Origin: Escherichia coli | GTDB taxonomy: Bacteria > Pseudomonadota > Gammaproteobacteria > Enterobacterales > Enterobacteriaceae | Assembly: GCF_003018255.1 (NCBI RefSeq) | Contig: NZ_CP027440.1 | Length of the DNA: 64,000 nucleotides | Reading direction: 5' to 3' (one strand) | In this document: positions 1-64,000 of the stretch, piece after piece | Layout: every line of letters begins with the position of its first letter | How positions within the stretch are numbered: position 1 is the first letter of the stretch | The notes under the pieces: model-generated | The model's input: the letters and a program-made list of their open reading frames with translations, nothing else | What the model was told of the DNA's origin: nothing | The model's database searches: none | Position numbers and translations under genes: made by a program

Positions 1-1512
1 CATTCGTTTCGCTCGCTGTGATTGTATTGACGGCACACTTTGCGAACATGTCGTACTGGCTGTGCAGGCCTTCGTCGAGGCCAAAACTCAGCAAGCGGAA
101 TTTACTCATTTAATCTGGCAGATGCGCAGCGAACACGTCACATCATCTGACGATCCGTTTGCCAGCGAAGAGGGCAACGCGTGTCGTCAATATGTTCAGC
201 AATTAAGTCAGGCATTATGGCTGGGCGGCATCAGCCAGCCGCCAATCCATTACGAGGCCGCTTTCAGCCGCGCACAGCAGGCGGCGGAACGCTGCAACTG
301 GCGATGGGTGAGTGAATCGCTACGGCAACTGCGCGCCAGCGTTGATGCCTTCCACGCCCGCGCCAGCCACTATCATGCCGGAAAATGCTTGTGCCAGCTT
401 GCGGCGTTAACCAGTCGCTTGAACAGTGCACAAGAGATAGCGCGACGTGACAGTGTCGGTGAAGTACCGCCCATGCCGTGGCGCACGGTCGTTGGCTCTG
501 GCATTGCCGGAGAAGCAAAGCTTGATCATCTGCGGCTGGTGTCTTTAGGTATGCGTTGCTGGCAGGATATTGAGCATTATGGTTTACCGATCCCGACACC
601 GGCAGTATTTTGCATCTTTCGCGTAGTTGGCCGAGAAGCGAACAGGAAAACTCACCGGCAGCGACGCGTCGGCTGTTTAGTTTTCAGGCTGGCGCACTGG
701 CGGGCGGGCAAATTGTTTCACAAGCAGCAAAACGCAGTGCCGATGGCGAGCTGCTGTTAGCTACCCGCAACCGCTTAAGCAGCGTTGTGCCGCTGTCGCC
801 TGATGCCTGGCAAATGTTGAGCGCGCCGTTACGCCAGCCGGGCATTGTGGCTTTGCGGGAATATTTACGCCAGCGTCCCCCCGCCTGCATACGGCCTCTT
901 AATCAGGTCGATAACTTATTTATTCTGCCGGTCGCTGAGTGTATTTCGCTCGGTTGGGATAGCAGCCGCCAGACGCTGGATGCGCAGGTAATCAGCGGCG
1001 AAGGTGAAGATAATCTGCTGACGTTATCACTGCCAGCCTCAGCCAGCGCGCCTTATGCCGTTGAACGCATGGCGGCGCTTTTGCAACAAACAGACGACCC
1101 CGTGTGTCTGGTTTCTGGCTTTGTCAGCTTTGTAGAGGGGCAATTGACACTGGAACCACAGGTAATGATGACAAAGACTCGTGCCTGGGCGCTGGACGCA
1201 GAAACTGCGCCTGTGGTGGCATCACTACCTTCTGCCAGCGTTCTGCCTGTGCCGTCTACTGCTCATCAGTTGCTGATGCGCTGCCAGGCGTTACTTATTC
1301 AACTGCTCCATAACGGCTGGCGCTATCAGGAACATAGTGCTATTGGTCAGGCAGAGTTGCTGGCGAATGACCTCACCGCGGTGGGTTTTTATCGGCTGGC
1401 ACATGTGTTGGGACAATTTCGTAATACAGAAAGCGAGGCACGGGTAGAAGCAATGAATAACGGTGTTTTGCTGTGCGAACAATTATTCCCCATGCTTCAG
1501 CAACAAGGATGA
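1..1512 (+). pseudogene. yehQ: SWIM zinc-finger protein YehQ, C-terminal ~500 codons, split across two overlapping same-strand reading frames (frame open from window start to 760; second frame open 574..1512)
   Basis: SWIM-like CxCx5CxH motif (CDCIDGTLCEH) translated from bases 17-49; two long overlapping ORFs in different frames imply a frameshift near 580-760; position upstream of yehR. Confidence 0.55.
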
Positions 1513-1636
1513 AATAGTGCTTTTTACTAAGAGTTCTACTCCAGTTCCGGACTGCTCACGCCACGGTATTAGGCATATCCTATATAGCCCCTGGTGAGAG
1601 TCACCAGTTCCTTGATTAAATAAAATGGAGTTTTAC

Positions 1637-2098
1637 ATGAAGGCTTTCAATAAGCTGTTTTCCCTCGTTGTTGCATCTGTTCTGGTTTTCTCTCTTGCTG
1701 GCTGCGGTGACAAAGAAGAATCGAAAAAATTCAGCGCCAATCTGAACGGTACTGAAATTGCCATTACCTATGTCTACAAAGGTGACAAGGTGCTTAAGCA
1801 ATCTTCTGAAACCAAAATTCAATTTGCCTCCATTGGTGCAACCACCAAAGAAGACGCTGCCAGGACACTTGAGCCGTTAAGCGCCAAATACAAAAACATC
1901 GCGGGTGTTGAAGAAAAATTAACCTATACCGATACCTACGCGCAGGAAAACGTGACTATCGATATGGAAAAAGTGGATTTTAAAGCCCTGCAGGGTATTT
2001 CAGGAATCAACGTTTCTGCTGAAGATGCCAAAAAAGGTATCACTATGGCGCAAATGGAACTGGTGATGAAAGCCGCTGGTTTTAAAGAAGTGAAATAA
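1637..2098 (+). CDS. yehR: lipoprotein YehR (DUF1307)
   Basis: 153-aa ORF with signal peptide and lipobox (LAGC); GGAG RBS 6 nt upstream of ATG 1637; track ORF 1625 start rejected. Confidence 0.9.
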   Translation: MKAFNKLFSLVVASVLVFSLAGCGDKEESKKFSANLNGTEIAITYVYKGDKVLKQSSETKIQFASIGATTKEDAARTLEPLSAKYKNIAGVEEKLTYTDTYAQENVTIDMEKVDFKALQGISGINVSAEDAKKGITMAQMELVMKAAGFKEVK

Positions 2099-2104
2099 TC
2101 TGTC

Positions 2105-2130
2105 GGCGGCCATGTTTTTGCATGGCCGCC
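2105..2130. terminator. bidirectional hairpin between convergent yehR and yehS
   Basis: GGCGGCCATG-tttttg-CATGGCCGCC, perfect 10-bp stem. Confidence 0.55.
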
Positions 2131-2139
2131 ATACCCGTC

Positions 2140-2610
2140 TTAGCTTTTCTTCACATGCTGGCGCGCTGCCAGTCCACGCAGAAAATAACGTAAAAATTGA
2201 TCGCCGCATTCGCGGAAGTTTTTATGATCCGGTGCACGCATCATCGCCGTAATTTCCGGCATCGAAACACGGAACTGCTGTTCGGTAAGGATCGCCAGAA
2301 TGTCATCGGTTTTCAGCGAAAACGTGATGCGTAATTTTTTCAGCACGATGTTGTTATTAATGCGACGTTCCGGCTCCATTGCCGGAGCAGACTCATCCTT
2401 GCCACGTTTTTCATAAATCAGGCCATTGAGGAAGGAAGACAAAACAATGTCCGGACAACGCTGAAAACCCTCTTCGTCTTCTTTACGTAGCCAGACGGCG
2501 ATCTGTTCCGCGGTGGCTTCGACATTACCCAGCGCCAGAATACGCACCAGGTCATTATTATTGGCTTTCAAAATGTAGCGCACGCTGCGCAGAATATCGT
2601 TACTTAGCAT
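2140..2610 (-). CDS. yehS: DUF1456 family protein YehS
   Basis: 156-aa ORF starting MLSNDILRSV with GAAGG RBS; conserved position next to btsR. Confidence 0.85.
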   Translation of the reverse strand: MLSNDILRSVRYILKANNNDLVRILALGNVEATAEQIAVWLRKEDEEGFQRCPDIVLSSFLNGLIYEKRGKDESAPAMEPERRINNNIVLKKLRITFSLKTDDILAILTEQQFRVSMPEITAMMRAPDHKNFRECGDQFLRYFLRGLAARQHVKKS

Positions 2611-2656
2611 GAGGCCTTCAGGTGTTGATGAGGCAAAAAGCCATTTTAGCAGTCTT

Positions 2657-3376
2657 TTACAGGCCAATCGCCTCTTTTAAGCTTTTCAGATAACGACGGC
2701 TGACCGGCACGGTTAAGCCATTACGCAAAATCAACTCGGCCTGGCCGTTATCTTCCAGACGAATCTCCTGTAAATGCGCGAGGTTAACCAGATACTGACG
2801 ATGGCAGCGTAGTAGTGGTGTACGACTCTCCAGGGTACGTAATGTCAGTTCGGTAAAGCCCTCTTTCCCTTCGTGACTGGTAACGTAGACACCGCTCATC
2901 CGACTGCTGACAAATGCCACATCTTTCATTTGCAGCAAATAAATCCGACTATGCCCCGTACAAGGGATAAATTTCAGCGCCTGTTGATTTTCCGGTAACA
3001 ACGAAACATCCTGCTTGCTGCGCTCCAGACGCAATCGCGCCAGCGTTTTCTCCAGTCGCGCTTCATCAATTGGCTTCAGCAGATAATCAAAGGCATGTTC
3101 TTCAAAGGCTTTAATGGCGTATTCATCAAACGCGGTGAGAAAAACAATATACGGACGATGTTCCGGGTCGAGCATCCCCACCATTTCCAGACCACTGATG
3201 CGCGGCATCTGGATATCGAGGAACAGCACATCCGGGCGCAGTTTATGCACCGCGCCGATCCCTTCCACGGCGTTTGAACACTCACCAACGATTTCAATAT
3301 CGCTCTGCTCCTGCAAAAATACGCGCAGGTTCTCCCGTGCTAACGGTTCATCATCGACAATTAAGACTTTAATCAT
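2657..3376 (-). CDS. btsR: LytTR-family response regulator BtsR (YehT)
   Basis: receiver domain ([16 protein letters not shown]) plus C-terminal LytTR domain; ATGA start/stop overlap with btsS. Confidence 0.92.
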
Positions 3377-5058
3377 GCCTCGTCCCTCCATGGTAGTCGT
3401 AACGTTATTCGGGTGTAACAATCAGGCTCACAGGCGACGCTTATCCCATAGTCATCGCCAAACCGTTCACGTAAACGCTTATCCACCAGATTCATCCCCA
3501 GCCCACTGGCATTGGTTACCGGTTGATACAAACCGGCATTGTCTTCGATCTCCAGCATCAAATGTTGCCCCTCACGTCGGGCGCTGATTGCCACTCGCCC
3601 TGTATCCAGCAGTTGTGATGTCCCATGTTTAATGGCGTTTTCCACTATCGGTTGCAGGGTAAACGCGGGCAATTGCTGCTGGGATAATTCTTGCGGAATA
3701 GCAATGTTGACCTGCAACCGCGACTGGAAGCGCGCCTTTTCAATTTGCAGATAAGCGTTCACATGTTCAATTTCGTCTGCGAGAGTAACAAACTCCGAAG
3801 GCCGCTTTAAGTTTTTGCGGAAAAAAGTGGAAAGATACTGGACCAGCTGGCTGGCCTGTTCGCTGTCGCGGCGGATCACCGCTTTAATGGTGTTAAGCGC
3901 ATTAAACAAAAAATGGGGGTTCACCTGGGCGTGAAGCAGTTTGATCTCTGACTGGGTGAGCATCGCTTTTTGCCGCTCATATTGCCCGGCGAGGATCTGC
4001 GCCGAAAGCAGTTGCGCAATCCCCTCGCCCAGCGTGCGGTTGATTGAACTGAATAAACGGTTTTTGGCTTCATACAATTTGATGGTGCCCATCACCCGCT
4101 GATTTTCGCCACGCAACGGAATGACCAGCGTCGACCCCAGTTTGCATTGCGGATGCAAAGAGCAACGATAAGGTACTTCGTTGCCATCAGCGTAGACCAC
4201 TTCACCGGTTTCAATCGCTTTTAAGGTGTAAGTCGAAGAAATCGGTTTGCCGGGTAAATGGTGGTCGTCACCAATTCCGGTAAAGGCCAGCAATTTCTCT
4301 CGATCGGTAATCGCGACTGCACCAATATCCAGCTCCTGATACAGCACCTGTGCCACTTTCATGCTGTTCACTTCGTTAAACCCCTGGCGCAAAATGCCTT
4401 CCGTCGAGGCAGCCACTTTTAGCGCAGTGGCAGAAAAAGCCGAAGTGTATTTTTCAAACATCGCGCGTTTATCGAGCAATATACGCATAAACAGCGCCGC
4501 GCCGACGGTATTGGTAACCATCATTGGCGCAGCAATATTACTCACCAGACGCACCGCATCTTCATAAGGTCGGGCGATCGCCAGGATGATCAACATTTGC
4601 ACCATTTCAGCGACGAACGTGACGGCACCGGCGGTAATGGGGTTAAAGACTTTATCAGTGCGCCCGCGACGGATCAGGATGCTGTGTACCAGGCCGCCGA
4701 GCAACCCTTCAACGATGGTCGAGATCATGCAACTTAGCGCGGTCATGCCCCCCATCGAATATCGATGTAACCCGCCGGTCAGACCAACCAGCCCACCGAC
4801 GACCGGACCGCCGAGTAAGCCGCCCATTACCGCGCCTATCGCACGGGTATTGGCAATAGAATCGTCAATGTGCAACCCAAACCAGGTGCCCATGATGCAG
4901 AAGATGGAAAAAACGATGTAGCAGAGAAATTTATGCGGCAGACGAACCGTGACCTGCATTAACGGTATGAATAATGGCGTTTTACTCATTAACCACGCAA
5001 TGACTAAAAAAACGCACATCTGCTGAAGCAGCAGCAACACCAGATTAAAATCGTACAT
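3373..5058 (-). CDS. btsS: LytS-type sensor histidine kinase BtsS (YehU)
   Basis: 561-aa ORF, N-terminal multi-TM 5TMR-LYT region, GAF and His-kinase domains; start ATG 5058 (MYDFNLV), track GTG 5073 rejected. Confidence 0.92.
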
Positions 5059-5279
5059 ACTCGCAAACCACACTTCCCTTTAAAACGCGTAACATACATT
5101 GCTTGCGTTTAACTTTCTTTGAACTCTTGCAGAAAAATGAGAATTCGTGAGTACGATCACTCAAAATCGCCTGGCAAAAATAAAATCACCCTATAGATGC
5201 ACAAAAAACGGGCAAAACTACCTGGTTCGCAAAACTGCGTCTAAAGTTAAACCGGGACCTCGCGAGCAAGGGTGAGACG

Positions 5280-6011
5280 ATGGCGCTTTACACAATTGGT
5301 GAAGTGGCGTTGCTTTGTGATATTAACCCTGTCACGTTACGCGCGTGGCAGAGGCGTTACGGATTGCTGAAACCGCAACGGACAGACGGCGGTCATCGGC
5401 TGTTCAATGATGCCGATATTGACCGGATCCGCGAGATCAAACGCTGGATCGACAACGGCGTGCAGGTCAGCAAAGTTAAAATGCTGCTCAGTAATGAAAA
5501 TGTTGATGTGCAGAACGGCTGGCGCGATCAGCAAGAAACATTACTAACTTACCTGCAAAGCGGCAATCTGCATAGCCTGCGAACGTGGATCAAAGAGCGC
5601 GGTCAGGATTACCCCGCCCAGACACTCACCACGCACCTGTTTATTCCTCTGCGCCGACGACTTCAGTGCCAACAACCGACTCTCCAGGCGCTGCTGGCGA
5701 TCCTCGACGGCGTACTGATCAACTACATCGCCATTTGTCTGGCTTCGGCACGTAAAAAACAGGGTAAAGATGCGCTGGTGGTTGGCTGGAATATTCACGA
5801 TACCACCCGTCTGTGGCTGGAGGGCTGGATTGCCAGTCAACAAGGATGGCGCATTGATGTCCTCGCCCACTCGCTCAATCAACTACGCCCTGAACTGTTC
5901 GAAGGCCGTACATTGCTGGTGTGGTGCGGTGAAAATCGAACCTCCGCCCAACAGCAGCAACTCACCAGTTGGCAGGAACAAGGCCATGATATTTTCCCAC
6001 TCGGCATTTAA
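5280..6011 (+). CDS. mlrA: MerR-family transcriptional regulator MlrA
   Basis: 243-aa ORF with N-terminal MerR HTH (YTIGEVALLCDINPVTLRAWQRRYGL). Confidence 0.92.
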   Translation: MALYTIGEVALLCDINPVTLRAWQRRYGLLKPQRTDGGHRLFNDADIDRIREIKRWIDNGVQVSKVKMLLSNENVDVQNGWRDQQETLLTYLQSGNLHSLRTWIKERGQDYPAQTLTTHLFIPLRRRLQCQQPTLQALLAILDGVLINYIAICLASARKKQGKDALVVGWNIHDTTRLWLEGWIASQQGWRIDVLAHSLNQLRPELFEGRTLLVWCGENRTSAQQQQLTSWQEQGHDIFPLGI

Positions 6012-6070
6012 TCATTCGTTAACAAATGCGCTTTACTGTACAATCCTTTCGTTAACATAAGGAGTGCATT

Positions 6071-6178
6071 ATGCGCATAGCTAAAATTGGGGTCATCGCC
6101 CTGTTCCTGTTTATGGCGTTAGGCGGAATTGGTGGCGTCATGCTCGCAGGTTATACCTTTATTTTGCGTGCTGGCTGA
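6071..6178 (+). CDS. yohO: small membrane protein YohO (35 aa)
   Basis: ATG 6071, translation [35 protein letters not shown], single TM helix; GGAG RBS at 6061-6064; 3-prime end overlaps yehW stop region convergently. Confidence 0.7.
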
Positions 6179-6890
6179 ACGCCTGCACCAGCCTTTCAAA
6201 CAGGCGGTCTGCGATGATCGCCGCCAGTGCCACCAGTAACGCTCCCTGGATCACATACGCGGTATTAAATCCGCTAAGTCCGATGATGATGGGCGTACCC
6301 AGCGTGTTGGCCCCTACCGTTGAGGCGATCGTCGCCGTGCCAATGTTGATAATCACCGAAGTTCGTACACCCGCCAGAATCACCGGAGCTGCCAGCGGTA
6401 GCTCGACCTTACGCAGTCGCTGACTACAGCTCATTCCCATGCCTTTGGCAACTTCGGTCACGCTGGCATCAATCGATCCCAGCCCGGCAAGTGTCGCCTG
6501 CAGGACGGGCAGCACACCGTAAAGGATCAAGGCGATAATCGCCGGTTGCTGACCAAAGCCGATCACCGGAACGGCAATCGCCAGCACTGCAACGGGCGGA
6601 AAAGTCTGTCCAACGGCGGCAATAGTTTCCACCAGTGGACGAAATTCCGCGCCCCAAGGGCGAGTGACAGCAATTCCGGCACCAGTACCAATGATCACCG
6701 CAAACAAACTCGAAATTCCCACCAGCCAGAAATGAGCCAGTGCCAGAGCTGCAAAGCTTTCCTGCTGATAAACGGGTCGTGGCAGTTGTGGGAACAAGGC
6801 AGCAAACAGCGGCTGGCTGTAAGGCAGCCAGAAAATCAGCGCCACAAACAGAGCAATCAGCCAGAACAGCGGATCGCGCAACATCTTCAT
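6159..6890 (-). CDS. yehW: ABC transporter permease YehW (osmoprotectant uptake system)
   Basis: 243-aa polytopic membrane protein; first gene position in yehZYXW-type operon. Confidence 0.9.
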
Positions 6891-6894
6891 ACGA

Positions 6895-7821
6895 TTACGC
6901 CTCCTCCAGCAGATCCTGAAAATGCAGCGTGCCGCAAGGCTCGCCCTGCGTGTTCACCACCGGCAGCACCTCGCATCCCCGCGCGACAAACAGAGAAAGC
7001 GCATCGCGTAGCGTCATCTCTTCTGCCAGCGCCTCACCTTCTGCCCGTTCTTCGCGACGCACGTAATCCGCCACGCTACGTAACGAAAGCAGGCGGACAC
7101 CCAGTTCACTATGCCCAAAAAACTGGCGGACAAAATCATTCGTCGGACGAGTCAGCATCGTCAGCGGATTGCCCTGCTGCACCACTTCACCGTGATCCAT
7201 CAACACCAGATGTTCTGCCAGTCGTAGCGCCTCATCAATATCATGAGTGACCAGCACAATGGTACGCCCCAGCAAACGGTGTATGCGCGTCATCTCTTGT
7301 TGCAACGCGCCGCGCGTTACCGGGTCCAGCGCGCCAAAAGGTTCATCCATCAGTAAGACTTGCGGATCGGCAGCCAGCGCGCGGGCCACTCCCACACGTT
7401 GCTGCTGACCACCGGAAAGCTGATGCGGATAACGCTCACGCAAATTTGGCTCCAGCCCCAGTAGCGCCATTAATTCGTCGATACGATCGTCGATCCGCGC
7501 CCGTGACCATTTTTGTAATTGCGGCACGGTGGCAATATTTTGCGCCACGCTCCAGTGGGGAAACAGGCCAATAGATTGAATGGCATAGCCCATCCGGCGG
7601 CGCAACTCCAGCACTGGCAGCGAGCGAATTTCTTCTCCGGCAAAGCGGATCACGCCACTGTCATGCTCCACCAGGCGGTTAATCATTTTCAGAGTGGTGG
7701 ATTTACCGGAACCCGACGTGCCAATCAGTACCGAAAAACTCCCTTCCTGAAAATTGAGATTGAGATCGTTAACGGCTTTTTGTGCGCCGAACAGTTTGCT
7801 GACATGGCTAAATTCAATCAT
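6895..7821 (-). CDS. yehX: ABC transporter ATP-binding protein YehX
   Basis: Walker [13 protein letters not shown] signature LSGGQQQR, Walker B LLLMDEP, C-terminal CBS-like region. Confidence 0.93.
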
Positions 7822-8971
7822 TACGTTTCACCTTCAGCAGTGCGATAAGCAAATCGAACAGCGCGTCGGTAAGCACCGCCAGAACAATTACCGGGATCAC
7901 CCCCAGCAACACTAAATCAATGGCACTGCTTAGCAGCCCCTGGAAAACCAGCGCACCAAAACCGCCTGCGCCGATTAACGCCGCAATCACCGCCATGCCA
8001 ACGGTTTGTACCATCACCACCCGCAGGCTGCGCAGAAATACCGGTAACGCCAGCGGTAACTGAACATGCAGGAAACGCTGCACCCCGCTCATCCCCATCG
8101 CTCTGGCGCTCTCCAGCACATCGCGCGGGATCTGGTTCAAGCCGACTACTACGCCGCGCACCAGCGGCAGCAAGGCATAGAGCACCAGCGCAATCAGTGC
8201 GGGTGTCATTCCGGTTCCTGCTATGCCGAGCGTTCCCAGCCACGGAAAGGCCGTAACCAGCGCGGCAAGCGGCGCAATCAGCAGGCCAAAGAGCGCTACC
8301 GAAGGCACGGTCTGAATGACATTCAGCAGAGAAAAAATCGCCCCCTGCCGCGCGGTGGAAAAGTAGCACCAGATGCCCAACGGCACACCAATCACTAACG
8401 CAGGCAGCACCGCACCAAACAGCAACGTCAGATGTTGTGCCAGCGCGTCGTCAAACACATCCTGACGGTTGGCGTATTCTTTCATTAACGAGAGATCGTT
8501 AAGCGTGCCGGAGTACAGCAACCACAGCGGAACAATGGCAATCTGCATATGCAACAACCAGCGCCACAGCGGATGCGTGGAGATTCGGCGGATGGCATCG
8601 CTACAGGCCAGCAGTGCCAGCGCCGCAGCCAGCCAGAAACCACTTCCGAGGCTGGTACGCGCCAGCGCACTGCCATTTTGCGCCAGTTGTGTCGCCGCCT
8701 TTCCAGCTCCCCACACCAGCAATACGAAGACGAATTGCGCCAGAATGAGTGCAAAAATGCTGCCTTTTTTAGCGGGAATAAAACAGGCTGTCAGCCAGGC
8801 GCAACCAACGCCCACCAGCATCCAGAGAGTTTGCGGCCACAGCTGCCAGAGATGACGCCCCTCACCCGAAACTAAACGATTAGGTGCGTAACTGATAAAC
8901 GGCAGCGCCGCTGCGATTGCCGTCAGCAACAGCAGCAGCGCCAGAACAGGATTAATACGGAAATAAGTCAC
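7814..8971 (-). CDS. yehY: ABC transporter permease YehY
   Basis: 385-aa polytopic membrane protein; GTG start; 8-bp overlap with yehX. Confidence 0.9.
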
Positions 8972-8977
8972 GGGAAA

Positions 8978-9895
8978 TTACTTCGTCCACCCTTTTTGTT
9001 TCAGGTAGTCGGCTGCCACTTTTTTGGCATCCAGTCCTTCCACTGCAATGCTGGCATTCAGCTGCTGCAATGTTTTTTCATCGAGGCTGGCGAAGACTGG
9101 CTGTAGCCACTGTGCTATTTGCGGATACTCTTTCAGCACCGACTCACGCACCACTGGCGCAGGCGCGTAGATAGGTTGCACGCCTTGCGGATCGCTTAAA
9201 GTTTGCAGCCCCAGCGCCGCGACCGGGCCGTCAGTGCCGTAAGCCATCGCCGCATTAACGCCAGAGGTTTGCTGGGCAGCGGCTTTGATCGTCACCGCCG
9301 TGTCACCACCGGCCAGTGACAGCAACTGATCCTGACTGAGCTTAAAGCCATAGGCTTTTTCAAACGCGGGTAAGGCATCGGCGCGTTCGATAAACTCTGC
9401 CGAGGCTGCCAGTTTAAAGGTGCCGCCCTCTTTCAGATAACGACTCAGGTCGGCAAGCGAAGTGAGTTTGTTTTTCTCTGCCACATCCTGACGCACGGCG
9501 ATGGTCCAGGTGTTATTTGCAGGCGCGGGCGTCAGCCAGATTAACTTGTTTTGCTCTGCATCGAGTTTTTTGACTTTCTCATAGCCTTGCTGCGCGTTTT
9601 TCCATGCCGTATCGTTTTCATCTTTAAAGAAAAACGCGCCATTGCCAGTATATTCCGGATAGATATCCAGCTCGCCAGAAGTGATCGCCCCGCGCACTAC
9701 GGGAGTCGTTCCCAGCTGCACTTTATTTACCGTAGGAACGCCGTGACTTTCCAGCACCTGCAAAATGATATTGCCGAGCAGCGCGCCTTCCGTATCGATT
9801 TTTGAACCAACCTTAACGGGGGAAGCCGCCTGTAGCGGCAGGCTCACGGCTGCCAACAAAACCAGTGAACCTGCCCAGACCTTTGAGAGTGGCAT
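8978..9895 (-). CDS. osmF: periplasmic glycine-betaine-type substrate-binding protein OsmF (YehZ)
   Basis: 305-aa ORF with signal peptide (LVLLAAVSLPLQA); operon context. Confidence 0.9.
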   Translation of the reverse strand: MPLSKVWAGSLVLLAAVSLPLQAASPVKVGSKIDTEGALLGNIILQVLESHGVPTVNKVQLGTTPVVRGAITSGELDIYPEYTGNGAFFFKDENDTAWKNAQQGYEKVKKLDAEQNKLIWLTPAPANNTWTIAVRQDVAEKNKLTSLADLSRYLKEGGTFKLAASAEFIERADALPAFEKAYGFKLSQDQLLSLAGGDTAVTIKAAAQQTSGVNAAMAYGTDGPVAALGLQTLSDPQGVQPIYAPAPVVRESVLKEYPQIAQWLQPVFASLDEKTLQQLNASIAVEGLDAKKVAADYLKQKGWTK

Positions 9896-10038
9896 GATGC
9901 TTTCCTCATTCTTTTACTGTTGTTTTCAGCGAATTAAGAGAAAAGCATAGTTGATAATGGCGGAGTTAGCCTGAGCGGACGGATTCAGTTGCAGAATCAG
10001 ATAAATACTTAAAAGGCATATTTTGCCCGGCGTTTCTT

Positions 10039-10072
<34 letters not shown>

Positions 10073-10084
10073 AAACATCGAAAA

Positions 10085-12382
10085 TTACAGCAACTCAAAC
10101 TCGCCTTTCTTAACGCGTGCGGAATCAGTGCCGATGAAGACATTGAACTTGCCAGGCTCGGCGTCATATTTCATCTGTTGATTCCAGAACTTCAGCGCCT
10201 CAATATCGATTGGGAAGCTGACGGTCTGAGTTTCGCCCGGTTTCAGGGTGATTTTCTCAAAGCCTTTCAGCTGCTTCACCGGGCGACTCATGGAAGCCGT
10301 CACATCCTGCAAGTACATCTGTACTACCGTGGCCCCTTCGCGTTTACCGGTGTTCGTCACCTGCACGCTGGCCGTCACTTTGCCGTCACGCTTCATGGTC
10401 GGCGCAGAAAGTTTCACATCAGAGACGGTGAAAGTGGTGTAGCTCAGACCATAGCCGAACGGATAAAGCGCCCCGTTAGCTTCATCAAAATAACGCGAAG
10501 TGTATTTGTTCGGCTTGTCGGCATTATACGGACGCCCGGTATTCAGATGGCTGTAGTACACCGGGATCTGCCCGACAGAACGCGGGAAGGACATCGGTAG
10601 CTTACCGGACGGGTTGTAATCGCCAAACAATACATCGGCAATCGCATTCCCCCCTTCCGTACCCGCAAACCAGGTTTCCAGAATCGCATCAGCCTGCTGA
10701 TCTTCTTTCACCAGCGCCAGCGGACGCCCGTTCATCAGCACCAGCACCAGCGGTTTACCGGTGGCTTTCAGCGCCGCAATCAAGTCACGTTGGCTTTGCG
10801 GAATAGTAATATCGGTACGGCTGGAGGCCTCGTGCGCCATCCCCTGTGCTTCACCGACCACAGCCACCACCACATCAGATTGTTTCGCGGTCTGCACCGC
10901 TTCATCAATCATCTCTTGCGGCGAACGCGGATCGACTTTGACCGCTTCTTCATACTGATTCAGGAAATCGATAATGCCTTTGTCACTGGTAACGTTCGCC
11001 CCTTTGGCATACAGCACTTTACCGTTTTCACCGACGGCATTTTTAATCCCGGTTAGCACAGTAACAGATTGATCGGCGACACCTGCCGCCGACCAGCTTC
11101 CCATCACGTCACGCTTGCTGTCTGCCAGCGGGCCAACCACCGCAATGATTGCAGATTTTTTCAGCGGCAGCGTTTCGAGACGATTTTTCAGCAACACCAG
11201 GCTTTCGCGCGCCACTTCACGCGCTTCTTTGCGGTGCAGGCGGCTTTCGGCATTGGTATCCACCGGGTCAGACTCTTTCGGACCGAGATGGCTGTACGGG
11301 TCGTTAAACAACCCCATATCATATTTCACGTTCAGTACATGACGGGCAGCGTCATCCAGCTCTTCCATCGTCACTTTGCCGGATTTGATCAACCCAGGCA
11401 GATACTTCGAGTAATACTCATCGCTCATACTCATGTTGATGCCGGATTTCAGTGCCACGCGCACCGCATCTTCCGGGTCTGCCGCCGTGCCATGTTTAAT
11501 CAGCTCTTTGATTGCGCCATGATCGGAAACGGTAATGCCTTTAAAGCCCCACTGATCGCGCAGCACATCTTTCAGCAGCCAGGAGTCGGAAGTTGCTGGC
11601 GTGCCATTCAGCGAGTTCAGCGCCACCATTACCGCGCCGCTGCCTGCGTCCAGCCCCGCTTTGTACGGCGGCATATAGTCGTTAAACAGGCGCTGCGGAC
11701 TCATATCAACGGTGTTGTACTCTTTACCGCCTTCTACCGCGCCGTATGCGGCAAAGTGTTTGACGCTGGTCATCACCGAGTAACGATCTGCCGGGCTTTT
11801 ACCCTGCATCGCTTCCACCATGGTTTTGCCCATTATTGAGGTGAGATACGTATCTTCGCCAAAACCTTCGGAAGCACGTCCCCAGCGCGGATCGCGCGAG
11901 ACATCGACCATCGGTGCCCAGGTCATATTCAGGCCATCATCTGCCGCTTCATAAGCAGAGACACGCCCGACTGTTTTCACCGCATCGAGGTTAAAAGACG
12001 AAGCCAGACCGAGACTAATCGGGAACACCGTGCGCTGACCGTGCAGCACGTCGTAAGCAAAGAAAAGAGGAATTTTCAGGCGGCTTAATTCCATCACCTG
12101 ATCCTGCATGGCGCGGATATCCTGACGGGTTACAGTGTTGAAAATCGCCCCAACCTGACCGTCTTTGATCATCTCGCGGATCGCCTCTTTCGGGTTATCC
12201 GGGCCGACGCTGATTAAGCGCAGCTGACCAATTTTCTCATCAACTGTCATTTTCTTAAGCAGTTCGGTGACGAACGCATCCCGCGCTTCGGGCGTTAATG
12301 GATGGTTGCCGAATAAATCATCCGCCAGTGCTGGCTGCAGGGCCAGACTCACCGCGATTCCTACTGAACATAGCCATTTCAT
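10085..12382 (-). CDS. bglX: periplasmic beta-glucosidase BglX (GH3)
   Basis: 765-aa ORF from ATG 12382 (MKWLCSVGIAVSLALQPALA signal peptide); GH3 domains. Confidence 0.93.
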   Translation of the reverse strand: MKWLCSVGIAVSLALQPALADDLFGNHPLTPEARDAFVTELLKKMTVDEKIGQLRLISVGPDNPKEAIREMIKDGQVGAIFNTVTRQDIRAMQDQVMELSRLKIPLFFAYDVLHGQRTVFPISLGLASSFNLDAVKTVGRVSAYEAADDGLNMTWAPMVDVSRDPRWGRASEGFGEDTYLTSIMGKTMVEAMQGKSPADRYSVMTSVKHFAAYGAVEGGKEYNTVDMSPQRLFNDYMPPYKAGLDAGSGAVMVALNSLNGTPATSDSWLLKDVLRDQWGFKGITVSDHGAIKELIKHGTAADPEDAVRVALKSGINMSMSDEYYSKYLPGLIKSGKVTMEELDDAARHVLNVKYDMGLFNDPYSHLGPKESDPVDTNAESRLHRKEAREVARESLVLLKNRLETLPLKKSAIIAVVGPLADSKRDVMGSWSAAGVADQSVTVLTGIKNAVGENGKVLYAKGANVTSDKGIIDFLNQYEEAVKVDPRSPQEMIDEAVQTAKQSDVVVAVVGEAQGMAHEASSRTDITIPQSQRDLIAALKATGKPLVLVLMNGRPLALVKEDQQADAILETWFAGTEGGNAIADVLFGDYNPSGKLPMSFPRSVGQIPVYYSHLNTGRPYNADKPNKYTSRYFDEANGALYPFGYGLSYTTFTVSDVKLSAPTMKRDGKVTASVQVTNTGKREGATVVQMYLQDVTASMSRPVKQLKGFEKITLKPGETQTVSFPIDIEALKFWNQQMKYDAEPGKFNVFIGTDSARVKKGEFELL

Positions 12383-12577
12383 ATGGATTTTTCTTCCTTT
12401 GTTGCCCGACGTGGCAGCGAAAATGGTGCAAAAACCGTAGTTTGCCATAAGCATGATGGAGAGAGAAAAAGAATGCTCAGTTTATTGTCTGAATTTTCAA
12501 AATATTCACTCGCTGAATTGTCATACAAGGCGCTATTCTAGTTTGTGATATTTTTTCGCCACCACAAGGAGTGGAAA

Positions 12578-14293
12578 ATGTCTTCCATGACAACAACTGA
12601 TAATAAAGCCTTTTTGAATGAACTTGCCCGTCTGGTCGGTCATTCACACCTGCTCACCGATTCCGCAAAAACGGCCCGCTATCGCAAGGGCTTCCGTTCT
12701 GGTCAGGGCGACGCGCTGGCTGTCGTTTTCCCTGGCTCACTACTGGAATTGTGGCGGGTGCTGAAAGCCTGCGTCACCGCCGACAAAATTATTCTGATGC
12801 AGGCTGCCAATACAGGCCTGACCGAAGGATCGACGCCAAACGGTAACGATTATGATCGCGATATCGTGATCATCAGCACCCTGCGTCTCGACAAGCTGCA
12901 CGTTCTTGGCAAGGGCGAACAGGTGCTGGCCTATCCGGGCACCACGCTCTATTCGCTGGAAAAAGCCCTCAAACCGCTGGGACGCGAACCGCACTCGGTG
13001 ATTGGATCATCGTGTATAGGCGCATCGGTCATCGGCGGTATTTGTAACAACTCCGGCGGCTCGCTGGTGCAACGTGGCCCGGCGTATACCGAAATGTCGT
13101 TATTCGCGCGTATAAATGAAGACGGCAAACTGACGCTGGTGAACCATCTGGGGATTGATCTGGGCGAAACGCCGGAGCAGATCCTTAGCAAGCTGGATGA
13201 CGATCGCATCAAAGATGACGATGTGCGCCACGATGGTCGTCACGCCCACGATTATGACTATGTCCACCGCGTTCGTGATATTGAAGCCGACACGCCCGCA
13301 CGTTATAACGCCGATCCGGATCGGTTATTTGAATCTTCTGGTTGCGCCGGGAAGCTGGCCGTCTTTGCGGTACGTCTTGATACCTTCGAAGCGGAAAAAA
13401 ATCAGCAGGTGTTTTATATCGGCACCAACCAGCCGGAAGTACTGACCGAAATCCGCCGTCATATTCTGGCTAATTTCGAAAATCTGCCGGTTGCCGGGGA
13501 ATATATGCACCGGGATATCTACGATATAGCGGAAAAATACGGCAAAGACACCTTCCTGATGATTGATAAGTTAGGCACCGACAAGATGCCGTTCTTCTTT
13601 AATCTCAAGGGGCGCACCGATGCGATGCTGGAGAAAGTGAAATTCTTCCGTCCGCATTTTACCGACCGTGCGATGCAAAAATTCGGTCACCTGTTCCCCA
13701 GCCATTTACCGCCGCGCATGAAAAACTGGCGCGATAAATACGAACATCATCTGCTGTTAAAAATGGCGGGCGATGGCGTCGGTGAAGCCAAATCGTGGCT
13801 GGTGGATTATTTCAAACAGGCCGAAGGCGATTTCTTTGTCTGTACGCCGGAGGAAGGCAGCAAAGCGTTTTTACACCGTTTCGCCGCTGCGGGCGCAGCA
13901 ATTCGTTATCAGGCGGTGCATTCCGATGAAGTCGAAGACATTCTGGCACTGGATATCGCTCTGCGGCGTAACGACACCGAGTGGTATGAGCATTTACCGC
14001 CGGAGATCGACAGCCAGCTGGTGCACAAGCTCTATTACGGCCATTTTATGTGCTATGTCTTCCATCAGGATTACATCGTTAAAAAAGGCGTGGATGTGCA
14101 TGCGTTGAAAGAACAGATGCTGGAACTGCTACAGCAGCGCGGCGCGCAATACCCTGCCGAGCATAACGTCGGTCATTTGTATAAAGCACCGGAAACGTTG
14201 CAGAAGTTTTATCGCGAGAACGATCCGACCAACAGTATGAATCCGGGGGTTGGTAAAACCAGTAAGCGGAAAAACTGGCAGGAAGTGGAGTAA
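12578..14293 (+). CDS. dld: FAD-dependent D-lactate dehydrogenase Dld
   Basis: 571-aa ORF from ATG 12578 (MSSMTTTDNKAF) with AAGGAG RBS; track start 12545 rejected. Confidence 0.93.
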   Translation: MSSMTTTDNKAFLNELARLVGHSHLLTDSAKTARYRKGFRSGQGDALAVVFPGSLLELWRVLKACVTADKIILMQAANTGLTEGSTPNGNDYDRDIVIISTLRLDKLHVLGKGEQVLAYPGTTLYSLEKALKPLGREPHSVIGSSCIGASVIGGICNNSGGSLVQRGPAYTEMSLFARINEDGKLTLVNHLGIDLGETPEQILSKLDDDRIKDDDVRHDGRHAHDYDYVHRVRDIEADTPARYNADPDRLFESSGCAGKLAVFAVRLDTFEAEKNQQVFYIGTNQPEVLTEIRRHILANFENLPVAGEYMHRDIYDIAEKYGKDTFLMIDKLGTDKMPFFFNLKGRTDAMLEKVKFFRPHFTDRAMQKFGHLFPSHLPPRMKNWRDKYEHHLLLKMAGDGVGEAKSWLVDYFKQAEGDFFVCTPEEGSKAFLHRFAAAGAAIRYQAVHSDEVEDILALDIALRRNDTEWYEHLPPEIDSQLVHKLYYGHFMCYVFHQDYIVKKGVDVHALKEQMLELLQQRGAQYPAEHNVGHLYKAPETLQKFYRENDPTNSMNPGVGKTSKRKNWQEVE

Positions 14294-14298
14294 AAATT

Positions 14299-14324
14299 AC
14301 GGATGGCAGAGTATCGCCATCCGT
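14299..14324. terminator. bidirectional hairpin between convergent dld and pbpG
   Basis: ACGGATGGC-agagtatc-GCCATCCGT, 9-bp stem. Confidence 0.55.
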
Positions 14325-14331
14325 CATTCAT

Positions 14332-15264
14332 TTAATCGTTCTGTGCCGTCTGCCCCGCCGCCGCCATTTGGGCGGCTTTTTGTTTTTTATAGCTCAACGC
14401 TGCTGCCGGAACAGGCATCACTTTACCGGTCTCAATCCAGGTACGCAGGCGGCTGGCATCGGCAAAATGGGTATATTTGCCAAACGCGTCCATCACTACC
14501 AGCGCCACCGGTTTATTATTGATAACCGTACGCATCACCAGACAATGGCCCGCCGCATTGGTAAAGCCCGTTTTGGTTAACTGAATATTCCAGTTATCGC
14601 GATACACCAGATGGTTAGTATTGCGGAACGGCAGCGTATACGTCGGGTTAGAGAAGGTTGCCATATCTTCCCTGGTAGTACTTAACTGACCAATCAACGG
14701 ATATTGTTTGCTGGCAATGAGCAGTTTGGTTAAGTCACGGGCAGTTGAAACGTTATGCACCGACAATCCGGTCGGTTCAACAAAGCGCGTGTTGTTCATT
14801 CCGAGCGATTTCGCTTTCGCATTCATCGCCTTAATAAAGGCTTTGTAACCACCGGGATAATGGTGCGCAAGGCTTGCCGCCGCGCGGTTTTCTGAAGACA
14901 TCAGCGCCAGCAACAGCATATCTTTACGGCTGATTTCGCTGTTCAGTCGTACGCGCGAATAGACCCCTTTCATCTCCGGCGTCTGGCTGATATCCACTTT
15001 TAGTTTTTCATCCAGCGGCAGTCGTGCATCCAGCACAACCATCGCGGTCATTAATTTGCTGATAGACGCAATCGGACGCACCAGATCCGGGTGGTTCGAA
15101 TAGATCACTTTGTTGGTATTCAGATCAACAATCATCGCGCTACCGGAGGCAATTTCCGGTTGTGAAGCGGTGGTAGCGGCTGCCGTTTTCGCAACGGCCT
15201 GCGGTGCCAAAGGCACAGCCAGCATCAGGGCCAGGCTAAATAAAGAAACTCGAAATTTCGGCAT
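14332..15264 (-). CDS. pbpG: D-alanyl-D-alanine endopeptidase PBP7 (PbpG)
   Basis: 310-aa ORF, signal peptide, SxxK active-site motif (SISKLMT). Confidence 0.9.
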
Positions 15265-15437
15265 GATGAGCATTCAGATAGTGGTTCACGCGCACGGGTT
15301 GCGCACCGCCGGAGTAAGGATTTACTGAGGCTAGCGACGCCATCATAACGAGCAAAAAGTGCGATCGTCAAAGAAGAATCGTGAGGAAATGCTGCATTGC
15401 TGACATTTACGCCAGCAATGCAGCGCAAAAGAACTTT

Positions 15438-16025
15438 CTAGAACAAACGATAACCGTAGCCCCATAGTATAACGGTAAGGGCGAGCAGCACTTCCAGCAC
15501 CAGCACGCCTATCGCCAGTGTCGAACTGGAGAAGCTAAGTCCTTCCTCTTTGTTGATATTCAGGAAGCTCGGAATACCGAGATACAGCAGGTAGCCGGTG
15601 TAAAACAGCGCCACCGTGCCGACCAGCGCACACAACCAGACCAGCGGGTAAAGCGCCACCAGACCGCTTAAAAACAGCGGAGTTGCAACGTAGCCCGCGA
15701 AGACCATGCAGTGCGCAAGTGACGGACGCTGCGGATAATTACGCGCCATCCACCAGATGACCCGCCCCATCACCGCAACCCCAGCCAGCATAACGCCGTA
15801 AAACAAGACAGCCAGCGCCAGTCCGGTAAACCAGGATAACTTCAGGATAGTGCCATCGCCAAAATTCCAGCCAATCTGTGTAGTGCCAATGAAGGCGCAA
15901 ATCACCGGAATCGCCGCCATCAGCAAAACGTGGTGGGTGTAATGGTGAGAAATCGTTTCGTTTTCGCGATTAATCACCTGCATTTCACGATCGGGATGGG
16001 AAAACAGTCCCCAGACATGGCTCAT
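15438..16025 (-). CDS. yohC: inner membrane protein YohC (Yip1 family)
   Basis: 195-aa multi-TM ORF from ATG 16025 with GGGGG RBS. Confidence 0.85.
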   Translation of the reverse strand: MSHVWGLFSHPDREMQVINRENETISHHYTHHVLLMAAIPVICAFIGTTQIGWNFGDGTILKLSWFTGLALAVLFYGVMLAGVAVMGRVIWWMARNYPQRPSLAHCMVFAGYVATPLFLSGLVALYPLVWLCALVGTVALFYTGYLLYLGIPSFLNINKEEGLSFSSSTLAIGVLVLEVLLALTVILWGYGYRLF

Positions 16026-16194
16026 ACCGCCCCCTTGTTGTGAGTTCATGAACCTGACAGTTCAAGTATAAGTCAGCTTGTGATTATTTTTTGTTCGCTC
16101 ATGTAATTTGCACCGTCTGATGTACGTCCTTTTTCAGCGTGAACTATTCACAGGGTGTATGCTTACAGGCAAGCAAAGGGAGACAGACTGGCCT

Positions 16195-16773
16195 ATGGAT
16201 CTCAATACACTCATCTCACAATATGGTTATGCCGCGCTGGTGATCGGTAGCCTGGCGGAAGGTGAAACCGTGACTTTGCTGGGAGGCGTTGCGGCACATC
16301 AGGGGCTATTAAAGTTCCCGCTGGTGGTACTTTCTGTGGCGCTTGGCGGCATGATTGGCGACCAGGTGCTTTATCTGTGCGGGCGGCGCTTTGGCGGCAA
16401 GCTATTACGCCGTTTCTCGAAACATCAGGATAAAATTGAGCGGGCGCAGAAACTTATCCAACGCCATCCGTATCTGTTTGTCATTGGTACGCGTTTTATG
16501 TATGGCTTTAGGGTGATTGGCCCGACGCTGATTGGTGCCAGCCAGCTGCCGCCGAAAATCTTTCTGCCGCTGAATATTCTCGGCGCATTTGCCTGGGCGT
16601 TGATTTTTACCACTATCGGTTATGCTGGTGGTCAGGTGATTGCGCCGTGGTTGCACAATCTCGACCAGCATTTGAAGCACTGGGTCTGGTTGATTCTGGC
16701 CGTGGTTCTGGTGGTAGGCGTGCGCTGGTGGCTGAAACGACGCGGGAAGAAAAAGCCGGATAATCAGGCGTAA
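16195..16773 (+). CDS. yohD: DedA-family inner membrane protein YohD
   Basis: 192-aa ORF from ATG 16195 (MDLNTLISQYGY), AAGGGAG RBS. Confidence 0.88.
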   Translation: MDLNTLISQYGYAALVIGSLAEGETVTLLGGVAAHQGLLKFPLVVLSVALGGMIGDQVLYLCGRRFGGKLLRRFSKHQDKIERAQKLIQRHPYLFVIGTRFMYGFRVIGPTLIGASQLPPKIFLPLNILGAFAWALIFTTIGYAGGQVIAPWLHNLDQHLKHWVWLILAVVLVVGVRWWLKRRGKKKPDNQA

Positions 16774-16825
16774 AGCAGTTGCCACAGATAAGCATTCACG
16801 CCACATCCGGCACCGGATGTTCCAT

Positions 16826-16862
16826 GCCTGATGCGACGCTGGCGTGTCTTATCTGGCCTAAC
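16826..16862. repeat. REP element (Y-type) downstream of yohD/yohF
   Basis: GCCTGATGCGACGCTGGCGTGTCTTATCTGGCCTAAC. Confidence 0.65.
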
Positions 16863-16891
16863 CCATTGAAATAACCACGCACCTCACTGCG

Positions 16892-17653
16892 CTATTCTGG
16901 GTTGAACTGCGGATTCGCCAACATAAAGCCGCCATCCACTATCAACGACTGCCCGGTGGTGTAATTTGCGCCCTCCGAACAAAGCCATACCACCAGGCTG
17001 GCAATCTCATGCGTTGTGCCAAAACGTCGCAAGGGAATCGAAGGCTCCGCGTCGGGCCTCACATCGCTATCATCCATGCCGTTCATTGGCGTGGCGATCG
17101 CCCCAGGTGCGACTGCGTTCACCAAAATTTTATGCCTGACCAACTCCAGCGCCATTGCTTTGGTTAACCCGCCGAGCGCATGTTTAGCTGCTGTGTAAGC
17201 GCTGGCATCCGGCAGCGGCGTATGTTCATGCACCGACGTAATGTTGATGATGCGACCGCCCTGCCCTTGTTTCACCATCTGACGAGCCGCAATTTGCGAG
17301 CATAAGAATGCACCGTCGACATCAACGGTAAAAATCTTGCGCCACTCATCAAAAGCCATATCAAGAAACGGCGCTTTGGTCATTGCACCCGCATTATTCA
17401 CCAGCACATCGATGCGCCCCAGTCGTTGAATGAGTTTCTCCAGCGCCTGCGCACCTTCTGACAGTTTACCGAGATCCAGCTGCACGATCTCCGCACGTGC
17501 GCCGTGGCTAACCACCTCACGCGCAGTATCTTTTGCCCCTTCTTCATCAGAGTGCCAGGTAATGCCAATATCAAACCCCTGCTGCGCCAGTAATAACGCG
17601 CACTCTTTGCCGATCCCCGAATCGGAGGCGGTAATTATCGCGACCTGTGCCAT
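16892..17653 (-). CDS. yohF: short-chain dehydrogenase/reductase YohF
   Basis: 253-aa ORF, Rossmann motif TASDSGIG, SDR catalytic YxxxK region. Confidence 0.9.
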   Translation of the reverse strand: MAQVAIITASDSGIGKECALLLAQQGFDIGITWHSDEEGAKDTAREVVSHGARAEIVQLDLGKLSEGAQALEKLIQRLGRIDVLVNNAGAMTKAPFLDMAFDEWRKIFTVDVDGAFLCSQIAARQMVKQGQGGRIINITSVHEHTPLPDASAYTAAKHALGGLTKAMALELVRHKILVNAVAPGAIATPMNGMDDSDVRPDAEPSIPLRRFGTTHEIASLVVWLCSEGANYTTGQSLIVDGGFMLANPQFNPE

Positions 17654-17705
17654 CGAGTTCTCCACTTAACGCTGAATAAATGTTAAGTATAGAAGGCGCA
17701 TATCA

Positions 17706-19142
17706 TCAGCGTTTGTAACCTCCGCCCAGCGCACCGGTGAGTTGAATGGAGGCATCCAGCCACTGCCCTTGCAATAACAGGCCATTGGCCCGCTCACGCA
17801 GCGCGGGGATTCTGGCTTCGCTGACGCGGGAACCAGCAATGATGCCCGCGTTAAAGCGCGCCTGCGCAAGACCTACCACACGCAAGGCATCGTGCTCAAT
17901 TTGCGCCTGATGCTGGTTTTTCTCCGCCAGTGTCTGAACCTGGCTGGCCGCCCGCGCCACGTCATTTACCGCTTCAACCACCGCTTTGTTGTAGCTGGCG
18001 ATAGACAAGTTGCTTTCGGCTTTTGCGATATCGAGATTGGCGTTAAGACGACCACTATCGAAAATGGGTAGCGTCAGGCCTGCCGTAACGCCCATTTGCT
18101 GCGCGGAATGACGGAACAGATCGCTTAAGTGCAACGCATCCTGTTGCAGAAAGGCCATCAGGTTGATGTCAGGATAAAATGCCGCTTTTGCCGCATCAAT
18201 AGTGCTTAACGATGACTCAACGTACCAGTGCGCCGCCTGCAAATCTGCCCGCCGGGCCAGTAAGGAGTACCCGAGTTCATCAGGAAGCTGACTTGCCACT
18301 TTCGGCAACGCGACCGGTTTAAGCTTCAATGACTTTGTCTGGTGGTTGGTGAGCGCACTTAACCGTGCCTCAATAATTTTCATTTTCCCCGCGACATCGT
18401 TGAGCTGCTGCCGGGTTTTGCTGGCATTAATATCGGTTTCCACACCTTCAACTGAAGAAGTAATCCCGTTCTGATATAGCTGGCGATCGGTCGCGATAAT
18501 GGTGTTCTGCTCTTTTTCGATTTGCTGCAAGACCGTGTTTAACGCCGCCTGGGTTTGCCACTCCCAGTACAGGCGGGCTACGCTGCCAGCCAGCAATTGG
18601 CAGGTTTGCTCGCGTTCCGCCGCCCGTGCTTTAACCGTACCGAGGCGAGCAGTAACCTCCGCCCGATTCTTTCCCCAGATATCGAGATGCCAGCCCGCCG
18701 TTAAGCCAAAAGTACCGTTGGTGTACCACGGACCGGTCGTACCTGCGGCAGGATCGTTCAGAGCAAACGGCCCCATTAACCCTTCTGCAGACATTTTTTG
18801 CCGCTCCATATCCGCAGAAAAGTCGATCTGCGGACCATCCTGAGTGGCAACTGCCTTCGCCTGGGCTTCAGCCAGCTGAATGCGCTGTTCAGCCACCTGC
18901 ATATCCGGTGCGTTCTGTAGTGCGTTATTAATTAAGGAAGTGAGTTGATTATCGTGATACTCCAGCCACCATTGGCTGTCTGGCCAACCATTTTTCAGCG
19001 CCGTGGGTAATACGGTGTCAACTTGTGCAGCGGGCGTTTGCTGGCTTAACGCCTGGCGGGTTTCATGCATAGGTGCACACCCGGCCAGCATCAGTAACAG
19101 CGGAAAACAGGCGATGGCGGGATAAAAGGAATCACGATTCAT
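17706..19142 (-). CDS. mdtQ: outer-membrane efflux lipoprotein MdtQ (OprM/TolC family), reading frame apparently intact
   Basis: uninterrupted 478-codon ORF from ATG 19142 (MNRDSFYPAIACFPLLLMLAGC lipobox); track ORF extends to TTG 19232. Confidence 0.8.
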   Translation of the reverse strand: MNRDSFYPAIACFPLLLMLAGCAPMHETRQALSQQTPAAQVDTVLPTALKNGWPDSQWWLEYHDNQLTSLINNALQNAPDMQVAEQRIQLAEAQAKAVATQDGPQIDFSADMERQKMSAEGLMGPFALNDPAAGTTGPWYTNGTFGLTAGWHLDIWGKNRAEVTARLGTVKARAAEREQTCQLLAGSVARLYWEWQTQAALNTVLQQIEKEQNTIIATDRQLYQNGITSSVEGVETDINASKTRQQLNDVAGKMKIIEARLSALTNHQTKSLKLKPVALPKVASQLPDELGYSLLARRADLQAAHWYVESSLSTIDAAKAAFYPDINLMAFLQQDALHLSDLFRHSAQQMGVTAGLTLPIFDSGRLNANLDIAKAESNLSIASYNKAVVEAVNDVARAASQVQTLAEKNQHQAQIEHDALRVVGLAQARFNAGIIAGSRVSEARIPALRERANGLLLQGQWLDASIQLTGALGGGYKR

Positions 19143-19365
19143 GGGGGAATAATCAGGTAAGAAAAGGTGCGCGGAGATTACCGTGTGTTGCGATATATTT
19201 TTTAGTTTCGCGTGGCAATACATCAGTAGCAATAAAACGACATATCCAGAAAAATATACACTAAGTGAATGATATCTTCCTATTTATCTTAATCGTTTAT
19301 GGATAGCGGCAAAGGGCTTCGTTTTTTCCTATACTTATTCAGCACTCACAAATAAAGGAACGCCA

Positions 19366-19449
19366 ATGAAAATTATACTCTGGGCTGTATTGATTATTTT
19401 CCTGATTGGGCTACTGGTGGTGACTGGCGTATTTAAGATGATATTTTAA
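19366..19449 (+). CDS. yohP: small membrane protein YohP (27 aa)
   Basis: ATG 19366, translation MKIILWAVLIIFLIGLLVVTGVFKMIF, AAGGAA RBS 7 nt upstream. Confidence 0.65.
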   Translation: MKIILWAVLIIFLIGLLVVTGVFKMIF

Positions 19450-19544
19450 AATTAATTAATGTCATCAGATCCGAAAATAACGAGAATATTTCAGTCTCTC
19501 ATCCTGTTGCGCTCCTGTCATGTGCATTGCTTCATATAATCACT

Positions 19545-19760
19545 GGCGCAAGGAGCGCGCAGGGGGCGGCCAATCGCCGCCGCCCCCTGCACCCCCGGGC
19601 TCTGGCGAACAAAATCGCCGCTGCGCGGTGCCCTCGGCTTATCCCTTACGGCTACCGGGTCGGGCGCGAGGTAACATCCCTGTAAAACGCGCCCTCAGCC
19701 CACATCCATGTGGGCTGCCCCGGCCTTCAGGGAACGCCTCGGCGATTTTGACGCCACCAA
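19545..19760. repeat. GC-rich intergenic element made of several perfect hairpins (possible boxC/BIME-like repeat or structured RNA)
   Basis: perfect 10-bp stem AGGGGGCGGC/GCCGCCCCCT (about 19561-19588), perfect 10-bp stem CAGCCCACAT/ATGTGGGCTG (about 19696-19717), plus GGCGA..TCGCC and GGCG..CGCC mini-hairpins; lies between yohP and dusC. Confidence 0.4.
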
Positions 19761-19821
19761 ACAACCGTGCGGCCTATTGATAAAGAGCTAACACATTGTC
19801 AAAAAACATCACTATGGTTTC

Positions 19822-20769
19822 TTAGAGTTTCTCGATATCAATTGCCTGAATAGCCCTTGCAATATCAGGGGAATTATTCAACACCCGAACATGCTGAAAT
19901 AATTCCGTTGCTTCATCGTATTCTTTACGCAAATAACTCAACCACTGTTTAATCCGCGCAACGTGATATAACCCGGTATCGCCCTGCTTTTCCAGACGGG
20001 TATATTTTTGCAGCAAAGCAACTACCTCCGGCCACGGCATTCGCGGTTCGTTATATTTTACCACCCGGCTCAGGTTGGGAATATTGAGCGCCCCGCGACC
20101 AATCATCACTGCGTCGCATCCGCTGATCGTCATGCATTGTTGCGCACTCTGCCAGTCCCAGATTTCACCGTTGGCAATCACAGGAATATTCAACCGCTGG
20201 CGAATCTCGCCAATCGCCTGCCAGTCAATATGCTCCGCGCGGTAACCCTGCTCTTTTGTCCGCCCATGTACTACCAGCTCCGTAGCGCCAGCCTGTTGCA
20301 CCGCATCGGCGATTTCAAATTTCTTCTCACCGCTGTCCCAGCCCAGACGCACTTTTACGCTGACGGGCAAATGCGCCGGTACAGCTTCGCGCATCGCTTT
20401 TGCACCCTGATAGATGAGTTCAGGATCTTTGAGTAACGTCGCCCCACCGCCGCTACCGTTAACCGTTTTCGACGGGCAGCCGCAATTGAGATCCACGCCC
20501 CAGGAACCTAACTCGACCGCACGGGCGGCATTCTCTGCCAGCCATTGTGGGAACTGACCTAACAACTGCACGCGCACCAGCGTACCGGCTGGTGTCCGGC
20601 TGGCGTTTTGTAGCTCAGGGCAAATGCGATGAAAGACTTTTACCGGCAGCAGTTGATCCACCACGCGGACAAACTCGGTGATGCACAGATCGTAGTCGTT
20701 AACTTCGGTCAGCAATTCACGCACCAGAGAGTCGAGTACACCCTCCATCGGTGCCAGTAACACACGCAT
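19822..20769 (-). CDS. dusC: tRNA-dihydrouridine synthase C
   Basis: 315-aa ORF, Dus family TIM-barrel motifs (LAPMEGV, conserved Cys in NCGCP). Confidence 0.93.
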
Positions 20770-20781
20770 ATCATCACCCGC

Positions 20782-20809
20782 AAAAAAATGAGGCGCTATG
20801 TTAGCGCCT
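20782..20809 (-). terminator. rho-independent terminator downstream of the aromatic catabolic operon, 12 nt upstream of dusC start
   Basis: minus-strand hairpin AGGCGCUA-aca-UAGCGCCU followed by U7 run. Confidence 0.6.
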
Positions 20810-20830
20810 ATGGTCAGCGGATTAAAGTAC

Positions 20831-22024
20831 TCAGCGTGGTTGCAAACAGTTATCTTCTTTCCAGCCGTACAGCCACTCCATGCCGCGGTAAAACTCTGCC
20901 TGCGATTTCCCTTTCCACAACAGGTTACGTACCTGGCGCTCTACTCCTGCGGCATGATAAACCCGCCCCATTTCACGGGTCGACCAGACGATGCGCGCGG
21001 TGCGCGGAATACGTACCGACTCATACAGCGCAAAGGCTTGTGCCGCATCACCCTCACACTGCGCCAGCGCCTTACCCAGTGTTACCGCGTCTTCCAGCGC
21101 CATACAGGCACCCTGCGCCATATACTGCGCCACCGGATGGGCCGCATCGCCCACCAGCGTAATGCGCTTCGTTCCCCACTTCGCTACCGGTTCACGGTCG
21201 GCGGTTGACCAGCGTCGCCAGGAGGTCGGTTTATCCAGCATCTGGCGCGGACGGGGGTGAATCCCTTCAAAGTAAGAGAGCACTTCCTCTTTACTGCCAT
21301 CCTTCACGCCCCACTCTTCCTGCTGGCGGCTGTGGAATGTCACCACCAGGTTATACTGCTTGCCGCCACGTAAAGGGTAATGCACCAAGTGACAGCACGG
21401 CCCCGCCCACAGTACTGGTGCGTTAATGCGCAAATCTTCCGGCATATCGGCACAATCGATAACCGCACGGTAGACCACATGCCCGGTGACACGCGGCGCA
21501 TCGCCCAATAAGCTCTGGCGCACCACTGACTTCACGCCGTCACAGCCAATCAGAATATCGCCGATCCAACTATTGCCGCGATCGTCGAAAACGGTGACAT
21601 CGTCTTCTGTCTCGCGAATATCCACGACGTTGGTGGAGGTGTGATATTCCACGTCCGGATGCGTCAGTACCGCTTCCCACACCGAGGCATGAATATCAAC
21701 CCGGTGGATCACCGCGTAAGGGCCGCCGAAATGATCGCGAAAGGCCTGACCGGTTTCAATGCGCACCACTTCTTCGGCGTTTACCGCATCCATCATGGTG
21801 ATGTGATCGGTGAATACCGCGCGCTGGCGGGCGATTTCACCGACGCCGAGGCTATCCAACGCCGAAAACGCATTTGGCCCCAACTGGATACCTGCGCCAA
21901 TCTCACCGATCTCATGCGCCTTTTCCAGCAGCACCACTTTGATCCCCTGGCGGGCCAGTGACAACGCAGTTGCCGCACCGCCGATCCCGCCTCCCACAAT
22001 TACTGCGCGTGTCACTTTAGTCAT
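20831..22024 (-). CDS. FAD-dependent aromatic monooxygenase, 3-hydroxybenzoate 6-hydroxylase-like (MhbM-like)
   Basis: 397-aa ORF, N-terminal GxGxxG FAD fold ([17 protein letters not shown]), DG motif (CDGVKSVVR) and GD motif ([15 protein letters not shown]); AGGAG RBS. Confidence 0.88.
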
Positions 22025-22038
22025 TATGGTTCTCCTGG

Positions 22039-22683
22039 TCAGGCTGAAATTTTATCTTGTTGATTTTCTGGCGCTGCGGCAATGAACGCTGGCAGCTGCG
22101 TGCAGGCGTCGTACACCGCTTTGCAGCGCGGATACCCGCTCAGATCGCAGTTCATACGTAGCGCGTTCGCCCACTGTGGAACAAGGCAGCAATCTGCCAG
22201 CGTCGGCGTCTCGCCCACACAAAATTGCCCCGACTGGCTCTGGCGCAGTAGCTGTTCCACCGCGCTTAACCCTTGCTGGATCCAGTGCGCATACCAGCGT
22301 TTTTTATCTTCTTCACTGACGTTCAGCTCTTCGGTCAGGTAGCGCAGCACGCGTAGGTTATTCAATGGATGAATATCGCAGGCGATGGCATAGACAATTT
22401 CCAGCACCTTGTTGCGGGCCGGTTCTTCCTGCGGCATCAGCGGAACTTGCGGGTAGTGACTCTCCAGCCAGTCAATAATCGCCAGCGATTGTCCGAGTGA
22501 TTCGCCCTCGTCGGTCAGCAGCGTCGGCACCAGCCCGACCGGATTCATCCGCCGGTAGGCCAGTTCGTTTTGCTGACCAATGCGGATATTCACCCCTTCG
22601 GTCTGGTAATCGATACCCTTCAGCGCCAGCGCAATGCGCACCCGGTAAGACGCTGAACTATTAAAAAAACTGTACAGCTTCAT
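22039..22683 (-). CDS. glutathione-dependent maleylpyruvate isomerase (zeta-class GST, MhbI-like)
   Basis: 214-aa ORF from ATG 22683 (MKLYSFFNSSASYRVRIALALKG) with GAGG RBS; zeta-GST N-terminal motif; track TTG 22698 rejected. Confidence 0.85.
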   Translation of the reverse strand: MKLYSFFNSSASYRVRIALALKGIDYQTEGVNIRIGQQNELAYRRMNPVGLVPTLLTDEGESLGQSLAIIDWLESHYPQVPLMPQEEPARNKVLEIVYAIACDIHPLNNLRVLRYLTEELNVSEEDKKRWYAHWIQQGLSAVEQLLRQSQSGQFCVGETPTLADCCLVPQWANALRMNCDLSGYPRCKAVYDACTQLPAFIAAAPENQQDKISA

Positions 22684-22690
22684 CATCACC

Positions 22691-23392
22691 TCAGACAATC
22701 TTCACCGCGATAGGCGTTAAGCCCTCGACGTTGCCCGTGATCACATCACCTTTGACTACTGAGCCAACCCCTTCCGGCGTACCGGTAAAGATTAGATCGC
22801 CCGGTTGCAGTTCAAAGAAGCCTGACAGGTAGCTGATGGTTTCATTCACTGACCAGATGAGATGACGAATATCGCTGCGCTGATGATCTTCGCCGTTAAC
22901 CTGTAACCAGATAGGTGCGTTATCAATACCGCCAGTTTCGCTGGCTTTGTGCAGCGGCGCGATGGGGGCCGAGAGATCGAACGCTTTGCCGATTTCCCAC
23001 GGGCGGCCCATCTGGCGCATTTCCATTTGACGGTCACGGCGAGTCATATCAAGACCCGTGGCATAACCCCAGACATATTCATGGGCGTTTTCCAGCGGGA
23101 TATCACTGCCTTTTTTACCAATCGCCACCACCAGTTCAATTTCATAATGGTAGTTATCGGTCTGCGCCGGATACGGCAGCGCCAGCGTTTCGCCAGCGGC
23201 AACCGGAACAATGGCATCCGCCGGTTTGCAGAAGAAGAATGGCGGTTCACGATCCGGATCAAAGCCCATTTCGCGGGCGTGGGCGGCATAGTTACGTCCG
23301 ACGCAGTAAACGCGGCGTACGGGGAATTGTTCATCACTGCCAACAACCGGTACGGTAACGGGCGCTTGTGGTTCGAATACGTATTGAGTCAT
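22691..23392 (-). CDS. fumarylpyruvate hydrolase (FAH family, MhbH-like)
   Basis: 233-aa ORF with fumarylacetoacetate-hydrolase family features; GGGAGAG RBS; operon position. Confidence 0.85.
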
Positions 23393-23407
23393 TTTCTCTC
23401 TCCCAAA

Positions 23408-24436
23408 TTAATAACGTGCTTCGCGGAACAGCCCCAGGGCTTCTTGTACCGGTCTGTCCGAAAAACTAAATAAAACGGTATCTTGCGTGGTCTGGAACGA
23501 CACGCCGTGCCAGGTCGGCACCACGAAGATATCTTTTGCACTAAAGCTGAAGGTTTCATTGCCGATAGTGACCTGCCCGCTACCTTCCACCACATGGTAG
23601 ATGGTGCTGTCAGTGGTACGCGCCACGCGTGAGGCAAACCCTTTCGGCAGCAGTTGCAGAAAAGCGCCCATCGACGGCATCGGATAGCCACCGGTGACCG
23701 GGTTGACGTAGCGCATTTTGTAGCCATCCCACTCATCGGCATCGCCCAGGCGGGTTAAATCGTGTAGCACTTCGCGGCTACGGTCATAACGGTAGTTAAA
23801 GATGGGCGAGGAGTTCCCGGTCTGATGGCGCAACGGCAACATATTGGCAGCGTAACGCGGCAGGTAATCGCCCTCTTTACGCGTTACTGGTTGTTGCTCC
23901 TCCGGGTAATCTTCGGCAAAACCGCAGCCCAGAGTGTTCACTAATGGCAGATCCAGCCCATCGAGCCAGATAACCGGTTCGTCGCCAGGGTTACCGTGAT
24001 CGTGCCAGCGCCACTGCGGGGTCAGGATAAAATCGCCCTCATTCATTGACGTGCGTTCGCCATCAACGGCGGTGAATGCCCCTTTACCTTCAACAATAAA
24101 ACGCAGCGCCGACTGGTTATGGCGATGACTCGGTGCCACTTCGCCCGGCATGATCAGTTGCAAACCGGCATATAAAGTCGCGGTGATGGAAGACTGCCCG
24201 CGCAGCGCCGGGTTTTCCAGCACCAGCACGCGGCGCACGGCTTCTTTCGCGCCAATCAGGCTGCCGCTCTCCAGCAGCAACGGGCGGATCTCCTGATAAT
24301 TCCAGTACGCTGGCGCACAGTTAGCGTTGGGCGTTTTTGGCACCAGATGGTGCAGTGACTCCCACAGCGGGGTCAGGTTTTGCCCGGAAATATGCTGATA
24401 AAATTGCTCGCGGCTATTTTGATTGTTATCAGTCAT
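23408..24436 (-). CDS. gentisate 1,2-dioxygenase (bicupin, MhbD-like)
   Basis: 342-aa ORF, two cupin halves with His-rich metal sites; AGGAG RBS. Confidence 0.88.
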
Positions 24437-24447
24437 TGGGATGCTCC

Positions 24448-25806
24448 TTATTCGTTCACAACACCTGCGTGAGGCAGTGAGTCAGGGACAGAGGTCGACT
24501 GGCGAACCACGGTGATCAGCTGGGTTAACATCACCGCACTGATCGCCGCGGGCACAGCGATAATGAAAAACAGGGTGTCGAAAGAGAAATTCATCGCCAT
24601 CATAACGCCGCCAGACAGCGAGCCAACAATCGCGCCGCAGCGGCCCACGGCGTTTGACCAGCTCACGCCCGTGGCGCGACTTTGTGTTGGATAAAGTGTT
24701 GCGGTCAGCGCATTCAGCCCCACCTGCGATCCGCTGATGCCAATGCCGGTGCCGAAAATCGCCAGCGCCATTAGCCATAATCCGTCCTGGCTTAAGCCAA
24801 TCATCACGATGCATACAGCGCCTATGGCATAGCTCAGCGCCAGTACGCGGAAAGGATTGAACTTATCCATAAGCACGCCCAGCGCCAGCGCGCCCAACGT
24901 ACCGCCAATCTGGAACGCGGCGGTAACCCAGGAGGCATGTTGCAGGTCGATGCCGCGATGGTTGAGCTGCGTTGGCATCCAGCTTGAGAGCAGGTAAATA
25001 ATCAGCAAGCTCATAAAGAACACCACCCACAGCATCAACGTGATGGGTAACTGACGCCCCATAAACAGTTGACGAATGCTGCCTTTTGTAACGGAGGCTG
25101 ATTCAATGAGATAAAAGTGGGTATCGACATAACGCTCGCGGATGATGGCGCTGACGGTTTTCGCAATCACCGCCTGGGGTAGCTGGCGGCGCACCTGCCA
25201 GCGTGGCGATTCCGGCAGAACCACCAGCAGTGCAACAAACAGCATCAGCGGTAATACGCCACCCAACACCAGGATCCCGTGCCAGCCAATCACCGGCACC
25301 AGCTGCGCGCTGACAATCCCGCCAAACGCCGAACCCAGGGTAAAGCCGCAAAACATCAGCGTCACCAGCGCGCCGCGGCGGCGGGCAGGCAGATATTCCG
25401 AGGTCATGGTAATTGTATTTGGCATCGCGCCACCCAGCCCAAGGCCGGTGAGGAAACGCAGGAATACCAGCGTTTGCAGATCCGGTGAGAAAGCCGAGGC
25501 GAGGCTTAACGCGCCAAACAAAAAGACGCACAGCTCAATCACCCGTTTGCGGCCAAAGCGATCGGACAACGGACCACAAAGCAGTGCGCCTGCGGTTAAC
25601 CCCAGCAGACCCGCGCCAAAAAGCGGGGCGAGATCGCCTGCGGTGAGTTGCCAGTGAGTGCGAATATCAGGGGCGATAAAGCCGATAGCCGCGGTGTCAA
25701 AACCATCGAGCATTACCACCAGAAAACAGCAGATGATAACGCGCCACTGCATCTTGCCGACCGGAGCAGCATCGATCAGTGCTTGTAAATCACGTCGTTG
25801 AGTCAT
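24448..25806 (-). CDS. MFS aromatic acid:H+ symporter (3-hydroxybenzoate transporter-like, MhbT-like)
   Basis: 452-aa ORF, 12 predicted TM segments, MFS signature ([11 protein letters not shown]). Confidence 0.88.
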
Positions 25807-25884
25807 AGTAAATGCCTCAGTGCAGGTAAGGTAGATGTTTCATTTGTTTTATGTATGTTGCGATATTGTGATTAAAGAGATGAA

Positions 25885-26841
25885 ATGTACAATGGCATTT
25901 CGGACAGAGAGATAACCTGGAGGTTATGGCAAATGGCAAACTGGGCGCAGAAACTAAAGCTTCATCACCTGCAAATGCTGGTGGCGCTGGGTGAACAGGG
26001 CAATCTGACCCATGTCGCGCGGATGATGAATATCACCCAGCCTGCGCTGTCGAAATGGTTGTCACAACTCGAAGATGAGATCGGCCTCACACTCTTTGAG
26101 CGGCACAGCAAAGGACTTCGTCCTACTGAAGGCGGCAAATTGTTATTGCAACATGCCCAACGGTTAATCAATGACATGGAGCGCTCGCAACATGAACTGG
26201 CCCGTTTTAAACAAGGTGGACTGGTCGGCAGTCTGAAAATTGGCTGTTCTCCCGTCGCCACTGACTGCGTATCCCAGGCGATTTTGCATTTGCTCAAGGA
26301 GATGCCAACTCTACACCTGAATATCGAAGAGAAGGTGATGACCCCATTGCTGCAAGATCTGTTGGCAGGTTCTGTCGATGTGGTGGTTGGGCGAATTGGC
26401 GGTCGCGCGTTGCAGCTGCCGCTGAATTATCGCGTGCTCTACACCGAGCCGGTGTGTTTTGTCGCCCGTCCTGAGCATCCACTGGCGAAATACGCCACCC
26501 TCAGCTGGAATGATCTTGCTAACTGGCGGTGGATAGTCTGGCCGACAGGTACCCCCATCCGCATCAGCATTGATAATGCGCTGGTAGACCACGGCGTGAT
26601 GCTGCCAGAAAACACGATTGAGTCGGCGTCGATGAACGTCAGTACCAACCTGTTACAAAGCAGCGATATGATCTCTATTTTGTCATTACGCCTGGCGCAA
26701 CGTTATGCCAGCCAGGGACAACTGGTGATTCTCAACCTGCCAAAGATAGAACAGAAAGGCAGCGTCGGTGTGTTCTGGCGCAATAACGAAACGCCTTCTT
26801 ATGCTTTAAGTCAGTTTCTGCACTTTTTACAGCAGAATTAG
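25885..26841 (+). CDS. LysR-type transcriptional regulator, divergent from the catabolic operon (MhbR-like); alternative start ATG 25933
   Basis: N-terminal HTH (LHHLQMLVALGEQGNLTHVARMMNITQPALSKWLSQLE) and LysR substrate-binding domain; GGAGG RBS precedes the 25933 ATG. Confidence 0.85.
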   Translation: MYNGISDREITWRLWQMANWAQKLKLHHLQMLVALGEQGNLTHVARMMNITQPALSKWLSQLEDEIGLTLFERHSKGLRPTEGGKLLLQHAQRLINDMERSQHELARFKQGGLVGSLKIGCSPVATDCVSQAILHLLKEMPTLHLNIEEKVMTPLLQDLLAGSVDVVVGRIGGRALQLPLNYRVLYTEPVCFVARPEHPLAKYATLSWNDLANWRWIVWPTGTPIRISIDNALVDHGVMLPENTIESASMNVSTNLLQSSDMISILSLRLAQRYASQGQLVILNLPKIEQKGSVGVFWRNNETPSYALSQFLHFLQQN

Positions 26842-26935
26842 TGTGCTGAACTGGGCGCTCGCCCGAGGTTACGTCCCTAAAATTCAACTATGCTGAGATT
26901 TCTTAATGTGATCGGTAGCACGTTTTACGAATTAA

Positions 26936-28062
<1,127 letters not shown>

Positions 28063-28066
28063 AATT

Positions 28067-28082
28067 TGCGATGCGTCGCGCA
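28067..28082 (+). promoter_or_regulatory. CRP-like site (distal) in cdd promoter
   Basis: TGCGA-N6-GCGCA imperfect palindrome about 50 bp upstream of the proximal site, as in the tandem CRP/CytR arrangement at cdd. Confidence 0.4.
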
Positions 28083-28116
28083 TTTTTGATGTAAGTTTCA
28101 CGCGTTGCATAATTAA

Positions 28117-28132
28117 TGAGATTCAGATCACA
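28117..28132 (+). promoter_or_regulatory. CRP site (proximal) in cdd promoter
   Basis: TGAGA-TTCAGA-TCACA, near-consensus CRP box about 60-75 bp upstream of cdd ATG. Confidence 0.55.
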
Positions 28133-28191
28133 TATAAAGCCATAACGGGTTCGTAAACTGTTATCCCATTACATGATTATGAGGCAACGCC

Positions 28192-30187
<1,996 letters not shown>

Positions 30188-30238
30188 TATTTTCTCTTTT
30201 CTGTTAATTATTGAGAATAATTATTACTTCACTCAATA

Positions 30239-30276
30239 AGCTGCGGATATAACATTCTGAACCGCAGCTATTTGTG
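30239..30276 (+). terminator. hairpin terminator candidate after yeiS
   Basis: 8-bp stem AGCTGCGG/CCGCAGCT followed by T-rich tract. Confidence 0.45.
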
Positions 30277-30335
30277 AATCCTTTCACAGTTTAAATTTCC
30301 CCACGCGCATAGCCTTAATATCAGCACGCAATATT

Positions 30336-30462
30336 TATACTCTAAATAATTCGAGTTGCAGGAAGGCGACAAGTGAGTGAGTCCCCAGGAGCTTACATAA
30401 GTAAGTGACTGGGGTGAGCGAACGCAGACGCAGCACATGCAACTTGAAGTATGACGAGTATA
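30336..30462. repeat. ERIC (IRU) element
   Basis: contains AAGTAAGTGACTGGGGTGAGCG (the ERIC2 primer sequence) and GTGAGTCCCCAGGAGCTTACAT (1 mismatch to the ERIC1R complement); flanking imperfect palindrome TATACTC...GAGTATA. Confidence 0.75.
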
Positions 30463-30505
30463 TTTAGCGTTCGCCTTAATTACTCATAGCATTAAGGAAG
30501 ATCAC

Positions 30506-31744
30506 ATGCCGCAACAAAATTATCTGGATGAACTCACTCCGGCTTTTACACCGTTACTGGCGATTAAAGAAGCCTCTCGCTGTTTATTATGCCATGACGC
30601 CCCCTGTAGTCAGGCTTGCCCGGCACAGACCGATCCGGGGAAATTTATTCGCTCAATCTACTTTCGTAATTTTAAAGGCGCTGCCGAGACAATTCGTGAA
30701 AATAATGCCCTCGGTGCCGTTTGTGCCAGAGTGTGCCCGACGGAGAAATTATGCCAAAGCGGTTGTACCCGTGCCGGTGTTGATACTCCCATTGATATCG
30801 GTCGCTTACAGCGTTTTGTTACTGATTTTGAACAACAAACTGGGATGGAAATTTATCAGCCCGGTACTAAAACGCTCGGCAAAGTCGCCATTATTGGCGC
30901 GGGTCCTGCCGGATTGCAGGCCAGTGTGACACTGACAAACCAGGGTTATGACGTCACGATCTATGAGAAAGAAGCACAACCCGGTGGCTGGTTGCGTAAC
31001 GGCATTCCGCAATTCCGGTTACCGCAATCAGTACTGGATGCAGAAATCGCCCGTATTGAAAAAATGGGCGTGACCATTAAATGCAATAACGAAATCGGTA
31101 ACACACTCACCCTGGAGCAGCTGAAAGCGGAAAACCGCGCGGTACTGGTCACTGTGGGGTTATCGAGCGGTTCGGGGCTACCACTGTTTGAGCATAGCGA
31201 TGTTGAGATTGCCGTCGACTTCTTGCAACGTGCACGACAGGCGCAAGGCGATATCAGCATTCCACAAAGCGCATTAATTATCGGCGGCGGTGATGTCGCG
31301 ATGGACGTAGCCAGCACGCTGAAAGTTCTCGGCTGTCAGGCAGTAACTTGCGTAGCGCGTGAAGAGTTAGATGAGTTTCCGGCAAGCGAAAAAGAGTTTG
31401 CCAGCGCCCGGGAGCTGGGCGTTTCGATCATCGATGGATTCACGCCAGTAGCTGTGGAAGGCAATAAAGTCACGTTTAAGCATGTACGGTTACCGGGCGA
31501 ACTGACGATGGCGGCAGATAAAATTATTCTCGCCGTCGGTCAGCATGCCAGACTGGATGCCTTTGCGGAGTTAGAGCCGCAGCGTAACACCATCAAAACA
31601 CAAAATTACCAGACCCGCGACCCGCAAGTCTTTGCTGCTGGCGATATTGTTGAGGGTGACAAAACCGTGGTTTATGCCGTGAAAACCGGGAAAGAAGCCG
31701 CTGAGGCGATTCATCACTATTTAGAGGGAGCTTGCTCATGTTAA
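30506..31744 (+). CDS. preT: NAD-dependent dihydropyrimidine dehydrogenase subunit PreT
   Basis: 412-aa ORF, N-terminal Cys cluster and FAD/NAD(P) fold ([11 protein letters not shown]). Confidence 0.92.
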
Positions 31745-32973
31745 CGAAAGATCTTTCGATTACCTTTTGTGGTGTGAAGTTTCCCAACCCGTTCTGCCTC
31801 TCTTCTTCGCCTGTAGGCAACTGCTATGAGATGTGTGCCAAAGCCTACGACACAGGCTGGGGTGGCGTGGTGTTTAAAACGATCGGTTTTTTTATCGCCA
31901 ACGAAGTCTCGCCGCGTTTTGATCATCTGGTGAAAGAAGATACCGGTTTTATCGGCTTCAAAAATATGGAGCAGATTGCTGAACATCCGTTGGAAGATAA
32001 TCTGGCCGCACTGCGTCGGCTGAAAGAAGATTACCCGGACAAAGTATTGATCGCTTCAATCATGGGCGAAAATGAGCAGCAATGGGAAGAGCTGGCGCGT
32101 CTGGTGCAAGAAGCTGGCGCGGATATGATCGAGTGTAACTTCTCCTGTCCGCAAATGACTTCTCATGCGATGGGTAGCGATGTCGGGCAAAGCCCGGAGC
32201 TGGTAGAAAAATATTGTCGGGCAGTAAAACGTGGTTCCACGCTGCCAATGCTGGCGAAGATGACGCCGAATATCGGTGATATGTGCGAAGTGGCGCTGGC
32301 GGCGAAGCGCGGCGGCGCAGATGGCATTGCGGCGATTAACACCGTTAAATCCATCACCAATATCGATCTTAATCAGAAAATCGGTATGCCGATCGTTAAC
32401 GGTAAATCGAGTATTTCCGGATATTCCGGTAAAGCGGTAAAACCGATCGCCCTGCGCTTCATTCAGCAAATGCGTACCCATCCAGAACTGCGCGATTTCC
32501 CGATCAGCGGTATCGGCGGCATTGAAACCTGGGAAGATGCGGCGGAGTTTTTATTGCTCGGTGCAGCGACGTTGCAGGTGACCACCGGCATTATGCAGTA
32601 CGGGTATCGGATAGTGGAAGATATGGCAAGCGGGTTGTCGCATTATCTCGCCGATCAAGGGTTTGATTCGTTGCAGGAGATGGTAGGTCTGGCGAATAAC
32701 AATATTGTCCCGGCGGAAGATTTAGACCGCAGTTATATTGTCTATCCCCATATCAATCTCGATAAATGTGTTGGCTGTGGACGCTGTTATATTTCCTGTT
32801 ACGACGGCGGTCACCAGGCGATGGAATGGAGCGAGAAAACCCGTACACCGCATTGTAATACCGAGAAATGTGTTGGTTGCCTGCTTTGTGGTCACGTCTG
32901 CCCGGTGGGTTGTATTGATCTCGGAGAAGTGAAGTTTAAGAAGGGAGAGAAAGAACACCCGGTAACGTTGTAA
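31738..32973 (+). CDS. preA: NAD-dependent dihydropyrimidine dehydrogenase subunit PreA
   Basis: 411-aa ORF from ATG 31738 (MLTKDL); DHOD-like TIM barrel plus C-terminal 2x[4Fe-4S] ferredoxin motifs ([23 protein letters not shown]); 7-bp overlap with preT. Confidence 0.92.
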
Positions 32974-32982
32974 AACCAGAGA

Positions 32983-33030
32983 CGCATCCGGCATTTGGCA
33001 CCGATTGCCGGATGCGGCGCATCCGGCAAT
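32983..33030. repeat. REP-like palindromes between preA and mglC
   Basis: CGCATCCGGCA...TGCCGGATGCGGCGCATCCGGCAA. Confidence 0.55.
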
Positions 33031-33043
33031 ACCCACATTCACA

Positions 33044-34054
33044 TCATTTCTTACGCGCGTATTTCAGTGAATCCAGCGCCACGGCGAAGATAATAATCGC
33101 CCCTTTGATGATGTACTGCCAGTATGGGTTTACGCCGATGTACGTCAGGCCATAGTTGATGACGGTAAAAATAATCACCCCGGTCACCACGCCAATCACC
33201 GTCCCTACACCACCGCTGAACGATACACCACCCACCACACATGCCGCGATAGCATCCAACTCATACATAAAGCCGAGGTTGTTGGTGGCAGAGCCGATAC
33301 GTCCGGCTTCTAACATCCCGCCGAAGGCATAGAACACGCCAGACAACGCGTAGATCATCAGCAGGTTCAGGCCGACGTTGACACCAGATACTTTCGCCGC
33401 TTCCGGGTTACCGCCAATGGCAAAAATGTTCTTACCGAAGCGGGTTTTGTTCCACAACACCCAGACGAACGCCACCGCAATCAACGCGTAGAAGGTGATG
33501 TAAGAGAGACGGAAACTCCCCAGCGCGACAAAGCCCTGAGCAAAGGTAGAGAAGCCACTGTCGAAACCAGAAATCGGCGACGCCCCGACAAAGTCGTAAT
33601 AGAGCGAGTTGATGCCATAGACGATGATCATCGTGCCGAGCGTGGTAATGAACGGCGTCACGTTGAGATAGGCGATAATCAGACCGTTGATCAAACCGAT
33701 CACCGCACCAATGGCACAGACAATCAGAATAACCAGCGCAATCGGCATCGTCGCCATTTCCGGGAACACTTTGTTGGCGTTATCCATGGACTGCAATAAC
33801 GTCGCCGCTACTACTGCCGCCAGCCCCACCTGGCGACCTGCAGAAAGGTCGGTCCCCTGGGTGACAATTAACCCTGCCACACCGAGCGCGATAATAATAC
33901 GCACCGATGACTGGGTGAGAATATTACTTAAGTTCAACAGACTTAAAAATGTTGGGTCCTGGAAAATAATAATTGCCAGCAAAACTAAAAGAACGACGTA
34001 AATACCGCCCTCTTTCAGGTAAGTAAGAAAACTTTTCTTATTTAACGCACTCAT
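33044..34054 (-). CDS. mglC: galactose/methyl-galactoside ABC transporter permease MglC
   Basis: 336-aa polytopic ORF; operon context. Confidence 0.95.
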   Translation of the reverse strand: MSALNKKSFLTYLKEGGIYVVLLVLLAIIIFQDPTFLSLLNLSNILTQSSVRIIIALGVAGLIVTQGTDLSAGRQVGLAAVVAATLLQSMDNANKVFPEMATMPIALVILIVCAIGAVIGLINGLIIAYLNVTPFITTLGTMIIVYGINSLYYDFVGASPISGFDSGFSTFAQGFVALGSFRLSYITFYALIAVAFVWVLWNKTRFGKNIFAIGGNPEAAKVSGVNVGLNLLMIYALSGVFYAFGGMLEAGRIGSATNNLGFMYELDAIAACVVGGVSFSGGVGTVIGVVTGVIIFTVINYGLTYIGVNPYWQYIIKGAIIIFAVALDSLKYARKK

Positions 34055-34069
34055 GGGAAGCCCCTAATC

Positions 34070-35590
34070 TTAAAGGTGCAAAGACGCAAGACGCAGAATT
34101 TCGTTTTGCGTTGTTGTTTTTGTATCGACAATTCCGGAAACGAGACCATTGCTCATGACCAGAATACGGTCTGTTATCCCTAACAACTCAGGCATTTCAG
34201 AGGAGATAATAATAATCCCTTTGCCTTTCTTCGCCAGTTCGGCAATTAACTGATAGATCTCAAACTTCGCTCCGACATCAATACCGCGCGTCGGTTCATC
34301 GAGCATTAATATTTCTGGTTGCGTTAGTAGCCAGCGACCAATAATCACCTTTTGCTGATTACCGCCGGAGAGCGAACCAATTTGCGTCCGATGCCCCGGT
34401 GTTTTTACCCGCATCGAATCAATCACCCACTGGGTATCGCTTTTCATCCGCGAGTTATCCAGTAAACCAACTTTATTTTTGTAGTTGCGAATATTGGAAA
34501 TTAACGAGTTAAAACCGATATCCAGATAGGCATAAATTCCCGTTGAGCGGCGCTCTTCAGTTACCAGTGCAAATCCGTGGTTTATGGCTTCGTTGGCATT
34601 ATGGTTATTGATCTTTTTGCCGTGCAACGTAATGGTGCCAGCCGATTTCTCGCGAATACCAAATAACGTCTCAACAATATCGGTACGTTTCGCTCCCACC
34701 AGACCGGCTATACCGAGAATCTCCCCTTTATGCAGATCAAACGAGACATCGCGAATCGACGGCTGGCGCAGCGACGTCAGGTTACGCACTTCAAGAATCA
34801 CTTCGCCCGGCTTGTTTTCTTTGTCAGGGAAACGCTGGTTAAGAGAACGCCCAACCATCATGGCGATGATCTTGTCCATCGTCAGTCCTGCCAGCGGTTC
34901 AGTGGCGATCCACTGACCGTCGCGCAATACGGTAACTTCATCACATAACTGGAAGATTTCTTCCATTTTATGTGAGATATAAACAATACCGCAGCCGCGC
35001 TCTTTTAATTTACGAATAATAGTGAACAGATGATTGACCTCTTTTTCGGTTAACGAAGAAGTCGGTTCATCCATAATCACAATTTTCGCGTTATAGGAAA
35101 ACGCTTTGGCGATTTCGATCATCTGCATTTGCGAAACGGATAATGTGCCGACGCGCGCACGCGGATCGATATCAATATCCAGTTCATCAAAAATCGCTTT
35201 GGTTTCGCGGTACATTTTGTCCTGATCGACAAACATGCCTTTGGTGGGATATCGCCCCAGCCACATGTTGTCCATCACCGAACGTTGTAATACCAGGTTT
35301 AACTCCTGGTGTACCATCGAAATACCATTTTCCAGCGCTTCTTTGGCAGAATGGAAATCGATCTCTTTACCCTGGAATAAAATGGTGCCGGAGTCTTTTT
35401 GATAAATACCAAACAGGCATTTTAATAATGTTGATTTTCCTGCGCCGTTTTCCCCCATTAATGCATGGATAGAATGTGGCCGGACTTTTAAATTAACGTT
35501 ATCAAGTGCCTTAACACCTGGAAAAGACTTGTTGATACCGCTCATTTCCAACAAGTATTCCCCGGAAGACGGAGTCGTTGAGCTGACCAT
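34070..35590 (-). CDS. mglA: galactose/methyl-galactoside ABC transporter ATP-binding protein MglA
   Basis: 506-aa ORF with duplicated ABC cassettes (GENGAGKST; LSGGNQQK). Confidence 0.95.
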
Positions 35591-35650
35591 ATAATTTTAC
35601 CTTGTTGGCCATACAATAAGGGCGCAGTAAACGACTGCGCCCAATCAGTC

Positions 35651-36649
35651 TTATTTCTTGCTGAATTCAGCCAGGTTGTCTTTATCTACGCCAACATAAG
35701 GTACGCGGACCACTTTGTTGTCGATTTTCCAGTTGGTGCCATCAGCCGCACCTTTGCCATCGGCCAGGTTTTTCGCCAGATCAAAGGTCGCTTTCGCCTG
35801 GTTGTTAGCATCGTTCAGTACGGTGCCCGCCAGTGCACCGGATTTCACCAGCGCCAGCGCTTCTGGCAGCGCATCGACGCCAAACACCGGAATGCTGGAC
35901 TTGTTGTGTGCTTTCAGTGCTTCTACCGCGCCCATTGCCATCGCATCGTTGTTGGCGATAACCACTTCGATTTTGTTGGCGTTCGGGCCAGACAGCCAGG
36001 CGTCCATCTTATCTTTCGCCTGAGCGGTATCCCACATAGCGGTATCTAACTGTAACTGTTCAGTTTTGATGCCTTTGTCGTTCAATTCTTTAATCACGTA
36101 AGTGGTACGTGCTTCTGCATCCGGATGGCCCGGCTCACCTTTCAGCAGTACGAACTGAATCTGACCGTCTTTGTTCAGATCCCAACCCTGATTCGCCGCC
36201 CAGTGTTTAGCAATCAAATCGCCCTGAATAATGCCGGACTCTTTGGAGTCAGTGCCAACGTAGTAGGCTTTGTCGTAGCTATCCAGCGCCTTACGAGACG
36301 GTTCTTTGTTGAAGAAAACCACCGGCACGTTTTGCCCACGCGCTTTCTCAATCACCGTACCCGCAGCTGCCGGGTCAACCAGGTTGATTGCCAGTGCCTT
36401 CACCCCTTTCGCCAGCAATACGTCGATCTGATCGTTCTGCTTGGACTGGTCATTCTGAGAATCATTCATCAGCAGCTGAACATCTGGCGCGGCTTTCGCA
36501 TCTTGCTCAATAGCCTTGCGCACCACAGACATAAAGTTATCGTCGTACTTATAGATTGTTACACCAATGCGAGTATCAGCAGCGTGTGCAGCGGCACCGA
36601 ATAACATGCTGGCCATCACAGCAGACAGGGTTAACACCTTCTTATTCAT
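35651..36649 (-). CDS. mglB: periplasmic D-galactose/D-glucose-binding protein MglB
   Basis: 332-aa ORF with signal peptide ([12 protein letters not shown]). Confidence 0.95.
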
Positions 36650-36900
36650 GGTATCTCCGGTTTTTCTTATGCAGGGTAGTGCTTGAGATAAATGCTCGGC
36701 GGGGCAGTAGAGTTAATGAAGTGTTACTGAACGCCGAAGCTCACTTTTTAAAATTCGTTCTTCCATGCCCGGTAACGCTCCAGAAAACGGCTTTAATTGT
36801 TGTTATGACGCTATTACCTCGGTGAAAGTGATTATTCACTGTTACATACGGGTTACAACGTTAAAACGGTGCAATCATAGCTATCACATTGTTAAGATAC

Positions 36901-36916
36901 TGTGAAATCACTCACA
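36901..36916. promoter_or_regulatory. consensus CRP box upstream of mglB
   Basis: TGTGA-AATCAC-TCACA, perfect TGTGA-N6-TCACA, about 250 bp upstream of mglB ATG. Confidence 0.5.
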
Positions 36917-36918
36917 GA

Positions 36919-36934
36919 TTGAAAGCGGTTACAT
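36919..36934. promoter_or_regulatory. GalR/GalS-type operator-like sequence adjacent to CRP box, overlapping galS stop codon
   Basis: TTGAAAGCGGTTACAT matches the gal operator pattern (GTGnAAnCGnTTnCAC) at about 13 of 16 positions. Confidence 0.4.
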
Positions 36935-37969
36935 CGCCAGATTTGTTGAGTTAGTGATCGCCGCCGCATTCTGGCGCGTTGCGACAGAATGGCGACGCAC
37001 TAACGTCGGCATAAAACAGTGGCTGGCACGCGGATCAATATTGCCTGCTGCCCCCTGCAAGGCCAGTTCGGTGGCTAATTTAGCCATTGAAGCAATGGGA
37101 TAACGCACAGTCGTTAATTGCGGGTCGGTGTAACGGGCGATGGGAATATCATCGAAACCGATGATGGAGAGATGTAACGGAATCGCAATGCCATTATCTT
37201 TTAATGCTGTCAGTGCGCCAGCGGCCATATTGTCGTTATAAGCAAATACAGCGGTAAGTTGTAGATTGCGCCCCAGCAGTTCAACCATCGCCGCCTCACC
37301 GCCCGGCATGTCCGGCGTACCTGTGCCAATCCAGCTTTCCGGCGGAATAATATCCTGCTCTTTCAACGCACTCATCCAGCCTGCTTTACGCATGGCGTCA
37401 TCTTCAATGCCGTGACTGGAAGAAAGATAACCAATACGTTGATGACCGTTATTCAGCAACATGCGCGTCGCCATTCGGGCACCGCTGAGATTATCCAGGC
37501 AAACGCAACGATGGGCGTACCCCGGCACAACGCGGTTGATTAACACCATACCAGGAATGTTATCCATAAATTGTGCCAGTTCATCATCACTCAATGCTTT
37601 TGAGTGAACAATCAACGCATTACACCGCTGGCGAATTAACACCTCAATGGCGTGACGCTCTTTTTCCGCTTCATGATAGCTATTGCCTATTAGCACGTAT
37701 TTCTGATGCTGCTGGGCGACCAAATCCACCGCTTTTACCAGCGCACCAAAAAACGCATCAGAAACGTCCATCACCACCACGCCAATGGTATCGCTAACCT
37801 GAGTTGCCAGCGCCTGGGCATTGGCGTTTGGCCGATAATCCAGCTCACTCACGGCTTTCATTACTGCTTCACGCGTGTCGGCACTGACCAGCGTGCTGTT
37901 ATTGAGCACCCGGGAAACCGTTGCCACAGAGACGCCAGCCTGACGCGCTACATCACGAATGGTGATCAT
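36929..37969 (-). CDS. galS: LacI-family repressor GalS
   Basis: 346-aa ORF from ATG 37969 ([27 protein letters not shown]); track GTG 37975 rejected. Confidence 0.92.
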
Positions 37970-38045
37970 ATTCACTACCTGTTATGAGATTGCAGTAAAT
38001 GACTGCTTGCTGGCGGCTATTTTGTCAGCACTGAATACAGGACTT

Positions 38046-38061
38046 CGTGAATCGAGTCACA
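38046..38061 (-). promoter_or_regulatory. CRP-like site in galS promoter
   Basis: minus strand reads TGTGA-CTCGAT-TCACG. Confidence 0.45.
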
Positions 38062-38064
38062 GCA

Positions 38065-38080
38065 ATGGAAACGGTTACAG
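38065..38080 (-). promoter_or_regulatory. GalR/GalS operator-like site in galS promoter
   Basis: minus strand reads CTGTAACCGTTTCCAT, about 12 of 16 matches to GTGTAAACGATTCCAC. Confidence 0.5.
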
Positions 38081-38110
38081 CCGTTTTGTTAACGAATGTG
38101 ATCCAGATCG

Positions 38111-39268
38111 TTATCTTGATGTTTTAGATCTTGCCGGCCCAGCTGCACGCAAAGTTAACTGACGCCAGAGCCATTCCACCGGCCCCTGGCGGAAGTAACG
38201 CAGCCAGATAACAGAGAAGAGGATATTCGCCAGCCATACCGGAATAACAAACGCCAGCAGCTCCAGGCGGTCAAAATGCATAAACAAACCGAGGTGGTAA
38301 AAAAGCGTGGTACAAATCAGCGTTTGCAATAGATAGTTGGTCAGCGCCATCCGTCCGACGCAGGCGATCGCAAGCACCAGCTTAAAGCGGCTCAATTGCG
38401 GCCAGAAGCCATAAAACAGCGACGCATAGCCAATCGCCTGAAACGGCGCACTCAGTTCCCGCGGCATCTGAAGTAAAAAGGCACACCAGCGATACGCCCA
38501 GTCCAGCTGCCATTGCAGGGCGATGGCAGGAAGGTTAATGGTCACCCCAATCGCCACCAGCACAAAACCAGTACGACGATAGTGACGTAAGCTGAACTGC
38601 CCTTTCAGCCAGCCGCTGCGCATCAGCGCCGCACCAATGAGCATCATCCCTGCCAGTTGCCAGCCATACTGTGCGCCCAGTGCCAGTAAACTGTTGCCAA
38701 CACCATCGGCACGATTACTGATCGCTTCAACACCACCGTGAAGTTTCCAGTACTTTTCATACAAAATAGCCGATGCATCAGGTGTCCAGGCGCGGCTGGT
38801 CTGGCTATCGGAAATCAACCCCAATAACAGCAAAACGCCAAGCCCCACCAGATAAAGCATGACGCCGGTATTAAACAGGCTTTTTACCGATGGCGCATCG
38901 CGCACCAGCCGCCAGCAGATTAAGCCCACCAGCCCGTAAGCCAGCAGAATATCGCCGTCCCAGAACAATAAACCGTGAATAAAGCCCAGCAAGACTAACA
39001 GCGTTAACCGCGACTGGATCCAGCGTCTGCCACGGGGCAGCAACATTTGCAGGCCAGCACCAAACAGCAGCGCAAAAAGCGTGAGGAATTTCACCTGGCC
39101 GATGAGATCGAGAAATGCCCAGGTCCATGCATCCTGCGGCGTAATAGCGCCGTACCAGGCGGGATTAAGATAAGCCGCCTTTGGTAGCCCAAAGGCGCTG
39201 ATGTTTAATAGCAGGATCCCCAGAATGGCGACGCCGCGAACAAAATCGAGCGTGACGTTGCGCCCCAT
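38111..39268 (-). CDS. yeiB: DUF418 inner membrane protein YeiB
   Basis: 385-aa polytopic ORF downstream of folE. Confidence 0.85.
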   Translation of the reverse strand: MGRNVTLDFVRGVAILGILLLNISAFGLPKAAYLNPAWYGAITPQDAWTWAFLDLIGQVKFLTLFALLFGAGLQMLLPRGRRWIQSRLTLLVLLGFIHGLLFWDGDILLAYGLVGLICWRLVRDAPSVKSLFNTGVMLYLVGLGVLLLLGLISDSQTSRAWTPDASAILYEKYWKLHGGVEAISNRADGVGNSLLALGAQYGWQLAGMMLIGAALMRSGWLKGQFSLRHYRRTGFVLVAIGVTINLPAIALQWQLDWAYRWCAFLLQMPRELSAPFQAIGYASLFYGFWPQLSRFKLVLAIACVGRMALTNYLLQTLICTTLFYHLGLFMHFDRLELLAFVIPVWLANILFSVIWLRYFRQGPVEWLWRQLTLRAAGPARSKTSR

Positions 39269-39284
39269 GGTTCCTGCCTTTTAA

Positions 39285-39953
39285 TCAGTTGTGATGACGC
39301 ACAGCGCGCAGAAATTCGTGGCGCGTATTCTGACTGGATTTGAACAATCCACCAAGAGAGGTCGTTGTTGTGGCACTGGTTGCGTCGCGGATGCCACGCG
39401 CTTTCACGCAGTAATGCACCGCGTCGATAGAGACAGCCACGTTATTGGTGCCCAGCAGCGTTTGTAGCGCAATGAGAATTTGCTGGGTCAGACGTTCCTG
39501 TACCTGTGGGCGCTGGGCAAAGAACTGCACGATGCGGTTAATTTTTGACAGACCGATCACCGAATCTTTCGGGATATAAGCCACCGTCGCTTTGCCATCG
39601 ATGGTAACAAAATGGTGTTCACAGGTGCTGGTCAGGGTGATATCGCGCACGGTGACCATTTCATCGACCTTCATTTTGTTTTCAATGAGGGTGATTTTCG
39701 GGAAATTGGCGTAATCCAGACCGGAGAAAATTTCATCGACATACATTTTAGCGATGCGATGCGGCGTTTCCATCAAACTGTCATCAGCCAGGTCGAGATT
39801 CAGCAGCTGCATGATTTCGGTCATATGACCAGCAATAAGGCTTTTGCGCGTTTCGTTATCCATTTCATGCACGGGCGGGCGCAGCGGTGTTTCCAGTCCT
39901 CGCGCAACTAACGCTTCATGAACCAGGGCCGCTTCTTTACTGAGTGATGGCAT
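39285..39953 (-). CDS. folE: GTP cyclohydrolase I
   Basis: 222-aa ORF with conserved FolE motifs (CEHH, HRQ region). Confidence 0.95.
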
Positions 39954-40177
39954 TTATGATTTCTCCTGCAGGTGTGACGCCTCCGCCCTGCGTGGGGGCA
40001 AAGTTATTAAGCTGATTTACAGCCTGATTATTGTGCGTGAGGCGGCGCACATAATCCAGTATTCACAGCGATAATTATTGTAATTGCCGCTGCCTTTCAT
40101 CAGCAGATGTTAAAACATCGTTATGCAAATACGGAAGTGAAAGTTACTCACAGCACATTGAATAAACGGTATGATGA

Positions 40178-41047
<870 letters not shown>

Positions 41048-41053
41048 AAGTCC

Positions 41054-41069
41054 GCCCGGTTCGCCGGGC
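41054..41069. terminator. short GC hairpin between convergent yeiG and cirA (candidate bidirectional terminator)
   Basis: GCCCGG-ttcg-CCGGGC. Confidence 0.4.
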
Positions 41070-41078
41070 ATCTTCTCA

Positions 41079-43058
41079 TCAGAAGCGATAATCCACTGCC
41101 ATAAAGTAACGACGTCCGTCTTCGTTATAGCTGTAGTCGTCACGACTGAGATCCTTGTCGCCAAGGTTCAGCACGCCTGCGCGCAGTTTGACGTCTTTAG
41201 TCACCTGCCAGGCCGCACCGGTATTCCAGATGGTATAACCGCCCGGTGTTTTAGCCGTCGCGCTGTCGGCGCGTTTCTGCCCGGTATAGTGTCCGGAAAC
41301 ATAGAATGACCAGTCTTCCAGCGCCAGCGGTTTCCAGTCCAGCGTACCGTTAGCGGTATGGAACGGCAGATCGGATAAAGGTTTATTTTCGCCGTTGCTG
41401 ACATCACGACCATCGTTGTAGGTGTAGTTGAGTGACAGTTTCCATTCATCGTTGAACGGAATTTTCAGCTCGGTTTCCACGCCCTGAATACGTGCTTTGT
41501 TAACGTTGTAGTAGCTAAATACCGGCACACCGTTCGCTGTAAAACCAACAAAGTTTTGGTAGCCTGGTGCAGCATTGACGTCAGACGTACGGCTGATGCT
41601 GATACGATCTTTCACATCGTTACGGAAAACGGTAACGCTGGATTCAACCCCTTCCAGCCAGCCTTCTTCGCCCATGTAGTAAAGCCCCAGCTCCCAACTT
41701 TCGCTGGTTTCTGGTTTCAGATCCGGGCTACCCACAATCTTACATGCGCCACGGCAGGAATTGCTCGTCCAGTCAGGGCTAAGTTGCAACAGAGAAGGTG
41801 CTTTAAATGCCGTCGCCCAGCCCCCTTTCACCGTTACGGTGTCGGTGGCGTTATAAACCAGGTAGGCACGCGGACTCCAGTGTTCACCGTAGGTTTCATG
41901 ATCGTCCATACGTACGCCGGTCGTCAGCGCCAGCGGCTCGAAGATCCGCCATTCATCTTCAACAAATAGCGCGTACTGGCTGGCAGATGTTTTGGAGCTG
42001 GTTCCCCCAGTCAGGTTCACCGCATCGCTAAGTTTGTCGTGACGCCATTCACCGCCAACCGTGAGAAACTGATTAATCGCCGTCAGCGGCAACGTGTATT
42101 TGCCGTCGACCGTATTGCTTTCGGAAGTTATCGGGCTGCTGTTGCCAGGGTTTTTGTTCTCGACTTTCTCACCGTAGTATTTCAGTTCGCTGGTGCCGTA
42201 ATCCCAACGCCCATTATGGCTGACGGAGTAGTTCTGGCGTTCCAGGCGGTTTTTGTCCAGCGAGTCGGAATCACGATCCTGACGGTCGAAACCGTATCCG
42301 GCAGTAAAATCGTGATTTTGATTCGGTGTCCAGGCAAATTCGACATTGCCGTCGCGGCTGGAGAATCCTTCAATACGCGGCGTTTCTCCGGTATCGGTGG
42401 TCGTTGAGTTTTGCGGGTCATCCTTTTCACGTTTTGCCAGGCTGCCGTAAGCTTTCATTCCCAGCACGCCGTCAATTAATGGTCCGCTGGTAAAGAATTG
42501 ACCGTTATAGGTATCACCGCGATCGCGATGTTCCTGAACGGTGGTATCGACGGTAACGGTGCCCGACCATTTCTGACCGATTTTTTTGGTGATGATATTC
42601 ACTACACCGCCGAGCGCATCGGAACCGTACAGCGACGACATCGGGCCACGGACCACTTCAATACGTTCGATGGAATCGACCGGGATCCAGTTCAGATCGA
42701 AATCATTGTGGCGGAAGACGGCATTGCGGGAGTTAACGCGTTTACCGTCGACGAGAATCAGGGTGTAGCTGCTGTCCAGACCACGAATACTAACGCCCTT
42801 ACGGTTATCCCCTTCGTTCGTCAGTTGTACGCCAGGCACTTCTTTGAGGACATCCTTCAGATTCTGTACCGGTTTTCGCTGCAGGTCTTCCTGGGTAATG
42901 ACGCTGATACTGGCAGGTGCATCTTTAAGGTTTTGCTCAACGGAAGATGCAGTGACAACCATCGTTTCGCCATCATCATCGACCGCTAACACAGGCCATG
43001 CACAAGAAATAGCGGACAAACACAGCCCGACCCGTACGAAAGGGTTCAACCTAAACAT
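41079..43058 (-). CDS. cirA: TonB-dependent catecholate siderophore receptor / colicin I receptor CirA
   Basis: 659-aa ORF with signal peptide, TonB box (ETMVVTA), plug and 22-strand barrel, C-terminal aromatic residue. Confidence 0.95.
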
Positions 43059-43227
43059 TCCATATCTCCATGAGGTAACTACGAAAATAAAATGGGTTAT
43101 CGCTCACATCTTCTTCACGTCCCCTTGCGTACGGCAGCATCGCGGTGGACTTATTTGTATGCAGGTGATCATCCCAGAAAGCCGGAACAGCCTCTGATTT
43201 GTCAGCCTTTTTTGATTGCGGCGTAAC

Positions 43228-43252
43228 GATAATGCAAACGATAACAATTATC
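43228..43252 (-). promoter_or_regulatory. Fur box in cirA promoter
   Basis: GATAATGCAAACGATAACAATTATC (minus strand GATAATTGTTATCGTTTGCATTATC) resembles GATAATGATAATCATTATC; about 170-195 bp upstream of cirA ATG. Confidence 0.6.
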
Positions 43253-43303
43253 AATCCAAATGTTAAATTTTATATCCGCATGATTTGTCAGGGAAATGGA
43301 ATT

Positions 43304-43329
43304 GAAAAAGCCCTCTCGGTTGAGAGGGC
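43304..43329 (-). terminator. rho-independent terminator downstream of lysP
   Basis: minus-strand hairpin GCCCTCTC-aacc-GAGAGGGC followed by U5 run, about 20 nt after lysP stop. Confidence 0.7.
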
Positions 43330-43350
43330 TTAGCAAGGAAGCGAGGAAAC

Positions 43351-44820
43351 TTATTTCTTATCGTTCTGCGGGAACTTCATTTCGCTGTAGCGTACGAAGT
43401 GAGTTCCTTTAATCAGCTTGTAGCCGAACCAAATAATCAGGAACAGCGGGATACCAATATACGTTGCCGCTACGCCGCCCCAGTCAATGGTATCTTTCAG
43501 GAACGCTTCGTAGTTCTGGCCCAAAGTGATAATCAGACACAGAATGAATGCGAAGATCGGCCCCAGTGGGAAGAAACCTGAACGGTACGGCAGATCGTTA
43601 ATGTCGTGTCCCTGCAATACGTAACCGCGACGGAAGCGATAGTGGCTAATGGCAATCCCCAGCCAGGCGATAAAACCCGTCATCCCGGAGGTGTTCAGCA
43701 GCCACAGGTATACCGTCTGGTTGCCAAACATGGAGGTCAGGAAGCACAAACCGGCAATCACCGTCGTCGCATACAGCGCATTACGCGGCACGCCACCACG
43801 CGACAGTTTAGCGAAAATGCGCGGCGCTTTACCGTCACACGCCAGGGTATACAGCATACGAGTAGACGCATACATACCGGAGTTACCTGCTGACAGCACC
43901 GCCGTCAGAATAACTGCGTTCATCACCGCCGCCGCAGAGAGCAGACCCGCGTGCTGGAACACCAGGGTGAACGGACTGACGCTGATGTCTTTAACATCGT
44001 TACGCAGCAGGCTCGGATCGGTATACGGAATAATCAGGCTGATAATCAGGATCGCGAACACATAGAACAACAGGATTCGCCAGAATACCTGACGTACCGC
44101 GCGTGGAATGTTTTTCGCCGGATCTTCGGACTCGCCTGCAGCAATACCGATCAGCTCGGTTCCCTGGAAAGAGAAGCCGACAATCATAGCTACGCCGATC
44201 ATCGCCGCAAAACCACCAGCAAACGGCGCTTCGCCGATTGTCCAGTTGCTCCAGCCCGCAGGCTGCGCGCCTTTGAAGATACCGATAATCATCAGCACGC
44301 CAACGATGATAAAGACAATAACTGTCGTGACTTTGATCAGTGAGAACCAGTATTCCGCTTCACCAAAGCCACGAACTGAGATGTAGTTCAGCAGGAAGAT
44401 AACGCCGAGGAACAGCGCACTCCAGATCCAGCCCGGTGTATCCGGGAACCACCAGCTCATGACCAGCTGAGCTGCAACCAGGTCAACGGCGATAGTCACC
44501 GCCCAGTTGTACCAGTAGTTCCAGCCCAGCGCGAAGCCAAAGCCTTCTTCAACATAGTTCTGACCGTAAGTGGCAAACGAACCGGAAACCGGCATATATG
44601 CAGCCAGTTCACCGAGACTGGTCATCAGGAAGTAAACCATCAGGCCAATCAACATATACGAGAGCAATGCCCCGCCCGGACCTGCCTGAGAAATCGTTGC
44701 GCCAGAGGCAACAAAAAGACCTGTACCGATGGAACCGCCAATGGCAATCATCGTCAGGTGACGCGCCTTTAATTCACGGCGTAAGCCCGGCGCTTCTGTG
44801 GTTTTAGTTTCGGAAACCAT
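43351..44820 (-). CDS. lysP: lysine-specific permease LysP (APC family)
   Basis: 489-aa ORF with 12 TM segments, amino acid permease signature. Confidence 0.95.
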   Translation of the reverse strand: MVSETKTTEAPGLRRELKARHLTMIAIGGSIGTGLFVASGATISQAGPGGALLSYMLIGLMVYFLMTSLGELAAYMPVSGSFATYGQNYVEEGFGFALGWNYWYNWAVTIAVDLVAAQLVMSWWFPDTPGWIWSALFLGVIFLLNYISVRGFGEAEYWFSLIKVTTVIVFIIVGVLMIIGIFKGAQPAGWSNWTIGEAPFAGGFAAMIGVAMIVGFSFQGTELIGIAAGESEDPAKNIPRAVRQVFWRILLFYVFAILIISLIIPYTDPSLLRNDVKDISVSPFTLVFQHAGLLSAAAVMNAVILTAVLSAGNSGMYASTRMLYTLACDGKAPRIFAKLSRGGVPRNALYATTVIAGLCFLTSMFGNQTVYLWLLNTSGMTGFIAWLGIAISHYRFRRGYVLQGHDINDLPYRSGFFPLGPIFAFILCLIITLGQNYEAFLKDTIDWGGVAATYIGIPLFLIIWFGYKLIKGTHFVRYSEMKFPQNDKK

Positions 44821-45024
44821 ACAAAAATGCTATCCATCTTAAAAATGAGGCGCGATTGTAGCAGACGATTGGCAATCCTTCCGGCAGAAATACACGGTTA
44901 TAAGACACCTTCATGATCGCCCAGGGATTATAAGTAAAGCAGCCAATCTCTTTTCTGGCGAATGCATGCTGAGGGCGCTGCGTCACGAAATCGACACAGC
45001 ACCAGCATGTTCTTGTACAGCAAC

Positions 45025-45906
45025 TTAACGCGGTACATTCGCGGGATCGCAATAGTCCAGAAAGCGCCGTAGCGCGTTGGAAAGGTGTTTTTGCCGATGA
45101 TGTATACGCCACAACGTACGCATCAGGCGCGGCAGAGGGACCGCAACTTCACTTAATGTGCCTGCCTGCAATTGATCTTCAATCACCCGTCGCGACAGGC
45201 AACTAATTCCCAACCCATGACGCACCGCATGTTTGATTGCCTCGGAGTTACCTAATTCCATCGCCATCTCAAACTTCGGTAAATGTGACAGCAACAGATA
45301 ATCGACAATCTCCCGCGTGCCGGAGCCGCGTTCACGCAGGATCCACGGCGCAGCGGCCAGCTGTTCTAAGGTGACCGGACCACGAGCCAATGGCGAAGTC
45401 GGCGCGGCGAAAACCACCAGCTCGTCTTCCAGCCACGGTTCAGAAATGATTTCAGTGCTGTGGCACGGTCCTTCAATAAAGCCAATATCAACGCGGAAAT
45501 CCAGCACCGCTTGCATCACGTCCTGGCTGTTCCCAACGCTAAGTTCAATCGGCAACTGCGGATAATCATGGCGATAACGGGCAATGACTGCAGGCAGAAT
45601 GTAGTTACCGATAGTACTACTGGCATAGATACGAATCGCGCCGTTGTCTTCGCGAAACAGTTGTTCGATTTCAACCGCCTGTTCAAGCAGTGCCAACGCG
45701 CGCGGATAGAGCAGCCGCCCGTGTTCATTAACAACCAGTCTTTTCCCCACGCGATCAAACAGTTGCACGCCAAGCTGCCCTTCCAGGTCGGTCAAGGCTG
45801 CGCTCACTGCTGATTGCGACAACGCCAGCATCACCGACGCCTGGGTGGTTGATCCACTTTTCAATACTTCTGCAAAAACTTCCAACTGCCGGAGGGTGAT
45901 GTGCAT
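45025..45906 (-). CDS. yeiE: LysR-type transcriptional regulator YeiE
   Basis: 293-aa ORF with N-terminal LysR HTH; divergent from yeiH. Confidence 0.9.
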
Positions 45907-46004
45907 AGTCGCTTACCACTTATAAAGATTAATTATAAATATATAATCAATTTTATTTTTAAACCAGTTAGTCGTAACCTTATGCCCGGTTAAAGGAGAG
46001 GGTT

Positions 46005-47054
46005 ATGACGAATATCACCTTACAGAAACAACATCGTACACTGTGGCATTTTATTCCGGGGTTAGCCCTGAGTGCAGTTATCACCGGGGTCGCCCTGTGG
46101 GGTGGTTCCATTCCCGCGGTTGCGGGTGCCGGGTTTAGTGCCCTCACCCTCGCAATCTTGTTGGGGATGGTTTTAGGCAACACCATTTACCCGCACATCT
46201 GGAAAAGCTGTGACGGTGGTGTGCTGTTTGCCAAGCAATATTTATTACGTCTGGGTATCATTCTTTATGGCTTCCGTCTGACGTTCTCGCAAATTGCCGA
46301 TGTCGGTATCAGTGGGATCATCATTGACGTGTTGACGCTGTCCAGTACCTTCCTGCTGGCTTGCTTCCTGGGGCAGAAAGTGTTTGGTCTGGATAAGCAC
46401 ACCAGCTGGTTGATCGGTGCCGGTAGCAGTATCTGTGGTGCTGCCGCGGTACTGGCGACTGAGCCGGTAGTAAAAGCAGAAGCCAGTAAAGTAACCGTGG
46501 CTGTTGCAACCGTTGTTATCTTCGGGACCGTGGCGATTTTCCTCTACCCGGCGATATATCCGCTGATGTCTCAATGGTTTAGTCCGGAAACTTTCGGTAT
46601 CTACATTGGTTCTACTGTGCACGAAGTGGCGCAGGTGGTGGCGGCAGGTCATGCCATCAGCCCGGATGCAGAAAACGCAGCAGTTATTTCCAAAATGCTG
46701 CGCGTGATGATGCTGGCTCCGTTCCTCATCCTGCTGGCGGCGCGTGTTAAACAGCTGTCTGGGGCGAACAGCGGCGAGAAAAGCAAAATCACTATTCCGT
46801 GGTTTGCCATCTTGTTCATCGTCGTTGCCATCTTTAACTCGTTCCACCTGTTACCGCAGAGCGTGGTGAACATGCTGGTAACGCTGGATACCTTCCTGCT
46901 GGCAATGGCGATGGCGGCGCTGGGTCTGACCACTCACGTCAGCGCGCTGAAAAAAGCCGGGGCGAAACCTCTGCTGATGGCACTGGTACTGTTTGCCTGG
47001 CTGATTGTTGGTGGTGGTGCGATTAACTATGTGATTCAAAGCGTCATCGCATAA
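46005..47054 (+). CDS. yeiH: UPF0324 inner membrane protein YeiH
   Basis: 349-aa polytopic ORF with AAAGGAGAGGG RBS. Confidence 0.85.
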
Positions 47055-47127
47055 ACCACTACATCTTGCTCCTGTTAACCCGCTATCATTACCGTTTTCC
47101 TCCAGCGGGTTTAACAGGAGTCCTCGC

Positions 47128-47985
47128 ATGAAATACATTGGAGCGCACGTTAGTGCTGCTGGCGGTCTGGCAAATGCCGCAATTCGCGCCGCCGAAATCG
47201 ACGCAACCGCGTTTGCCTTGTTCACCAAAAACCAACGTCAGTGGCGTGCCGCACCGCTCACGACGCAAACCATCGATGAATTCAAAGCCGCCTGTGAAAA
47301 ATATCACTACACATCGGCGCAAATTCTTCCCCACGACAGTTATCTGATTAACCTCGGACATCCGGTTGCTGAAGCTCTGGAAAAATCGCGCGATGCCTTT
47401 ATAGATGAAATGCAGCGTTGCGAACAGCTGGGGCTTTCTTTGCTCAACTTCCACCCTGGCAGCCATCTGATGCAGATTTCAGAAGAGGATTGCCTTGCGC
47501 GTATTGCCGAATCCATCAACATTGCGCTGGATAAAACTCAAGGTGTCACCGCGGTGATTGAAAACACCGCCGGTCAGGGCAGTAACTTAGGGTTTAAATT
47601 CGAACATCTCGCAGCGATTATCGACGGCGTGGAAGATAAATCCCGCGTCGGCGTCTGCATTGATACCTGCCATGCTTTCGCTGCCGGGTATGATTTGCGT
47701 ACTCCTGCCGAATGCGAGAAAACGTTCGCTGATTTTGCCCGTATTGTAGGCTTTAAGTATCTGCGCGGGATGCACCTCAACGATGCGAAAAGCACCTTTG
47801 GCAGCCGCGTTGACCGTCATCATAGCCTCGGCGAAGGCAATATCGGTCATGATGCGTTCCGCTGGATCATGCAAGACGACCGTTTCGACGGCATTCCGCT
47901 GATCCTTGAAACCATCAACCCGGATATCTGGGCAGAAGAGATCGCCTGGCTGAAAGCGCAACAAACTGAAAAAGCGGTGGCCTGA
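47128..47985 (+). CDS. nfo: endonuclease IV (AP endonuclease)
   Basis: 285-aa ORF, xylose-isomerase-like TIM barrel with conserved His/Asp/Glu metal ligands. Confidence 0.95.
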
Positions 47986-47988
47986 TCG

Positions 47989-49077
47989 ATGAACGACAGG
48001 GAAAAGCAGATTCTTAAAATTTTACGGCGTAACCCGCTGATTCAACAGAACGAAATTGCGGATATGCTGCAAATCAGCCGTTCGCGCGTTGCGGCGCATA
48101 TTATGGATTTAATGCGCAAAGGCCGGATTAAAGGCAAAGGTTACATTCTCACCGAGCAGGAATACTGCGTAGTGGTGGGGACAATCAATATGGATATTCG
48201 CGGGATGGCGGATATCCGTTACCCGCAAGCGGCTTCTCATCCCGGTACCATTCATTGCTCGGCAGGCGGCGTTGGACGCAATATCGCCCACAATCTGGCG
48301 CTGTTAGGCCGCGACGTCCATTTGCTTTCAGTGATTGGCGATGACTTTTATGGCGAAATGCTCCTGGAAGAAACGCGCCGCGCCGGCGTGAATGTCTCCG
48401 GCTGCGTTCGTTTACATGGCCAAAGCACATCGACGTATCTGGCAATTGCCAATCGAGACGATCAAACCGTGCTGGCGATTAACGATACCCATCTGCTGGA
48501 TCAGTTGACACCGCAACTACTGAACGGGTCGCGCGATTTACTTCGTCATGCGGGCGTGGTACTTGCTGATTGTAACCTGACAGCCGAGGCGCTGGAATGG
48601 GTCTTTACCCTCGCTGATGAAATCCCGGTGTTTGTCGATACCGTTTCAGAATTCAAAGCGGGCAAAATCAAACACTGGCTGGCGCATATTCACACCCTGA
48701 AACCCACTTTACCGGAGCTGGAAATTTTATGGGGACAGGCGATCACCAGCGATGCTGACCGTAATGCCGCAGTGAATGCGTTGCATCAGCAAGGCGTTCA
48801 GCAACTGTTTGTTTATTTGCCCGATGAGTCAGTTTATTGCAGCGAAAAGGATGGAGAGCAATTTTTGCTGACAGCGCCAGCGCATACGACAGTAGACAGT
48901 TTTGGTGCTGACGATGGTTTTATGGCGGGCCTGGTATATAGCTTTCTGGAGGGAAACAATTTCCGTGACAGCGCCCGTTTTGCGATGGCCTGCGCGGCAA
49001 TTTCACGCGCCAGCGGCAGCTTAAACAACCCTACCCTGTCTGCCGATAACGCGCTTTCATTAGTGCCGATGGTGTAA
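47989..49077 (+). CDS. yeiI: PfkB-family sugar/nucleoside kinase with N-terminal winged-helix domain, YeiI
   Basis: 362-aa ORF; N-terminal HTH (ILKILRRNPLIQQNEIADMLQISRSRV) fused to ribokinase-like fold (GGVGRNIA); paralog of psuK. Confidence 0.85.
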   Translation: MNDREKQILKILRRNPLIQQNEIADMLQISRSRVAAHIMDLMRKGRIKGKGYILTEQEYCVVVGTINMDIRGMADIRYPQAASHPGTIHCSAGGVGRNIAHNLALLGRDVHLLSVIGDDFYGEMLLEETRRAGVNVSGCVRLHGQSTSTYLAIANRDDQTVLAINDTHLLDQLTPQLLNGSRDLLRHAGVVLADCNLTAEALEWVFTLADEIPVFVDTVSEFKAGKIKHWLAHIHTLKPTLPELEILWGQAITSDADRNAAVNALHQQGVQQLFVYLPDESVYCSEKDGEQFLLTAPAHTTVDSFGADDGFMAGLVYSFLEGNNFRDSARFAMACAAISRASGSLNNPTLSADNALSLVPMV

Positions 49078-49082
49078 CAATG

Positions 49083-49118
49083 TTGCCGGATTCGACGCTT
49101 GACTACATCTTATCCGGC
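49083..49118. repeat. degenerate REP-like palindrome between yeiI and nupX
   Basis: TTGCCGGAT...ATCCGGCTC inverted repeat. Confidence 0.4.
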
Positions 49119-49132
49119 TCATAACTCGCGCA

Positions 49133-50383
49133 CTACGCTAAGCCAATAAAGAATCCTGCAATGGTTGCACTCATCAGGTTAGAAAGTGTCGCCGCCGCCA
49201 GCGCGCGTAAACCAAGCTGGGCGATTTCCGGTGCACGGTGTGGCGCAACCGCAGAAAACGCCCCCACCACCACCCCGATAGAACCAAAGTTAGCGAAACC
49301 GCACAACGCGAAGGAAATAATCGCCACGGTTTTAGCATCCAGAGTGCCAGCCGTTTGCAGATAGGGTGAGAAATTGAGGTAAGCGACAAATTCATTTATT
49401 GCCAGTTTCTGTCCAATCAAACTCCCGGCAAGATTCGCATCACTCCAGTCAACACCCATTACCCACGCCAGTGGGGCCAGCAGGTAACCTAAAATGGACT
49501 CCAGCGAGGCATGTTCAAAGCCAAACCAGCCGCCAACGCCGCCGATAATACCGTTAATTAACGCAATGATGGCGACAAATGCCATCACTACTGTCGCCAC
49601 ACCTGCGGCGATTTTCAGCCCGGTCATTGCCCCTGTCGCAGCGGCTTCAATAATGCTTTTTGGCGGTGTTTCGGTGAAAGAGAGGTTATTAAAGGAAACC
49701 TGCGAAGATTCTGTTGCCGGGCTTAACAGGCGGGCAAACAAGATCCCGCCGGGGATCGCCATTAACGATGCCGCCAGCAGATATTCCACAGGCACGCCCA
49801 GTGCGGCGTAACCAATCATTGTCGAACCAGCAATCGAGGCCATCCCGCTACAAATCGCTGTAAATAATTCATTGCGATTCAGACGATTGATAAAGGGTTT
49901 GACGATTGCCGGAATTTCGTTTTGCCCGAGGAAAATGGTAGTGACCGCGACGAATGACTCGATCTTGCTGATATTCAATGCTTTCTGGAAGATACCGCCG
50001 AGAATGCGAATTAAGATCCCCATCACACCGATGTAGTAGAGAATACTCACCAGTGCTGTAACGAAGATAATTGCCGGTAATACCCTGAAACCAAAGATAA
50101 ATCCTGCGCCATCAAATAAGGTATCCATTTTTGGTCCGACCAGAGAACCAAAGATAAATGCGCTACCTGCATCGCTGTACGCCATCACTTTATGCACGCC
50201 AAAAGCGACTTTTTCTGCGACCCAACGCCCTGGTGGTAACCAAAGCATAATGCCGCCAATCACGACCTGTAACACTAACGCCGCGCCAACGGTACGCAGG
50301 CTGATCTTCTTCTTGTTTACTGACAGCAAAAACGCAATTGCCAGCAATACCACCATTCCCAGAACACTTCTCATGACATCCAT
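49133..50383 (-). CDS. nupX: NupC-family nucleoside permease NupX
   Basis: 416-aa polytopic ORF; close paralog of the psuT ORF in this window. Confidence 0.9.
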   Translation of the reverse strand: MDVMRSVLGMVVLLAIAFLLSVNKKKISLRTVGAALVLQVVIGGIMLWLPPGRWVAEKVAFGVHKVMAYSDAGSAFIFGSLVGPKMDTLFDGAGFIFGFRVLPAIIFVTALVSILYYIGVMGILIRILGGIFQKALNISKIESFVAVTTIFLGQNEIPAIVKPFINRLNRNELFTAICSGMASIAGSTMIGYAALGVPVEYLLAASLMAIPGGILFARLLSPATESSQVSFNNLSFTETPPKSIIEAAATGAMTGLKIAAGVATVVMAFVAIIALINGIIGGVGGWFGFEHASLESILGYLLAPLAWVMGVDWSDANLAGSLIGQKLAINEFVAYLNFSPYLQTAGTLDAKTVAIISFALCGFANFGSIGVVVGAFSAVAPHRAPEIAQLGLRALAAATLSNLMSATIAGFFIGLA

Positions 50384-50408
50384 AGTTATTATCTCTTCAT
50401 GTCATTTT

Positions 50409-50436
50409 GGGCGACGGCTTTCTGCCCATCAGAAAT
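50409..50436 (-). promoter_or_regulatory. conserved leader hairpin motif upstream of nupX (copy 1)
   Basis: plus-strand GGGCGACGGCTTTCTGCCCATCAGAAAT shared 27 of 28 with the psuT leader; mRNA stem GAUGG/CCGUC. Confidence 0.35.
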
Positions 50437-50482
50437 AGCCGGGCCTGCATCTTGCGATACTGTCCCGGCTTGTTATCAACAC

Positions 50483-51424
50483 TTAATGGGTTTTGATGTA
50501 GCCGCGCACGCACTCTTCGACTAATCCCCAGAACCAGTCGGTATCAATAGTGATGCCGACTTTGGTATTGGCGGGCTTGCCAAGAACGCCCAGCTCGTCG
50601 CAGACCGTACGCCCGTAGCAAGGGCCGCTGTTAACGTCCACTTCGACGTACATCTCCTGGGTTTTAATGCCATCAGGGTTAATCAGATAACCGATGCAGG
50701 TGGCGTCATGCACCGGGCCGCCAGCCAGGCCGTAGTTTTCGAACTGCGTTTTTAGAGTGAAATTCATGATGTCGCTGAACAGCTCTCCGGCGGGGCCGCC
50801 TACCCTTTCCATCCGAGCAATCACGTCCGGGGTGCAAACAGTCTGGTTGGTGAGATCGAGGCCCATCATCACCAACGGAACGCCGGAGGTGAACACCACG
50901 CGTGCGGCTTCCGGGTCAGCAAAGATGTTGAACTCGGCAGATGGGGTGAAGTTGCCAGTACCGTAAGCGCCGCCCATCAGCACAATTTCACGGATTTTCG
51001 GCAGGATCGCGGGTTGCATACGCATTGCCACCGCGATATTTGAAAGTGGGCCAACCGGCACCAGAGTGATATCGCCATCGCTTGCCATCAGGGTATCGAT
51101 GATATATTTCACCGCATGAGTGCTTTCTGCCTGGCGGGTCAGCGGCTCGAATACCGGGCCATCCAGTCCGGTTTCACCGTGAATATTATCGGCAACGATT
51201 TGTTGACGCATAATGGGCTGTGGCATCCCCGCATAAACCGGAACATTAATCTCCAGTTTCTGGCAAACATTCAGGCCATTAATTAATGTTTTATCAAGCG
51301 TCTGATTACCCGCCACAATGGTGATACCTAATAAATCTATTGCCGGATGTTTCGCTGCCATCATTATGGCAATAGCATCATCATGACCCGGATCACAATC
51401 CAGAATAATTTTTCTCTTTTCCAT
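50483..51424 (-). CDS. rihB: pyrimidine-specific ribonucleoside hydrolase RihB
   Basis: 313-aa ORF with IU-nucleoside hydrolase DxDxxxDD motif (DCDPGHDDA). Confidence 0.93.
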
Positions 51425-51592
51425 TGTTTATTTCCTCTGTTTCCAGTTGCGTTATTTTTTCTACAGCAAAGAAAATTCGACCGGGCCGATGATTGAATCT
51501 TAACAACAGCGTAAGTATGCTAAATATGAGAAATCTCATAGCGGATAAACATCGTGAAAGAAATCCACAATAATGACCTTAAGCAGCAATTG

Positions 51593-52252
51593 ATGAGTGA
51601 ATCTGCGTTTAAGGATTGCTTTTCAACGGATGTTTCAGCCGATACGCGGCTGTTTCATTTTTTAGCGCGTGACTACATTGTGCAGGAAGGGCAACAGCCG
51701 TCATGGCTGTTTTATCTGACGCGAGGCCGTGCCAGGCTTTACGCCACGCTTGCTAATGGTCGCGTGTCGCTGATCGATTTCTTTGCCGCTCCCTGTTTTA
51801 TTGGCGAGATTGAGTTAATCGACAAAGACCATGAACCGCGTGCGGTGCAGGCTATTGAAGAGTGTTGGTGCCTTGCGCTCCCTATGAAACATTACCGCCC
51901 GCTGTTATTAAACGACACGCTATTTTTACGAAAACTCTGCGTCACCTTAAGTCATAAAAATTATCGTAATATTGTTTCTTTAACTCAGAATCAATCATTT
52001 CCGTTAGTGAATCGCCTGGCAGCTTTTATATTACTCTCGCAGGAAGGTGATCTTTATCACGAAAAGCATACGCAAGCGGCAGAGTATTTAGGTGTTTCTT
52101 ATCGACATCTTTTATATGTTCTCGCGCAATTCATTCACGACGGTTTATTAATTAAAAGCAAGAAAGGGTATCTCATTAAAAACAGAAAGCAGTTGTCAGG
52201 ACTGGCACTGGAGATGGACCCGGAAAATAAATTCTCAGGGATGATGCAGTAA
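51593..52252 (+). CDS. yeiL: CRP/FNR-family transcriptional regulator YeiL
   Basis: 219-aa ORF from ATG 51593 (MSESAFKD); cNMP-binding-like fold and C-terminal HTH; track GTG 51554 rejected. Confidence 0.85.
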
Positions 52253-52273
52253 AAATTATTTGCAATAGAGCGA

Positions 52274-52313
52274 TTGCCGGATGTGACGCTTAATAAGCGC
52301 GTACATCCGGCAA
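52274..52313. repeat. REP-like palindrome between yeiL and psuT
   Basis: TTGCCGGATGTGACGCTTAATAAGCGCGTACATCCGGCAA. Confidence 0.45.
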
Positions 52314-52319
52314 TGACAC

Positions 52320-53570
52320 TCAAGCTAAACCAATAAAGAACCCGGCAATGGTCGCGCTCATCAGGTTGGAAAGCGTTGCTGCTGCCAGCGCCCGTAAACC
52401 AAGCTGGGCGATTTCCGGTGCGCGTTTTGGCGAAATAGCCGAAAATGCCCCAACGACAACACCGATAGAACCAAAGTTAGCAAAACCACAAAGCGCAAAG
52501 GAGATAATCGCAATGGTTTTCACTTCCAGCGTGCCGCCCGTTTGCAGGTATGGGGAGAAACTCAGGTAAGCGACGAATTCGTTAATCGCCAGTTTCTGCC
52601 CAATCAGGCTACCCGCAAGATTGGCATCACTCCAGTCCACACCCATGATCCACGCCAGCGGTGCCAGCACATAGCCAAAAATACTTTCCAGAGAGGCATT
52701 GGCGAAACCAAACCAGCCGCCAATTCCGCCGATAATGCCGTTGATCAGCGCAATAATTGCGACAAACGCCATTACAACCGTCGCCACACCAGCGGCGATT
52801 TTCAGCCCGGTCATCGCACCGCTCGCCGCCGCTTCGATAAAGCTTTTTGGCGGCGTTTCGCTGAACGACAGATTTTCAAATGTCACCTGCGAAGGCTCGG
52901 TGGCTGGGCTAAGAATACGTGCAAACAAAATACCACCAGGGATCGCCATCAGCGATGCCGCTAACAGGTAGTCAATTGGTACGCCCATTCCGGCATAACC
53001 AATCATCATCGAACCAGCAATGGACGCCATCCCGCTACAAATTGCGGTAAACAACTCGTTGCGATTCATGCGATCGATAAACGGTTTAACGATCGCCGGG
53101 ATCTCATTTTGCCCGAGGAAAATAGTGGTAACCGCAACAAAAGATTCGATTTTGCTGATGTTGAGGGCTTTCTGGAAAATGCTGCCAAGGATGCGAATCA
53201 GCAGCCCCATCACGCCAATGTAGTACAGCAGACTGATGAGCGCAGTGACGAAGATAATCGCCGGAAGTACGCGAAAGGCGAAGATAAAACCCGCACCGTC
53301 AAAGAGGACATCCATTTTCGGCCCGACCAGCGAACCAAAAATGAAGGCGCTACCGGCATCACTGTAAGACATCACTTTATGAACGCCTAATGCCGCCTGT
53401 TCTACCGCCCATTTTCCTGGTGGAAAATAGAGCATGATTCCGCCAATGGCGATTTGTAGCAGCAACGCGGCTCCAACCGTGCGCAAACTGATGCTCTTTT
53501 TATTCACTGACAACAGAAATGCTATTGCCAGTAACACCACCATCCCCACAACACTTCTCATTATATCCAT
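52320..53570 (-). CDS. psuT: NupC-family pseudouridine/nucleoside transporter PsuT (YeiM)
   Basis: 416-aa polytopic ORF; close paralog of nupX. Confidence 0.9.
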   Translation of the reverse strand: MDIMRSVVGMVVLLAIAFLLSVNKKSISLRTVGAALLLQIAIGGIMLYFPPGKWAVEQAALGVHKVMSYSDAGSAFIFGSLVGPKMDVLFDGAGFIFAFRVLPAIIFVTALISLLYYIGVMGLLIRILGSIFQKALNISKIESFVAVTTIFLGQNEIPAIVKPFIDRMNRNELFTAICSGMASIAGSMMIGYAGMGVPIDYLLAASLMAIPGGILFARILSPATEPSQVTFENLSFSETPPKSFIEAAASGAMTGLKIAAGVATVVMAFVAIIALINGIIGGIGGWFGFANASLESIFGYVLAPLAWIMGVDWSDANLAGSLIGQKLAINEFVAYLSFSPYLQTGGTLEVKTIAIISFALCGFANFGSIGVVVGAFSAISPKRAPEIAQLGLRALAAATLSNLMSATIAGFFIGLA

Positions 53571-53636
53571 ATTGATTTTCCCTTCATGCCAGTAAACCCG
53601 GCGTCAGCGCCAGGTTTTGGTATGCTTGATGAGTAC

Positions 53637-53664
53637 GGGCGACGGCTTTCTGCCCGTCAGAAAT
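53637..53664 (-). promoter_or_regulatory. conserved leader hairpin motif upstream of psuT (copy 2), overlapping psuG stop
   Basis: plus-strand GGGCGACGGCTTTCTGCCCGTCAGAAAT; mRNA stem GACGG/CCGUC. Confidence 0.35.
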
Positions 53665-54602
53665 TAACCCGCGAGACGCTGGTATTCTTTGGCTATTTCA
53701 CTCGCCAGGATGGCGTTGTTGAACACCAGCTGGATGTTGGATTTCAGGCTGTCACCGCCGGTCAACTCAGCAACGCGCGCCAGCAGGAATGGCGTACTTT
53801 CTTTACCAATAACACCCTGCGCTTCAGCTTCAGCTACCGCCTGATCGATCGCCGCATTGATAGTGTGTTCCGGCATAGCAAACTGTTCCGGAATCGGGTT
53901 CGCTACCACGAGGCCACCGTTCAGCCCGCTTTGCCATTTCACCGCCATTGCACGGGCAATTTCGCTGGCGCTGTCGAGACGAATGCTCACGTCAAACGGG
54001 CTGGTGCGGCAGAAAAACGCAGGCAGCGCTTTGGTCTGATAGCCAATTAGCGGTACACCGAAAGTTTCTAAATATTCGGTAGTTAAGCCTAAATCGAGAA
54101 TAGATTTCGCCCCGGCACAAACGACGGTGACATTGGTGTGCGCCAGTTCTTGCAAATCGGCAGAAATATCGAAGGTATGTTCCGCCCCGCGATGCACACC
54201 ACCAATTCCCCCGGTGGCAAATACTTTAATTCCGGCAAGCGCCGCAATAATCATCGTTGAAGCAACGGTGGTTGCACCATTTTTTCCGGCGGCAACAACA
54301 AAAGGTAAATCGCGACGACTAACTTTGGTCACGTTATGCCCTTCACGACCCAGCAATTCAATTTCTTCTTTGCTTAAACCCACTTTCATCACGCCGCCAA
54401 TAATGGCGATAGTGGCAGGTACAGCGCCCTGTTTACGAATAGTTTCTTCAACTTCAATTGCGGTCTGGGCATTTTGTGGGAACGGCATCCCGTGAGAAAT
54501 AATGGTCGATTCCAGCGCCACAACCGGTTTTTTGTTTTTTAAAGCGTCCTGCACTTCCGGGGAAATTTGTAATAATTCAGGGGAAATTTTTAATTCAGAC
54601 AT
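53664..54602 (-). CDS. psuG: pseudouridine-5-prime-phosphate glycosidase PsuG (YeiN)
   Basis: 312-aa ORF, IndA/PsuG family; overlaps psuK stop. Confidence 0.92.
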   Translation of the reverse strand: MSELKISPELLQISPEVQDALKNKKPVVALESTIISHGMPFPQNAQTAIEVEETIRKQGAVPATIAIIGGVMKVGLSKEEIELLGREGHNVTKVSRRDLPFVVAAGKNGATTVASTMIIAALAGIKVFATGGIGGVHRGAEHTFDISADLQELAHTNVTVVCAGAKSILDLGLTTEYLETFGVPLIGYQTKALPAFFCRTSPFDVSIRLDSASEIARAMAVKWQSGLNGGLVVANPIPEQFAMPEHTINAAIDQAVAEAEAQGVIGKESTPFLLARVAELTGGDSLKSNIQLVFNNAILASEIAKEYQRLAG

Positions 54603-55531
54603 TCTGCGTTCTCCACTAACGATATAACGTTGGCAATCGATAAATCGGGGTTATTGGTGTATTCACAGGAGAGCGCCATTGACGAACATCCCTGTGCGAA
54701 ACGAACAGATTCGGCAAACGGCATTCCGTCTACCCAACACGAAGCAAGTCCCGCCATCATGGCATCGCCCGCTCCGGTAACATTAATGACATTGGTTTTG
54801 ATCGGCGCAGACCAACCACTTTCACCGCTGATATCACTGTAATAAACGCCGTCGCCGCCCATGCTCAATACCAGTCGGTTCAGGCCATGTTGATGGAACC
54901 AGGCAGCAACTTTTGCCACATCTTCACGCCCTGACAAAGCAATCCCACTCAGGGTTTCCGCTTCAAGGCGGTTTGGCTTGAGAGTGTGGATTTGATTTAG
55001 ACGGTCGCGCACTTTGACACATTTCCACGCGGAAACAGGATCGACAAATACGGGTACGTTGGCGGCATTATCCAGAATCCATGCCAGTGCCTCTTCACTG
55101 ATATTACAGTCCGCGACAATGACCTTTGCCCTCTGAATAAATTCACCGTGCTGTGCGAGATATTCAGCTGTAATAGCGTTGCTAATATTCATGTCATTTA
55201 TAGCAACCAGCATTTCACCGGTATTATCGAGTAATGATAAATAGCTCGACGTATTTTCTCCCGGCACAATCAGGCATTTATCGACATAAACACCAGATTG
55301 ATTGGTTTGCGTTAGCAGCGATTGACCATAAAAATCACTGCCTACGGCGCTCAGTAGCCAGGCTTTATTCCCCAGCAACGCCAGGTTTTGTGCAATATTG
55401 CGCCCTACTCCACCAGGCGTAAACTTTATTTTACCTGGATTTGAATCCGCATAATTTAATGATTCATGTGAATATCCGGCGACATCAATATTCGCCGAAC
55501 CTATAATTACGACATAATCCTTTTCGCGCAT
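54590..55531 (-). CDS. psuK: pseudouridine kinase PsuK (YeiC), PfkB family
   Basis: 313-aa ORF with ribokinase-like motifs (GGVGRNIAQN, GAGDAMMAG). Confidence 0.9.
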   Translation of the reverse strand: MREKDYVVIIGSANIDVAGYSHESLNYADSNPGKIKFTPGGVGRNIAQNLALLGNKAWLLSAVGSDFYGQSLLTQTNQSGVYVDKCLIVPGENTSSYLSLLDNTGEMLVAINDMNISNAITAEYLAQHGEFIQRAKVIVADCNISEEALAWILDNAANVPVFVDPVSAWKCVKVRDRLNQIHTLKPNRLEAETLSGIALSGREDVAKVAAWFHQHGLNRLVLSMGGDGVYYSDISGESGWSAPIKTNVINVTGAGDAMMAGLASCWVDGMPFAESVRFAQGCSSMALSCEYTNNPDLSIANVISLVENAECLN

Positions 55532-55598
55532 AGCACGTCCTCTGGTAAAAAATTACCAACCCTGTCAATCCACAAGAATATAGATACTGCAAAGACGG

Positions 55599-55634
55599 TT
55601 TAAACATGTGTTCATATTTAAACATGTGCTCATA
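55599..55634. promoter_or_regulatory. tandem 18-bp direct repeat upstream of psuK (candidate regulator-binding site)
   Basis: TTTAAACATGTGTTCATA immediately followed by TTTAAACATGTGCTCATA, then an inverted partial copy (GCATGTTTTAC); 70-100 bp upstream of psuK ATG. Confidence 0.35.
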
Positions 55635-55771
55635 GTATGCATGTTTTACGTAAAGTAAATTACCGCCAGAGATGCAAAATGGGCAGATTTGAGCAGGCTC
55701 ACAAAACGCGATTAAATGCCTGAATTATAAAAACGGGGAATTTGTGACGGAATGCACAGAACAGGAACACT

Positions 55772-55797
55772 AAAAAAGGGCAGAAATTAATCTGCCC
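55772..55797 (-). terminator. rho-independent terminator about 160 nt downstream of fruA
   Basis: minus-strand hairpin GGGCAG-N8-CUGCCC followed by U6 run. Confidence 0.6.
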
Positions 55798-55916
55798 TTG
55801 AGGAAATAACCTTAGTGTTTGATGAAAGTTTCAGGTTTCCACTAAAAGATAAAACCATTTAAATTCATAAAATTACATTCACAAACCGGTCATTCTCTTT
55901 GCGCGCATCAAATGTT

Positions 55917-55941
55917 CCAGGGCAGGAAATTTCTGCCCTGG
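55917..55941 (-). terminator. hairpin immediately downstream of fruA stop (weak terminator or RNA stability element)
   Basis: 9-bp stem CCAGGGCAG/CTGCCCTGG with 7-nt loop; only a short U tract follows on the minus strand. Confidence 0.4.
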
Positions 55942-55954
55942 AACACACCTTTTA

Positions 55955-57646
55955 TTACGCTGCTTTTGCTACTGCGTCCACTTCCGGACGTTTCAGGAAG
56001 GCATAGGCCAGACCCGCCACCAGCGTACCGGCAATAATGGCTACCAGGTAACCCAGTACCGGCGTAATAGCGCCAGGGATCAGCAGAACAAACAGACCAC
56101 CGTGCGGTGCCATCAGTTTCGCACCAATCGCCATTGAGATTGCGCCAGTCAGCGCCCCACCAACGATACAACACGGCAGCACACGCATCGGATCACGAGC
56201 AGCAAACGGAATTGCACCTTCCGAAATAAAGCACAGACCAAGAACCAGAGCGGCTTTGCCACCTTCCTGCTGCGCTTTGTCGAATTTGCGACGCGCCACC
56301 ATTGTTGCCAGACCCATTGCCAGCGGTGGCACCATACCTGCCGCCATAATCGCCGCCATCGGGCCATAGGTTTGAGTACTCAGCAGACCCACACCGAATG
56401 CGTACGCTGCTTTATTTACCGGACCGCCCATGTCAGTACACATCATGCCACCGAGGATCGCCCCCAGCAGAACCGCATTCGCAGTCCCCATGGTCTGCAG
56501 CCAGTGAGTCAACCCTTCGAGAATGCCAGCAACCGGTTTACCGATCAGGTAGATCATCGCCAGACCGACCACCAGACTGGAAATTAGCGGAATGATCAGG
56601 ATCGGTTTCAGCGCCTCCATACTCTGTGGCAGTTTCAGTTGCGTACTGATTAACTTCGCAATGTAACCAGCCAGGAAGCCCGCAATAATACCCCCAATGA
56701 AGCCAGAACCGGTGCTGACCGCCAGCATACCCCCAATCAGACCCGGCGTGAGACCCGGACGATCGGCAATGGAGAAGGCAATGTAACCTGCCAGTACCGG
56801 CACCATCAGCGCAAAGGCTGAACCACCACCAATCTGCATCAGCGCCGCTGCCAACGTACCCGGCTCTTTAAACGCTTCGATACCAAAAGCAAAAGAAAGC
56901 GCGATACACAGACCACCTGCAACGACCATCGGCAGCATGTAAGAGACGCCCGTCAGCAAGTGACGGTAAGCGCCTGCACCCTCTTTCTTACCTTCAGTGG
57001 TCGCTGTTTGAGCTTTGCCCGCCGGTTCATACGGCGTTGCTTCAGCAACCGCTTTATCCAGTTCCTGCGCGGTTTTCTTCAGCGCCAGACCGGTAGAGGT
57101 GCGATACATCGGTTTACCAGCAAATTTCGCCAGATCCACTTCGATATCTGCCGCCACAATCACCAGATCCGCTGCGGCTACTTCTTCAGGGGTGATCGCA
57201 TTACCCGCGCCAACAGAACCACGGGTTTCAACTTTCACCCACCAGCCACGTTTTTTCGCTTCGGTTTCAATGGCTTCAGCCGCCATAAATGTGTGTGCTA
57301 CGCCAGTCGGGCAAGCTGTCACCGCAACTACGCGTTTCGGACCGCTGGTGGCAACTGGTGCTGTCGCAGCGACCGGTGCAGTGTAAGGTTTCGCATGGCC
57401 TTTGGCTTCACTCAGGAACAGCTCAGGGTGCGCAACTGCCCGGGAAATATCGCCCAGCCAGACATTTTTACCGTTCAGCGCGCTGTCGTTCGGGATGGAA
57501 TCACCGAGAACAATCGCCATTTCAGCGTCGTTCGGATTGTCGATGATTTCCAGTTTTGCTTTTCGCGCCGCCGCGCCCAGCAGGGTCTTCGCCATATAGG
57601 CGCGTGCCTGACCGAGATTAGCGTCAATAATCAGCAGCGTTTTCAT
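55955..57646 (-). CDS. fruA: PTS fructose-specific EIIB-prime-BC component FruA
   Basis: 563-aa ORF with duplicated IIB domain (VTACPTGVAHT) and IIC membrane domain. Confidence 0.95.
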   Translation of the reverse strand: MKTLLIIDANLGQARAYMAKTLLGAAARKAKLEIIDNPNDAEMAIVLGDSIPNDSALNGKNVWLGDISRAVAHPELFLSEAKGHAKPYTAPVAATAPVATSGPKRVVAVTACPTGVAHTFMAAEAIETEAKKRGWWVKVETRGSVGAGNAITPEEVAAADLVIVAADIEVDLAKFAGKPMYRTSTGLALKKTAQELDKAVAEATPYEPAGKAQTATTEGKKEGAGAYRHLLTGVSYMLPMVVAGGLCIALSFAFGIEAFKEPGTLAAALMQIGGGSAFALMVPVLAGYIAFSIADRPGLTPGLIGGMLAVSTGSGFIGGIIAGFLAGYIAKLISTQLKLPQSMEALKPILIIPLISSLVVGLAMIYLIGKPVAGILEGLTHWLQTMGTANAVLLGAILGGMMCTDMGGPVNKAAYAFGVGLLSTQTYGPMAAIMAAGMVPPLAMGLATMVARRKFDKAQQEGGKAALVLGLCFISEGAIPFAARDPMRVLPCCIVGGALTGAISMAIGAKLMAPHGGLFVLLIPGAITPVLGYLVAIIAGTLVAGLAYAFLKRPEVDAVAKAA

Positions 57647-57662
57647 TATGCCTCTCCTGCTG

Positions 57663-58601
57663 TCAGTTAAAAGGTTGTAAGTCGACGCGCGCCATCATTG
57701 CGGCCAACTGCGGACGATCGGTAATACCCACATTGCTTTGACTTACCGCCAGGGCTGCAACAGCTGTCGCCAGACGCAGTGTGTGTTCACTGGATTCACG
57801 CATCAGCAAGCCATAAATCAGGCCACCAACCATAGAATCCCCTGCGCCAACGGTGCTTACGACATCGACTGACGGTGGTTTGGCGATCCATTCGCCGGAG
57901 GCATTAACCCAAAGCGCGCCTTCGGCACCCAGTGAAATAACGACATGCGCGATACCTTGTTCACGCAGCGCATGCGCAGCTTCAATCACATCTTTCATTT
58001 CAGGCAGTTTACGGCCTGCCCAGATTTCCAGCTCGCGGCGGTTAGGTTTCACCAGCCACGGTGCCGCTTTCAAACCTGCTACTAACGCTTCACGGCTACT
58101 ATCAAAGATAATGCAAGGACACTGACTACGCAGGCGAGTCATCCAGTCGGTGAACGCTTCCGGGCTGACGCCTGACGGTAAGCTTCCGCTGACACAGACC
58201 ATATCGAACTGACCGAGCCAGCTCAGAGAATCAGTCACAAAGCGTTCCCAGTCGGCGGGGGTAACGTCAAAACCCGAGAAGTTGAAGTCGGTCACTTCGC
58301 CGTCTTTTTCCGTCAGCTTAACGTTAATTCGGGTGCGCCCCTGTACAACCTGGAAACGGTTGGCAATGCCCAGCTCGCTGAACAGTTGCTGAAAACCATC
58401 CTGATTGTCTTTACCGAGGAAGCCACCAACGGTGACATCAATTCCCAGGTCTTTTAATACTTTGGCCACGTTGATGCCTTTACCCGCCGCATGCAGACCG
58501 GTGGTTTTCACCAGGTTCACTTCGCCGCGTTCAATTTCCGGGCAGAAACCAACAAGGTCATAAGCCGGATTAAGGGTGATAGTAGCAACACGTCTGCTCA
58601 T
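57663..58601 (-). CDS. fruK: 1-phosphofructokinase FruK
   Basis: 312-aa PfkB-family ORF (GAGDSMVGG motif). Confidence 0.95.
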   Translation of the reverse strand: MSRRVATITLNPAYDLVGFCPEIERGEVNLVKTTGLHAAGKGINVAKVLKDLGIDVTVGGFLGKDNQDGFQQLFSELGIANRFQVVQGRTRINVKLTEKDGEVTDFNFSGFDVTPADWERFVTDSLSWLGQFDMVCVSGSLPSGVSPEAFTDWMTRLRSQCPCIIFDSSREALVAGLKAAPWLVKPNRRELEIWAGRKLPEMKDVIEAAHALREQGIAHVVISLGAEGALWVNASGEWIAKPPSVDVVSTVGAGDSMVGGLIYGLLMRESSEHTLRLATAVAALAVSQSNVGITDRPQLAAMMARVDLQPFN

Positions 58602-59731
58602 TATGCGCCCTCCCCAAGACCAGCAGCGATAGCGTCGCCGATTGCTTTCAGCGCCTGTTCAGCATCTGCACCCTGGGCGGTAAAGCGTAGGCGATGACCT
58701 TTCTTAACGCCAAGTGCCACAACTTTCATCAGACTACGTCCGTTTGCCGGTTTGCCGGTACCATCAAGGTTTGTCACGGTAATATCACTGTTAAATTGTT
58801 TAATGGTATTGACCAGCATGGTACCTGGACGAGCATGCAGGCCGTGTTCATTGCGCACCACAAACTCCGCGCTTAACACGTCGTCGGTCGGCGCATCATC
58901 GCTGGTCAGCAGCGCCAGCAACGTTGCCGCATCCGCTTTCAGCAAGCGGTCAGCTTTATTGTCGAGTAACAAATCAGCGAGACGCTTAAGAACCGCAATG
59001 GGCTGATCGTCATTCATCGCCACACTCACCAGCATGGCTGCCGTTTCGCCGTCCACATCAAAAGCATTTGCCGCACGGCTTACCGCAATCGCGCTACGCA
59101 GATTGCCTTCGGCGCTATCGCTCAGCCAGATACCCTGCCCGAGGTTCAGCGGTTGTTCATTGATGGCTTTGGTGACGAAAGTGGCGTCAACTGCCCCCGC
59201 TTCTTTCAGACGCGCAGCGTTCAGCGCCTGAAGAGTCAGCAGATCGCTGGCGACGATATCCAGCGTCAGCATTTCGTTGTCGAGCTTCAGCTGCTCACTC
59301 TGCTTTTCGCCCATCAGCAATGCGCGAAGTTCTTCTGCTGTTGTTGCTGACTTCAGTTGTTCAGCAACGGAATCATCGCTCAGTACGTGGGTCAGCTGGC
59401 GTAGCAGGCCCAGATGTTCATCCGAGCTGGCAGCAATACCGATCGCCACGTACGCTACCTGGCCGTCACCCCAGGTGACGCCTTCCGGGAACTGAAATAC
59501 CTGAACGCCGGTTTTCAGCACCTGATCGCGGGTGTCGGTAGTGCCGTGTGGAATAGCAATACCATTGCCGAGGAACGTTGAGGTTTGCTGTTCGCGCGCC
59601 AGCATGCCATTGACGTAGCCTTCAGCTACATTACCGGCCTGCACCAGCGCCGCAGCGACCTGGCGAATCGCCTCTTCTTTGTCTCCGGCCTTTTCGCCCG
59701 GATGGATGTCCTGTACGGATAACTGGAACAT
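58601..59731 (-). CDS. fruB: PTS fructose-specific EIIA/FPr fusion protein FruB
   Basis: 376-aa ORF with N-terminal IIA(Fru) and C-terminal HPr-like domain (GLHARPG); 1-bp overlap with fruK. Confidence 0.95.
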
Positions 59732-59745
59732 AGTTCTCCTCTCTT

Positions 59746-59766
59746 GCTGAATTGAAACGATTCAGC
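59746..59766. promoter_or_regulatory. Cra (FruR) operator-like palindrome in fruB leader
   Basis: GCTGAATTGAAACGATTCAGC, 15-35 bp upstream of fruB ATG. Confidence 0.55.
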
Positions 59767-59817
59767 TTCTATGAGAAAAAAAGCGCCAACCTGGCTTAGG
59801 GTTAAAGACAAGATCGC

Positions 59818-59833
59818 GCTGAAACGTTTCAAG
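59818..59833. promoter_or_regulatory. Cra (FruR) operator-like site in fruBKA promoter
   Basis: GCTGAAACGTTTCAAG matches the Cra half-site pattern TGAAAC/GTTTCA. Confidence 0.6.
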
Positions 59834-59925
59834 AGAGCATAATACTTTTGTTTCAGCACGCAAGGAAAGCCGTAAAGTTATGAGCAAAAGTTTGATGTGC
59901 TGCACAATTTTTTGTCATTTTTCCT

Positions 59926-59958
59926 AATTGCTGATGGGAAAATCCGTTATCAGCAATT
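59926..59958. promoter_or_regulatory. 10-bp perfect inverted repeat in fruB/setB divergent intergenic region
   Basis: AATTGCTGAT-N13-ATCAGCAATT; no adjacent T-run, so more likely a protein-binding site than a terminator. Confidence 0.3.
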
Positions 59959-60098
59959 TCATTTCAGCAGCGTCAGCAGCCAATCAGCAACAGTGAAATG
60001 GCATTTTGATTATTCGTGGCGCTTTTGATTTCGCTGTCTGTTTATTTTCTGACAAGCAGCGTAAACTCCGCGTCTTCCTCTTCCAGTGATCGACCAGC

Positions 60099-61280
60099 AT
60101 GCATAACTCCCCCGCAGTCACCAGCGCGAAATCGTTTGACCTGACCTCGACGGCGTTTTTAATCGTTGCCTTTCTCACCGGTATTGCGGGCGCTCTGCAA
60201 ACCCCGACACTCAGTATTTTTCTTACCGATGAAGTACATGCCCGTCCGGCGATGGTGGGATTCTTCTTTACCGGCAGCGCTGTCATTGGGATTCTGGTGA
60301 GTCAGTTTCTCGCCGGGCGCTCTGATAAGCGCGGCGATCGCAAATCGCTGATTGTCTTTTGCTGCCTGTTAGGCGTGCTGGCCTGCACCCTTTTTGCCTG
60401 GAATCGCAACTACTTTGTTTTGCTATTCGTTGGCGTCTTTCTTAGCAGCTTTGGCTCGACCGCTAACCCGCAAATGTTTGCCCTTGCCCGTGAACATGCC
60501 GACAAAACCGGACGTGAGGCGGTGATGTTCAGCTCTTTTTTACGCGCTCAGGTTTCACTGGCATGGGTCATTGGCCCACCGCTGGCTTATGCCTTAGCGA
60601 TGGGTTTCAGCTTTACGGTAATGTATCTGAGCGCAGCGGTAGCGTTTATTGTTTGCGGCGTGACGGTGTGGCTGTTTTTACCGTCAATGCAAAAAGAACT
60701 TCCGCTGGCGACCGGCACGGTTGAAGCGCCGCGCCGTAACCGTCGCGATACGCTGCTGCTGTTTGTCATTTGTACATTGATGTGGGGCTCGAACAGCCTG
60801 TACATCATCAACATGCCGCTATTTATTATCAACGAACTGCATCTTCCCGAGAAACTGGCCGGTGTGATGATGGGGACCGCCGCCGGGCTGGAAATCCCGA
60901 CCATGTTGATTGCCGGATATTTCGCCAAACGTCTGGGTAAGCGTTTCTTAATGCGCGTTGCTGCCGTGGGTGGCGTCTGTTTTTACGCAGGAATGCTGAT
61001 GGCGCATTCACCTGTCATTCTGTTGGGCTTGCAGCTGCTAAATGCTATTTTTATTGGCATTCTGGGTGGCATCGGGATGCTCTATTTTCAGGATTTGATG
61101 CCCGGTCAGGCAGGTTCAGCCACCACGCTCTATACCAATACGTCGCGCGTGGGCTGGATCATCGCAGGATCAGTGGCGGGCATCGTCGCCGAGATCTGGA
61201 ATTATCACGCTGTGTTCTGGTTTGCGATGGTGATGATTATCGCCACTCTGTTTTGCTTACTGCGGATTAAAGATGTTTAA
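60099..61280 (+). CDS. setB: MFS sugar efflux transporter SetB
   Basis: 393-aa ORF with 12 TM segments; divergent from fruB. Confidence 0.9.
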
Positions 61281-61531
61281 GGCGCGGTCAGCATTTCCAG
61301 ATCGATAAGCCAGGTCATTGCCTGCTGACGCGAGTTACCGCACATTTCAGCGCTGGCTTGTAAGCCTGCACAGACTTTCGGCCGCAGTGGCGAGGTGAAA
61401 ATTTTACAGCGTTGCTGTTCATCAAGCTGAATGCAGGGCGTATTGGCGGGCTTGCCATCTGGCATACCGGGAATAGGGCTGGAAATCGAAGGGGCAGTGC
61501 AACACGCCCCGCAACCCGGACGGCATTCCAT
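61277..61531 (-). CDS. yeiW: cysteine-cluster protein YeiW (UPF0153, 84 aa)
   Basis: ATG 61531 ([22 protein letters not shown]); CxxC-rich; 4-bp convergent overlap with setB; longer 128-codon track ORF rejected. Confidence 0.7.
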
Positions 61532-61685
61532 ACGTTGTTCTCTTAAGGTTAACCACCGGATTGATGAGCGCGCACAGTACCACCTTTTTTGCACCAGCAA
61601 AAGTGCGAATACCACTTGCCCGAAAGGCCCGTCGCGAGTACTTTGTCGCGATATTTTTGACATTTTCGACTACAGGAATTTTTCG

Positions 61686-62258
61686 ATGCCAAGAGCGAAC
61701 GAAATTAAAAAAGGTATGGTACTGAATTACAACGGCAAACTGCTGCTGGTTAAGGACATTGATATTCAGTCGCCCACTGCCCGCGGTGCCGCTACGCTGT
61801 ACAAAATGCGTTTTTCTGATGTCCGTACCGGGCTGAAAGTAGAAGAGCGTTTCAAAGGAGATGATATCGTTGACACCGTGACGCTGACCCGCCGTTACGT
61901 TGACTTCTCCTATGTCGATGGCAACGAATATGTCTTTATGGATAAAGAAGACTATACCCCGTATACCTTCACCAAAGATCAGATTGAAGAAGAGTTGCTG
62001 TTTATGCCAGAGGGCGGCATGCCGGACATGCAGGTGCTGACCTGGGACGGTCAACTGCTGGCGCTTGAGTTGCCGCAGACCGTTGATCTGGAAATCGTTG
62101 AAACCGCACCAGGCATCAAAGGGGCATCTGCCAGCGCCCGTAACAAACCGGCGACATTGAGCACTGGTCTGGTGATTCAGGTACCAGAATACTTAAGCCC
62201 GGGCGAAAAAATTCGTATCCATATCGAAGAACGCCGTTATATGGGGCGTGCTGACTAA
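61686..62258 (+). CDS. yeiP: elongation factor P-like protein YeiP (EfpL)
   Basis: 190-aa ORF from ATG 61686 ([12 protein letters not shown]), EF-P KOW/OB folds; track ORF from 61431 rejected. Confidence 0.9.
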
Positions 62259-62278
62259 CTTCAGCCGCATGCAGAAAA

Positions 62279-62304
62279 GGGATAGCTCAGGCTGTCCCTT
62301 TTTT
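62279..62304 (+). terminator. rho-independent terminator after yeiP
   Basis: hairpin GGGATAGC-tcag-GCTGTCCC followed by T6 run, about 20 nt after yeiP stop. Confidence 0.75.
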
Positions 62305-62480
62305 AATTTATTATACCAATCTTCTATTTTGCGCTTCCTGAACACCTTACACCCGCAATATTCACTCGTTGATTGATCGCCCTCACACTTCATCGCATTA
62401 ACAATCCAGACCAATTTCAATTGCTGTCATATAACTTTACACTGTCATTGTTAATTAATCGTTACTAAGACGTGACTCCT

Positions 62481-63947
62481 ATGAATACAATCGCCTCCGT
62501 TACGCTCCCGCATCATGTACACGCTCCACGCTACGATCGCCAGCAGTTGCAATCACGTATCGTTCATTTTGGCTTTGGAGCCTTTCACCGCGCTCATCAG
62601 GCGTTACTGACCGATCGTGTGCTGAATGCCCAGGGCGGCGACTGGGGGATCTGTGAAATCAGCTTGTTCAGCGGTGATCAACTGATGAGCCAGCTCCGCG
62701 CACAGAACCATTTATATACCGTGCTGGAGAAAGGGGCGGACGGCAATCAGGCGATAATTGTCGGTGCCGTTCACGAATGCCTTAATGCAAAACTGGATTC
62801 CTTAGCGGCAATTATTGAGAAATTTTGCGAGCCACAGGTGGCAATTGTTTCCCTGACGATTACCGAAAAAGGCTATTGTATTGACCCAGCCACCGGTGCA
62901 CTCGACACCAGCAATCCGCGGATTATTCACGATCTTCAAAATCCTGAAGAACCTCACTCCGCGCCGGGTATTCTCGTCGAAGCACTGAAACGACGCCGTG
63001 AACGCGGCCTTGCACCGTTTACCGTACTCTCCTGCGACAATATTCCCGACAATGGCCATGTGGTGAAAAACGCGGTGCTGGGGATGGCGGAAAAACGTTC
63101 ACCAGAACTCGCCGGGTGGATAAAAGAACACGTCAGTTTTCCGGGAACCATGGTCGACCGTATTGTTCCGGCAGCAACCGACGAATCACTGGCGGAAATC
63201 AGCCAGCATCTGGGGGTGAATGATCCCTGTGCGATTAGCTGCGAACCGTTTATCCAGTGGGTGGTGGAAGATAACTTCGTCGCTGGGCGTCCTGCCTGGG
63301 AAGTCGCAGGTGTACAAATGGTGAATGATGTCCTGCCATGGGAAGAGATGAAACTGCGTATGCTTAATGGCAGCCACTCTTTTCTCGCTTATCTGGGTTA
63401 CCTCTCAGGATTCGCGCACATCAGTGATTGCATGCAGGATCGCGCATTTCGCCATGCCGCCAGAACATTAATGCTGGATGAGCAAGCGCCAACACTGCGA
63501 ATTAAAGATGTCGATTTAACACAATATGCGGATAAGTTAATTGCACGTTTTGCTAACCCGGCGCTGAAACATAAGACCTGGCAAATCGCGATGGATGGCA
63601 GCCAGAAATTACCGCAACGTATGCTGGCAGGTATTCGCATACATCTGGCGCGCGAAACAGACTGGTCGTTGCTGGCATTAGGCGTTGCAGGCTGGATGCG
63701 TTACGTCAGCGGCGTTGATGATGCCGGAAATGCCATTGATGTTCGCGATCCGCTTAGCGATAAAATTTGCGAACTTGTTGCGGGCAGTAGCAGTGAACAA
63801 CGCGTCACCGCCCTGCTTTCCCTGCGTGAAGTTTTCGGTGATGATCTGCCAGATAACCCGCATTTTGTGCAGGCCATCGAACAAGCCTGGCAACAAATCG
63901 CACAATTCGGCGCGCATCAGGCGCTATTAAACACCCTCAAAATTTAA
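62481..63947 (+). CDS. yeiQ: mannitol-dehydrogenase-family oxidoreductase YeiQ
   Basis: 488-aa ORF from ATG 62481 (MNTIASV); N-terminal Rossmann (HFGFGAFHRAH) typical of long-chain mannitol/fructuronate dehydrogenases. Confidence 0.9.
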   Translation: MNTIASVTLPHHVHAPRYDRQQLQSRIVHFGFGAFHRAHQALLTDRVLNAQGGDWGICEISLFSGDQLMSQLRAQNHLYTVLEKGADGNQAIIVGAVHECLNAKLDSLAAIIEKFCEPQVAIVSLTITEKGYCIDPATGALDTSNPRIIHDLQNPEEPHSAPGILVEALKRRRERGLAPFTVLSCDNIPDNGHVVKNAVLGMAEKRSPELAGWIKEHVSFPGTMVDRIVPAATDESLAEISQHLGVNDPCAISCEPFIQWVVEDNFVAGRPAWEVAGVQMVNDVLPWEEMKLRMLNGSHSFLAYLGYLSGFAHISDCMQDRAFRHAARTLMLDEQAPTLRIKDVDLTQYADKLIARFANPALKHKTWQIAMDGSQKLPQRMLAGIRIHLARETDWSLLALGVAGWMRYVSGVDDAGNAIDVRDPLSDKICELVAGSSSEQRVTALLSLREVFGDDLPDNPHFVQAIEQAWQQIAQFGAHQALLNTLKI

Positions 63948-64000
63948 CGATTTCTGCGGTTAAAGCGGATGAAGCTCGCCTTCGTCCGCTCTCCCCTTCT

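Follow-up and report, generated by a model that had tools for sequence, protein, structure and literature searches.

The 64-kb stretch of E. coli DNA analysed here (the window) opens inside yehQ, and in this strain the gene is very probably a genuine and recent pseudogene, created by the deletion of 13 bp between two 8-bp direct repeats. Positions 1-1512 of the window correspond to the 3' three-quarters of yehQ, i.e. its last ~500 codons, which are distributed over two frames of the plus strand. Translation of the open reading frames showed that frame 2 stays open from position 2 up to a TAG at 758-760, and that frame 1 is open from 574, immediately after a TGA at 571-573, to a TGA at 1510-1512. 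The two frames overlap by ~185 nt and the passage from frame 2 to frame 1 represents a -1 shift. A preliminary description of this DNA, made from the sequence alone, had reported a yehQ gene split over one frame running to 760 and another starting at 574; translations, gene order and alignment confirm both these coordinates and the identity of the gene.

Position of the split in yehQ

The window starts at nucleotide 480 of yehQ, so that codon 161 begins at position 2 and the first 479 nt of the gene lie outside. Both frame translations match YehQ, with codons 161-355 found in frame 2 and codons 358-667 in frame 1. The gene order is that of E. coli, yehM-yehP-yehQ-yehR followed by yehS-btsR-btsS on the opposite strand. 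The conserved position of yehQ was established by collinearity with annotated E. coli genomes; yehP and yehM are located upstream of the window start. The yehL-yehM-yehP-yehQ cluster, which ends with yehQ, codes for a MoxR-type AAA+ ATPase (AAA_5), a DUF5682 protein, a vWA protein and a SWIM zinc-finger protein. The features of the region are as follows.

2..586, plus strand: native yehQ codons 161-355 in frame 2 (translation; no base differs from the intact allele of E. coli 2014C-3338)
17..49, plus strand: second SWIM-like motif, CDCIDGTLCEH (CxCx5CxH), residues 166-176 of YehQ (regular expression match; Pfam SWIM)
580..587, plus strand: deletion junction with the lone remaining copy of TGGTTTAC, 13 bp missing (alignment to 2014C-3338; list of indels relative to JNE112863)
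587..760, plus strand: out-of-frame tail of 57 aberrant codons (PIPTPAVFCIF...MASCC) ending at the premature TAG 758-760 (translation)
580..1512, plus strand: stranded 3' yehQ coding sequence in frame 1, codons 358-667 (580-1509) and the normal TGA 1510-1512 (alignment, translation)
1637..2098, plus strand: yehR, the downstream lipoprotein gene, intact (annotation carried over from JNE112863; 0 amino-acid differences, no internal stops)

A scan of positions 500-2200 for promoters and terminators gave nothing above the shuffled expectation.

A 13-bp deletion between two direct repeats

To locate the lesion we aligned positions 1-1600 of the window with 2014C-3338, the best-matching E. coli strain, which carries an intact yehQ of 667 codons. 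The encoded SWIM zinc finger family protein, WP_001563695.1, is annotated in full length (667 aa) in both 2014C-3338 and JNE112863. Over the 1,600 nt every aligned base is identical to the 2014C-3338 allele with the exception of a single 13-nt gap. The intact allele reads GAGCATTA-TGGTTTAC-GCATC-TGGTTTAC-CGATCC and the window reads GAGCATTA-TGGTTTAC-CGATCC, giving in this strain the junction sequence TTGAGCATTATGGTTTACCGATCCCGAC. The 13 bp missing from the window are the unit TGGTTTACGCATC, that is one copy of the 8-bp repeat together with the 5-bp spacer. That one 13-nt gap is the only departure from 100% identity indicates that the two-frame split of yehQ is not due to chance, and the complete lack of substitutions outside the gap indicates that the deletion event is recent. 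The alignment with intact YehQ that the preliminary description had proposed as a check thus placed the indel at 580-587, within the interval 574-760 where it was predicted to lie.

The 13-bp segment was lost between the two 8-bp direct repeats TGGTTTAC, which are 13 bp apart, and the likeliest route would be slipped-strand mispairing during replication or microhomology-mediated repair. The loss of one repeat copy plus the spacer is what slipped-strand mispairing or microhomology-mediated deletion classically leaves behind, and judging from this footprint such a mechanism is most likely here. The spontaneous deletions between short direct repeats classically known from E. coli lacI likewise leave a single copy of the repeat. 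The yehQ footprint (8-bp repeat, 5-bp spacer, 13 bp lost) is the same, and the lesion does not differ in kind from lacI-type deletions between short direct repeats. The yehQ deletion is in this sense a new allele produced by a well-known kind of event. A phase-variable (contingency) locus was also considered and rejected, intact alleles having only two 8-bp copies 5 bp apart. Because a single repeat copy is kept in the window, there is no template for reversion of the deletion.

Predicted consequences for the YehQ protein

Because 13 is not divisible by 3, the deletion shifts the frame: the sequence is native up to and including Leu355 (584-586), after which translation continues through aberrant codons. 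The predicted mutant product consists of 355 native and 57 aberrant residues, i.e. 412 aa as compared to 667 aa for the intact protein, a length that presumes an N-terminus identical to that of 2014C-3338. This assumption is supported by an exact match of the 412-aa product in a public protein collection. An indel that is not a multiple of 3, followed 57 codons later by a stop at 758-760, is what defines a frameshift pseudogene.

The 412-aa product would keep both SWIM-type motifs and lose the conserved C-terminal 312 residues. In intact YehQ the Pfam SWIM domain (PF04434) was detected at residues 56-88 (33 bits, E = 4e-8), upstream of the window start. The preliminary description had assigned a SWIM CxCx5CxH motif to the first frame. 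Such a motif is indeed present at 17-49; it is however a weaker one, scoring when scanned alone 18 bits (E = 0.002) against a Pfam SWIM cut-off of 19.6 bits, and the main SWIM domain is the upstream one. That the 412-aa product has an exact match implies that the source genome carries this main domain. Searches with other resources were negative: YehQ had no match in NCBIfam, neither YehQ nor YehP matched the PADLOC defence-system models, no relative of YehQ was found by sequence among solved structures, and a search of the literature on yehLMPQ returned nothing informative.

We estimated the selection acting on either side of the lesion by pairwise Nei-Gojobori comparison of the 2014C-3338 allele with seven other intact yehQ alleles. 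Upstream of the lesion (codons 161-355) dN/dS was 0.07-0.14, downstream of it (codons 356-667) 0.09-0.16. Such low ratios on both sides indicate that the lost C-terminal 312 residues are selected coding sequence that is read in one continuous frame with the part upstream. Given this selection, the loss of these residues most likely abolishes function, and we infer that the truncated YehQ would be a loss-of-function product. The stranded 3' part (frame 1, 580-1512) is most likely untranslated: no Shine-Dalgarno-like sequence was found in the 18 nt upstream of the candidate frame 1 starts TTG 610, GTG 787 and ATG 814, which makes separate expression of this part improbable.

The deleted allele is essentially private to one strain

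To determine the distribution of the deletion, 86 nt spanning the junction were used as a query against complete RefSeq E. coli genomes. Out of 5,426 genomes, 5,319 were covered at 80% or more and all of them were undeleted. In the matches listed, the undeleted form appears as a span of 99 nt instead of 86, at 86.9% identity. Only two other records reached at least 80% coverage of the junction; both are split, two-piece matches of 96-97 nt and are also undeleted. A search for exact occurrences of a 28-mer covering the junction found none in the GTDB species representatives or in JGI metagenome contigs. The exact 412-aa product is nevertheless present in a collection of 15 billion proteins, where both NCBI and Logan are given as its sources, with a single contig of 4,892,666 bp, although the Logan listing and the NCBI assembly may not be independent. 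The same collection also lists the 232-aa ORF that starts at ATG 814. The deleted yehQ allele is essentially private to one strain.

Weighing a pseudogene against other explanations

A private deletion raises the question of an assembly artefact, in which yehQ would be intact in the strain and the 13-bp-period repeat would have been collapsed during assembly or consensus calling. At a short direct repeat such as this one, errors of alignment or consensus are conceivable, and finding the deletion in no other searched genome fits a private mutation as well as an error. The usual platform errors are however indels of 1-2 nt in homopolymers and not a clean loss of 13 nt, and an 8-bp repeat is far below any read length. 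The surroundings also argue against an error. Compared with the closest genome, E. coli JNE112863, the 64-kb window is collinear throughout and 99.52% identical, the differences being 291 substitutions arranged in mosaic blocks and only 4 indels; the three besides the yehQ deletion are single bases, located in osmF, in the cirA-lysP spacer and in the nfo-yeiI spacer, and none of them breaks a gene here. All 58 other genes mapped from the JNE112863 annotation are full-length and without internal stops. With 4 indels in 64 kb and 58 intact genes the assembly is not error-prone, which rules out poor assembly as a general explanation. The exact 412-aa product is moreover recorded in both NCBI and Logan, perhaps not independently. 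In all, we consider it unlikely that the deletion is an artefact. Shigella-type decay was considered as well, since no E. coli record matched at 100%; this candidate found no support, the window being free of IS insertions and of rearrangements when compared with E. coli.

The two-frame layout could also be read as programmed -1 ribosomal frameshifting (recoding) within the overlap 574-757, which would give a functional, near-full-length YehQ. Genes that use programmed -1 frameshifting include dnaX and those of the IS3-family transposases, and this yehQ resembles them in having overlapping same-strand frames in a -1 relation: the shift needed is -1 and the overlap extends over ~185 nt. Unlike them it lacks a slippery heptamer, its layout is not conserved in orthologues and its origin is a recent deletion. 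The check for slippery heptamers proposed in the preliminary description found no XXXYYYZ sequence in any phase of the overlap 574-760, which contains only four homopolymer runs, each of 4 nt. Orthologues sharing the two-frame organization, which would have spoken for a programmed event, were not encountered in any of the 5,319 E. coli genomes covering the junction. yehQ is a single ORF of 666-667 aa in 9 of the 11 RefSeq genomes inspected and is intact in all 10 further genomic contexts retrieved via the neighbouring YehW protein, so that one continuous ORF was seen in 19 out of 21 contexts. As a recent deletion without any compensating change fully accounts for the layout, recoding was rejected.

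Scarcely more probable is the production of two proteins, a 412-aa SWIM protein and a re-initiated C-terminal fragment (e.g. the 232 aa starting at ATG 814), which together would keep some YehLMPQ function or acquire a new or dominant-negative role. It is true that the N-terminal product retains both SWIM-type motifs and that the 232-aa ORF exists and is called by gene finders in public data. Against this, the three candidate starts lack a Shine-Dalgarno-like sequence in the 18 nt upstream and the split is conserved in no lineage. The 232-aa ORF is called wherever unrelated lesions break yehQ, which identifies it as a by-product of gene finding. A broader proposal is that the truncation is functional and not neutral, either because the N-terminal 355 residues, with or without a re-initiated C-terminal fragment, work with or alter YehL, YehM and YehP, or because the loss of yehQ is adaptive, as in recurrent inactivation of a costly MoxR-vWA-SWIM module. 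Independent yehQ lesions elsewhere would fit the adaptive-loss version; the proposal as a whole seems improbable to us. The deletion footprint, the 5,319 undeleted genomes, the lack of a heptamer and the clean assembly support the order in which the preliminary description had ranked the explanations, with a pseudogene before an assembly indel and a programmed frameshift last.

In annotations the locus is best entered as a single yehQ pseudogene, frameshifted by a 13-bp deletion, and not as two hypothetical ORFs. The junction could be used as a lineage- or strain-specific marker, and the lesion, alongside the other inactivations of yehQ, supports the view that yehLMPQ is kept by selection in most E. 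coli and can be lost in individual lineages. Beyond annotation its importance is small.

Other yehQ lesions and allelic diversity

The same gene is inactivated in the K-12-like strain NBRC 3301, where yehQ is a pseudogene with the RefSeq note 'internal stop'. The lesions differ: in NBRC 3301 a GAG-to-TAG change near the 3' end (alignment column 1367) removes ~50 residues, whereas here a frameshift removes 312. Inactivation in a well-known K-12-type lineage indicates that E. coli can do without yehQ and that the gene decays readily. In strain AREA_C483 yehQ is annotated as 'frameshifted'. Contigs encoding the 232-aa C-terminal ORF were considered as possible carriers of the same deletion, and were found to have different yehQ lesions instead. 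A Logan contig (DRR275257) has a 1-nt deletion at nucleotide 1092 of yehQ and also a split yehP; in an ENA metagenome scaffold yehQ has lost 16 nt near nucleotides 1267-1293 and yehR is split as well. Because each of them contains another split gene nearby, these two lesions may be assembly errors. The lesion described here is a further, independent inactivation of yehQ.

The yehQ allele type of the window is rare. With positions 1-1600 as query, 20 of 5,368 E. coli records were at least 99% identical and 4,655 fell at 90-95%. In the comparison with other intact alleles dS was very high (0.24-0.37) for codons 161-355 and lower (0.05-0.14) for codons 356-667, dN/dS being low throughout. Differences from the K-12-like strain are concentrated in columns 1-480 and 1000-1370 with almost none between. 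This distribution suggests an allele that is mosaic or anciently diverged and that may have been shaped by recombination.

Other features of the window

yehY (7814-8971) and osmF (8978-9895) are intact in the window, whereas in JNE112863 yehY has an internal stop and osmF a frameshift. With yehY and osmF broken in JNE112863 and yehQ broken here, each of these close relatives has lost different genes of the region.

Between dusC and yohJ, at 20831-26841, we found a 3-hydroxybenzoate/gentisate catabolic cluster that encodes a 3-hydroxybenzoate 6-monooxygenase, maiA, a fumarylacetoacetate hydrolase family protein, gtdA, mhbT and a LysR regulator. Coverage of positions 1601-26000 to at least 80% in one piece was seen in only 497 out of 5,426 E. 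coli genomes, and for this reason the cluster looks accessory.

nupX (49133-50383) and psuT (52320-53570), which cross-match when the window is compared with itself, are paralogues encoding nucleoside transporters of the NupC/NupG family; they are ~79% identical and lie ~2 kb apart.

Follow-up and report, generated by a model that had tools for sequence, protein, structure and literature searches.

The tail-to-tail coding overlap of yohO and yehW in Escherichia coli and its conservation across the Enterobacteriaceae

The small gene yohO and the permease gene yehW of Escherichia coli meet tail to tail and have 20 nt of coding DNA in common, an arrangement that keeps its phase throughout the Enterobacteriaceae loci that we surveyed. 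Here we examine this overlap in a 64,000-nt stretch of E. coli DNA (contig NZ_CP027440.1), which we call the window—positions given below are those of the window. In our judgement it is rather likely that the overlap is mainly a frozen result of compaction, with reciprocal antisense effects that are unavoidable and probably modest; we infer that the antisense contact amounts at most to mutual dampening and is not a dedicated switch. The genes, their overlap, the overlap of their transcripts and the duplex processed by RNase III are already known from annotation or published tables. What we add is incremental: the family-wide, phase-locked overlap, its independence of what lies upstream of yohO, the dominance of the YohO reading frame, a putative conserved yohO promoter, and two outgroups that carry no yohO.

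The coding sequence of yohO occupies 6071–6178 on the + strand; it opens with ATG, runs for 35 codons and closes with TGA at 6176–6178. That of yehW, 243 codons long, occupies 6159–6890 on the - strand and closes with TAA, which reads TTA on the + strand at 6159–6161. The ORF list and the raw sequence bear out the 20-nt convergent overlap at 6159–6178 that the first-pass annotation had reported, and the two genes are a convergent overlapping pair in the full sense: both coding sequences are genuine, they lie on opposite strands, and their 3' nucleotides belong to both. In phase, yohO codon positions 1, 2 and 3 lie opposite yehW positions 1, 3 and 2. The last six yohO codons are, on the opposite strand, the C-terminal tail of YehW, and the conserved Phe-Ile codons of YohO (TTY-ATT) supply the yehW stop codon on the complementary strand. 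A true yehW stop farther upstream would have abolished the overlap; there is no such in-frame stop, and YehW is 243 or 245 aa long in 80 of 80 species.

The same arrangement is found in K-12, where genes, order and the 20-nt overlap are identical to those of the window, which comes from another E. coli lineage. RefSeq places yohO (b4542) at 2215657–2215764 and yehW (b2128) at 2215745–2216476 of MG1655, and the window is collinear with that genome (offset 2209586, no indels, 97.7% identity over 1.9 kb). The yohO stop codon is TGA in the window and TAA in K-12; the YohO protein itself is identical to YOHO_ECOLI. Of 5426 complete E. coli genomes, 5423 carry the region, and the nearest E. coli genome in RefSeq is annotated with mlrA, yohO and yehW-yehX-yehY-osmF and an equal 20-nt overlap. 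Over positions 5800–6500 identity is 99.4% with E. coli 2014C-3338 and ~97% with K-12 and the majority of other E. coli genomes, which marks the window as a less common lineage of the species.

YehW matches the Pfam family BPD_transp_1 (PF00528) at residues 68–238 (E = 1.7e-26), and yehW is the permease gene that stands last in the osmF-yehYXW glycine betaine ABC transporter operon. Upstream of it on the same strand, the ORF list and the RefSeq annotation place yehX (6895–7821, - strand), yehY (7814–8971, - strand) and osmF, so that yehW stands in an operon with an ATPase, a second permease and an OpuAC-type binding protein. The operon, as yehZYXW, is reported to depend on sigma-S (Checroun and Gutierrez 2004, as related by a citing paper), and the same is reported of mlrA (Brown 2001, likewise through a citing paper). 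The latter gene, at 5280–6011 on the + strand, is the upstream neighbour of yohO in Escherichia but is not constant elsewhere. Two side observations concern these neighbours. In the first 13 codons of mlrA (5284–5318, + strand) a consensus scan picks out a terminator-like hairpin at 5284–5306 followed by a T-tract, GCGTTGCTTT; since the hairpin coincides with a published Term-seq 3' end (MG1655 2214904, window 5318, 38 nt into the ORF), premature termination or attenuation at the start of mlrA is suggested. Within yehW, between yohO and yehX, genomic SELEX recorded binding by the holoenzyme of a minor sigma factor; the peak (old K-12 coordinate 2214150; type D, within gene) falls at window ~6543 by coordinate arithmetic.

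The product of yohO is a 35-aa peptide with a GRAVY of 1.58, and its best 19-residue Kyte-Doolittle window of 2.41 agrees with the one transmembrane helix assigned by the first-pass annotation; in size and predicted topology YohO is consistent with a single-pass inner-membrane protein. The protein is also said to associate with the membrane, a result of Hemm and colleagues from 2008 as relayed in a Ribo-seq preprint. Family membership (UPF0387 / NF010225 / PF27791) is clear: against the NCBIfam model NF010225, 'protein YohO', the peptide scores 80.1 bits over a cutoff of 57 with residues 1–35 of 35 aligned, and homologues carry precomputed PF27791 matches. The local copy of Pfam, which is without the YohO family, gave no match for YohO. 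The transmembrane core, M-A-x-x-G-I-G-G-V-M-L-x-G-Y, is mostly kept among homologues, with several residues invariant, and contains a GxxxG-type motif suited to helix packing. Ribosomes do occupy yohO, as the first-pass reading presupposed: Ribo-seq gives coverage in the correct frame (bioRxiv 10.1101/2020.05.05.079178), and top-down mass spectrometry has found the protein with the K-12-identical sequence (PMC12529367). YohO is thus genuinely made according to both published methods, and the purifying selection described below supports this.

How widely the overlap is kept was assessed with one genome per species, which gave 80 loci with a YehW relative from ~25 genera of Enterobacteriaceae. 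A yohO homologue is convergent to yehW and overlaps it in all 80; 79 are intact. In the remaining copy, that of Citrobacter amalonaticus AUH_CA_2023_1 (locus L006), a 1-nt insertion lengthens a T homopolymer at yohO codon 11–12, and the resulting frameshift occurs in that assembly alone; we take it for a probable error of long-read assembly and not for a pseudogene. Three overlap lengths occur, all of them 2 mod 3: 34 loci have 20 nt, 44 have 26 nt and two have 17 nt. The 26-nt form carries a 6-nt insertion (GYGGCG) between window positions 6167 and 6168 and is found in 44 species, including those of Enterobacter, Klebsiella, Kosakonia and Leclercia; here a single event has altered two proteins, adding two residues to each, for a YohO of 37 aa (...RGGVG) and a YehW of 245 aa (...RHRREQ). 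In the 17-nt form the yohO stop is placed one codon earlier.

Our searches found YohO solely in Enterobacteriaceae; a search of 1.84 billion representatives returned 17 clusters, mostly of frameshifted copies. The most divergent YohO proteins found are those of Mangrovibacter and Shimwellia, and in both yohO overlaps a yehW homologue by 20 nt. Upstream of yohO in these loci (L082–L087) lies metG or an HTH regulator in one genus and a TonB-dependent receptor in the other, with no mlrA; nor was mlrA found within 2.5 kb in 6 of the 80 loci above. As the overlap is kept despite these changes upstream, yohO is tied to yehW and not to mlrA. Counting all 86 loci, yohO adjoins yehW in every one regardless of the upstream gene, and no locus has a resolved (separated) overlap. 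Synteny of this kind is uninformative among the explanations weighed below, because the overlap itself enforces linkage.

Outside the family, a word-indexed homologue search with YehW gave close relatives alone, and two outgroups were drawn from a plasmid collection: the four-gene operon of Yersinia pseudotuberculosis and Azospirillum oryzae has no yohO-like ORF downstream (best HMM E-value 0.7). The Azospirillum YehW nevertheless ends in ...ARWSQH, comparable to ...QAFSQHAK in the window, and the Yersinia tail is likewise comparable. Since these operons are without yohO yet have a comparable YehW tail, the two outgroups suggest that yohO came later, originating beside a yehW 3' end that was already in place and extending into it.

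Selection within the shared codons was read from the mean column entropy at each codon position in an alignment of 81 sequences. Beyond the overlap the yohO columns give a clean coding pattern (0.56, 0.20 and 1.23 at positions 1, 2 and 3); in the core of yehW the corresponding values are 0.25, 0.08 and 1.23. In the overlap, yehW position 3 falls to 0.60 from the 1.23 of the core (p = 0.008), and position 2 rises to 0.81 from 0.08 (p = 8e-5). The four yehW codons directly ahead of the overlap are almost free to vary (1.18/1.18/1.54), which indicates that the YehW tail is weakly constrained. Wobble sites of yohO in the overlap have an entropy of 0.94 versus 1.23 outside, a difference that is not significant, and variation persists at them. 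The yohO frame therefore dominates the overlap, where the coding signature of yehW gives way to the yohO one. Across the 81 sequences, entropy gives no sign of an extra RNA-level constraint in the overlap, and the two protein frames account for the pattern fully; the comparison of synonymous sites that the first-pass annotation had proposed accordingly returned the expected double protein constraint alone.

On the 5' side, yohO appears to have a promoter of its own, as judged from a promoter-like block that is conserved in all genomic contexts. The putative -10 element, TACAAT at 6039–6044 (+ strand), has its T, A, A and T positions invariant in 81 of 81 sequences; it reads TATAAT in 63 of the 81, covering most genera, and is kept also next to upstream genes other than mlrA. 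A consensus scan did not flag this promoter because its -35 element is weak. The transcript start lies at ~6053 in the data of Conway and colleagues, as far as these are tabulated in Huang 2020 (PMC7373196). Farther down, the ribosome binding site called as GGAG by the first-pass annotation is a strong Shine-Dalgarno sequence, AAGGAG, at 6059–6064 (+ strand), 6 nt 5' of the ATG; G6061, G6062 and A6063 are invariant in 81 of 81 sequences, G6064 is present in 77 of 81, and the ATG is invariant across all 81.

Several further elements were noted around this promoter. Two copies of a TTAACA motif (TTCGTTAACA in this window), 33 nt apart on the + strand, bracket the yohO -10 and are kept next to unrelated upstream genes. 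The copy at 6019–6024 has each position conserved in 77–81 of 81 sequences, in all genomic contexts, and the copy at 6052–6057, at the transcript start and in the 5' UTR, in 71–79 of 81; the pair looks like a candidate regulator operator or a promoter/5' UTR element. Two other candidates were rejected. Anti-Shine-Dalgarno pairing by CCTTT (6045–6049) in mlrA read-through transcripts would need an upstream arm that is not conserved. The likeness of TGTACAAT (6037–6044) to a half-site of the MlrA box does not extend to the other half, which matches at 4–5 positions, and most genera have TATAAT here. On the - strand, a promoter-like site (ATGACC-17-CATAAT, 6096–6068, start at ~6061), whose -10 lies antisense to the region of the yohO start codon, would fire towards the 3' end of mlrA; it matches an antisense start, 2213668 (-), that Huang 2020 tabulates from Thomason et al. 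This site may be lineage-specific or spurious, since conservation of its -10 stops at Escherichia, with position 6070 variable. Finally, yohO mRNA was ~8-fold lower in RNA-seq of Shigella flexneri under anaerobiosis (log2 = -2.96), a hint that the yohO promoter may be oxygen-responsive.

Between the two stop codons there is no room for a terminator, and we found no bidirectional intrinsic terminator: the intergenic space is zero, a terminator consensus scan gave 3 sites against 3.1 expected—chance level—with none at the junction, and RNA folds of the two strands were not significant (z = -0.87 and -0.23), with no match in Rfam. With no terminator between yohO and yehW, an overlap of their transcripts is unavoidable. 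Where the yohO mRNA ends is known from K-12: Term-seq places a 3' end, labelled 'primary yohO / antisense yehW', at MG1655 2215813, which is window 6227 (Adams et al. 2021, PMC7815308). This end lies inside yehW and antisense to it, 49 nt beyond the yohO stop. A GC-rich hairpin at 6203–6225 (+ strand), predicted by folding and without a U-tract, precedes it by 2 nt. On average 5.6 of the 7 hairpin pairs are kept, as against 1.5–4.6 for slid controls, in a comparison whose pairs were drawn from the fold of the reference sequence and fall within conserved codons (AAIIADR). Deeper in yehW, also on the + strand, a region of Rho-dependent termination lies at ~6409 (2215995 (+), Rho score 5.6, p = 9e-16; Adams 2021, PMC7815308, supplementary file 2).

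The two RNAs also meet as a duplex. A p19-captured RNase III dsRNA cluster in K-12 covers ~6083–6374 (Huang 2020, PMC7373196, Table S1, cluster 173, label 'yehW yohO', type 'Full'), with roughly equal sense and antisense reads, and the same study lists individual duplexes at window 6176 onwards, 6180–6200 and 6214–6234 (Table S3). The cluster ranks within the genome's strongest ~300–380. The Conway et al. transcripts tabulated there include a 254-nt yohO transcript, from ~6053 to 6307, that is entirely covered by a - strand operon transcript reaching ~6053. The complementarity between yohO and yeh RNAs is therefore ~250–300 nt, not 20. ExcludonFinder (PMC12288877) includes yohO-yehW among 165 convergent excludons in MG1655, their transcripts overlapping in 50% or more of the 58 RNA-seq samples from K-12. 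By these published data the pair has, in K-12, the overlap of transcripts and the RNase III processing of the duplex that are expected of an excludon. The first-pass annotation had held that the convergent overlap implies mutual transcriptional interference or antisense regulation; the RNA-RNA contact is real in K-12, as Term-seq, dsRNA and the excludon listing attest, but 'implies' claims more than this evidence gives for interference or regulation.

We propose the following course of events for a compaction origin. Two independently transcribed genes would have come to abut, with 20 nt of coding DNA in common, when yohO was placed against the 3' end of the older osmF-yehYXW operon. Once formed, the overlap would be hard to undo, as separation or rearrangement would damage one gene, and so it would be inherited family-wide with in-frame changes alone. 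Without an intergenic terminator the yohO and yeh transcripts each run into the other: yohO mRNA ends at the hairpin 49 nt inside yehW or deeper, at the Rho-dependent site, and the yeh operon mRNA crosses the whole of yohO. The complementary RNAs pair and are cut by RNase III. The anatomy, conservation, transcript ends and dsRNA on which this account draws are observed. Counting for it are a true YohO protein, the constant phase in 80 of 80 loci, the dominance of the YohO frame, the narrow distribution of yohO, a promoter of its own, and the fact that convergent overlaps are common, with ~75 such CDS pairs in E. coli (Huvet and Stumpf 2014, PMC4161906). Three points weigh on the other side. 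None of 86 loci has resolved the overlap, which could also reflect selection for the arrangement; a dsRNA cluster among the strongest in the genome means that the antisense contact is not trivial; and mscL-arfA is a precedent for a convergent E. coli pair that is truly regulatory.

These same points make a functional excludon the first alternative to weigh, and we regard it as unlikely but a serious candidate: the yohO unit would be a selected cis-antisense regulator of yehZYXW, and vice versa, acting via convergent transcription and RNase III cleavage of the duplex, so that the outputs of small protein and transporter would depend on each other. The frequency of overlapping transcription, the balance of sense and antisense reads in the cluster, the complete cover of the yohO transcript by that of the operon, and the family-wide conservation of arrangement and yohO promoter are all in keeping with such a circuit, for which mscL-arfA is a proven precedent. 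The excludon listing carries less weight, since overlap between two transcribed CDSs is in itself enough to satisfy a definition based on coverage. Nor is the presence of duplex decisive: in the p19 dataset 87% of genes yield at least a little dsRNA, and the genome-wide yield from convergent (3') overlaps is much lower than that from divergent overlaps (Huang 2020, PMC7373196). Synonymous sites beyond the 20 nt vary normally and no conserved structure is found; none of the datasets examined here shows an effect of either gene on the output of the other.

In a further version, which we also find unlikely, the phase-locked overlap itself would be selected. The yohO unit would serve as both 3' boundary and cis-antisense regulator of yehZYXW, with polymerase from the yohO promoter and RNase III setting the 3' end of the operon; YohO might in addition be an accessory subunit. 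If this were true, the small gene and the transporter would form one conserved functional module.

The accessory role can also be considered by itself: YohO may be a subunit or modulator of the YehYXW-OsmF transporter, with the overlap incidental. We think this quite improbable. The constancy of yohO beside yehW whatever lies upstream, and a largely conserved transmembrane core with several invariant residues and a packing motif, would suit a transporter partner; however, the overlap alone is enough to enforce the linkage, the convergent genes do not form one transcription unit, yohO is missing beside the operon in Yersinia and Azospirillum, and the literature searched gave no interaction data for YohO. 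The constant attachment of yohO to a betaine transporter operon still provides a concrete first functional hypothesis for YohO.

A type I toxin-like YohO, held in check by the antisense 3' part of the yeh operon mRNA, is very improbable. YohO is small and hydrophobic, the antisense transcript covers all of yohO, and the dsRNA is cut by RNase III, as would be expected of such a system. The protein nevertheless accumulates detectably by mass spectrometry in normal cultures, and an IPTG-induced yohO clone was recovered growing in a published overexpression screen. The gene is single copy and strongly conserved family-wide, unlike typical type I toxins, and it has no dedicated small antisense RNA—Rfam gave no match and the antisense RNA is the operon mRNA. 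By the Rfam search, the nature of the transcript, the mass spectrometry and the viable overexpression clone, the locus does not fit the definition of a type I toxin-antitoxin system.

An annotation artefact—no yohO gene, or a yehW that ends upstream—would draw on the frequency of spurious short ORFs and the blank local Pfam search, but it is already refuted by the NCBIfam equivalog match, codon-periodic conservation with ATG and Shine-Dalgarno invariant in 81 sequences, detection by mass spectrometry and Ribo-seq, and a yehW stop with no in-frame stop upstream of it and a protein length fixed at 243 or 245 aa.

Overall the significance of the pair is small, and as a gene pair yohO-yehW is ordinary. 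The comparative result is modestly useful as a natural example of a small-protein gene that stays tail to tail with an older operon across a family.

Against this background, yohO-yehW can be placed among known systems. Short convergent overlaps are a familiar class (PMC4161906) in which yohO-yehW is one of the E. coli pairs, and such pairs arise by stop-codon movement; it differs from the others in having a verified small protein and a phase kept across the whole family. Among the convergent excludons of ExcludonFinder (PMC12288877) it is listed on coverage alone, whereas mutually exclusive expression is a hallmark of excludons that goes beyond that listing. The pair also resembles mscL-arfA (PMC10070815), which likewise sets an osmotic-stress-linked membrane protein gene tail to tail with a very small gene and has overlapping transcripts with RNase III acting on the duplex. 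For mscL-arfA, however, a regulatory effect on mRNA stability and a phenotype were measured, and yohO-yehW is documented for duplex and cleavage only; in yohO-yehW, unlike mscL-arfA, the coding sequences themselves overlap.

Small membrane proteins such as KdpF, AcrZ and MgtS partner with transporters. YohO resembles them in its similar size, single transmembrane helix and small-residue packing motif; unlike them, it is encoded by a gene that is convergent to the transporter operon rather than inside it.

Follow-up and report, generated by a model that had tools for sequence, protein, structure and literature searches.

Introduction

Four OMF genes are found in Escherichia coli (tolC, cusC, mdtP and mdtQ), among which TolC serves as the general OMF for AcrAB, EmrAB, MacAB and others. 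Further systems bear on the position of mdtQ within this set. Bucl8, a Burkholderia OMF encoded with the FUSC-type pump FusC, has VceC at the head of its table of solved homologues (PMC7682875), and the AaeAB pump of E. coli has been listed with its OMF left blank, as 'AaeAB-?' (PMC8277102). The mdtQ locus of K-12 is called 'the mdtQ pseudogene' in a 2025 paper on yohP (PMC12719787). A 2025 review of TolC already records intact mdtQ as the norm of the species, gives the function of the gene as 'not elucidated', and presents its promoter as one without experimental confirmation. The sole phenotypes in the literature, cited in that review, are small MIC shifts upon deletion of yohG, the synonym of mdtQ.

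Here we describe the mdtQ locus carried by a 64-kb stretch of E. coli DNA, the whole of which (64,000 nucleotides) is referred to below as the window. We consider it very probable that this locus represents the wild-type, intact gene for an OMF, that the pseudogene of the reference genome is a lesion of K-12, and that the gene is an orphan whose likeliest partner is a pump of the FUSC or MFS type. The intactness of mdtQ is a correct but ordinary observation, already known from RefSeq annotation and from the 2025 TolC review.

The mdtQ reading frame

The reading frame, and its mechanical extension, are located as follows:

17706..19142, minus strand: mdtQ (yohG) coding sequence, intact, 478 codons plus a TGA stop
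19143..19232, minus strand: in-frame TTG extension upstream of mdtQ, part of the mechanical ORF only and probably noncoding

We confirmed the uninterrupted ORF of 478 codons reported in a preliminary description of this DNA: it lies on the minus strand, opens with an ATG at 19142 (MNRDSFYPAIACFPLLLMLAGC...), contains one stop only, at its end, and measures 1437 nt, a length divisible by 3. The span originally assigned to the gene, 17706-19232, stands for the coding sequence proper (17706-19142) but not for 19143-19232, which belongs to the TTG-initiated form given by the mechanical ORF listing (17706..19232, minus strand, 508 aa). The RefSeq start of mdtQ in JNE112863, the closest complete genome (which matches best, at 99.8% identity, across 10-34 kb), is the same ATG at 19142, and the MdtQ family profile is fully covered from the first residue that this ATG encodes; hence we regard the upstream extension as probably noncoding.

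Family membership, lipoprotein signal and predicted fold

The product matches the NCBIfam MdtQ equivalog model, NF008524, at 1022.1 bits against a curated cut-off of 650 bits, with residues 1-478 aligned to profile positions 1-478 of 478. It also scores 272.3 bits (cut-off 210) against TIGR01845, the NodT OMF subfamily (TC 1.B.17), and is matched in two stretches by Pfam PF02321 (OEP), all of which bears out the initial assignment to the OprM/TolC family of outer-membrane efflux proteins. The thresholds of the MdtP family NF007390 (355.2 bits versus 597) and of the TolC family TIGR01844 (53.9 bits versus 225) were both missed. The N-terminus displays the following elements:

19077..19142, minus strand: predicted signal peptide and lipobox (residues 1-22, with M-L-A-G-C), recognized by regular expression and hydrophobic core
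19077-19079, minus strand: Cys22, the candidate acylated residue, within CFPLLLMLAG-C22, with Ala at +2

The lipoprotein signal LLLMLAGC that had been recognized by inspection is corroborated by a match of residues 12-22 to the lipobox pattern [^DERK]6-[LIVMFWSTAG]2-[LIVMFYSTAGCQ]-[AGS]-C, ending at Cys22, a residue invariant among the aligned homologues (60/60). The hydrophobic core of the signal peptide has a mean KD of 1.89.

An AlphaFold2 monomer model of MdtQ computed from the family alignment (pLDDT 85.1, pTM 0.79) contains four beta-strands (residues 105-116, 139-153, 325-336 and 348-357) together with long helical hairpins. When this model was compared with the PDB by Foldseek, every match with E<=1e-3 (44/44) was an OMF, in the order VceC (1yc9), CusC, OprN, SilC, OprJ, OprM, CmeC and MtrE, then TolC; a sequence search of the PDB placed VceC at 1.5e-38 and ranked the structures as Foldseek did. 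The predicted fold of MdtQ is that of an OMF protomer of the VceC/CusC/OprM type. By analogy with its family, MdtQ would be made as a prolipoprotein of 478 aa, lipidated on Cys22 and, with Ala at +2, sorted to the outer membrane, where it is expected to assemble as a homotrimer, with a beta-barrel of 12 strands and a long alpha-helical tunnel in the periplasm. Such a tunnel would dock a periplasmic adaptor and an inner-membrane exporter, allowing substrates to cross the outer membrane.

The K-12 lesion and the distribution of alleles

In the K-12 reference genome (NC_000913.3), mdtQ (b2139, 2227323-2228758) is annotated as a pseudogene of 1436 nt, compared with 1437 nt in the window. Global alignment of the two sequences (97.6% identity) revealed 34 substitutions and one 1-bp deletion, the latter in K-12 and confined to a homopolymer:

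18991..18995, minus strand: A5 homopolymer (T5 on the plus strand), coding nt 148-152, codons 50-51; A4 in K-12

Loss of one A, reducing A5 to A4, accounts for both the frameshift in K-12 and the resulting stub, since the frame-0 product stops after 69 residues. The remainder of the K-12 gene stays readable in the +2 frame, where the first start is codon 79, and has no signal peptide. The window does not carry the K-12-type A4 allele: it has A5 and a sole terminal stop. The preliminary description had given K-12 mdtQ as an interrupted pseudogene, correctly so, as RefSeq flags b2139 in this way and the gene carries a 1-bp deletion; the pairwise alignment it had proposed has now placed that lesion at the A-run, and the K-12 gene is neither identical to that of the window nor intact.

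The mdtQ locus was found in 5,423 of 5,426 complete E. coli genomes, with at least 80% query coverage in 5,407. Alleles of the A-run were distinguished with exact probes, a 38-mer for A4 and a 39-mer for A5, designed such that every 28-nt megablast seed must span the run. The exact A5 39-mer occurred in 4,934 of the 5,426 genomes and the exact A4 38-mer in 355; neither k-mer was present in about 134 locus-bearing genomes, probably on account of SNPs close to the run or of other lesions. K-12 derivatives (MG1655, BW25113, DH5alpha, DH1, C600, JM109, MC4100, W3110-type and others) made up 59 of 60 A4 records sampled evenly. Intact mdtQ is the norm in E. coli, and the A4 allele essentially marks K-12 laboratory strains. 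The earlier treatment of intactness as a feature of this strain is right in that it points away from K-12, but its framing is inverted, the intact gene being the rule of the species (4,934/5,426).

The sole record among the 60 that was not of K-12 was EcN_Sk, an assembly labelled as Nissle. Across 2,079 bp, its yohP-mdtQ-yohF segment matches K-12 at 100% identity and lies 42 nt from another Nissle derivative; the complete identity argues that EcN_Sk carries K-12-type DNA and does not represent an independent slip.

Rare natural losses also occur. In CFSAN061769 an IS5-family element stands in place of mdtQ and yohP, and independent truncations of mdtQ are documented for the Typhi and Paratyphi A serovars of Salmonella (PMC9241588).

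Conservation and recombination at the locus

Comparison of the window allele with eight other E. coli alleles gave dN/dS values of 0.04-0.10 at dS values of 0.02-0.12, and at 65 of the 68 columns conserved in at least 80% of the family the window protein has the consensus residue. MdtQ occupies the same locus in Escherichia, Salmonella and Citrobacter, with 80-82% amino-acid identity. On this comparative evidence mdtQ is intact here and under purifying selection. The claim that a functional copy is retained stands in these two respects only, and they make the copy a putatively functional one.

Several residues were considered as possible lesions and dismissed. The three residues at odds with the family consensus (L222, N266 and Q333) occur in all MdtQ orthologues, those of E. 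albertii, Salmonella and Citrobacter among them, and are features of the clade. V44 (seen only in the window allele among the 9 compared), C181 (shared by the window and 2016C-3878 only) and H417 were rejected as damaging since the columns of all three are variable; H417, moreover, is ancestral, being found also in E. albertii, Salmonella and Citrobacter.

The relationships of the window allele differ from those of its surroundings, as a map of differences from JNE112863 delimits a distinct segment:

17461..19281, strand not applicable: recombination patch comprising the yohF 5' end, mdtQ and the mdtQ upstream region

Within this patch there are 51 differences from JNE112863 in 1.8 kb, compared with only about a dozen outside it, from ~9 to ~43 kb. 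Of the alleles in a distance matrix, that of 2016C-3878 is nearest to the window's, at 9 nt; all others are 32-45 nt away, with JNE112863 at 44 nt. Among themselves, the E. coli alleles other than that of the window differ by 17-45 nt, with the exception of EcN_Sk, whose mdtQ is that of K-12. The mdtQ allele of the window is recombinant relative to JNE112863, and the locus is polymorphic and mosaic.

Genomic neighbourhood

The gene order yohF-mdtQ-yohP-dusC is the same in K-12, EDL933, JNE112863 and Salmonella, and all of the genes transferred from JNE112863 (57/57) are intact in the window. Three neighbouring features are relevant to the interpretation of mdtQ:

16892..17653, minus strand: yohF (SDR oxidoreductase), co-oriented with mdtQ and 52 nt 3' of its stop
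19143..19365, no strand: AT-rich intergenic region separating the divergent genes mdtQ and yohP; the promoter of mdtQ is to be sought here or further upstream
20831-26841 (~6 kb): mhb 3-hydroxybenzoate/gentisate cluster, between dusC and yohJ; absent from K-12

A consensus scan detected no terminator-like site between mdtQ and yohF, and the two genes are possibly co-transcribed. Their linkage is kept in Salmonella; in Citrobacter yohF is missing from that position, which argues that it is no obligatory partner of mdtQ. The same scan found no convincing sigma-70 promoter in the mdtQ-yohP intergenic region, its sole promoter-like site on the minus strand falling at 19465-19438, within yohP; as the promoter and terminator scan yielded no more sites than shuffled sequence did, its output was not used as evidence. 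No purine run resembling a Shine-Dalgarno sequence was seen before the mdtQ ATG (…ctgattattcccccATG), and Rfam and tRNA scans of the whole 64-kb window returned nothing relevant to mdtQ.

The mhb cluster lies ~1.7 kb from mdtQ and occupies an identical relative position in Salmonella and Citrobacter. This implies that the cluster is ancestral and was lost by K-12. Its presence, together with the 34 further substitutions in mdtQ, supports the original view that the window does not derive from K-12 MG1655.

Candidate partner pumps

A search for partner RND or MFP genes, suggested along with the initial description, yielded none within the 64-kb window. More broadly, the annotation transferred from JNE112863 includes no MFP, RND, FUSC, ABC or tripartite MFS gene in the window, setB being a single-component sugar exporter. 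Nor were pump or adaptor genes found beside the mdtQ orthologues of Salmonella and Citrobacter, where mdtQ is an orphan too. Its adaptor and transporter may have their genes at another locus, as those of TolC do.

Inferences about partnership must draw on more distant relatives. The orthologue group of MdtQ is narrow: among 1.84 billion cluster representatives, one was found at 60% identity, and the next at <=42%. Genomic contexts were compared for six informative non-orthologous relatives, 36-42% identical to MdtQ. In five of the six (P0125, P0127, P0128, P0129 and P0130) a FUSC gene of AaeB/MdtO type directly precedes the OMF gene, and three long contigs among these FUSC-linked relatives display the series YtcA, AaeA-type adaptor, FUSC, OMF. 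The sixth, P0132, adjoins an MFS gene and an EmrA-type MFP. Because its nearest relatives reside in FUSC/OMF operons or operons of the MFS/EmrA type, the partner of MdtQ is most likely a FUSC- or MFS-type pump, reached through an adaptor of EmrA or AaeA type, rather than an RND pump. In E. coli, we hypothesize that AaeAB or MdtNO may fill this role.

A bolder extension of this argument, which we put forward as quite unlikely, is that AaeAB, the 'relief valve' for aromatic carboxylic acids, has its missing outer-membrane partner in MdtQ, and that this role of MdtQ has been masked in K-12 work by the frameshift. If so, AaeAB-MdtQ would constitute a complete trans-envelope exporter in wild E. coli, Salmonella and Citrobacter, possibly tied in function to the neighbouring and ancestrally linked 3-hydroxybenzoate/gentisate cluster. 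AaeAB reportedly gives tolerance to pHBA in K-12, in work of Van Dyk from 2004. As mdtQ is broken in K-12, MdtQ would not be strictly required for that tolerance.

Alternative readings of the locus

The most prosaic explanation of the difference between the window and K-12 is an error of homopolymer length in either sequence. A 1-bp change in a homopolymer is a classic site of sequencing error, and the Nissle-labelled assembly EcN_Sk also reads A4. We nevertheless reject this explanation, to which we assign a negligible probability, as effectively refuted by the division of independent assemblies into 355 with A4 and 4,934 with A5. It is further opposed by the RefSeq curation of b2139 as a pseudogene, by the nature of the EcN_Sk segment, which is K-12-type DNA and not random error, and by the 34 other sites at which the window and K-12 mdtQ differ. 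A more substantive alternative accepts that the gene is intact yet holds it to be cryptic: an orphan OMF whose translation starts weakly and which has no partner of its own, adding little or no efflux under normal conditions and simply undecayed. The gene is dispensable, given that K-12 survives without full-length MdtQ, and a cryptic state would accord with the failure to find an SD-like sequence or a clear promoter, with the orphan position of mdtQ in the window, Salmonella and Citrobacter, with its repeated independent losses (the K-12 frameshift, the IS5-associated deletion and the truncations in Typhi and Paratyphi A), and with a function still given as 'not elucidated' in the 2025 review. 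On the other hand, dN/dS values of 0.04-0.10, at dS of about 0.09-0.12, show purifying selection over the long term, the locus is covered to at least 80% in 5,407 of 5,426 genomes, and it has been kept since the ancestor of Escherichia, Salmonella and Citrobacter, which a useless gene would not be. We judge crypticity distinctly improbable in the face of this record.

A third possibility concerns the substrate rather than the state of the gene. MdtQ might mainly export, with AaeAB, an aromatic acid metabolite of endogenous or dietary origin and not drugs, in which case the mhb neighbourhood would be meaningful. The nearest relatives of MdtQ are indeed found in operons of the FUSC/AaeB type, the OMF slot of AaeAB is blank in the published listing (PMC8277102), and mhb, ~1.7 kb away, has kept its position in Salmonella and Citrobacter. 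However, the unrelated genes dusC and yohP separate mdtQ from mhb, in orientations that do not suggest co-transcription, and mhb is missing from K-12 and from many E. coli that keep the mdtQ locus: only 497 of the 5,426 genomes reach 80% coverage or more of a 24-kb query containing mhb. In addition, AaeAB is said to be active in K-12, and hence without MdtQ, and no paper linking mdtQ with aaeA or aaeB was found in the literature searched. We consider this aromatic-acid role unlikely. The reading of the locus that we prefer remains that of a wild-type, intact orphan OMF gene, disrupted in the K-12 reference by the loss of a single A.

Implications and comparison with known systems

With respect to mdtQ, K-12 is the odd one out among E. 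coli, and possession of the intact allele says of a strain only that it is 'not K-12'. A practical corollary is that studies of MdtQ, or of AaeAB-type pumps, are not meaningful in K-12 unless the frameshift in the A-run is repaired. Published phenotypes of 'mdtQ/yohG deletion' in K-12 likewise need to be read with the frameshift in mind: if K-12 was the strain used, the phenotypes of yohG deletion cannot reflect loss of full-length MdtQ.

The closest counterparts of the gene described here are the MdtQ proteins of 2016C-3878 (WP_001078122.1) and O157:H7 (UniProt Q8X659), which share its length of 478 aa and the order yohF-mdtQ-yohP-dusC; the window protein differs by one amino acid from that of 2016C-3878 and by 4-11 from those of other E. 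coli alleles. The K-12 gene b2139 is orthologous in position, with the same yohF and yohP flanks, but is frameshifted at A4 and is not accompanied by the mhb cluster beyond dusC. TolC (1EK9) resembles MdtQ in overall OMF architecture, with a Foldseek TM of about 0.67-0.75 at 13% identity, yet is not a lipoprotein and has no N-terminal Cys anchor. The best match among solved structures is VceC of Vibrio cholerae (1YC9; Foldseek E 7.9e-23, TM 0.75/0.86, 25% identity), the OMF of the MFS-type system VceCAB; the VceAB pump is encoded alongside VceC, whereas mdtQ is an orphan. Among named paralogous families the closest is MdtP (YjcP, NF007390), the best-scoring family other than its own (355 bits) and likewise a lipoprotein OMF of the NodT type. 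MdtQ differs from MdtP in scoring below the cut-off of that family and in being encoded apart from any adjacent adaptor or pump. The ytcA-mdtNOP arrangement in which MdtP is found (YtcA, AaeA-type MFP, FUSC, OMF) is nevertheless the very architecture seen in the operons of MdtQ's nearest relatives.

Recombination and allelic variation at mdtQ

The window diverges from JNE112863, its closest complete genome, in discrete patches, one of which coincides with mdtQ. The features discussed here, in window positions, are as follows.

15269-15349, minus strand: Peptidase-S11 RNA motif in the pbpG 5' leader (Rfam RF03039, 72.8 bits)
17461-19281: 1.8-kb recombination patch spanning mdtQ, its upstream region and the 5' end of yohF
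About 18477-18479, 18345-18347 and 18144-18146: MdtQ residues 222, 266 and 333, respectively
About 19505-19779: GC-rich structured repeat between yohP and dusC
20831-26841: 3-hydroxybenzoate/gentisate catabolic cluster between dusC and yohJ
49133-50383 and 52320-53570: nupX and psuT, paralogous NupC-family nucleoside transporter genes

Within the 1.8-kb patch 51 differences from JNE112863 were counted; outside it, the two sequences differ at roughly a dozen positions over about 9 to 43 kb, and the allele nearest to mdtQ of the window is that of strain 2016C-3878 (9 nt apart), rather than that of JNE112863. Other regions of divergence are found near 2-7 kb, 43-48 kb, 55 kb and 62-64 kb.

In EcN_Sk, an assembly labelled E. 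coli Nissle (NZ_CP172017.1, positions 1160-3238), the yohP-mdtQ-yohF segment shows 100% identity to K-12 across 2,079 bp and shares its mdtQ frameshift; from the Nissle derivative SYNB1934 it differs at 42 nt. The repeat adjoining this segment is inverted relative to its K-12 orientation. Together these features suggest either a K-12/Nissle hybrid segment or a mis-assembly. In the natural isolate CFSAN061769 (NZ_CP042969.1, positions 4055-5650), both mdtQ and yohP are absent, and the yohF-dusC interval is occupied by an IS5-like element of the ISKpn26 family; mdtQ loss in this isolate is independent of, and outside, K-12.

L222, N266 and Q333 are common to the entire clade of MdtQ orthologues (E. 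coli, E. albertii, Salmonella and Citrobacter); R, G and G occupy these positions in more than 85% of related outer-membrane factors, most of them encoded in FUSC operons. This change may be linked to the orphan status of MdtQ, which has no adaptor or pump gene nearby. In the modelled protein, residue 222 ends the first long helix, beside the predicted periplasmic tip turn (residues 225-229), a region that would be expected to serve as an adaptor contact or gating site.

Neighboring genes and structural elements

Elsewhere in the window, yehY and osmF (7814-8971 and 8978-9895), encoding a glycine betaine ABC transporter, are both intact. The annotation of JNE112863, a genome almost the same in sequence otherwise, lists both as pseudogenes (internal stop; frameshift). 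The Peptidase-S11 motif was the sole Rfam match to exceed gathering score across the 64-kb window, which yielded no tRNA genes. Cross-hits in the window-versus-genome comparison arise because nupX and psuT are paralogous, with about 79% DNA identity.

The catabolic cluster comprises genes for 3-hydroxybenzoate 6-monooxygenase, maiA, an FAH-family hydrolase, gtdA, mhbT and a LysR regulator. It is missing from K-12 and present at the equivalent site in Salmonella and Citrobacter; the cluster is therefore ancestral, and K-12 has lost it. Only 497 of 5,426 E. coli genomes covered at least 80% of a 24-kb query that includes it.

The yohP-dusC repeat contains inverted repeats at 19559-19590 and 19610-19750, and is 99.5% identical to the corresponding K-12 intergenic region, in which the TRIP1c element has been placed (PMC10888264). 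Chromosomal rearrangements between TRIP1a and TRIP1c have been reported (PMC10888264). In 2016C-3878, yohP is followed not by dusC but by IS110 and IS3 transposase genes and then by lysO (ybjE), an arrangement that may represent a rearrangement of the TRIP1a/TRIP1c type.

Follow-up and report, generated by a model that had tools for sequence, protein, structure and literature searches.

The GC-rich block of hairpins that separates yohP from dusC in Escherichia coli is the replication risk sequence TRIP1c/RRS-dusC, with a covarying fold and a sub-threshold match to the TwoAYGGAY RNA family

One dispersed repeat of Escherichia coli has been described under two names. It was named TRIP1 (Rudd 1999; Li 2024, PMC10888264), with the types TRIP1a to TRIP1e, and, under the term replication risk sequence, RRS, with RRS-lysO and RRS-dusC (Pham 2023/2024; Kusi-Appauh 2026; PMC10287960, PMC11194060, PMC13308219). 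The type TRIP1c was published as a 273-bp element of 62-65% GC, located 43-44 bp downstream of yohI/dusC and 94% identical to TRIP1a; dusC is the same gene as yohI, and TRIP1c is sited between dusC and yohP/mdtQ (PMC10888264). Experimentally, RRS blocks DNA polymerases and triggers single-stranded gaps on the lagging strand (PMC10287960, PMC11194060, PMC13308219). Polymerases stop at it in vitro, the RecA/SSB peaks of ssGap-seq require its presence, and it works at ectopic sites (PMC10287960, PMC11194060). In single-molecule experiments, a gap forms at nearly every encounter when the G strand is on the lagging template, as compared to about 66% with the C strand there, and conditional essentiality has also been reported (PMC10287960, PMC11194060, PMC13308219).

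How does RRS generate a gap? According to the literature, unwinding by the replisome allows the G-rich strand, which is the template of the lagging strand and corresponds to the minus strand of the DNA analysed here, to fold into a very stable structure, credited to a G-quadruplex (G4) at positions 19577-19596. This structure stalls the DNA polymerases, and the Okazaki fragment is given up, which leaves about 0.3-2 kb of single-stranded DNA as a gap to which SSB and RecA bind. As for the physiological role, it is the hypothesis of the RRS authors that such transient gaps are topological relief valves flanking the Ter macrodomain. Their sole other example of a replication-linked structure of this kind is the pilE G4 element of Neisseria gonorrhoeae (PMC10287960, PMC11194060, PMC13308219), where a structure on the G-rich strand likewise causes, in connection with replication, a gap or nick that is put to biological use. 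In contrast to RRS, the pilE element is a G4 of only 16 nt that belongs with an sRNA promoter and serves antigenic variation, lacks a multi-hairpin domain, and is unrelated in sequence.

Among structured RNAs, the closest described family is TwoAYGGAY (RF01731, clan CL00106; Weinberg et al. 2010), with which the element shares a long closing stem, two terminal hairpins and AYGGAY-like loops. The P1 stem of this family is "often very large" in the family description (RF01731); a tandem GA within a stem has been reported, and the motif has been proposed to be a CsrA-binding sRNA (PMC4333381). TwoAYGGAY is filed as an RNA without known function, whereas RRS has a demonstrated activity at the DNA level.

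We analysed a stretch of 64,000 nucleotides of E. coli DNA (the window; contig NZ_CP027440.1), in which an earlier note, made from the sequence alone, had singled out positions 19545-19760 as a GC-rich, multi-hairpin, non-coding block between yohP and dusC. The GC content of this interval is 69%, as compared to 41% and 49% in its flanks and 52% in the whole window. The true unit exceeds these limits and runs from about 19506 to 19778, with 64.5% GC (Table 1). It is 99.6-99.7% identical to the yohP-dusC locus of K-12 MG1655 and 94.7% identical to the aqpZ-lysO copy of K-12; within the core, a single difference in 220 aligned bases separates it from that lysO copy (RRS-lysO). The end of the unit is separated by 43 nt from the dusC stop codon (19822-19824), and the 3′ end of yohP, which is convergent with dusC, lies 56 nt from the element. 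The left boundary of the unit, at GTTGCGCTCC, is sharp in all copies, and fuzzy similarity extends about 20-35 nt further to the left in some of them. The right end is fuzzy.

Table 1. Positions of the repeat unit and its parts in the 64,000-nucleotide window
Feature	Position	Strand	Basis or remark
Full TRIP1c repeat unit, 273 bp	19506-19778	-	Position, length, GC, copy identity
Near-perfect 222-bp core (RRS-dusC)	19541-19762	-	Comparison with the K-12 lysO copy
Terminal stem GCGCTCCT / AGGAGCGC around an AT-rich loop with TATAAT	19509-19558		Inverted repeat I5
86-codon ORF, translation artefact	19520-19780	+	Frame comparison across copies
TATAAT hexamer	19535-19540	+	Probably no family feature
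GC hairpin GCAGGGGGCGGC-N8-GCCGCCCCCTGC, perfect 12 bp	19559-19590 (arms 19559-19570, 19579-19590)		Inverted repeat; overlaps the G4 motif
Published G-quadruplex motif GGGGGTGCAGGGGGCGGCGG	19577-19596	-	Exact match to the motif in PMC11194060
Central TwoAYGGAY-like domain: outer stems, tandem-GA inner stem, two GGA-loop hairpins	19599-19760	-	Rfam and covariance model R1
Outer closing stem, 5′ arm on +	19610-19625		16-nt inverted repeat I1; 88% complementarity with 19735-19750
Outer closing stem, 3′ arm on +	19735-19750		Inverted repeat I1
Hairpin 2, minus-strand loop ACAGGGAUGU (19674-19683)	19662-19694	-	Predicted folds
Hairpin 1, minus-strand loop ACAUGGAUGU	19696-19717	-	Inverted repeat

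The published G4 motif has no second match in the window, even when up to two mismatches are allowed, and none is expected by chance. In 13 of 15 sliding windows, the plus strand shows a negative GC skew (-0.039 overall), and the gene order is as in K-12; the minus, G-rich strand is therefore the lagging-strand template, as published, by an assignment that follows from the skew rather than from mapped origins. Because the locus, length, GC content, degree of identity with lysO, exact G4 motif and replication strand all match the published values, the block is TRIP1c, namely RRS-dusC, an already described repeat of E. coli. The comparison with TRIP1/RRS revealed no difference in any of these properties, and no evidence contradicting the identity was found. 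Finding this published element again is no novelty in itself. E. coli has two full-length replication risk sequences, and we are highly confident that the best overall explanation of the block is one of them, TRIP1c/RRS-dusC, with a gap-inducing fold.

This identity bears on two earlier suggestions. The view that the block is not a canonical REP or ERIC sequence is upheld, since the Rfam scan detected no REP/ERIC-type RNA family in it, and the REP-derived family naRNA4 was found elsewhere in the loci rather than at the element. In contrast, the proposal of a boxC/BIME-type repeat fails: the element belongs to the separately named TRIP1 (RRS) family. REP/BIME, boxC and ERIC/IRU are likewise GC-rich or palindromic intergenic repeats located after genes, which can form cruciforms and drive rearrangements, but REP (about 35 bp) and boxC (about 56 bp) are far shorter than TRIP1 and unrelated to it in sequence, and these repeats number tens to hundreds per genome versus usually 1-5 copies of TRIP1. 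The boxC-like sequence in the alx-sstT spacer of K-12 does not align with the element, and the NC_000913 record has no annotated feature of any kind in the yohP-dusC spacer. For lack of similarity, an identity as REP, ERIC or boxC was rejected. The high GC content, the palindromes, the intergenic location and the callable ORF would suit a REP/BIME, boxC or ERIC-type repeat or a gene for a small protein, but these readings are extremely improbable.

The stems, the TATAAT hexamer and the 86-codon ORF listed in the earlier note were all found in their places, and the ORF proved to be the translation artefact that it had been suspected to be. In 14 of the 16 other aligned copies, its frame stops at codon 3 or 6; of the remaining two, diverged Pseudocitrobacter copies, one has a stop at codon 9 and the other has neither an ATG nor a stop in frame. 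Several copies are frameshifted in this frame, and no NCBIfam entry matches the ORF. The protein-coding reading was rejected on these two grounds, the unconserved frame and the absence of an NCBIfam match. The hexamer is present, but the paralogs read ATAAAG or ATATTG at this place, so that it is specific to this copy and probably no feature of the family. The promoter scan found no sigma-70-like site at TATAAT and no usable -35 hexamer, and with the hexamer unconserved, a promoter was rejected as a family feature.

The hairpins are more extensive than had been noticed. The first reported 10-bp stem sits inside a hairpin with 12 of 12 complementary positions and an 8-nt loop. The second, CAGCCCACAT (19696-19705) with ATGTGGGCTG (19708-19717), is complementary at 10 of 10 positions across a 2-nt spacer, and the small GGCGA/TCGCC stems are present around 19603-19620. 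The earlier note overlooked the 16-nt outer stem, which closes the central domain. The terminal stem is helix 13 of our alignment and is 90.6% paired.

Next, we folded both strands, and each is far more stable than its shuffled versions. The minimum free energies (MFEs) with RNA parameters are -150.9 kcal/mol for the minus strand (z = -4.8) and -140.0 kcal/mol for the plus strand (z = -6.4); with DNA parameters, they are -83.2 kcal/mol (z = -6.2) and -79.3 kcal/mol (z = -5.7). In all four runs, none of the shuffles (100-200 per run) folded as stably. As DNA, both strands are thus predicted to fold almost equally well, and the DNA-parameter values are consistent with the partial activity of the C strand. 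In 17 of 17 aligned copies, the fold of the G strand is more stable than that of the complementary strand, by 8-33 kcal/mol. A G4-aware MFE fold retains the 12-bp hairpin (-43.9 kcal/mol locally), as compared to -18 kcal/mol for the G4 in isolation, values that serve as a pointer only, given the RNA parameters and the approximate G4 term. We infer that the multi-hairpin fold would help to block the polymerases, possibly on a par with the G4.

Such stability on both strands, between convergent 3′ ends, would also suit a bidirectional transcription stop or an RNA stabiliser for yohP and dusC, similar to the role proposed for REP/BIME. The spacer contains no other terminator-like site, and the other copies likewise lie just downstream of genes. 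However, no U-tract follows any stem on either strand, and an intrinsic terminator was rejected, as the scan finds none. The lysO copy of K-12 lies 31 bp past a separate, canonical aqpZ terminator, and this role would leave both the conserved loops and the replication phenotype unexplained. We regard it as quite improbable.

Is the fold maintained by selection? A conserved secondary structure is borne out by covariation across copies. In the alignment of 17 copies from Escherichia and Pseudocitrobacter, nearly every helix contains compensatory base-pair changes: the 72 pairs are 96.6% paired, and 27 of them have compensatory changes, as compared to 2-6 in slid controls. When only the TRIP1-type copies are considered, pairing over 51 pairs is 99.6%, and compensatory changes occur in 7 of these pairs, versus 0 in all of the slid controls; the one-sided changes in these copies all yield G·U on the G strand. 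In the aligned copies, 66 cells are G·U and 5 are A·C.

The individual helices illustrate this pattern. In the 12-bp GC hairpin, changes from C-G to A-T are compensated at two positions in the NU14 and E1V33 copies, and further compensatory changes occur in the diverged Pseudocitrobacter paralog. In the helix CC[GA]GGC / GCC[GA]GG, formed by minus-strand CGCCGAGGCG in the 3′ arm (19735-19750) with AGCCGAGGGC (19630-19639), C-G is replaced by U-A in 4 copies, and G-C and A-U are split 6 to 8. Three pairs of the hairpin 1 stem are compensated in the TRIP1d-type copies, and more in the Pseudocitrobacter paralog, while CATGGATG in this hairpin is invariant in 17 of 17 aligned copies. In hairpin 2, a stem pair changes from G-C to A-U in 5 of 17 copies, and the loop variants AGGGAU, AGGGAC, AAGGAC and A-GGAC all keep GGA.

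These compensatory changes show that the base-paired fold of the whole unit of about 270 nt, beyond the G-run, is under purifying selection, and the substitution pattern points to the G-rich strand, the minus strand of the window, as the one on which selection for pairing acts. Compensatory changes with tolerance of G·T fit the folding of single-stranded DNA as well as that of RNA. The asymmetry between G·U and A·C favours the G strand and is equally compatible with G·T in single-stranded DNA. The selected strand is the same G strand that blocks more strongly in the experiments. A model in which any stable fold suffices leaves unexplained the invariant loops (CATGGATG and the GGA-containing loop) on covarying stems.

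The BLAST copy count confirmed that the element is a dispersed repeat, present at 3 places in a typical E. coli genome. At least one copy occurs in 5,425 of 5,426 complete E. coli genomes, and the dusC copy in 5,404 of them. K-12 has the expected three copies, namely those at dusC and lysO and a short form after putP. The Li 2024 survey counted at most five copies per genome, with each type bound to one locus (PMC10888264), whereas a few genomes reached 8-10 places in our BLAST searches. In an exact 19-mer scan with one genome per species, which misses diverged copies, the repeat was found in Escherichia and Pseudocitrobacter only; RRS has been published as "widely conserved in enterobacteria", a broader range than that of the exact 19-mer.

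The copies also vary in orientation. The dusC copy is flipped in place in NU14, E69, Escherichia sp. E1V33 and E. whittamii, and the lysO copy in O157 and E69; the flips at the two loci are uncoupled. Therefore, the G strand is not universally the lagging-strand template; in NU14, for instance, it is not. As the source of these flips, a simple site-specific inversion at terminal repeats was rejected: a clean inversion at the element ends does not fit, because, at dusC and at lysO alike, the haplotypes of opposite orientation also differ in the sequence next to the element.

These observations bear on a further suggestion of the earlier note, that the block is a relic of a mobile element. Presence/absence and orientation polymorphism weakly suggest it, but there is neither a target-site duplication nor a transposase partner. 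In its fuller form, this reading takes the repeat as a non-autonomous, MITE-like element or decayed relic that targets gene 3′ ends, the replication effect being a structural side effect. It would account for the scatter of copies over 4-5 Escherichia loci and for the separate site, mdlB-glnK, that the repeat occupies in Pseudocitrobacter; for the alx-sstT spacer, which is filled in strain N32 and holds the boxC-like sequence in K-12 instead; for both orientations at one site with different adjoining sequence; for a short derivative that has the identical internal junction at three loci; and for the sharp left end with a weak terminal inverted repeat, TTGCGCT.... However, the similarity between the unit ends is weak, spanning only 7-14 nt, the right end is fuzzy, and none of four different flanks shows a target-site duplication. 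A relative with a transposase did not turn up, the plasmid matches are carried chromosomal segments, and viral contigs scanned with the right-end 20-mer gave no match. Furthermore, the full and short forms at the same site are explicable by deletion between the direct repeats CCCCGG (19593 and 19718), and the near fixation of the dusC copy and the small number of locus-bound copies per genome also speak against mobility. We consider a mobile origin improbable; a host function is favoured over a mobile relic because of the conditional essentiality.

Within the TRIP1c/RRS-dusC unit, we found a resemblance that leads outside the published description. Rfam RF01731 (TwoAYGGAY) matches 19612-19751 on the minus strand over model positions 1-168 with 30.2 bits (E = 0.044), below the gathering score of 43 bits. 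All of the full copies match the family on the G strand over the full model length, at 26-31 bits and likewise below the gathering score. By contrast, a diverged paralog that neighbours the copy in Pseudocitrobacter exceeds it, at 49.2 bits. A model built from TRIP1 copies only recognises this paralog at 37.2 and 35.7 bits (E about 1e-6, positions 1-162), and our covariance model R1 matches the central domain of the element. By these matches, the central 160 nt can be described as a sub-threshold TwoAYGGAY match that the Pseudocitrobacter paralog bridges to the family; in E. coli genomes, this paralog has 3 partial matches only, and its subfamily is absent. The resemblance of the TRIP1/RRS core to TwoAYGGAY has not been linked previously: the main text of three TRIP1/RRS papers makes no mention of CsrA, Rfam, AYGGAY, covariation or hairpins.

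In detail, the long P1-type stem is found here as the 16-nt stem 19610-19625 / 19735-19750 plus an outer GGCG/CGCC extension, and the inner stem contains a tandem GA. Loop 1 is AUGGAU, an exact fit to AYGGAY. Loop 2 is AGGGAU, AGGGAC or AAGGAC, with R where AYGGAY has Y, and AGGGAY loops are also present among the RF01731 seed sequences. Judging from its Psychromonas seeds, TwoAYGGAY is, like the element, repeated in several dispersed copies in a gamma-proteobacterium. The differences are that TRIP1/RRS is far more GC-rich and has an extra 3′ module (GC hairpin, G-runs and terminal stem) outside the Rfam model.

Could the element act as an RNA? As an identity, the small structured RNA proposed earlier gives way, the documented activity being at the DNA level, during replication. 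A role compatible with this DNA-level one would be that of an additional TwoAYGGAY-type structured RNA and candidate CsrA binder, played by the whole element or at a minimum by the central 160 nt. Minus-strand RNA, read through from dusC as the 3′ end of its mRNA, would present two GGA loops to a CsrA dimer, and would titrate CsrA or couple the host transcript to it. CsrA/RsmE sites follow the consensus (A/U)CANGGANG(U/A), and we take the loops ACAUGGAUGU and ACAGGGAUGU, which fit it, to be putative sites. Their GGA cores lie about 25-30 nt apart, and the spacing of the two sites, about 20 nt, is compatible with bridging by one CsrA dimer. In favour of this RNA role are the G-strand matches with the Pseudocitrobacter paralog above the cut-off, the grouping of TwoAYGGAY with Csr/Rsm RNAs in Rfam clan CL00106, the invariant loops on covarying stems, the tandem GA shared with TwoAYGGAY, and a scan that found no terminator-like site between the dusC stop and the element.

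Other observations weigh against it. Besides the sub-threshold scores of the E. coli copies and the equal fit of the compensatory changes to single-stranded DNA, the G strand of the K-12 lysO copy is antisense to aqpZ and lysO and has no co-directional upstream gene. The orientation relative to neighbouring genes is inconstant, being flipped in other strains, and neither the promoter scan nor the copy alignment revealed a conserved promoter. Among the rows listed from a CsrA CLIP/omics table (PMC5694010), those of dusC and ybjE are negative in yes/no columns of unspecified meaning and not significant. The CsrB, CsrC and RsmX/Y/Z sRNAs share GGA motifs in hairpin loops with the element, but CsrB and CsrC carry 9-22 sites as compared to two in TRIP1/RRS, which, unlike these sRNAs, has no known promoter, transcript or CsrA binding and is repeated in variable orientation. 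Taking both sides together, the RNA role seems to us possible but rather unlikely. The same tentative standing applies to the proposal that the TRIP1/RRS core may be a diverged TwoAYGGAY member whose invariant GGA loops are putative sites for a trans-acting factor, with CsrA as the obvious candidate.

TRIP1c/RRS-dusC, as a programmed trigger of replication gaps flanking the Ter macrodomain, is among the more remarkable non-coding features of E. coli. The maintained hairpin fold, of the G strand especially, provides evolutionary support for a structure-based mechanism, and the selection data raise the question of whether the true block is the G4 or the 12-bp hairpin together with the multi-hairpin domain. 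The natural, uncoupled flips are ready-made tests of the orientation dependence reported from the laboratory. The CsrA-type loops and the TwoAYGGAY link lie outside the current model and tie an orphan RNA family to an experimentally tractable element. If the link is true, either replication risk sequences would also function as RNA, in the form of transcripts that bind CsrA, or the widespread "RNA" motifs filed as TwoAYGGAY in gut Clostridia and gamma-proteobacteria would be RRS-like replication-gap elements acting at the DNA level.

The GC-rich multi-hairpin block between yohP and dusC is an already known element, TRIP1c or RRS-dusC (window 19506-19778). TRIP1 repeats were first reported by Rudd in 1999 and were described by Li et al. 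in 2024 (PMC10888264): TRIP1a is in the spacer of aqpZ and ybjE/lysO; TRIP1b follows putP at a distance of 41 bp and is missing 125 bp internally; TRIP1c is 273 bp long, lies 43-44 bp after yohI/dusC and shares 94% identity with TRIP1a; TRIP1d lies between alx and sstT, and TRIP1e between copA and ybaP. All of the types have a GC content of 62-65%, and the a and c loci are found in either orientation (PMC10888264). The unit in the window spans 273 bp, ends 43 nt from the dusC stop, has 64.5% GC, and is 94.7% identical to the K-12 lysO copy. Since its position, length, GC content and identity each fit the published values, we assign it to TRIP1c. The elements at lysO and dusC were found again as the "Replication Risk Sequences" RRS-lysO and RRS-dusC (PMC10287960, PMC11194060, PMC13308219). 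The core (19541-19762) shows 1 difference in 220 bases from the K-12 lysO copy, and the published G-quadruplex (G4) motif GGGGGTGCAGGGGGCGGCGG has a single exact match in the window, on the minus strand (19577-19596). The GC skew of the + strand is negative across the window, which makes the minus strand (the G strand) the template of lagging-strand synthesis, in agreement with the published assignment.

The two perfect stems, the small GGCGA/TCGCC stems, the TATAAT and the ORF described in the earlier note are all present where it placed them, and its description of the block as unusually GC-rich agrees with a GC content of 69% in the element stretch versus 41-49% in the flanks. Both strands fold far better than dinucleotide-preserving shuffles, with z-scores of -4.8 to -6.4 under RNA or DNA parameters, and no shuffle in any folding run was as stable as the element. 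The suspicion that the 86-codon ORF is a translation artefact was also correct. Its frame is not kept across the copies: of the 16 others, 14 run into a stop at codon 3 or 6, and the remaining two, both diverged and from Pseudocitrobacter, show a stop at codon 9 in one case and neither an ATG nor a stop in this frame in the other. As the frame is broken in this way and no NCBIfam family matched the ORF, we reject a protein-coding reading. A terminator reading was likewise rejected, as the scan of the spacer gave no terminator-like site.

Features of the yohP-dusC spacer (window coordinates) and copies of the element at other sites
Feature	Position	Strand	Remark
yohP	19366-19449	+	left neighbour of the element
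dusC 3' end	gene 19822-20769	minus	right neighbour of the element
86-codon ORF	19520-19780		
TATAAT	19535-19540		
Perfect hairpin GCAGGGGGCGGC-N8-GCCGCCCCCTGC	19559-19590		inverted-repeat search
Outer stem, 16 nt	19610-19625 with 19735-19750		overlooked in the earlier note
Perfect hairpin CAGCCCACAT-CC-ATGTGGGCTG	19696-19717		inverted-repeat search
Paralog, aqpZ-lysO spacer	K-12 L006:3019-3289		94.5% identity
Paralog, alx-sstT spacer	strain N32		
Short form, downstream of putP	K-12 L034:2856-2994		
Short form, aqpZ-lysO	one strain		

What does the element do? The best-supported answer is the replication-gap mechanism of the RRS literature (PMC10287960, PMC11194060, PMC13308219), from which all of the following facts derive, and none from the present analysis. 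In vitro, the G strand is a block to Pol I, II and IV, and in vivo it slows Pol III. In cells, RecA and SSB form a ~2-kb peak on single-stranded DNA of the lagging strand only if the element is there, and inserting the element elsewhere creates such peaks there too. Inverted copies lose the RecA peak and keep complementation. Deleting both RRSs requires either the amplification of a 200-kb region or the presence of other copies, and deletion or inversion alters supercoiling genome-wide. In single-molecule experiments with the G strand as the lagging template, essentially all encounters leave a gap; with the C strand in that role, ~66% do. The RRS authors propose that the transient gaps would serve as topological relief valves at the borders of the Ter macrodomain. 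The earlier note rightly saw a structured repeat with an artefactual ORF, but missed this documented role in DNA replication.

The copy number identifies a dispersed repeat, not a single-copy element: by BLAST, it is present in 5,425 of 5,426 complete E. coli genomes, typically at three places and at up to 8-10 in a few. We followed the paralogs to four sites or forms outside yohP-dusC (see the table). In the short forms, the central ~125 nt are missing, and the junction lies at the direct repeat CCCCGG (19593 and 19718). In the K-12 alx-sstT spacer (L005:2547-2944), an unrelated repeat, CCCTCTCCC...GGGAGAGGG...GGGGTGAGGG, which we take to be boxC-like, occupies the place where N32 has TRIP1d, and this spacer is therefore used by different repeat families. 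In the yohP-dusC copy of Escherichia sp. MOD1-EC7003 (L033:5576-5890), hairpin 1, which bears the CAUGGAUG loop, is lost through a clean deletion of 25 nt, and the remainder of TRIP1c is intact.

When one genome per bacterial species was scanned with an exact 19-mer, true copies were found only in Escherichia species and Pseudocitrobacter, together with some chance matches and two tiny contigs that are probably E. coli contamination. Both are very short and of low coverage: L027 (583 bp, filed under Bacillus sp.) carries a TRIP1 copy with E. coli flanks, and L010 (432 bp, filed under Pseudobutyrivibrio) one flanked by the putP 3' region. In L027, a putP-side flank is joined to a lysO-side flank, resembling the TRIP1-mediated rearrangements of Li et al. 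(PMC10888264). Nearly all of the genes flanking TRIP1 loci encode inner-membrane transporters or channels (aqpZ, lysO, putP, efeU, alx, sstT and copA; mdlB and amtB/glnK in Pseudocitrobacter), as Li et al. also remarked (PMC10888264). On the other side of dusC, the ORF block 20831-26841, which opens with a 3-hydroxybenzoate 6-monooxygenase gene (NCBIfam NF006021, 755.8 bits), directly adjoins dusC and is an insertion specific to the strain, next to the RRS locus; K-12 and NU14 lack it, and there yohJK follows dusC. The mdtQ gene (17706-19232, minus strand) has an intact frame of 508 aa in the window and is a frameshifted pseudogene in K-12.

Both orientations of the element occur at one and the same site with the flanking genes unchanged. 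The yohP-dusC copy is reversed, relative to the window and K-12, in NU14, E69, Escherichia sp. E1V33 and E. whittamii, and the aqpZ-lysO copy is reversed, relative to K-12, in O157 and E69. The two flips are independent, as E1V33 and E. whittamii combine a flipped dusC copy with a lysO copy in the K-12 orientation. Flipped copies lie at L035:24375 (NU14) and in L022, L026, L019, L018 and L008, and the flip places their G strand on the template of the leading strand. In the 49 kb around dusC of NU14, the gene order and the negative GC skew are the same as in K-12 and the window, and the G4-like motif GGGGGTGCAGGGGGAGGAGG lies on the + strand, the leading-strand template. Forward and reverse TRIP1c copies exist in similar numbers (PMC10888264), which, together with the NU14 flip, indicates that natural strains do not all share the "native" orientation known from the laboratory strain. 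This is in line with the complementation by inverted copies and with the C strand being a weaker but real block. The orientation haplotypes differ in the sequence next to the element as well, so a clean inversion at its ends does not account for the flips. The two orientations, the polymorphic presence among genomes, the recurrent short form and a weak terminal inverted repeat lend some support to the element being the relic of a mobile element, although it has no target duplications, no autonomous partner and no copy-number expansion.

The replication-gap mechanism can also be set beside the variation among the copies. We aligned 17 copies on the G strand, and the RNAalifold consensus contained 72 pairs, with 96.6% of the cells paired. 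Compensatory double changes were found at 27 of the 72 pairs, versus 2-6 in controls with the partners slid by 1-3 columns. In the 14 TRIP1-type central domains alone, the pairing is 99.6%, with 7 compensated pairs versus 0 in every slid control, and wherever only one side has changed, the G strand has a G·U, which would read A·C on its complement. Overall, there are 66 G·U cells against 5 A·C cells. With RNA parameters, the fold of the G strand exceeds that of the complement in stability by 8-33 kcal/mol in 17 of 17 copies; with DNA parameters, the strands are close (-83.2 and -79.3 kcal/mol). These compensations, asymmetries and stabilities indicate that selection keeps the whole multi-hairpin fold, with the G strand preferred, which agrees with the experimental strand asymmetry and the residual C-strand activity.

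In an E-value-thresholded Rfam scan, the minus strand at 19612-19751 matched TwoAYGGAY (RF01731) over model positions 1-168, with 30.2 bits versus a gathering score of 43, and other TRIP1 copies reached 26-31 bits. As the E. coli copies fall below the gathering score, we call the core TwoAYGGAY-like and not a member. The only Rfam family above threshold within the 64-kb window is the Peptidase-S11 RNA motif (RF03039; 15269-15349, minus strand; 72.8 bits versus 34.8). A sub-threshold AgvB (anti-GcvB sRNA) match just upstream of the element (19472-19532, + strand; 22.9 bits versus 56, E = 0.22) is most likely due to chance. The Pseudocitrobacter mdlB-glnK spacer (L011:1865-2440, L031:5313-5890) holds one TRIP1-type copy and, head-to-head, a second element that is about half identical, alignable along the whole unit, and of the same architecture. 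This second element, whose subfamily is essentially absent from E. coli, scores 49.2 bits against TwoAYGGAY, above the Rfam threshold, and a covariance model built from TRIP1 central domains alone recovers it at full length (37.2 and 35.7 bits, E ~1e-6). Moreover, the TwoAYGGAY description, a large closing stem with two terminal AYGGAY loops, fits the TRIP1 core, and the Psychromonas seed sequences are dispersed repeats too, some with AGGGAY loops.

The loops ACAUGGAUGU and ACAGGGAUGU fit the CsrA/RsmE site consensus. Neither CATGGATG nor the GGA of the second loop varies in any of the aligned copies, and the stems of both loops covary, a combination that is not predicted by a model in which any stable fold would suffice. 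Gardner and Eldai suggested that TwoAYGGAY RNA binds CsrA (PMC4333381). A TwoAYGGAY-like core with constant CsrA-type loops on covarying stems would suit an additional RNA or CsrA role, yet we consider such a role unlikely. Neither transcript evidence nor a conserved promoter was found for the TRIP1 copies, and the TATAAT is private to the window copy. The orientation relative to the neighbouring genes is inconsistent, as the K-12 G strand runs in the direction of dusC at one locus and antisense to aqpZ and lysO at the other. In addition, dusC and ybjE are negative in the yes/no columns, read without headings, of a CsrA omics table (PMC5694010), and the G·U tolerance is explained equally well by G·T pairs in single-stranded DNA.

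The only points that may be new are the covariation, the TwoAYGGAY/CsrA-type core, and the natural flips, which are uncoupled between the two loci. The 12-bp GC hairpin overlapping the G4 motif is itself maintained by compensatory changes, and a G4-aware fold favours this hairpin over the quadruplex. Together, they raise the question of whether the hairpin or the G4 blocks the polymerase.

Follow-up and report, generated by a model that had tools for sequence, protein, structure and literature searches.

How is dusC transcribed in a strain where the gene begins 61 bp behind the last gene of a catabolic operon, and where most of those 61 bp look like a terminator? The locus lies in a 64,000-nt stretch of Escherichia coli DNA (contig NZ_CP027440.1), here called the window; its best genome match is E. 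coli strain DETEC-S792 (99.7%). The original prediction was that a strong hairpin with a T7 run, at 20809-20782 and 12 nt ahead of the dusC ATG, ends the upstream operon and leaves no room for a conventional promoter, and that dusC must use a promoter inside the monooxygenase gene or read-through. The sequence behind it was verified: the monooxygenase gene mhbM ends at 20831, dusC starts at 20769 on the same strand, and all coordinates, those of the hairpin and T7 included, hold on the minus strand. We read the same bases differently. With moderate confidence we take the spacer to be an overlapping terminator and promoter, in which dusC keeps an ancient promoter of its own and does not depend on the catabolic operon, from which it is insulated. 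The features are as follows.

20831-22024, minus strand: mhbM, 3-hydroxybenzoate 6-monooxygenase (397-aa ORF; RefSeq annotation of near-identical genomes).
20826-20821, minus strand: -35-like hexamer TTTAAT, 4 nt past the mhbM stop, with 3/6 consensus matches and a 17-nt spacer to the -10; its position is deduced from the K-12 transcription start.
20809-20791, minus strand: hairpin AGGCGCTA-ACA-TAGCGCCT, the stem-loop of a putative intrinsic terminator of the mhb operon.
20803-20798, minus strand: predicted -10 hexamer TAACAT, formed by the hairpin loop and the two stem pairs next to it, ending 7 nt ahead of the start mapped in K-12.
20797-20792, minus strand: GC-rich discriminator AGCGCC, most of the right arm of the hairpin.
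20791, minus strand: position equivalent to the primary K-12 dusC start, NC_000913.3 2230407, and last base of the right arm (coordinate mapping on identical sequence).
20788-20782, minus strand: T7 run, a putative U-tract in RNA arriving from upstream, and positions +4 to +10 when transcription starts at 20791.
Between T7 and the dusC ATG, minus strand: the 12-nt sequence GCGGGTGATGAT.
20773-20778, minus strand: Shine-Dalgarno-like GGTGAT, read from the sequence, with 3 nt between its end and the ATG.
19822-20769, minus strand: dusC, tRNA-dihydrouridine(16) synthase, 315 aa (ORF list; RefSeq annotation).
20770-20827, minus strand: backbone block of 58 bp, 100% identical to K-12, containing the entire promoter, the hairpin, the T-run and the Shine-Dalgarno-like sequence.
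20828-26896, no strand assigned: mhb/gentisate cluster segment of 6,069 bp, with a LysR regulator and five catabolic genes (blastn of the K-12 intergenic region, alignment and gene order).

The mhbM stop codon is TGA at 20833-20831 on the minus strand, in both the ORF list and the sequence, and RefSeq annotation of near-identical genomes makes mhbM the final gene of an mhbT-gtdA-FAH-maiA-mhbM operon. The dusC ATG occupies 20769-20767, leaving a spacer of 61 bp (20770-20830). GGTGAT would serve as the dusC Shine-Dalgarno sequence; G53 and G54 of the alignment described below (A2) are conserved.

We examined the hairpin and T7 as a terminator. The stem has 8 perfect pairs, 5 of them G-C, around the 3-nt loop ACA, and begins 21 nt past the mhbM stop on the same strand. 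A GC-rich stem of at least 5 bp with a loop of 3-8 nt, at least five U within about 8 nt, and a co-directional unit upstream are all present. The gap between stem and T7 is 2 nt (CA) in E. coli, slightly non-canonical for an intrinsic terminator, and most other species have nine stem pairs against the 8 of the window. In a terminator scan of both strands of 19500-27500 the site ranks in the top two, and such patterns are not rare as such (14 found vs 8.8 +/- 3.1 in shuffles). Long T runs are rare, with 3 runs of at least seven T and 5 of at least seven A in the 64-kb window. The 66-nt spacer RNA has a folding energy of -20.4 kcal/mol (z = -2.3). An Rfam scan of the spacer and of the K-12 intergenic region returned no family, and only chance snoRNA matches with E-values of 0.3-1. 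The K-12 Term-seq tables hold no RNA 3′ end at the hairpin, which says little, because K-12 has no operon upstream and little upstream transcription is expected there. By its features and position, the hairpin with T7 plausibly ends the mhb operon. This part of the original prediction stands as to every sequence feature; the same bases probably also carry the dusC promoter, and the termination itself we infer.

Another hairpin lies at the far side of the cluster. About 80 nt into yohJ (window 27027-27048, plus strand), ATGCCTGCCTGTATGCAGGCAT is followed by TTTCATT, and K-12 Term-seq places a 3′ end within the ORF at the matching position, 2230706 (Adams et al., 2021). It may be a premature termination site in yohJK.

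Comparison with strains lacking the cluster, which the original prediction had proposed as a check, places the hairpin in the backbone. In K-12, dusC and yohJ are divergent neighbors 238 bp apart, with no mhb cluster. By blastn, positions 1-75 and 181-238 of that intergenic region are 100% identical to the two cluster flanks of the window, and between yohJ and dusC the 105-bp middle of K-12 and the 6,069 bp of the window (20828-26896) stand one in place of the other. We rejected the idea that the 105-bp segment is a decayed remnant of the cluster, its similarity being limited to chance words of 9-12 nt. Cluster-free genomes match the window exactly through 20827, 4 nt short of the mhbM stop; with the 58 bp ahead of dusC 100% identical in K-12, the hairpin is backbone and not island DNA. 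The block is found at 90% identity or better in 3402 complete E. coli genomes, at 95% or better in all but one of them, and 1985 of the 3402 fall in the band of at least 99%, which for a full-length 58-nt match means identity. Since the block is common to cluster-free genomes, hairpin and T7 precede the dusC ATG by 12 nt even where no co-directional gene lies upstream.

The monooxygenase gene adjoins dusC in about 504 of 5,426 complete E. coli genomes. The 61-bp junction of the window occurs in about 135. In 367 genomes, mostly O157:H7, the mhbM-dusC spacer is 159 bp and the native -35 region is replaced; at this junction TTGTCT lies exactly 17 nt ahead of TAACAT. The O157:H7 spacer (L002:7938-8096) is longer by about 98 bp, which lie between mhbM and the hairpin and contain the GC-rich palindromic stretch ggtcccctcgccccttcgggagagggttagggtgagggt. 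A 176-nt O157 junction query matched whole at one place per genome, a result that leaves room for further copies of the insert.

An insertion sequence interrupts the spacer in some strains. In DETEC-S792, IS200C (L087:1271-2042) sits exactly between T7 and GCGGGTGATGAT-ATG, equivalent to window 20781/20782. IS200 occupies the equivalent site in seven of the 5,426 complete E. coli genomes. The junction variants among them are 95.7-100% identical, which suggests more than one insertion event. The element is there too in the E. albertii type strain NBRC 107761 (L009:1-141), where what looks like a different hairpin, CCTCCGGC-TAT-GCCGGAGG, is the end of IS200. IS200-bearing strains are thus natural variants in which dusC would be separated from its promoter.

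The term "island" in the original prediction does not suit the cluster. Its content, LysR, mhbT, gtdA, FAH, maiA and mhbM, is found between yohJ and dusC also in Citrobacter (seven genomes, one of them labelled as a Raoultella MAG), Salmonella diarizonae, the Klebsiella oxytoca group, Raoultella, Pseudocitrobacter and Kluyvera. Cluster protein identities across genera are 81-94%, similar to those of the flanking YohJ and DusC, and the mhbM-dusC spacer is 61 bp in Citrobacter and 62 bp in Pseudocitrobacter; the cluster at yohJ-dusC is therefore old. A recent island would be confined to a single lineage and leave a clean insertion site in relatives; here many genera carry the cluster, and K-12 has 105 unrelated bp instead. 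Judged by gene order and identity, the mhb cluster is an old syntenic module, since lost from most E. coli lineages. We found no published work on mhb transcripts in enterobacteria or on the spacer between dusC and yohJ.

A dusC start has been mapped within the conserved block in K-12. SMRT-Cappable-seq captures 5′-triphosphate ends on full-length reads (Yan et al., 2018, PMC6131387), and the supplementary operon table of that study gives 2230407, reverse strand, as the sole start for both transcript variants of b2140 (dusC). With the K-12 dusC ATG at 2230385, this start is at -22, on the T that closes the right arm of the hairpin, 7 nt past TAACAT. Other K-12 5′-end reports disagree (-100 vs -22 vs -10), and both -22 and -10 are within the conserved spacer. 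The end at 2230395 (-10), inside the spacer, comes from Raghavan (2011) as used by Reg-Seq and EcoCyc. TEX-enriched RACE-seq (Kim et al., 2012, PMC3415461) gives -100, with 21 reads, as the only start in its listing for dusC, and this position falls within the 105-bp K-12 segment that is missing from the window. The -22 end is the only one tied to reads actually containing dusC.

The K-12 start at -22, on identical sequence, implies a sigma-70 promoter, and in the window the same promoter would be used. TAACAT has the A at position 2 and the T at position 6 expected of a sigma-70 -10 hexamer, 7 nt ahead of the K-12 start. At 17 nt the TTTAAT hexamer is a 3/6 match, and a CTTT block is kept there at fixed spacing. 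TTTAAT-17-TAACAT together matches the consensus at just 7 of 12 positions, which is why it was missed by the earlier reader and by our simple promoter scan, in which no site in the spacer had at least 9/12 matches. That a conventional promoter has no room is not supported, given the K-12 start at the base of the hairpin, on 58 bp that are 100% identical, and given that the -10, discriminator and T-run are the region's most conserved bases across Enterobacterales. The statement that dusC must use a promoter inside the monooxygenase gene or read-through is likewise unsupported, a dusC start mapping inside the identical K-12 block. A dusC start within the spacer, which the original prediction named as evidence against itself, is supplied by proxy by this 5′-triphosphate start on identical sequence, at window-equivalent 20791.

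We also considered a dusC promoter predicted by Shimada (2014), TCAACA-18-CATCAT, and rejected it; it lies beside the yohJ start and is supported by no mapped 5′ end. In the window this sequence remains next to the yohJ start (26897-26971), 6 kb from dusC and pointing into the 3′ end of the LysR gene.

Conservation was examined with a DusC-based scan of one genome per species, which gave 80 loci. Anchoring 61 of the upstream regions and the window on the hexamer produced alignment A2 (n = 62), which spans Escherichia to Serratia and Brenneria. Hexamer positions 1, 2, 5 and 6 (T, A, A, T) are invariant in the 62 sequences, the unpaired loop A included. Also invariant or nearly so are GCGC, TC, the T-run and the T6 of the -35-like block at its fixed distance. 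Columns 36-39 (GCGC) are 92-100% conserved, even where the left arm is lost, and columns 5-8 (CTTT) are conserved at fixed distance, with T6 invariant in all 62. The variable parts are hexamer positions 3-4 and the left arm (55-91% conserved, lowest at column 25 with 55%). The -10, GCGCGTC and T6 elements reach Serratia, where the hairpin cannot form.

Pairing is found in 82% of the A2 cells; the left arm is either identical or decayed, and the right arm never follows it. This asymmetry between the arms is what a promoter would predict, and not what would be expected of a pure RNA stem or of a symmetric operator. The covariation score of the hairpin in the 62-sequence alignment is 0.064, not above slid controls, with double changes in just 4 cells, and the comparative evidence therefore does not prove the hairpin structure. 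The T-run persists with 5-8 T in 32 sequences with a degenerate hairpin, and therefore has a role beyond termination.

Hairpin strength was compared with the upstream gene. A stem of 8-9 bp is found in 19 of the 19 sequences in which mhbM ends within about 200 bp upstream (the window and 18 fetched species), and also in three Buttiauxella species with a different co-directional gene. Contiguous stem pairs number five in cluster-free Citrobacter and Kluyvera, two to four in Enterobacter and Leclercia, and one in Serratia. A strong stem is kept in cluster-free Escherichia, Franconibacter and K. pneumoniae, while Enterobacter and Leclercia have a weak one despite a co-directional gene upstream. 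With all loci pooled, hairpin strength showed no overall difference by presence of any co-directional upstream gene (Mann-Whitney p = 0.30); the contrast holds only for the mhbM-adjacent subset and within Citrobacter, and phylogeny confounds both. These patterns suggest, with that phylogenetic confounding, that the left arm is maintained where upstream transcription needs terminating.

Several relatives have a different arrangement ahead of dusC. In S. enterica subsp. arizonae the cluster is reduced to the LysR regulator, and the region upstream of dusC lacks the conserved motif. Kluyvera genomosp. 1 keeps the cluster with an mhbM-dusC gap of about 1.5 kb and a degenerate left arm, and a divergent ORF of about 460 aa begins there about 107 bp upstream of dusC. 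A co-directional gene with an arginine-rich tail lies directly upstream of dusC in Erwinia, Buttiauxella, Yersinia and Rahnella; judged by the tail alone, it looks like an RhlE-type DEAD-box helicase. Erwinia has its own G6/C6 hairpin upstream of dusC in place of the enterobacterial motif.

Our preferred reading, an overlapping terminator and promoter, can be set out along the spacer. From 5′ to 3′ come the mhbM stop, 4 nt, TTTAAT, a 17-nt spacer with the left arm as its 3′ half, TAACAT, the right arm with the discriminator, the start site, CA, T7, GGTGAT and the ATG. A polymerase coming from the 3-hydroxybenzoate-induced mhb operon would transcribe both arms and U7, and most such polymerases should stop. 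A polymerase at the embedded sigma-70 promoter would start after the stem, and its RNA could not form the hairpin. That transcript would continue into dusC with a 22-nt U-rich leader, from the start mapped in K-12 and expected at the same base in the window. With a conserved promoter of this kind, dusC would not need read-through from the aromatic-degradation operon. Leaky termination or promoter occlusion is a possible way of coupling dusC to aromatic induction; neither is required. The two elements are ordinary ones, and it is their overlap that appears uncommon and strongly conserved.

The first alternative keeps the spacer as a terminator only, with dusC made from a promoter inside mhbM or by read-through and its level following aromatic induction. 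The lack of a site with at least 9/12 matches in the spacer fits this, as does a 9/12 promoter-like site inside mhbM (20983-20954), and the -100 start listed by Kim et al. (2012), outside the conserved 58 bp, would mark a promoter used in K-12 and missing from the window. Promoter-like sites in the 8-kb region are, however, at the chance level (7 vs 5.3 +/- 2.3 expected), and any RNA begun within mhbM would need to get past the hairpin and U7. The start of full-length dusC RNA in K-12 maps inside the identical 58 bp, and the -10, discriminator and T-run are most conserved across genera whether or not mhbM is upstream. We regard this alternative as improbable.

Less probable again is a reading in which the perfect palindrome of 19 bp mainly serves a dimeric repressor as its operator, overlapping the dusC -10, and the likeness to a terminator is secondary. 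A perfect palindrome across a -10 is a typical operator arrangement, and the Reg-Seq entry for dusC has a "repressor-like" site with no assigned factor at -35 to -20 (merged call -43 to -16) relative to an assumed start of 2230395, an interval that begins just past the -35-like hexamer, covers the spacer and left arm and reaches into the -10. Mutations that raise expression would nevertheless be expected even with no repressor in a 7/12 promoter with a GC-rich spacer, and up-mutations of a weak promoter, a lost hairpin or a genuine repressor could each account for the Reg-Seq site. The half-sites are unequally conserved (right 92-100%, left 55-91%), a poor fit to a symmetric operator, and the T7 after the palindrome is left unexplained.

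Least probable of all is that hairpin and U7 are an attenuator in a dusC leader, with the true start upstream (K-12 -100), regulated read-through, and the mhb operon having replaced that promoter in the window: the 5′-triphosphate-enriched start of the Kim et al. (2012) listing (21 reads) and the fold of the 88-nt K-12 RNA from -100 to U7 (L003:1899-1986, minus strand; MFE -34.3 kcal/mol, z = -5.9) favor it, but neither the window nor the other genera have the -100 region, while the hairpin/promoter block is conserved, full-length dusC reads start at -22 and not -100, the K-12 Term-seq tables lack a 3′ end at this hairpin, neither an alternative antiterminator pairing nor an Rfam family was found, and upstream of the hairpin, where a start of its own would have to lie, the window has just the 21-nt gap and mhbM coding sequence. 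In the 88-nt K-12 RNA a 5′ stem-loop of 14 bp is joined by a linker to the terminator hairpin, a small-RNA- or leader-like arrangement.

Returning to the overlapping terminator and promoter, we compared it with known systems. It resembles E. coli intrinsic terminators in its GC-rich 8-9-bp stem, short loop and U7 soon after the last stop of an inducible operon. It differs from them in the 2-nt CA between stem and U-tract in the E. coli dusC spacer, and in that the -10, discriminator, start site and initial transcribed bases of the following gene are embedded in its stem, loop and U-tract. Stable-RNA promoters such as rrnB P1 are of sigma-70 type with a GC-rich discriminator. The dusC promoter is like these in that its -10 is directly followed by (A)GCGCC, with GCGC nearly invariant over 62 species, and in that its product acts on tRNA; it is unlike them in that both hexamers are weak (7/12). 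T7 class II (hairpin-less) terminators show context-dependent promoter activity for E. coli RNA polymerase, an overlap that was called unexpected (bioRxiv 10.64898/2026.02.12.705533). There too one short DNA is terminator or promoter according to how polymerase approaches it; those contexts are engineered, whereas at dusC a natural class I hairpin and a chromosomal promoter are conserved across an order.

The T-run may have a second role. codBA and upp-uraA are UTP-sensitive promoters with reiterative transcription (Qi and Turnbough, 1995; Tu and Turnbough, 1997, as cited in PMC12709180 and PMC8812562), a process that requires at least 3 identical nucleotides in a row at the start (PMC8812562; PMC12709180). 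The MG1655 layouts of upp, TATAAT-ccgtc-GATTTTTTTTG, and codBA, TAGAAT-gcggcg-GATTTTTTG, match that of dusC, TAACAT-agcgcc-TCATTTTTTTG, in which the productive start is just upstream of A-T7, as in codBA and upp. The T-tract of dusC is of the same type (TCA-T7-G vs GA-T8-G in upp and GA-T6-G in codBA). The likeness has limits: dusC has pyrimidines (T, C) rather than G ahead of the A, in most other genera the A is missing and the order is C-T7, and DusC is not a pyrimidine salvage enzyme. We give a small chance to an extended proposal in which T7 would be both the U-tract of mhb and a UTP sensor in the style of codBA/upp, acting with the rRNA-like GCGCC discriminator to tune dusC to UTP and ppGpp, while polymerases released at the terminator would land on the promoter and couple the two units by recycling or occlusion, with no read-through. 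Sensitivity of dusC to UTP or ppGpp is speculation by analogy, and a U-rich translational enhancer would explain the conservation of the T-run equally well. If the proposal were true, synthesis of a uridine-reducing tRNA enzyme would be tuned to the UTP pool and ppGpp.

For genome reading, a pitfall is evident here: a hairpin and U-tract near a start codon do not mean that a promoter is absent, and in this case the loop would be the -10. A housekeeping tRNA-modification gene could in this way sit 61 bp behind an inducible operon and yet stay independent. The module has kept its form between Escherichia and Klebsiella, and the promoter half extends as far as Serratia. As for the mhb "island" carried by O157:H7 and other E. 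coli strains, it is an old syntenic cluster lost by most E. coli. The dusC spacer offers a clean natural example for studying how one set of bases can serve both a terminator and a promoter, how short intergenic regions keep neighboring units transcriptionally apart, and perhaps how tRNA modification might respond to UTP or ppGpp.

Follow-up and report, generated by a model that had tools for sequence, protein, structure and literature searches.

The ERIC family of small repeats, known also as IRU and RU-1, is said to have been described by Sharples and Lloyd in 1990, Hulton et al. in 1991 and Wilson and Sharp in 2006, the last of whom reportedly listed 14 non-K-12 ERICs. ERICs are MITEs with terminal inverted repeats and a duplicated TA target (PMC2229807 Table 1; PMC3184786), and no transposase or autonomous partner that mobilises them is known (PMC2229807). 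The Correia/NEMIS elements of Neisseria and the RUP elements of Streptococcus pneumoniae are also small MITEs with terminal inverted repeats and TA duplication, which are co-transcribed and yield RNase-cleavable hairpin RNA (PMC2229807); the likeness to ERIC is one of small size, terminal inverted repeats and TA target duplication, whereas the sequences are unrelated to ERIC, and the promoter and IHF motifs of Correia elements have no counterpart that we found in the element described here. For Yersinia ERICs, orientation-dependent effects on the levels of co-transcribed mRNA have been described (De Gregorio et al. 2005, as related in PMC2229807, PMC3184786 and PMC10969869), and in those accounts the characterised copies that destabilise mRNA border on upstream stop codons and carry an RNase E site in the 3′ terminal inverted repeat. 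Internal insertions within ERICs have also been reported, according to the citations given in PMC3696847 (Sharp 1997; Cromie, Collins and Leach 1997).

The stretch analysed here, 64,000 nucleotides of one strand of an Escherichia coli contig (the window), contains such an element between yeiS and preT. Publications already cover the element and the family to which it belongs, the signature of its mobility, its variability between strains and the long forms, and positions 30336-30462 are an ordinary ERIC example, that is, a known kind of element. What is new here is the locus-level count of the polymorphism, according to which approximately 41% of complete E. coli genomes carry the element and K-12 is empty, together with the finding that the functional work on preTA and the anticancer drug 5-fluorouracil has all been performed in strains without it.

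Identity of the element

An earlier note on this DNA, made from the sequence alone, had proposed a full-length ERIC/IRU repeat with the classical ERIC2 primer sequence and a near-perfect ERIC1R complement, located in the yeiS-preT intergenic region, and this description was upheld in all of its parts. The features concerned are the following.

29948-30187, + strand: yeiS (DUF2542 protein), the upstream gene, with its stop codon 148 nt before the element
30336-30462, + strand: full-length ERIC/IRU/RU-1 element, 127 bp including the TA at each end
30336-30360, + strand: left terminal inverted repeat, 25 nt, 80% complementary to 30438-30462, AU-rich on the + strand
30377-30420, + strand: conserved central core, consisting of the ERIC1R complement, ERIC2 and the apical hairpin 30383-30396/30401-30414
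30438-30462, + strand: right terminal inverted repeat, pairing with 30336-30360
30506-31744, + strand: preT (NAD-dependent dihydropyrimidine dehydrogenase subunit), the downstream gene, with its ATG 43 nt after the element
about 31732-32973, + strand: preA, which follows preT

The gene order is sanA, yeiS, preT, preA, all on the + strand, and the gene names and the placement of the element between yeiS and preT are those given in RefSeq for a genome with 100% identity over 953 bp. The element has the sequence TATACTCTAAATAATTCGAGTTGCAGGAAGGCGACAAGTGAGTGAGTCCCCAGGAGCTTACATAAGTAAGTGACTGGGGTGAGCGAACGCAGACGCAGCACATGCAACTTGAAGTATGACGAGTATA, and the limits first proposed for it coincide with both ends of the 25-nt terminal inverted repeat. 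Its conventional (Hulton) orientation corresponds to the + strand and thereby to the sense of yeiS and preT. Alignment to the published E. coli consensus (113/127 positions, 89%) and to the Salmonella copy SeRU-1 (117/127, 92%) was gapless over 127/127 positions in both cases, the references being the consensus of Wilson and Sharp, reproduced in Delihas 2007, and SeRU-1, both from PMC2759123 Table 1a. The consensus thus aligned end to end rather than placing the repeat outside the ERIC family, and the covariation of the family, described below, agrees with this assignment. The ERIC2 primer (AAGTAAGTGACTGGGGTGAGCG) is matched without mismatch at 30399-30420 (+) and the ERIC1R primer with a single mismatch at 30377-30398 (-); allowing up to three mismatches, each of these sites is single in the 64-kb window, while none was expected from 100 shuffles. 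A chance palindrome or a non-ERIC repeat was considered as a candidate and is ruled out by these unique primer sites together with the full-length consensus alignment.

All sequence-level features that define an ERIC are present at 30336-30462. The likeness to the ERIC/IRU/RU-1 family comprises the 127-bp length, the consensus, both primer sites, the imperfect palindrome and the TA-ended terminal inverted repeats, as well as the intergenic position, the dispersed multi-copy distribution and the strain-variable presence, and no material difference was found, the copy being 11% off the E. coli consensus and nearer to the Salmonella copy. The general characteristics of MITEs are also seen, namely terminal inverted repeats, a target-site duplication, the absence of a transposase gene from the element, whose sole ORF is the fortuitous minus-strand frame described below, and a filled/empty polymorphism. 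A sensitive blastn search of the 64-kb window found no second ERIC copy, even a diverged one. In RefSeq records the element is unannotated ('none' under match), so that its polymorphism is easily overlooked.

At the gathering threshold Rfam gave no match to the element, and the sole match in a permissive scan was to RF02818 V_AS5 (Vibrio antisense RNA AS5) at 30335-30458 (+), which spans model positions 1-129 of 129 and scores 46.7 bits against a gathering score of 96 (E = 3.3e-9). A match that is full-length in sequence and structure and yet below the gathering score denotes distant ERIC homology, not membership, and suggests that the Rfam V_AS5 family was built on a Vibrio relative of ERIC.

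Insertion at a TA and strain polymorphism

Comparison of alleles with and without the element (filled and empty, respectively) defined the insertion site as follows.

30336-30337, no strand assigned: left copy of the duplicated TA target, from the filled/empty allele alignment
30461-30462, no strand assigned: right copy of the duplicated TA target, with a net gain of 125 bp

The empty alleles of O157:H7, ECA64 and the K-12-type strain EC600 read AATATT-TA-TTTAGCG, whereas the filled allele reads AATATT-TA[TACTC...GAGTA]TA-TTTAGCG. A single TA in the empty alleles as against a TA on both sides of the 125-bp gain identifies a TA target-site duplication.

The variability between strains that had been anticipated for this insertion was confirmed when the locus was followed across complete genomes. 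A 953-bp query extending from yeiS to early preT located the region in 5412 of 5426 complete E. coli genomes, in length classes of 953, 828 and 1031 bp, and the left junction, scored with a 90-nt query at a coverage of at least 80%, is present in 2201 of the 5426 (approximately 41%). Filled alleles occur, for example, in O111:H8 and O121 strains, and empty ones in the K-12 derivatives EC600 and MC4100, in BL21(DE3), in O157:H7 and in Ecol_732. The corresponding query for the empty junction is unusable as a count, as its matches are joined over the inserted DNA and the K-12-type haplotype has diverged too far to be recognised.

Outside the element the window is identical to the empty O157:H7 allele throughout the intergenic region (0/191 differences). 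Among eight filled alleles the element differs at 0 to 2 positions and the immediate flanks represent one haplotype, and this uniformity of element and immediate flanks fits one insertion. The wider flanks of the filled alleles are a mosaic, some of them with a K-12-like preT 5′ end, and the flanks of the empty ECA64 allele resemble some filled alleles more closely than filled alleles resemble one another. The question of origin was judged from the flanks of 16 alleles, for which the recombinant wider flanks make a tree not meaningful, and one insertion followed by recombination appears to be the simplest reading of these sequences. Occasional precise excision at the yeiS-preT site is possible, and recombination and such excision would be indistinguishable here because the empty ECA64 allele falls inside the range of variation of the filled ones.

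A separate observation concerns the K-12-type intergenic region (30188-30505), which differs from the type shared by the window and O157 at 28 of 190 aligned positions (14.7%); in the same comparison (EC600, O157:H7) the differences amount to 0-0.8% in yeiS and 2-4% at the preT 5′ end. Approximately 1467 of the 5426 genomes are without an O157-type junction match and probably carry the K-12 type. As judged from the alignments, the K-12 type and the O157 type look like a switch of intergenic haplotype before preT that is independent of ERIC.

Long alleles and copies at other loci

In strain EC21Z-151 the yeiS-preT site is occupied by the same ERIC, here enlarged by 78 nt that follow GGGGTGAGCGA (extracted piece 689-893), and this insert comprises three small hairpins. 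The 78-nt segment occurs in 646 of the 5426 genomes, in 232 of these at an identity of at least 99%, and the same internal site has been used in an independent ERIC located downstream of yehK in APEC O18 (piece about 326-516). This 78-nt-longer allele at yeiS-preT, found in some E. coli strains, corresponds to the long ERIC forms of Sharp 1997 and Cromie 1997 and is a known ERIC variant, whereas the window itself holds the short 127-bp form. The long allele shows that within E. coli the yeiS-preT locus has undergone more than one change of form.

A pattern scan of a species-level genome collection with the core GGAGCTTACNNAAGTAAGTGAC returned at least 120 stretches from at least 15 genera, with matches in Yersinia, Citrobacter, Enterobacter, Escherichia albertii, Pectobacterium, Serratia, Rahnella, Leclercia, Siccibacter and others. 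Among the matches listed, 118 copies from other species could be extracted, of which 88 measure 124-131 bp with a mode of 127, and further size classes of about 190-205 bp and 268-275 bp were seen among the same matches. E. coli genomes have a median of 6 ERIC places each by megablast with the element, and other E. coli copies lie within operons, namely between pgk and fbaA and between cusC and cusF. The copy of Escherichia albertii NBRC 107761 (piece 4296-4422) matches the window element at 125 of 127 positions and occupies an unrelated locus, which suggests that a source copy of this ERIC subtype has been active, or has been shared, within Escherichia in recent times. That the E. albertii copy is an ancient orthologous insertion was rejected, as its flanks are unrelated.

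The E. coli collection also contains 22 ERIC places on plasmids, and a cusC-cusF copy was found on the 42.7-kb plasmid pF138-4 (NZ_OY754386.1; extracted piece 601-644). The plasmid ERICs were presumably carried along with chromosomal segments.

Predicted hairpin and covariation

The expectation that the element would form a stable stem-loop when transcribed is matched by folding predictions. RNA of the + strand, which is the sense of the genes, is predicted to form a single long hairpin with an MFE of -52.7 kcal/mol (z = -7.5), as against -38.9 kcal/mol (z = -4.4) predicted for the - strand, and G-U pairs that occur family-wide strengthen the hairpin on the mRNA-sense (+) strand here. The hairpin is conserved. 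When the MFE structure of the window element was superimposed on an alignment of 58 distinct copies from many Enterobacterales, so that the structure derives from one member of the alignment, 87.9% of cells formed standard pairs as compared to 32-38% with the partners slid. Compensatory changes on both sides were observed at 30 of the 41 hairpin pairs among the 58 copies, and 0 of 500 shuffles reached the observed values. The apical stem is fixed by the search pattern, and most of the compensatory signal is carried by the outer helices, which are independent of that pattern.

It was also noticed that in many copies from other species the outermost positions (columns 47-48 with 173-174 of the 58-copy family alignment) are not TA…TA. 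These termini still co-vary as complements, as in AATAC…GTATT, TTTAC…GTAAA and CATAC…GTATG, and the terminal dinucleotides there consequently act as part of an inverted repeat and not as a duplicated TA target.

Transcription context and expected effect on preTA

Apart from the element, the yeiS-preT region contains the following features relevant to transcription and translation.

30153, + strand: window equivalent of the K-12 yeiT/preT TSS (MG1655 2231827), 353 nt before the ATG and upstream of the element
30234-30274, + strand: stem-loop after yeiS (CAATAAGCTGCGG / CCGCAGCTATTTG) followed by a weak T tract, an inverted-repeat pair present in all alleles
30474-30500, + strand: native preT leader hairpin CCUUAAU/AUUAAGG (N10 loop), overlapping the Shine-Dalgarno sequence AAGGAAG (30494-30500)

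In MG1655 the ATG is preceded at a distance of 228 nt, within the end of yeiS, by the only TSS assigned to yeiT/preT, which is represented by 2 reads, while a stronger TSS, supported by 13 reads, is found 27 nt before yeiS (Kim et al. 2012, PMC3415461 Table S1). The former was placed on the window by means of a 51-nt upstream string. Both start sites are upstream of the insertion point, MG1655 being an empty strain in which preTA is poorly expressed where measured, and no TSS is mapped within the yeiS-preT spacer in K-12 (PMC3415461 Table S1). Scans of the + strand found no sigma-70-like promoter in the spacer of the filled or the empty allele, and called no intrinsic terminator at 29900-30600 when a GC-rich stem of at least 5 pairs, a loop of 3-8 nt and a T-run were demanded; for the filled and empty alleles alike, no promoter or terminator on that strand was found to be carried by the element or to be made or lost at its junctions. 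The stem-loop after yeiS may act as a leaky terminator, to judge from its predicted structure, although the terminator scan did not call it. Given the position of the K-12 TSS upstream of the insertion point and possible read-through from sanA-yeiS, the element is most likely transcribed in the preTA leader.

The account that we favour for these observations (ERIC family membership, a TA-flanked 125-bp gain, a presence/absence polymorphism and a conserved hairpin) is that an ERIC inserted once at a TA, spread by descent and recombination, and is now likely a transcribed leader hairpin of small effect; we assign this a probability of roughly 0.85. According to this account, the spacer between yeiS and preT would have received a single insertion, 43 nt ahead of the preT start codon, at a TA dinucleotide that was duplicated in the process. 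The insertion would have arisen on a non-K-12 intergenic haplotype, and its subsequent spread across E. coli backgrounds, via descent and recombination, would have brought it to approximately 41% of complete genomes. From the 2-read TSS of an empty strain we infer that the element is probably transcribed within the preTA leader in its best-folding orientation, which would lengthen the leader of filled strains from 228 to 353 nt. There it would fold as a self-contained hairpin of about -53 kcal/mol and leave the native structure of the Shine-Dalgarno region unaltered; when the leader was folded with the element and without it, the ERIC was predicted as a closed module with the neighbouring structures unchanged. 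The native preT leader hairpin is likewise predicted identically with and without ERIC and is kept in filled, empty and K-12-type alleles, and by its predicted overlap with the Shine-Dalgarno sequence it may be a translational control feature of preT. The outcome would probably be small, the element being a passenger structure with perhaps a mild change in leader stability or processing. On these predictions a neutral or mildly modulating passenger hairpin is most likely, and a dedicated regulatory device is unlikely.

A stronger role would follow if the element were a functionally important cis-regulatory RNA, in which the leader hairpin substantially stabilises or destabilises preTA mRNA through RNase E, RNase III or a barrier to decay, and filled and empty strains would then show a marked difference in preTA expression. 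The great stability of the predicted hairpin, its support by covariation and the preference of the G-U pairs for the mRNA-sense strand agree with such a role, as do the effects on mRNA levels reported for Yersinia ERICs, with which the window copy shares family, TA duplication and predicted co-transcription as an RNA hairpin. The Yersinia effect, as far as it is described in the reviews cited above, nevertheless belongs to elements that sit beside an upstream stop codon and whose 3′ terminal inverted repeat contains the RNase E site, whereas the window copy is separated from the yeiS stop by 148 nt and from the preT start by 43 nt, with its AU-rich terminal inverted repeat at the 5′ side; judged from those reviews and the position of that repeat, it has the other orientation. 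As the predicted structure around the preT ribosome-binding site is also unaltered, we consider a substantial regulatory role unlikely, while an effect on mRNA stability of the Yersinia kind at preTA is, by analogy, possible.

Still less probable is that the insertion acts on initiation rather than on the fate of the RNA, by splitting a preT promoter or activator site or moving it by 125 bp. The insertion lies 43 nt from the ATG, where a core promoter or TSS is commonly found, its junction makes a TATATT hexamer (30459-30464), and the K-12 TSS evidence of 2 reads is at the detection threshold; a promoter could accordingly be located at or downstream of the insertion point. Yet the scan that found no promoter-like site across the empty site also found none created in the filled allele, K-12 has no mapped TSS in the spacer, and an allele present in 41% of genomes is unlikely to abolish the expression of a conserved operon. 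That the hairpin serves as a terminator or insulator which uncouples preTA from sanA-yeiS read-through is very improbable: a long stable hairpin is indeed followed by UUUAGCGUU, but the scan did not score it as an intrinsic terminator, a T-run reaching 5 in 8 being absent, and other ERICs inside operons (pgk-fbaA, cusCFBA) are co-transcribed across. The remaining alternative involves one additional feature.

30268-30438, - strand: 56-aa ORF through the ERIC, holding the known RU-1 translation (…VRSPQSLTYVSSWG…NSNYLEY; compare PMC2759123 Table 1a)

A product of the element's own, whether a small RNA like V_AS5, for which the match is full-length (E = 3e-9) but far under the gathering score and no promoter was found by the scan, or a peptide from this ORF, which passes through the element but is the known fortuitous RU-1 frame (PMC2759123) extended into an unrelated flank, is hardly credible. 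The 56-aa minus-strand ORF is probably not a gene, and gene finders could mis-call it.

Possible relevance to 5-fluorouracil inactivation

The passenger hairpin favoured above would matter little in itself, and its small practical interest comes from the preTA context. preTA is both required and sufficient for 5-fluorouracil inactivation by E. coli (bioRxiv 10.1101/820084), and in mice the level of preTA expression decides the protection against capecitabine toxicity, wild type being intermediate and an over-expressing strain giving rescue (PMC11185696). This functional work was carried out entirely in MG1655 and BW25113 (10.1101/820084; PMC11185696), which are without the element and have, in addition, a 15%-divergent region upstream of preT; the preTA papers make no mention of the preTA promoter, the intergenic region or ERIC. 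The dependence of the phenotype on preTA expression level provides a modest reason to compare filled and empty strains. It is doubtful that preTA expression is set by the ERIC insertion as a widespread natural cis-regulatory polymorphism, such that filled strains (approximately 41%) and K-12-type strains differ in their rate of 5-fluorouracil inactivation in the gut. In that case the divergent K-12-type intergenic region may act alongside ERIC on preTA expression. If the insertion does alter expression, a difference between strains would escape predictions that use the abundance of the preTA genes.

Elsewhere in the window, the Rfam scan identified the Peptidase-S11 RNA motif (RF03039) at 15269-15349 (-), which with 72.8 bits against a gathering score of 34.8 is the only gathering-level Rfam match in the 64 kb.
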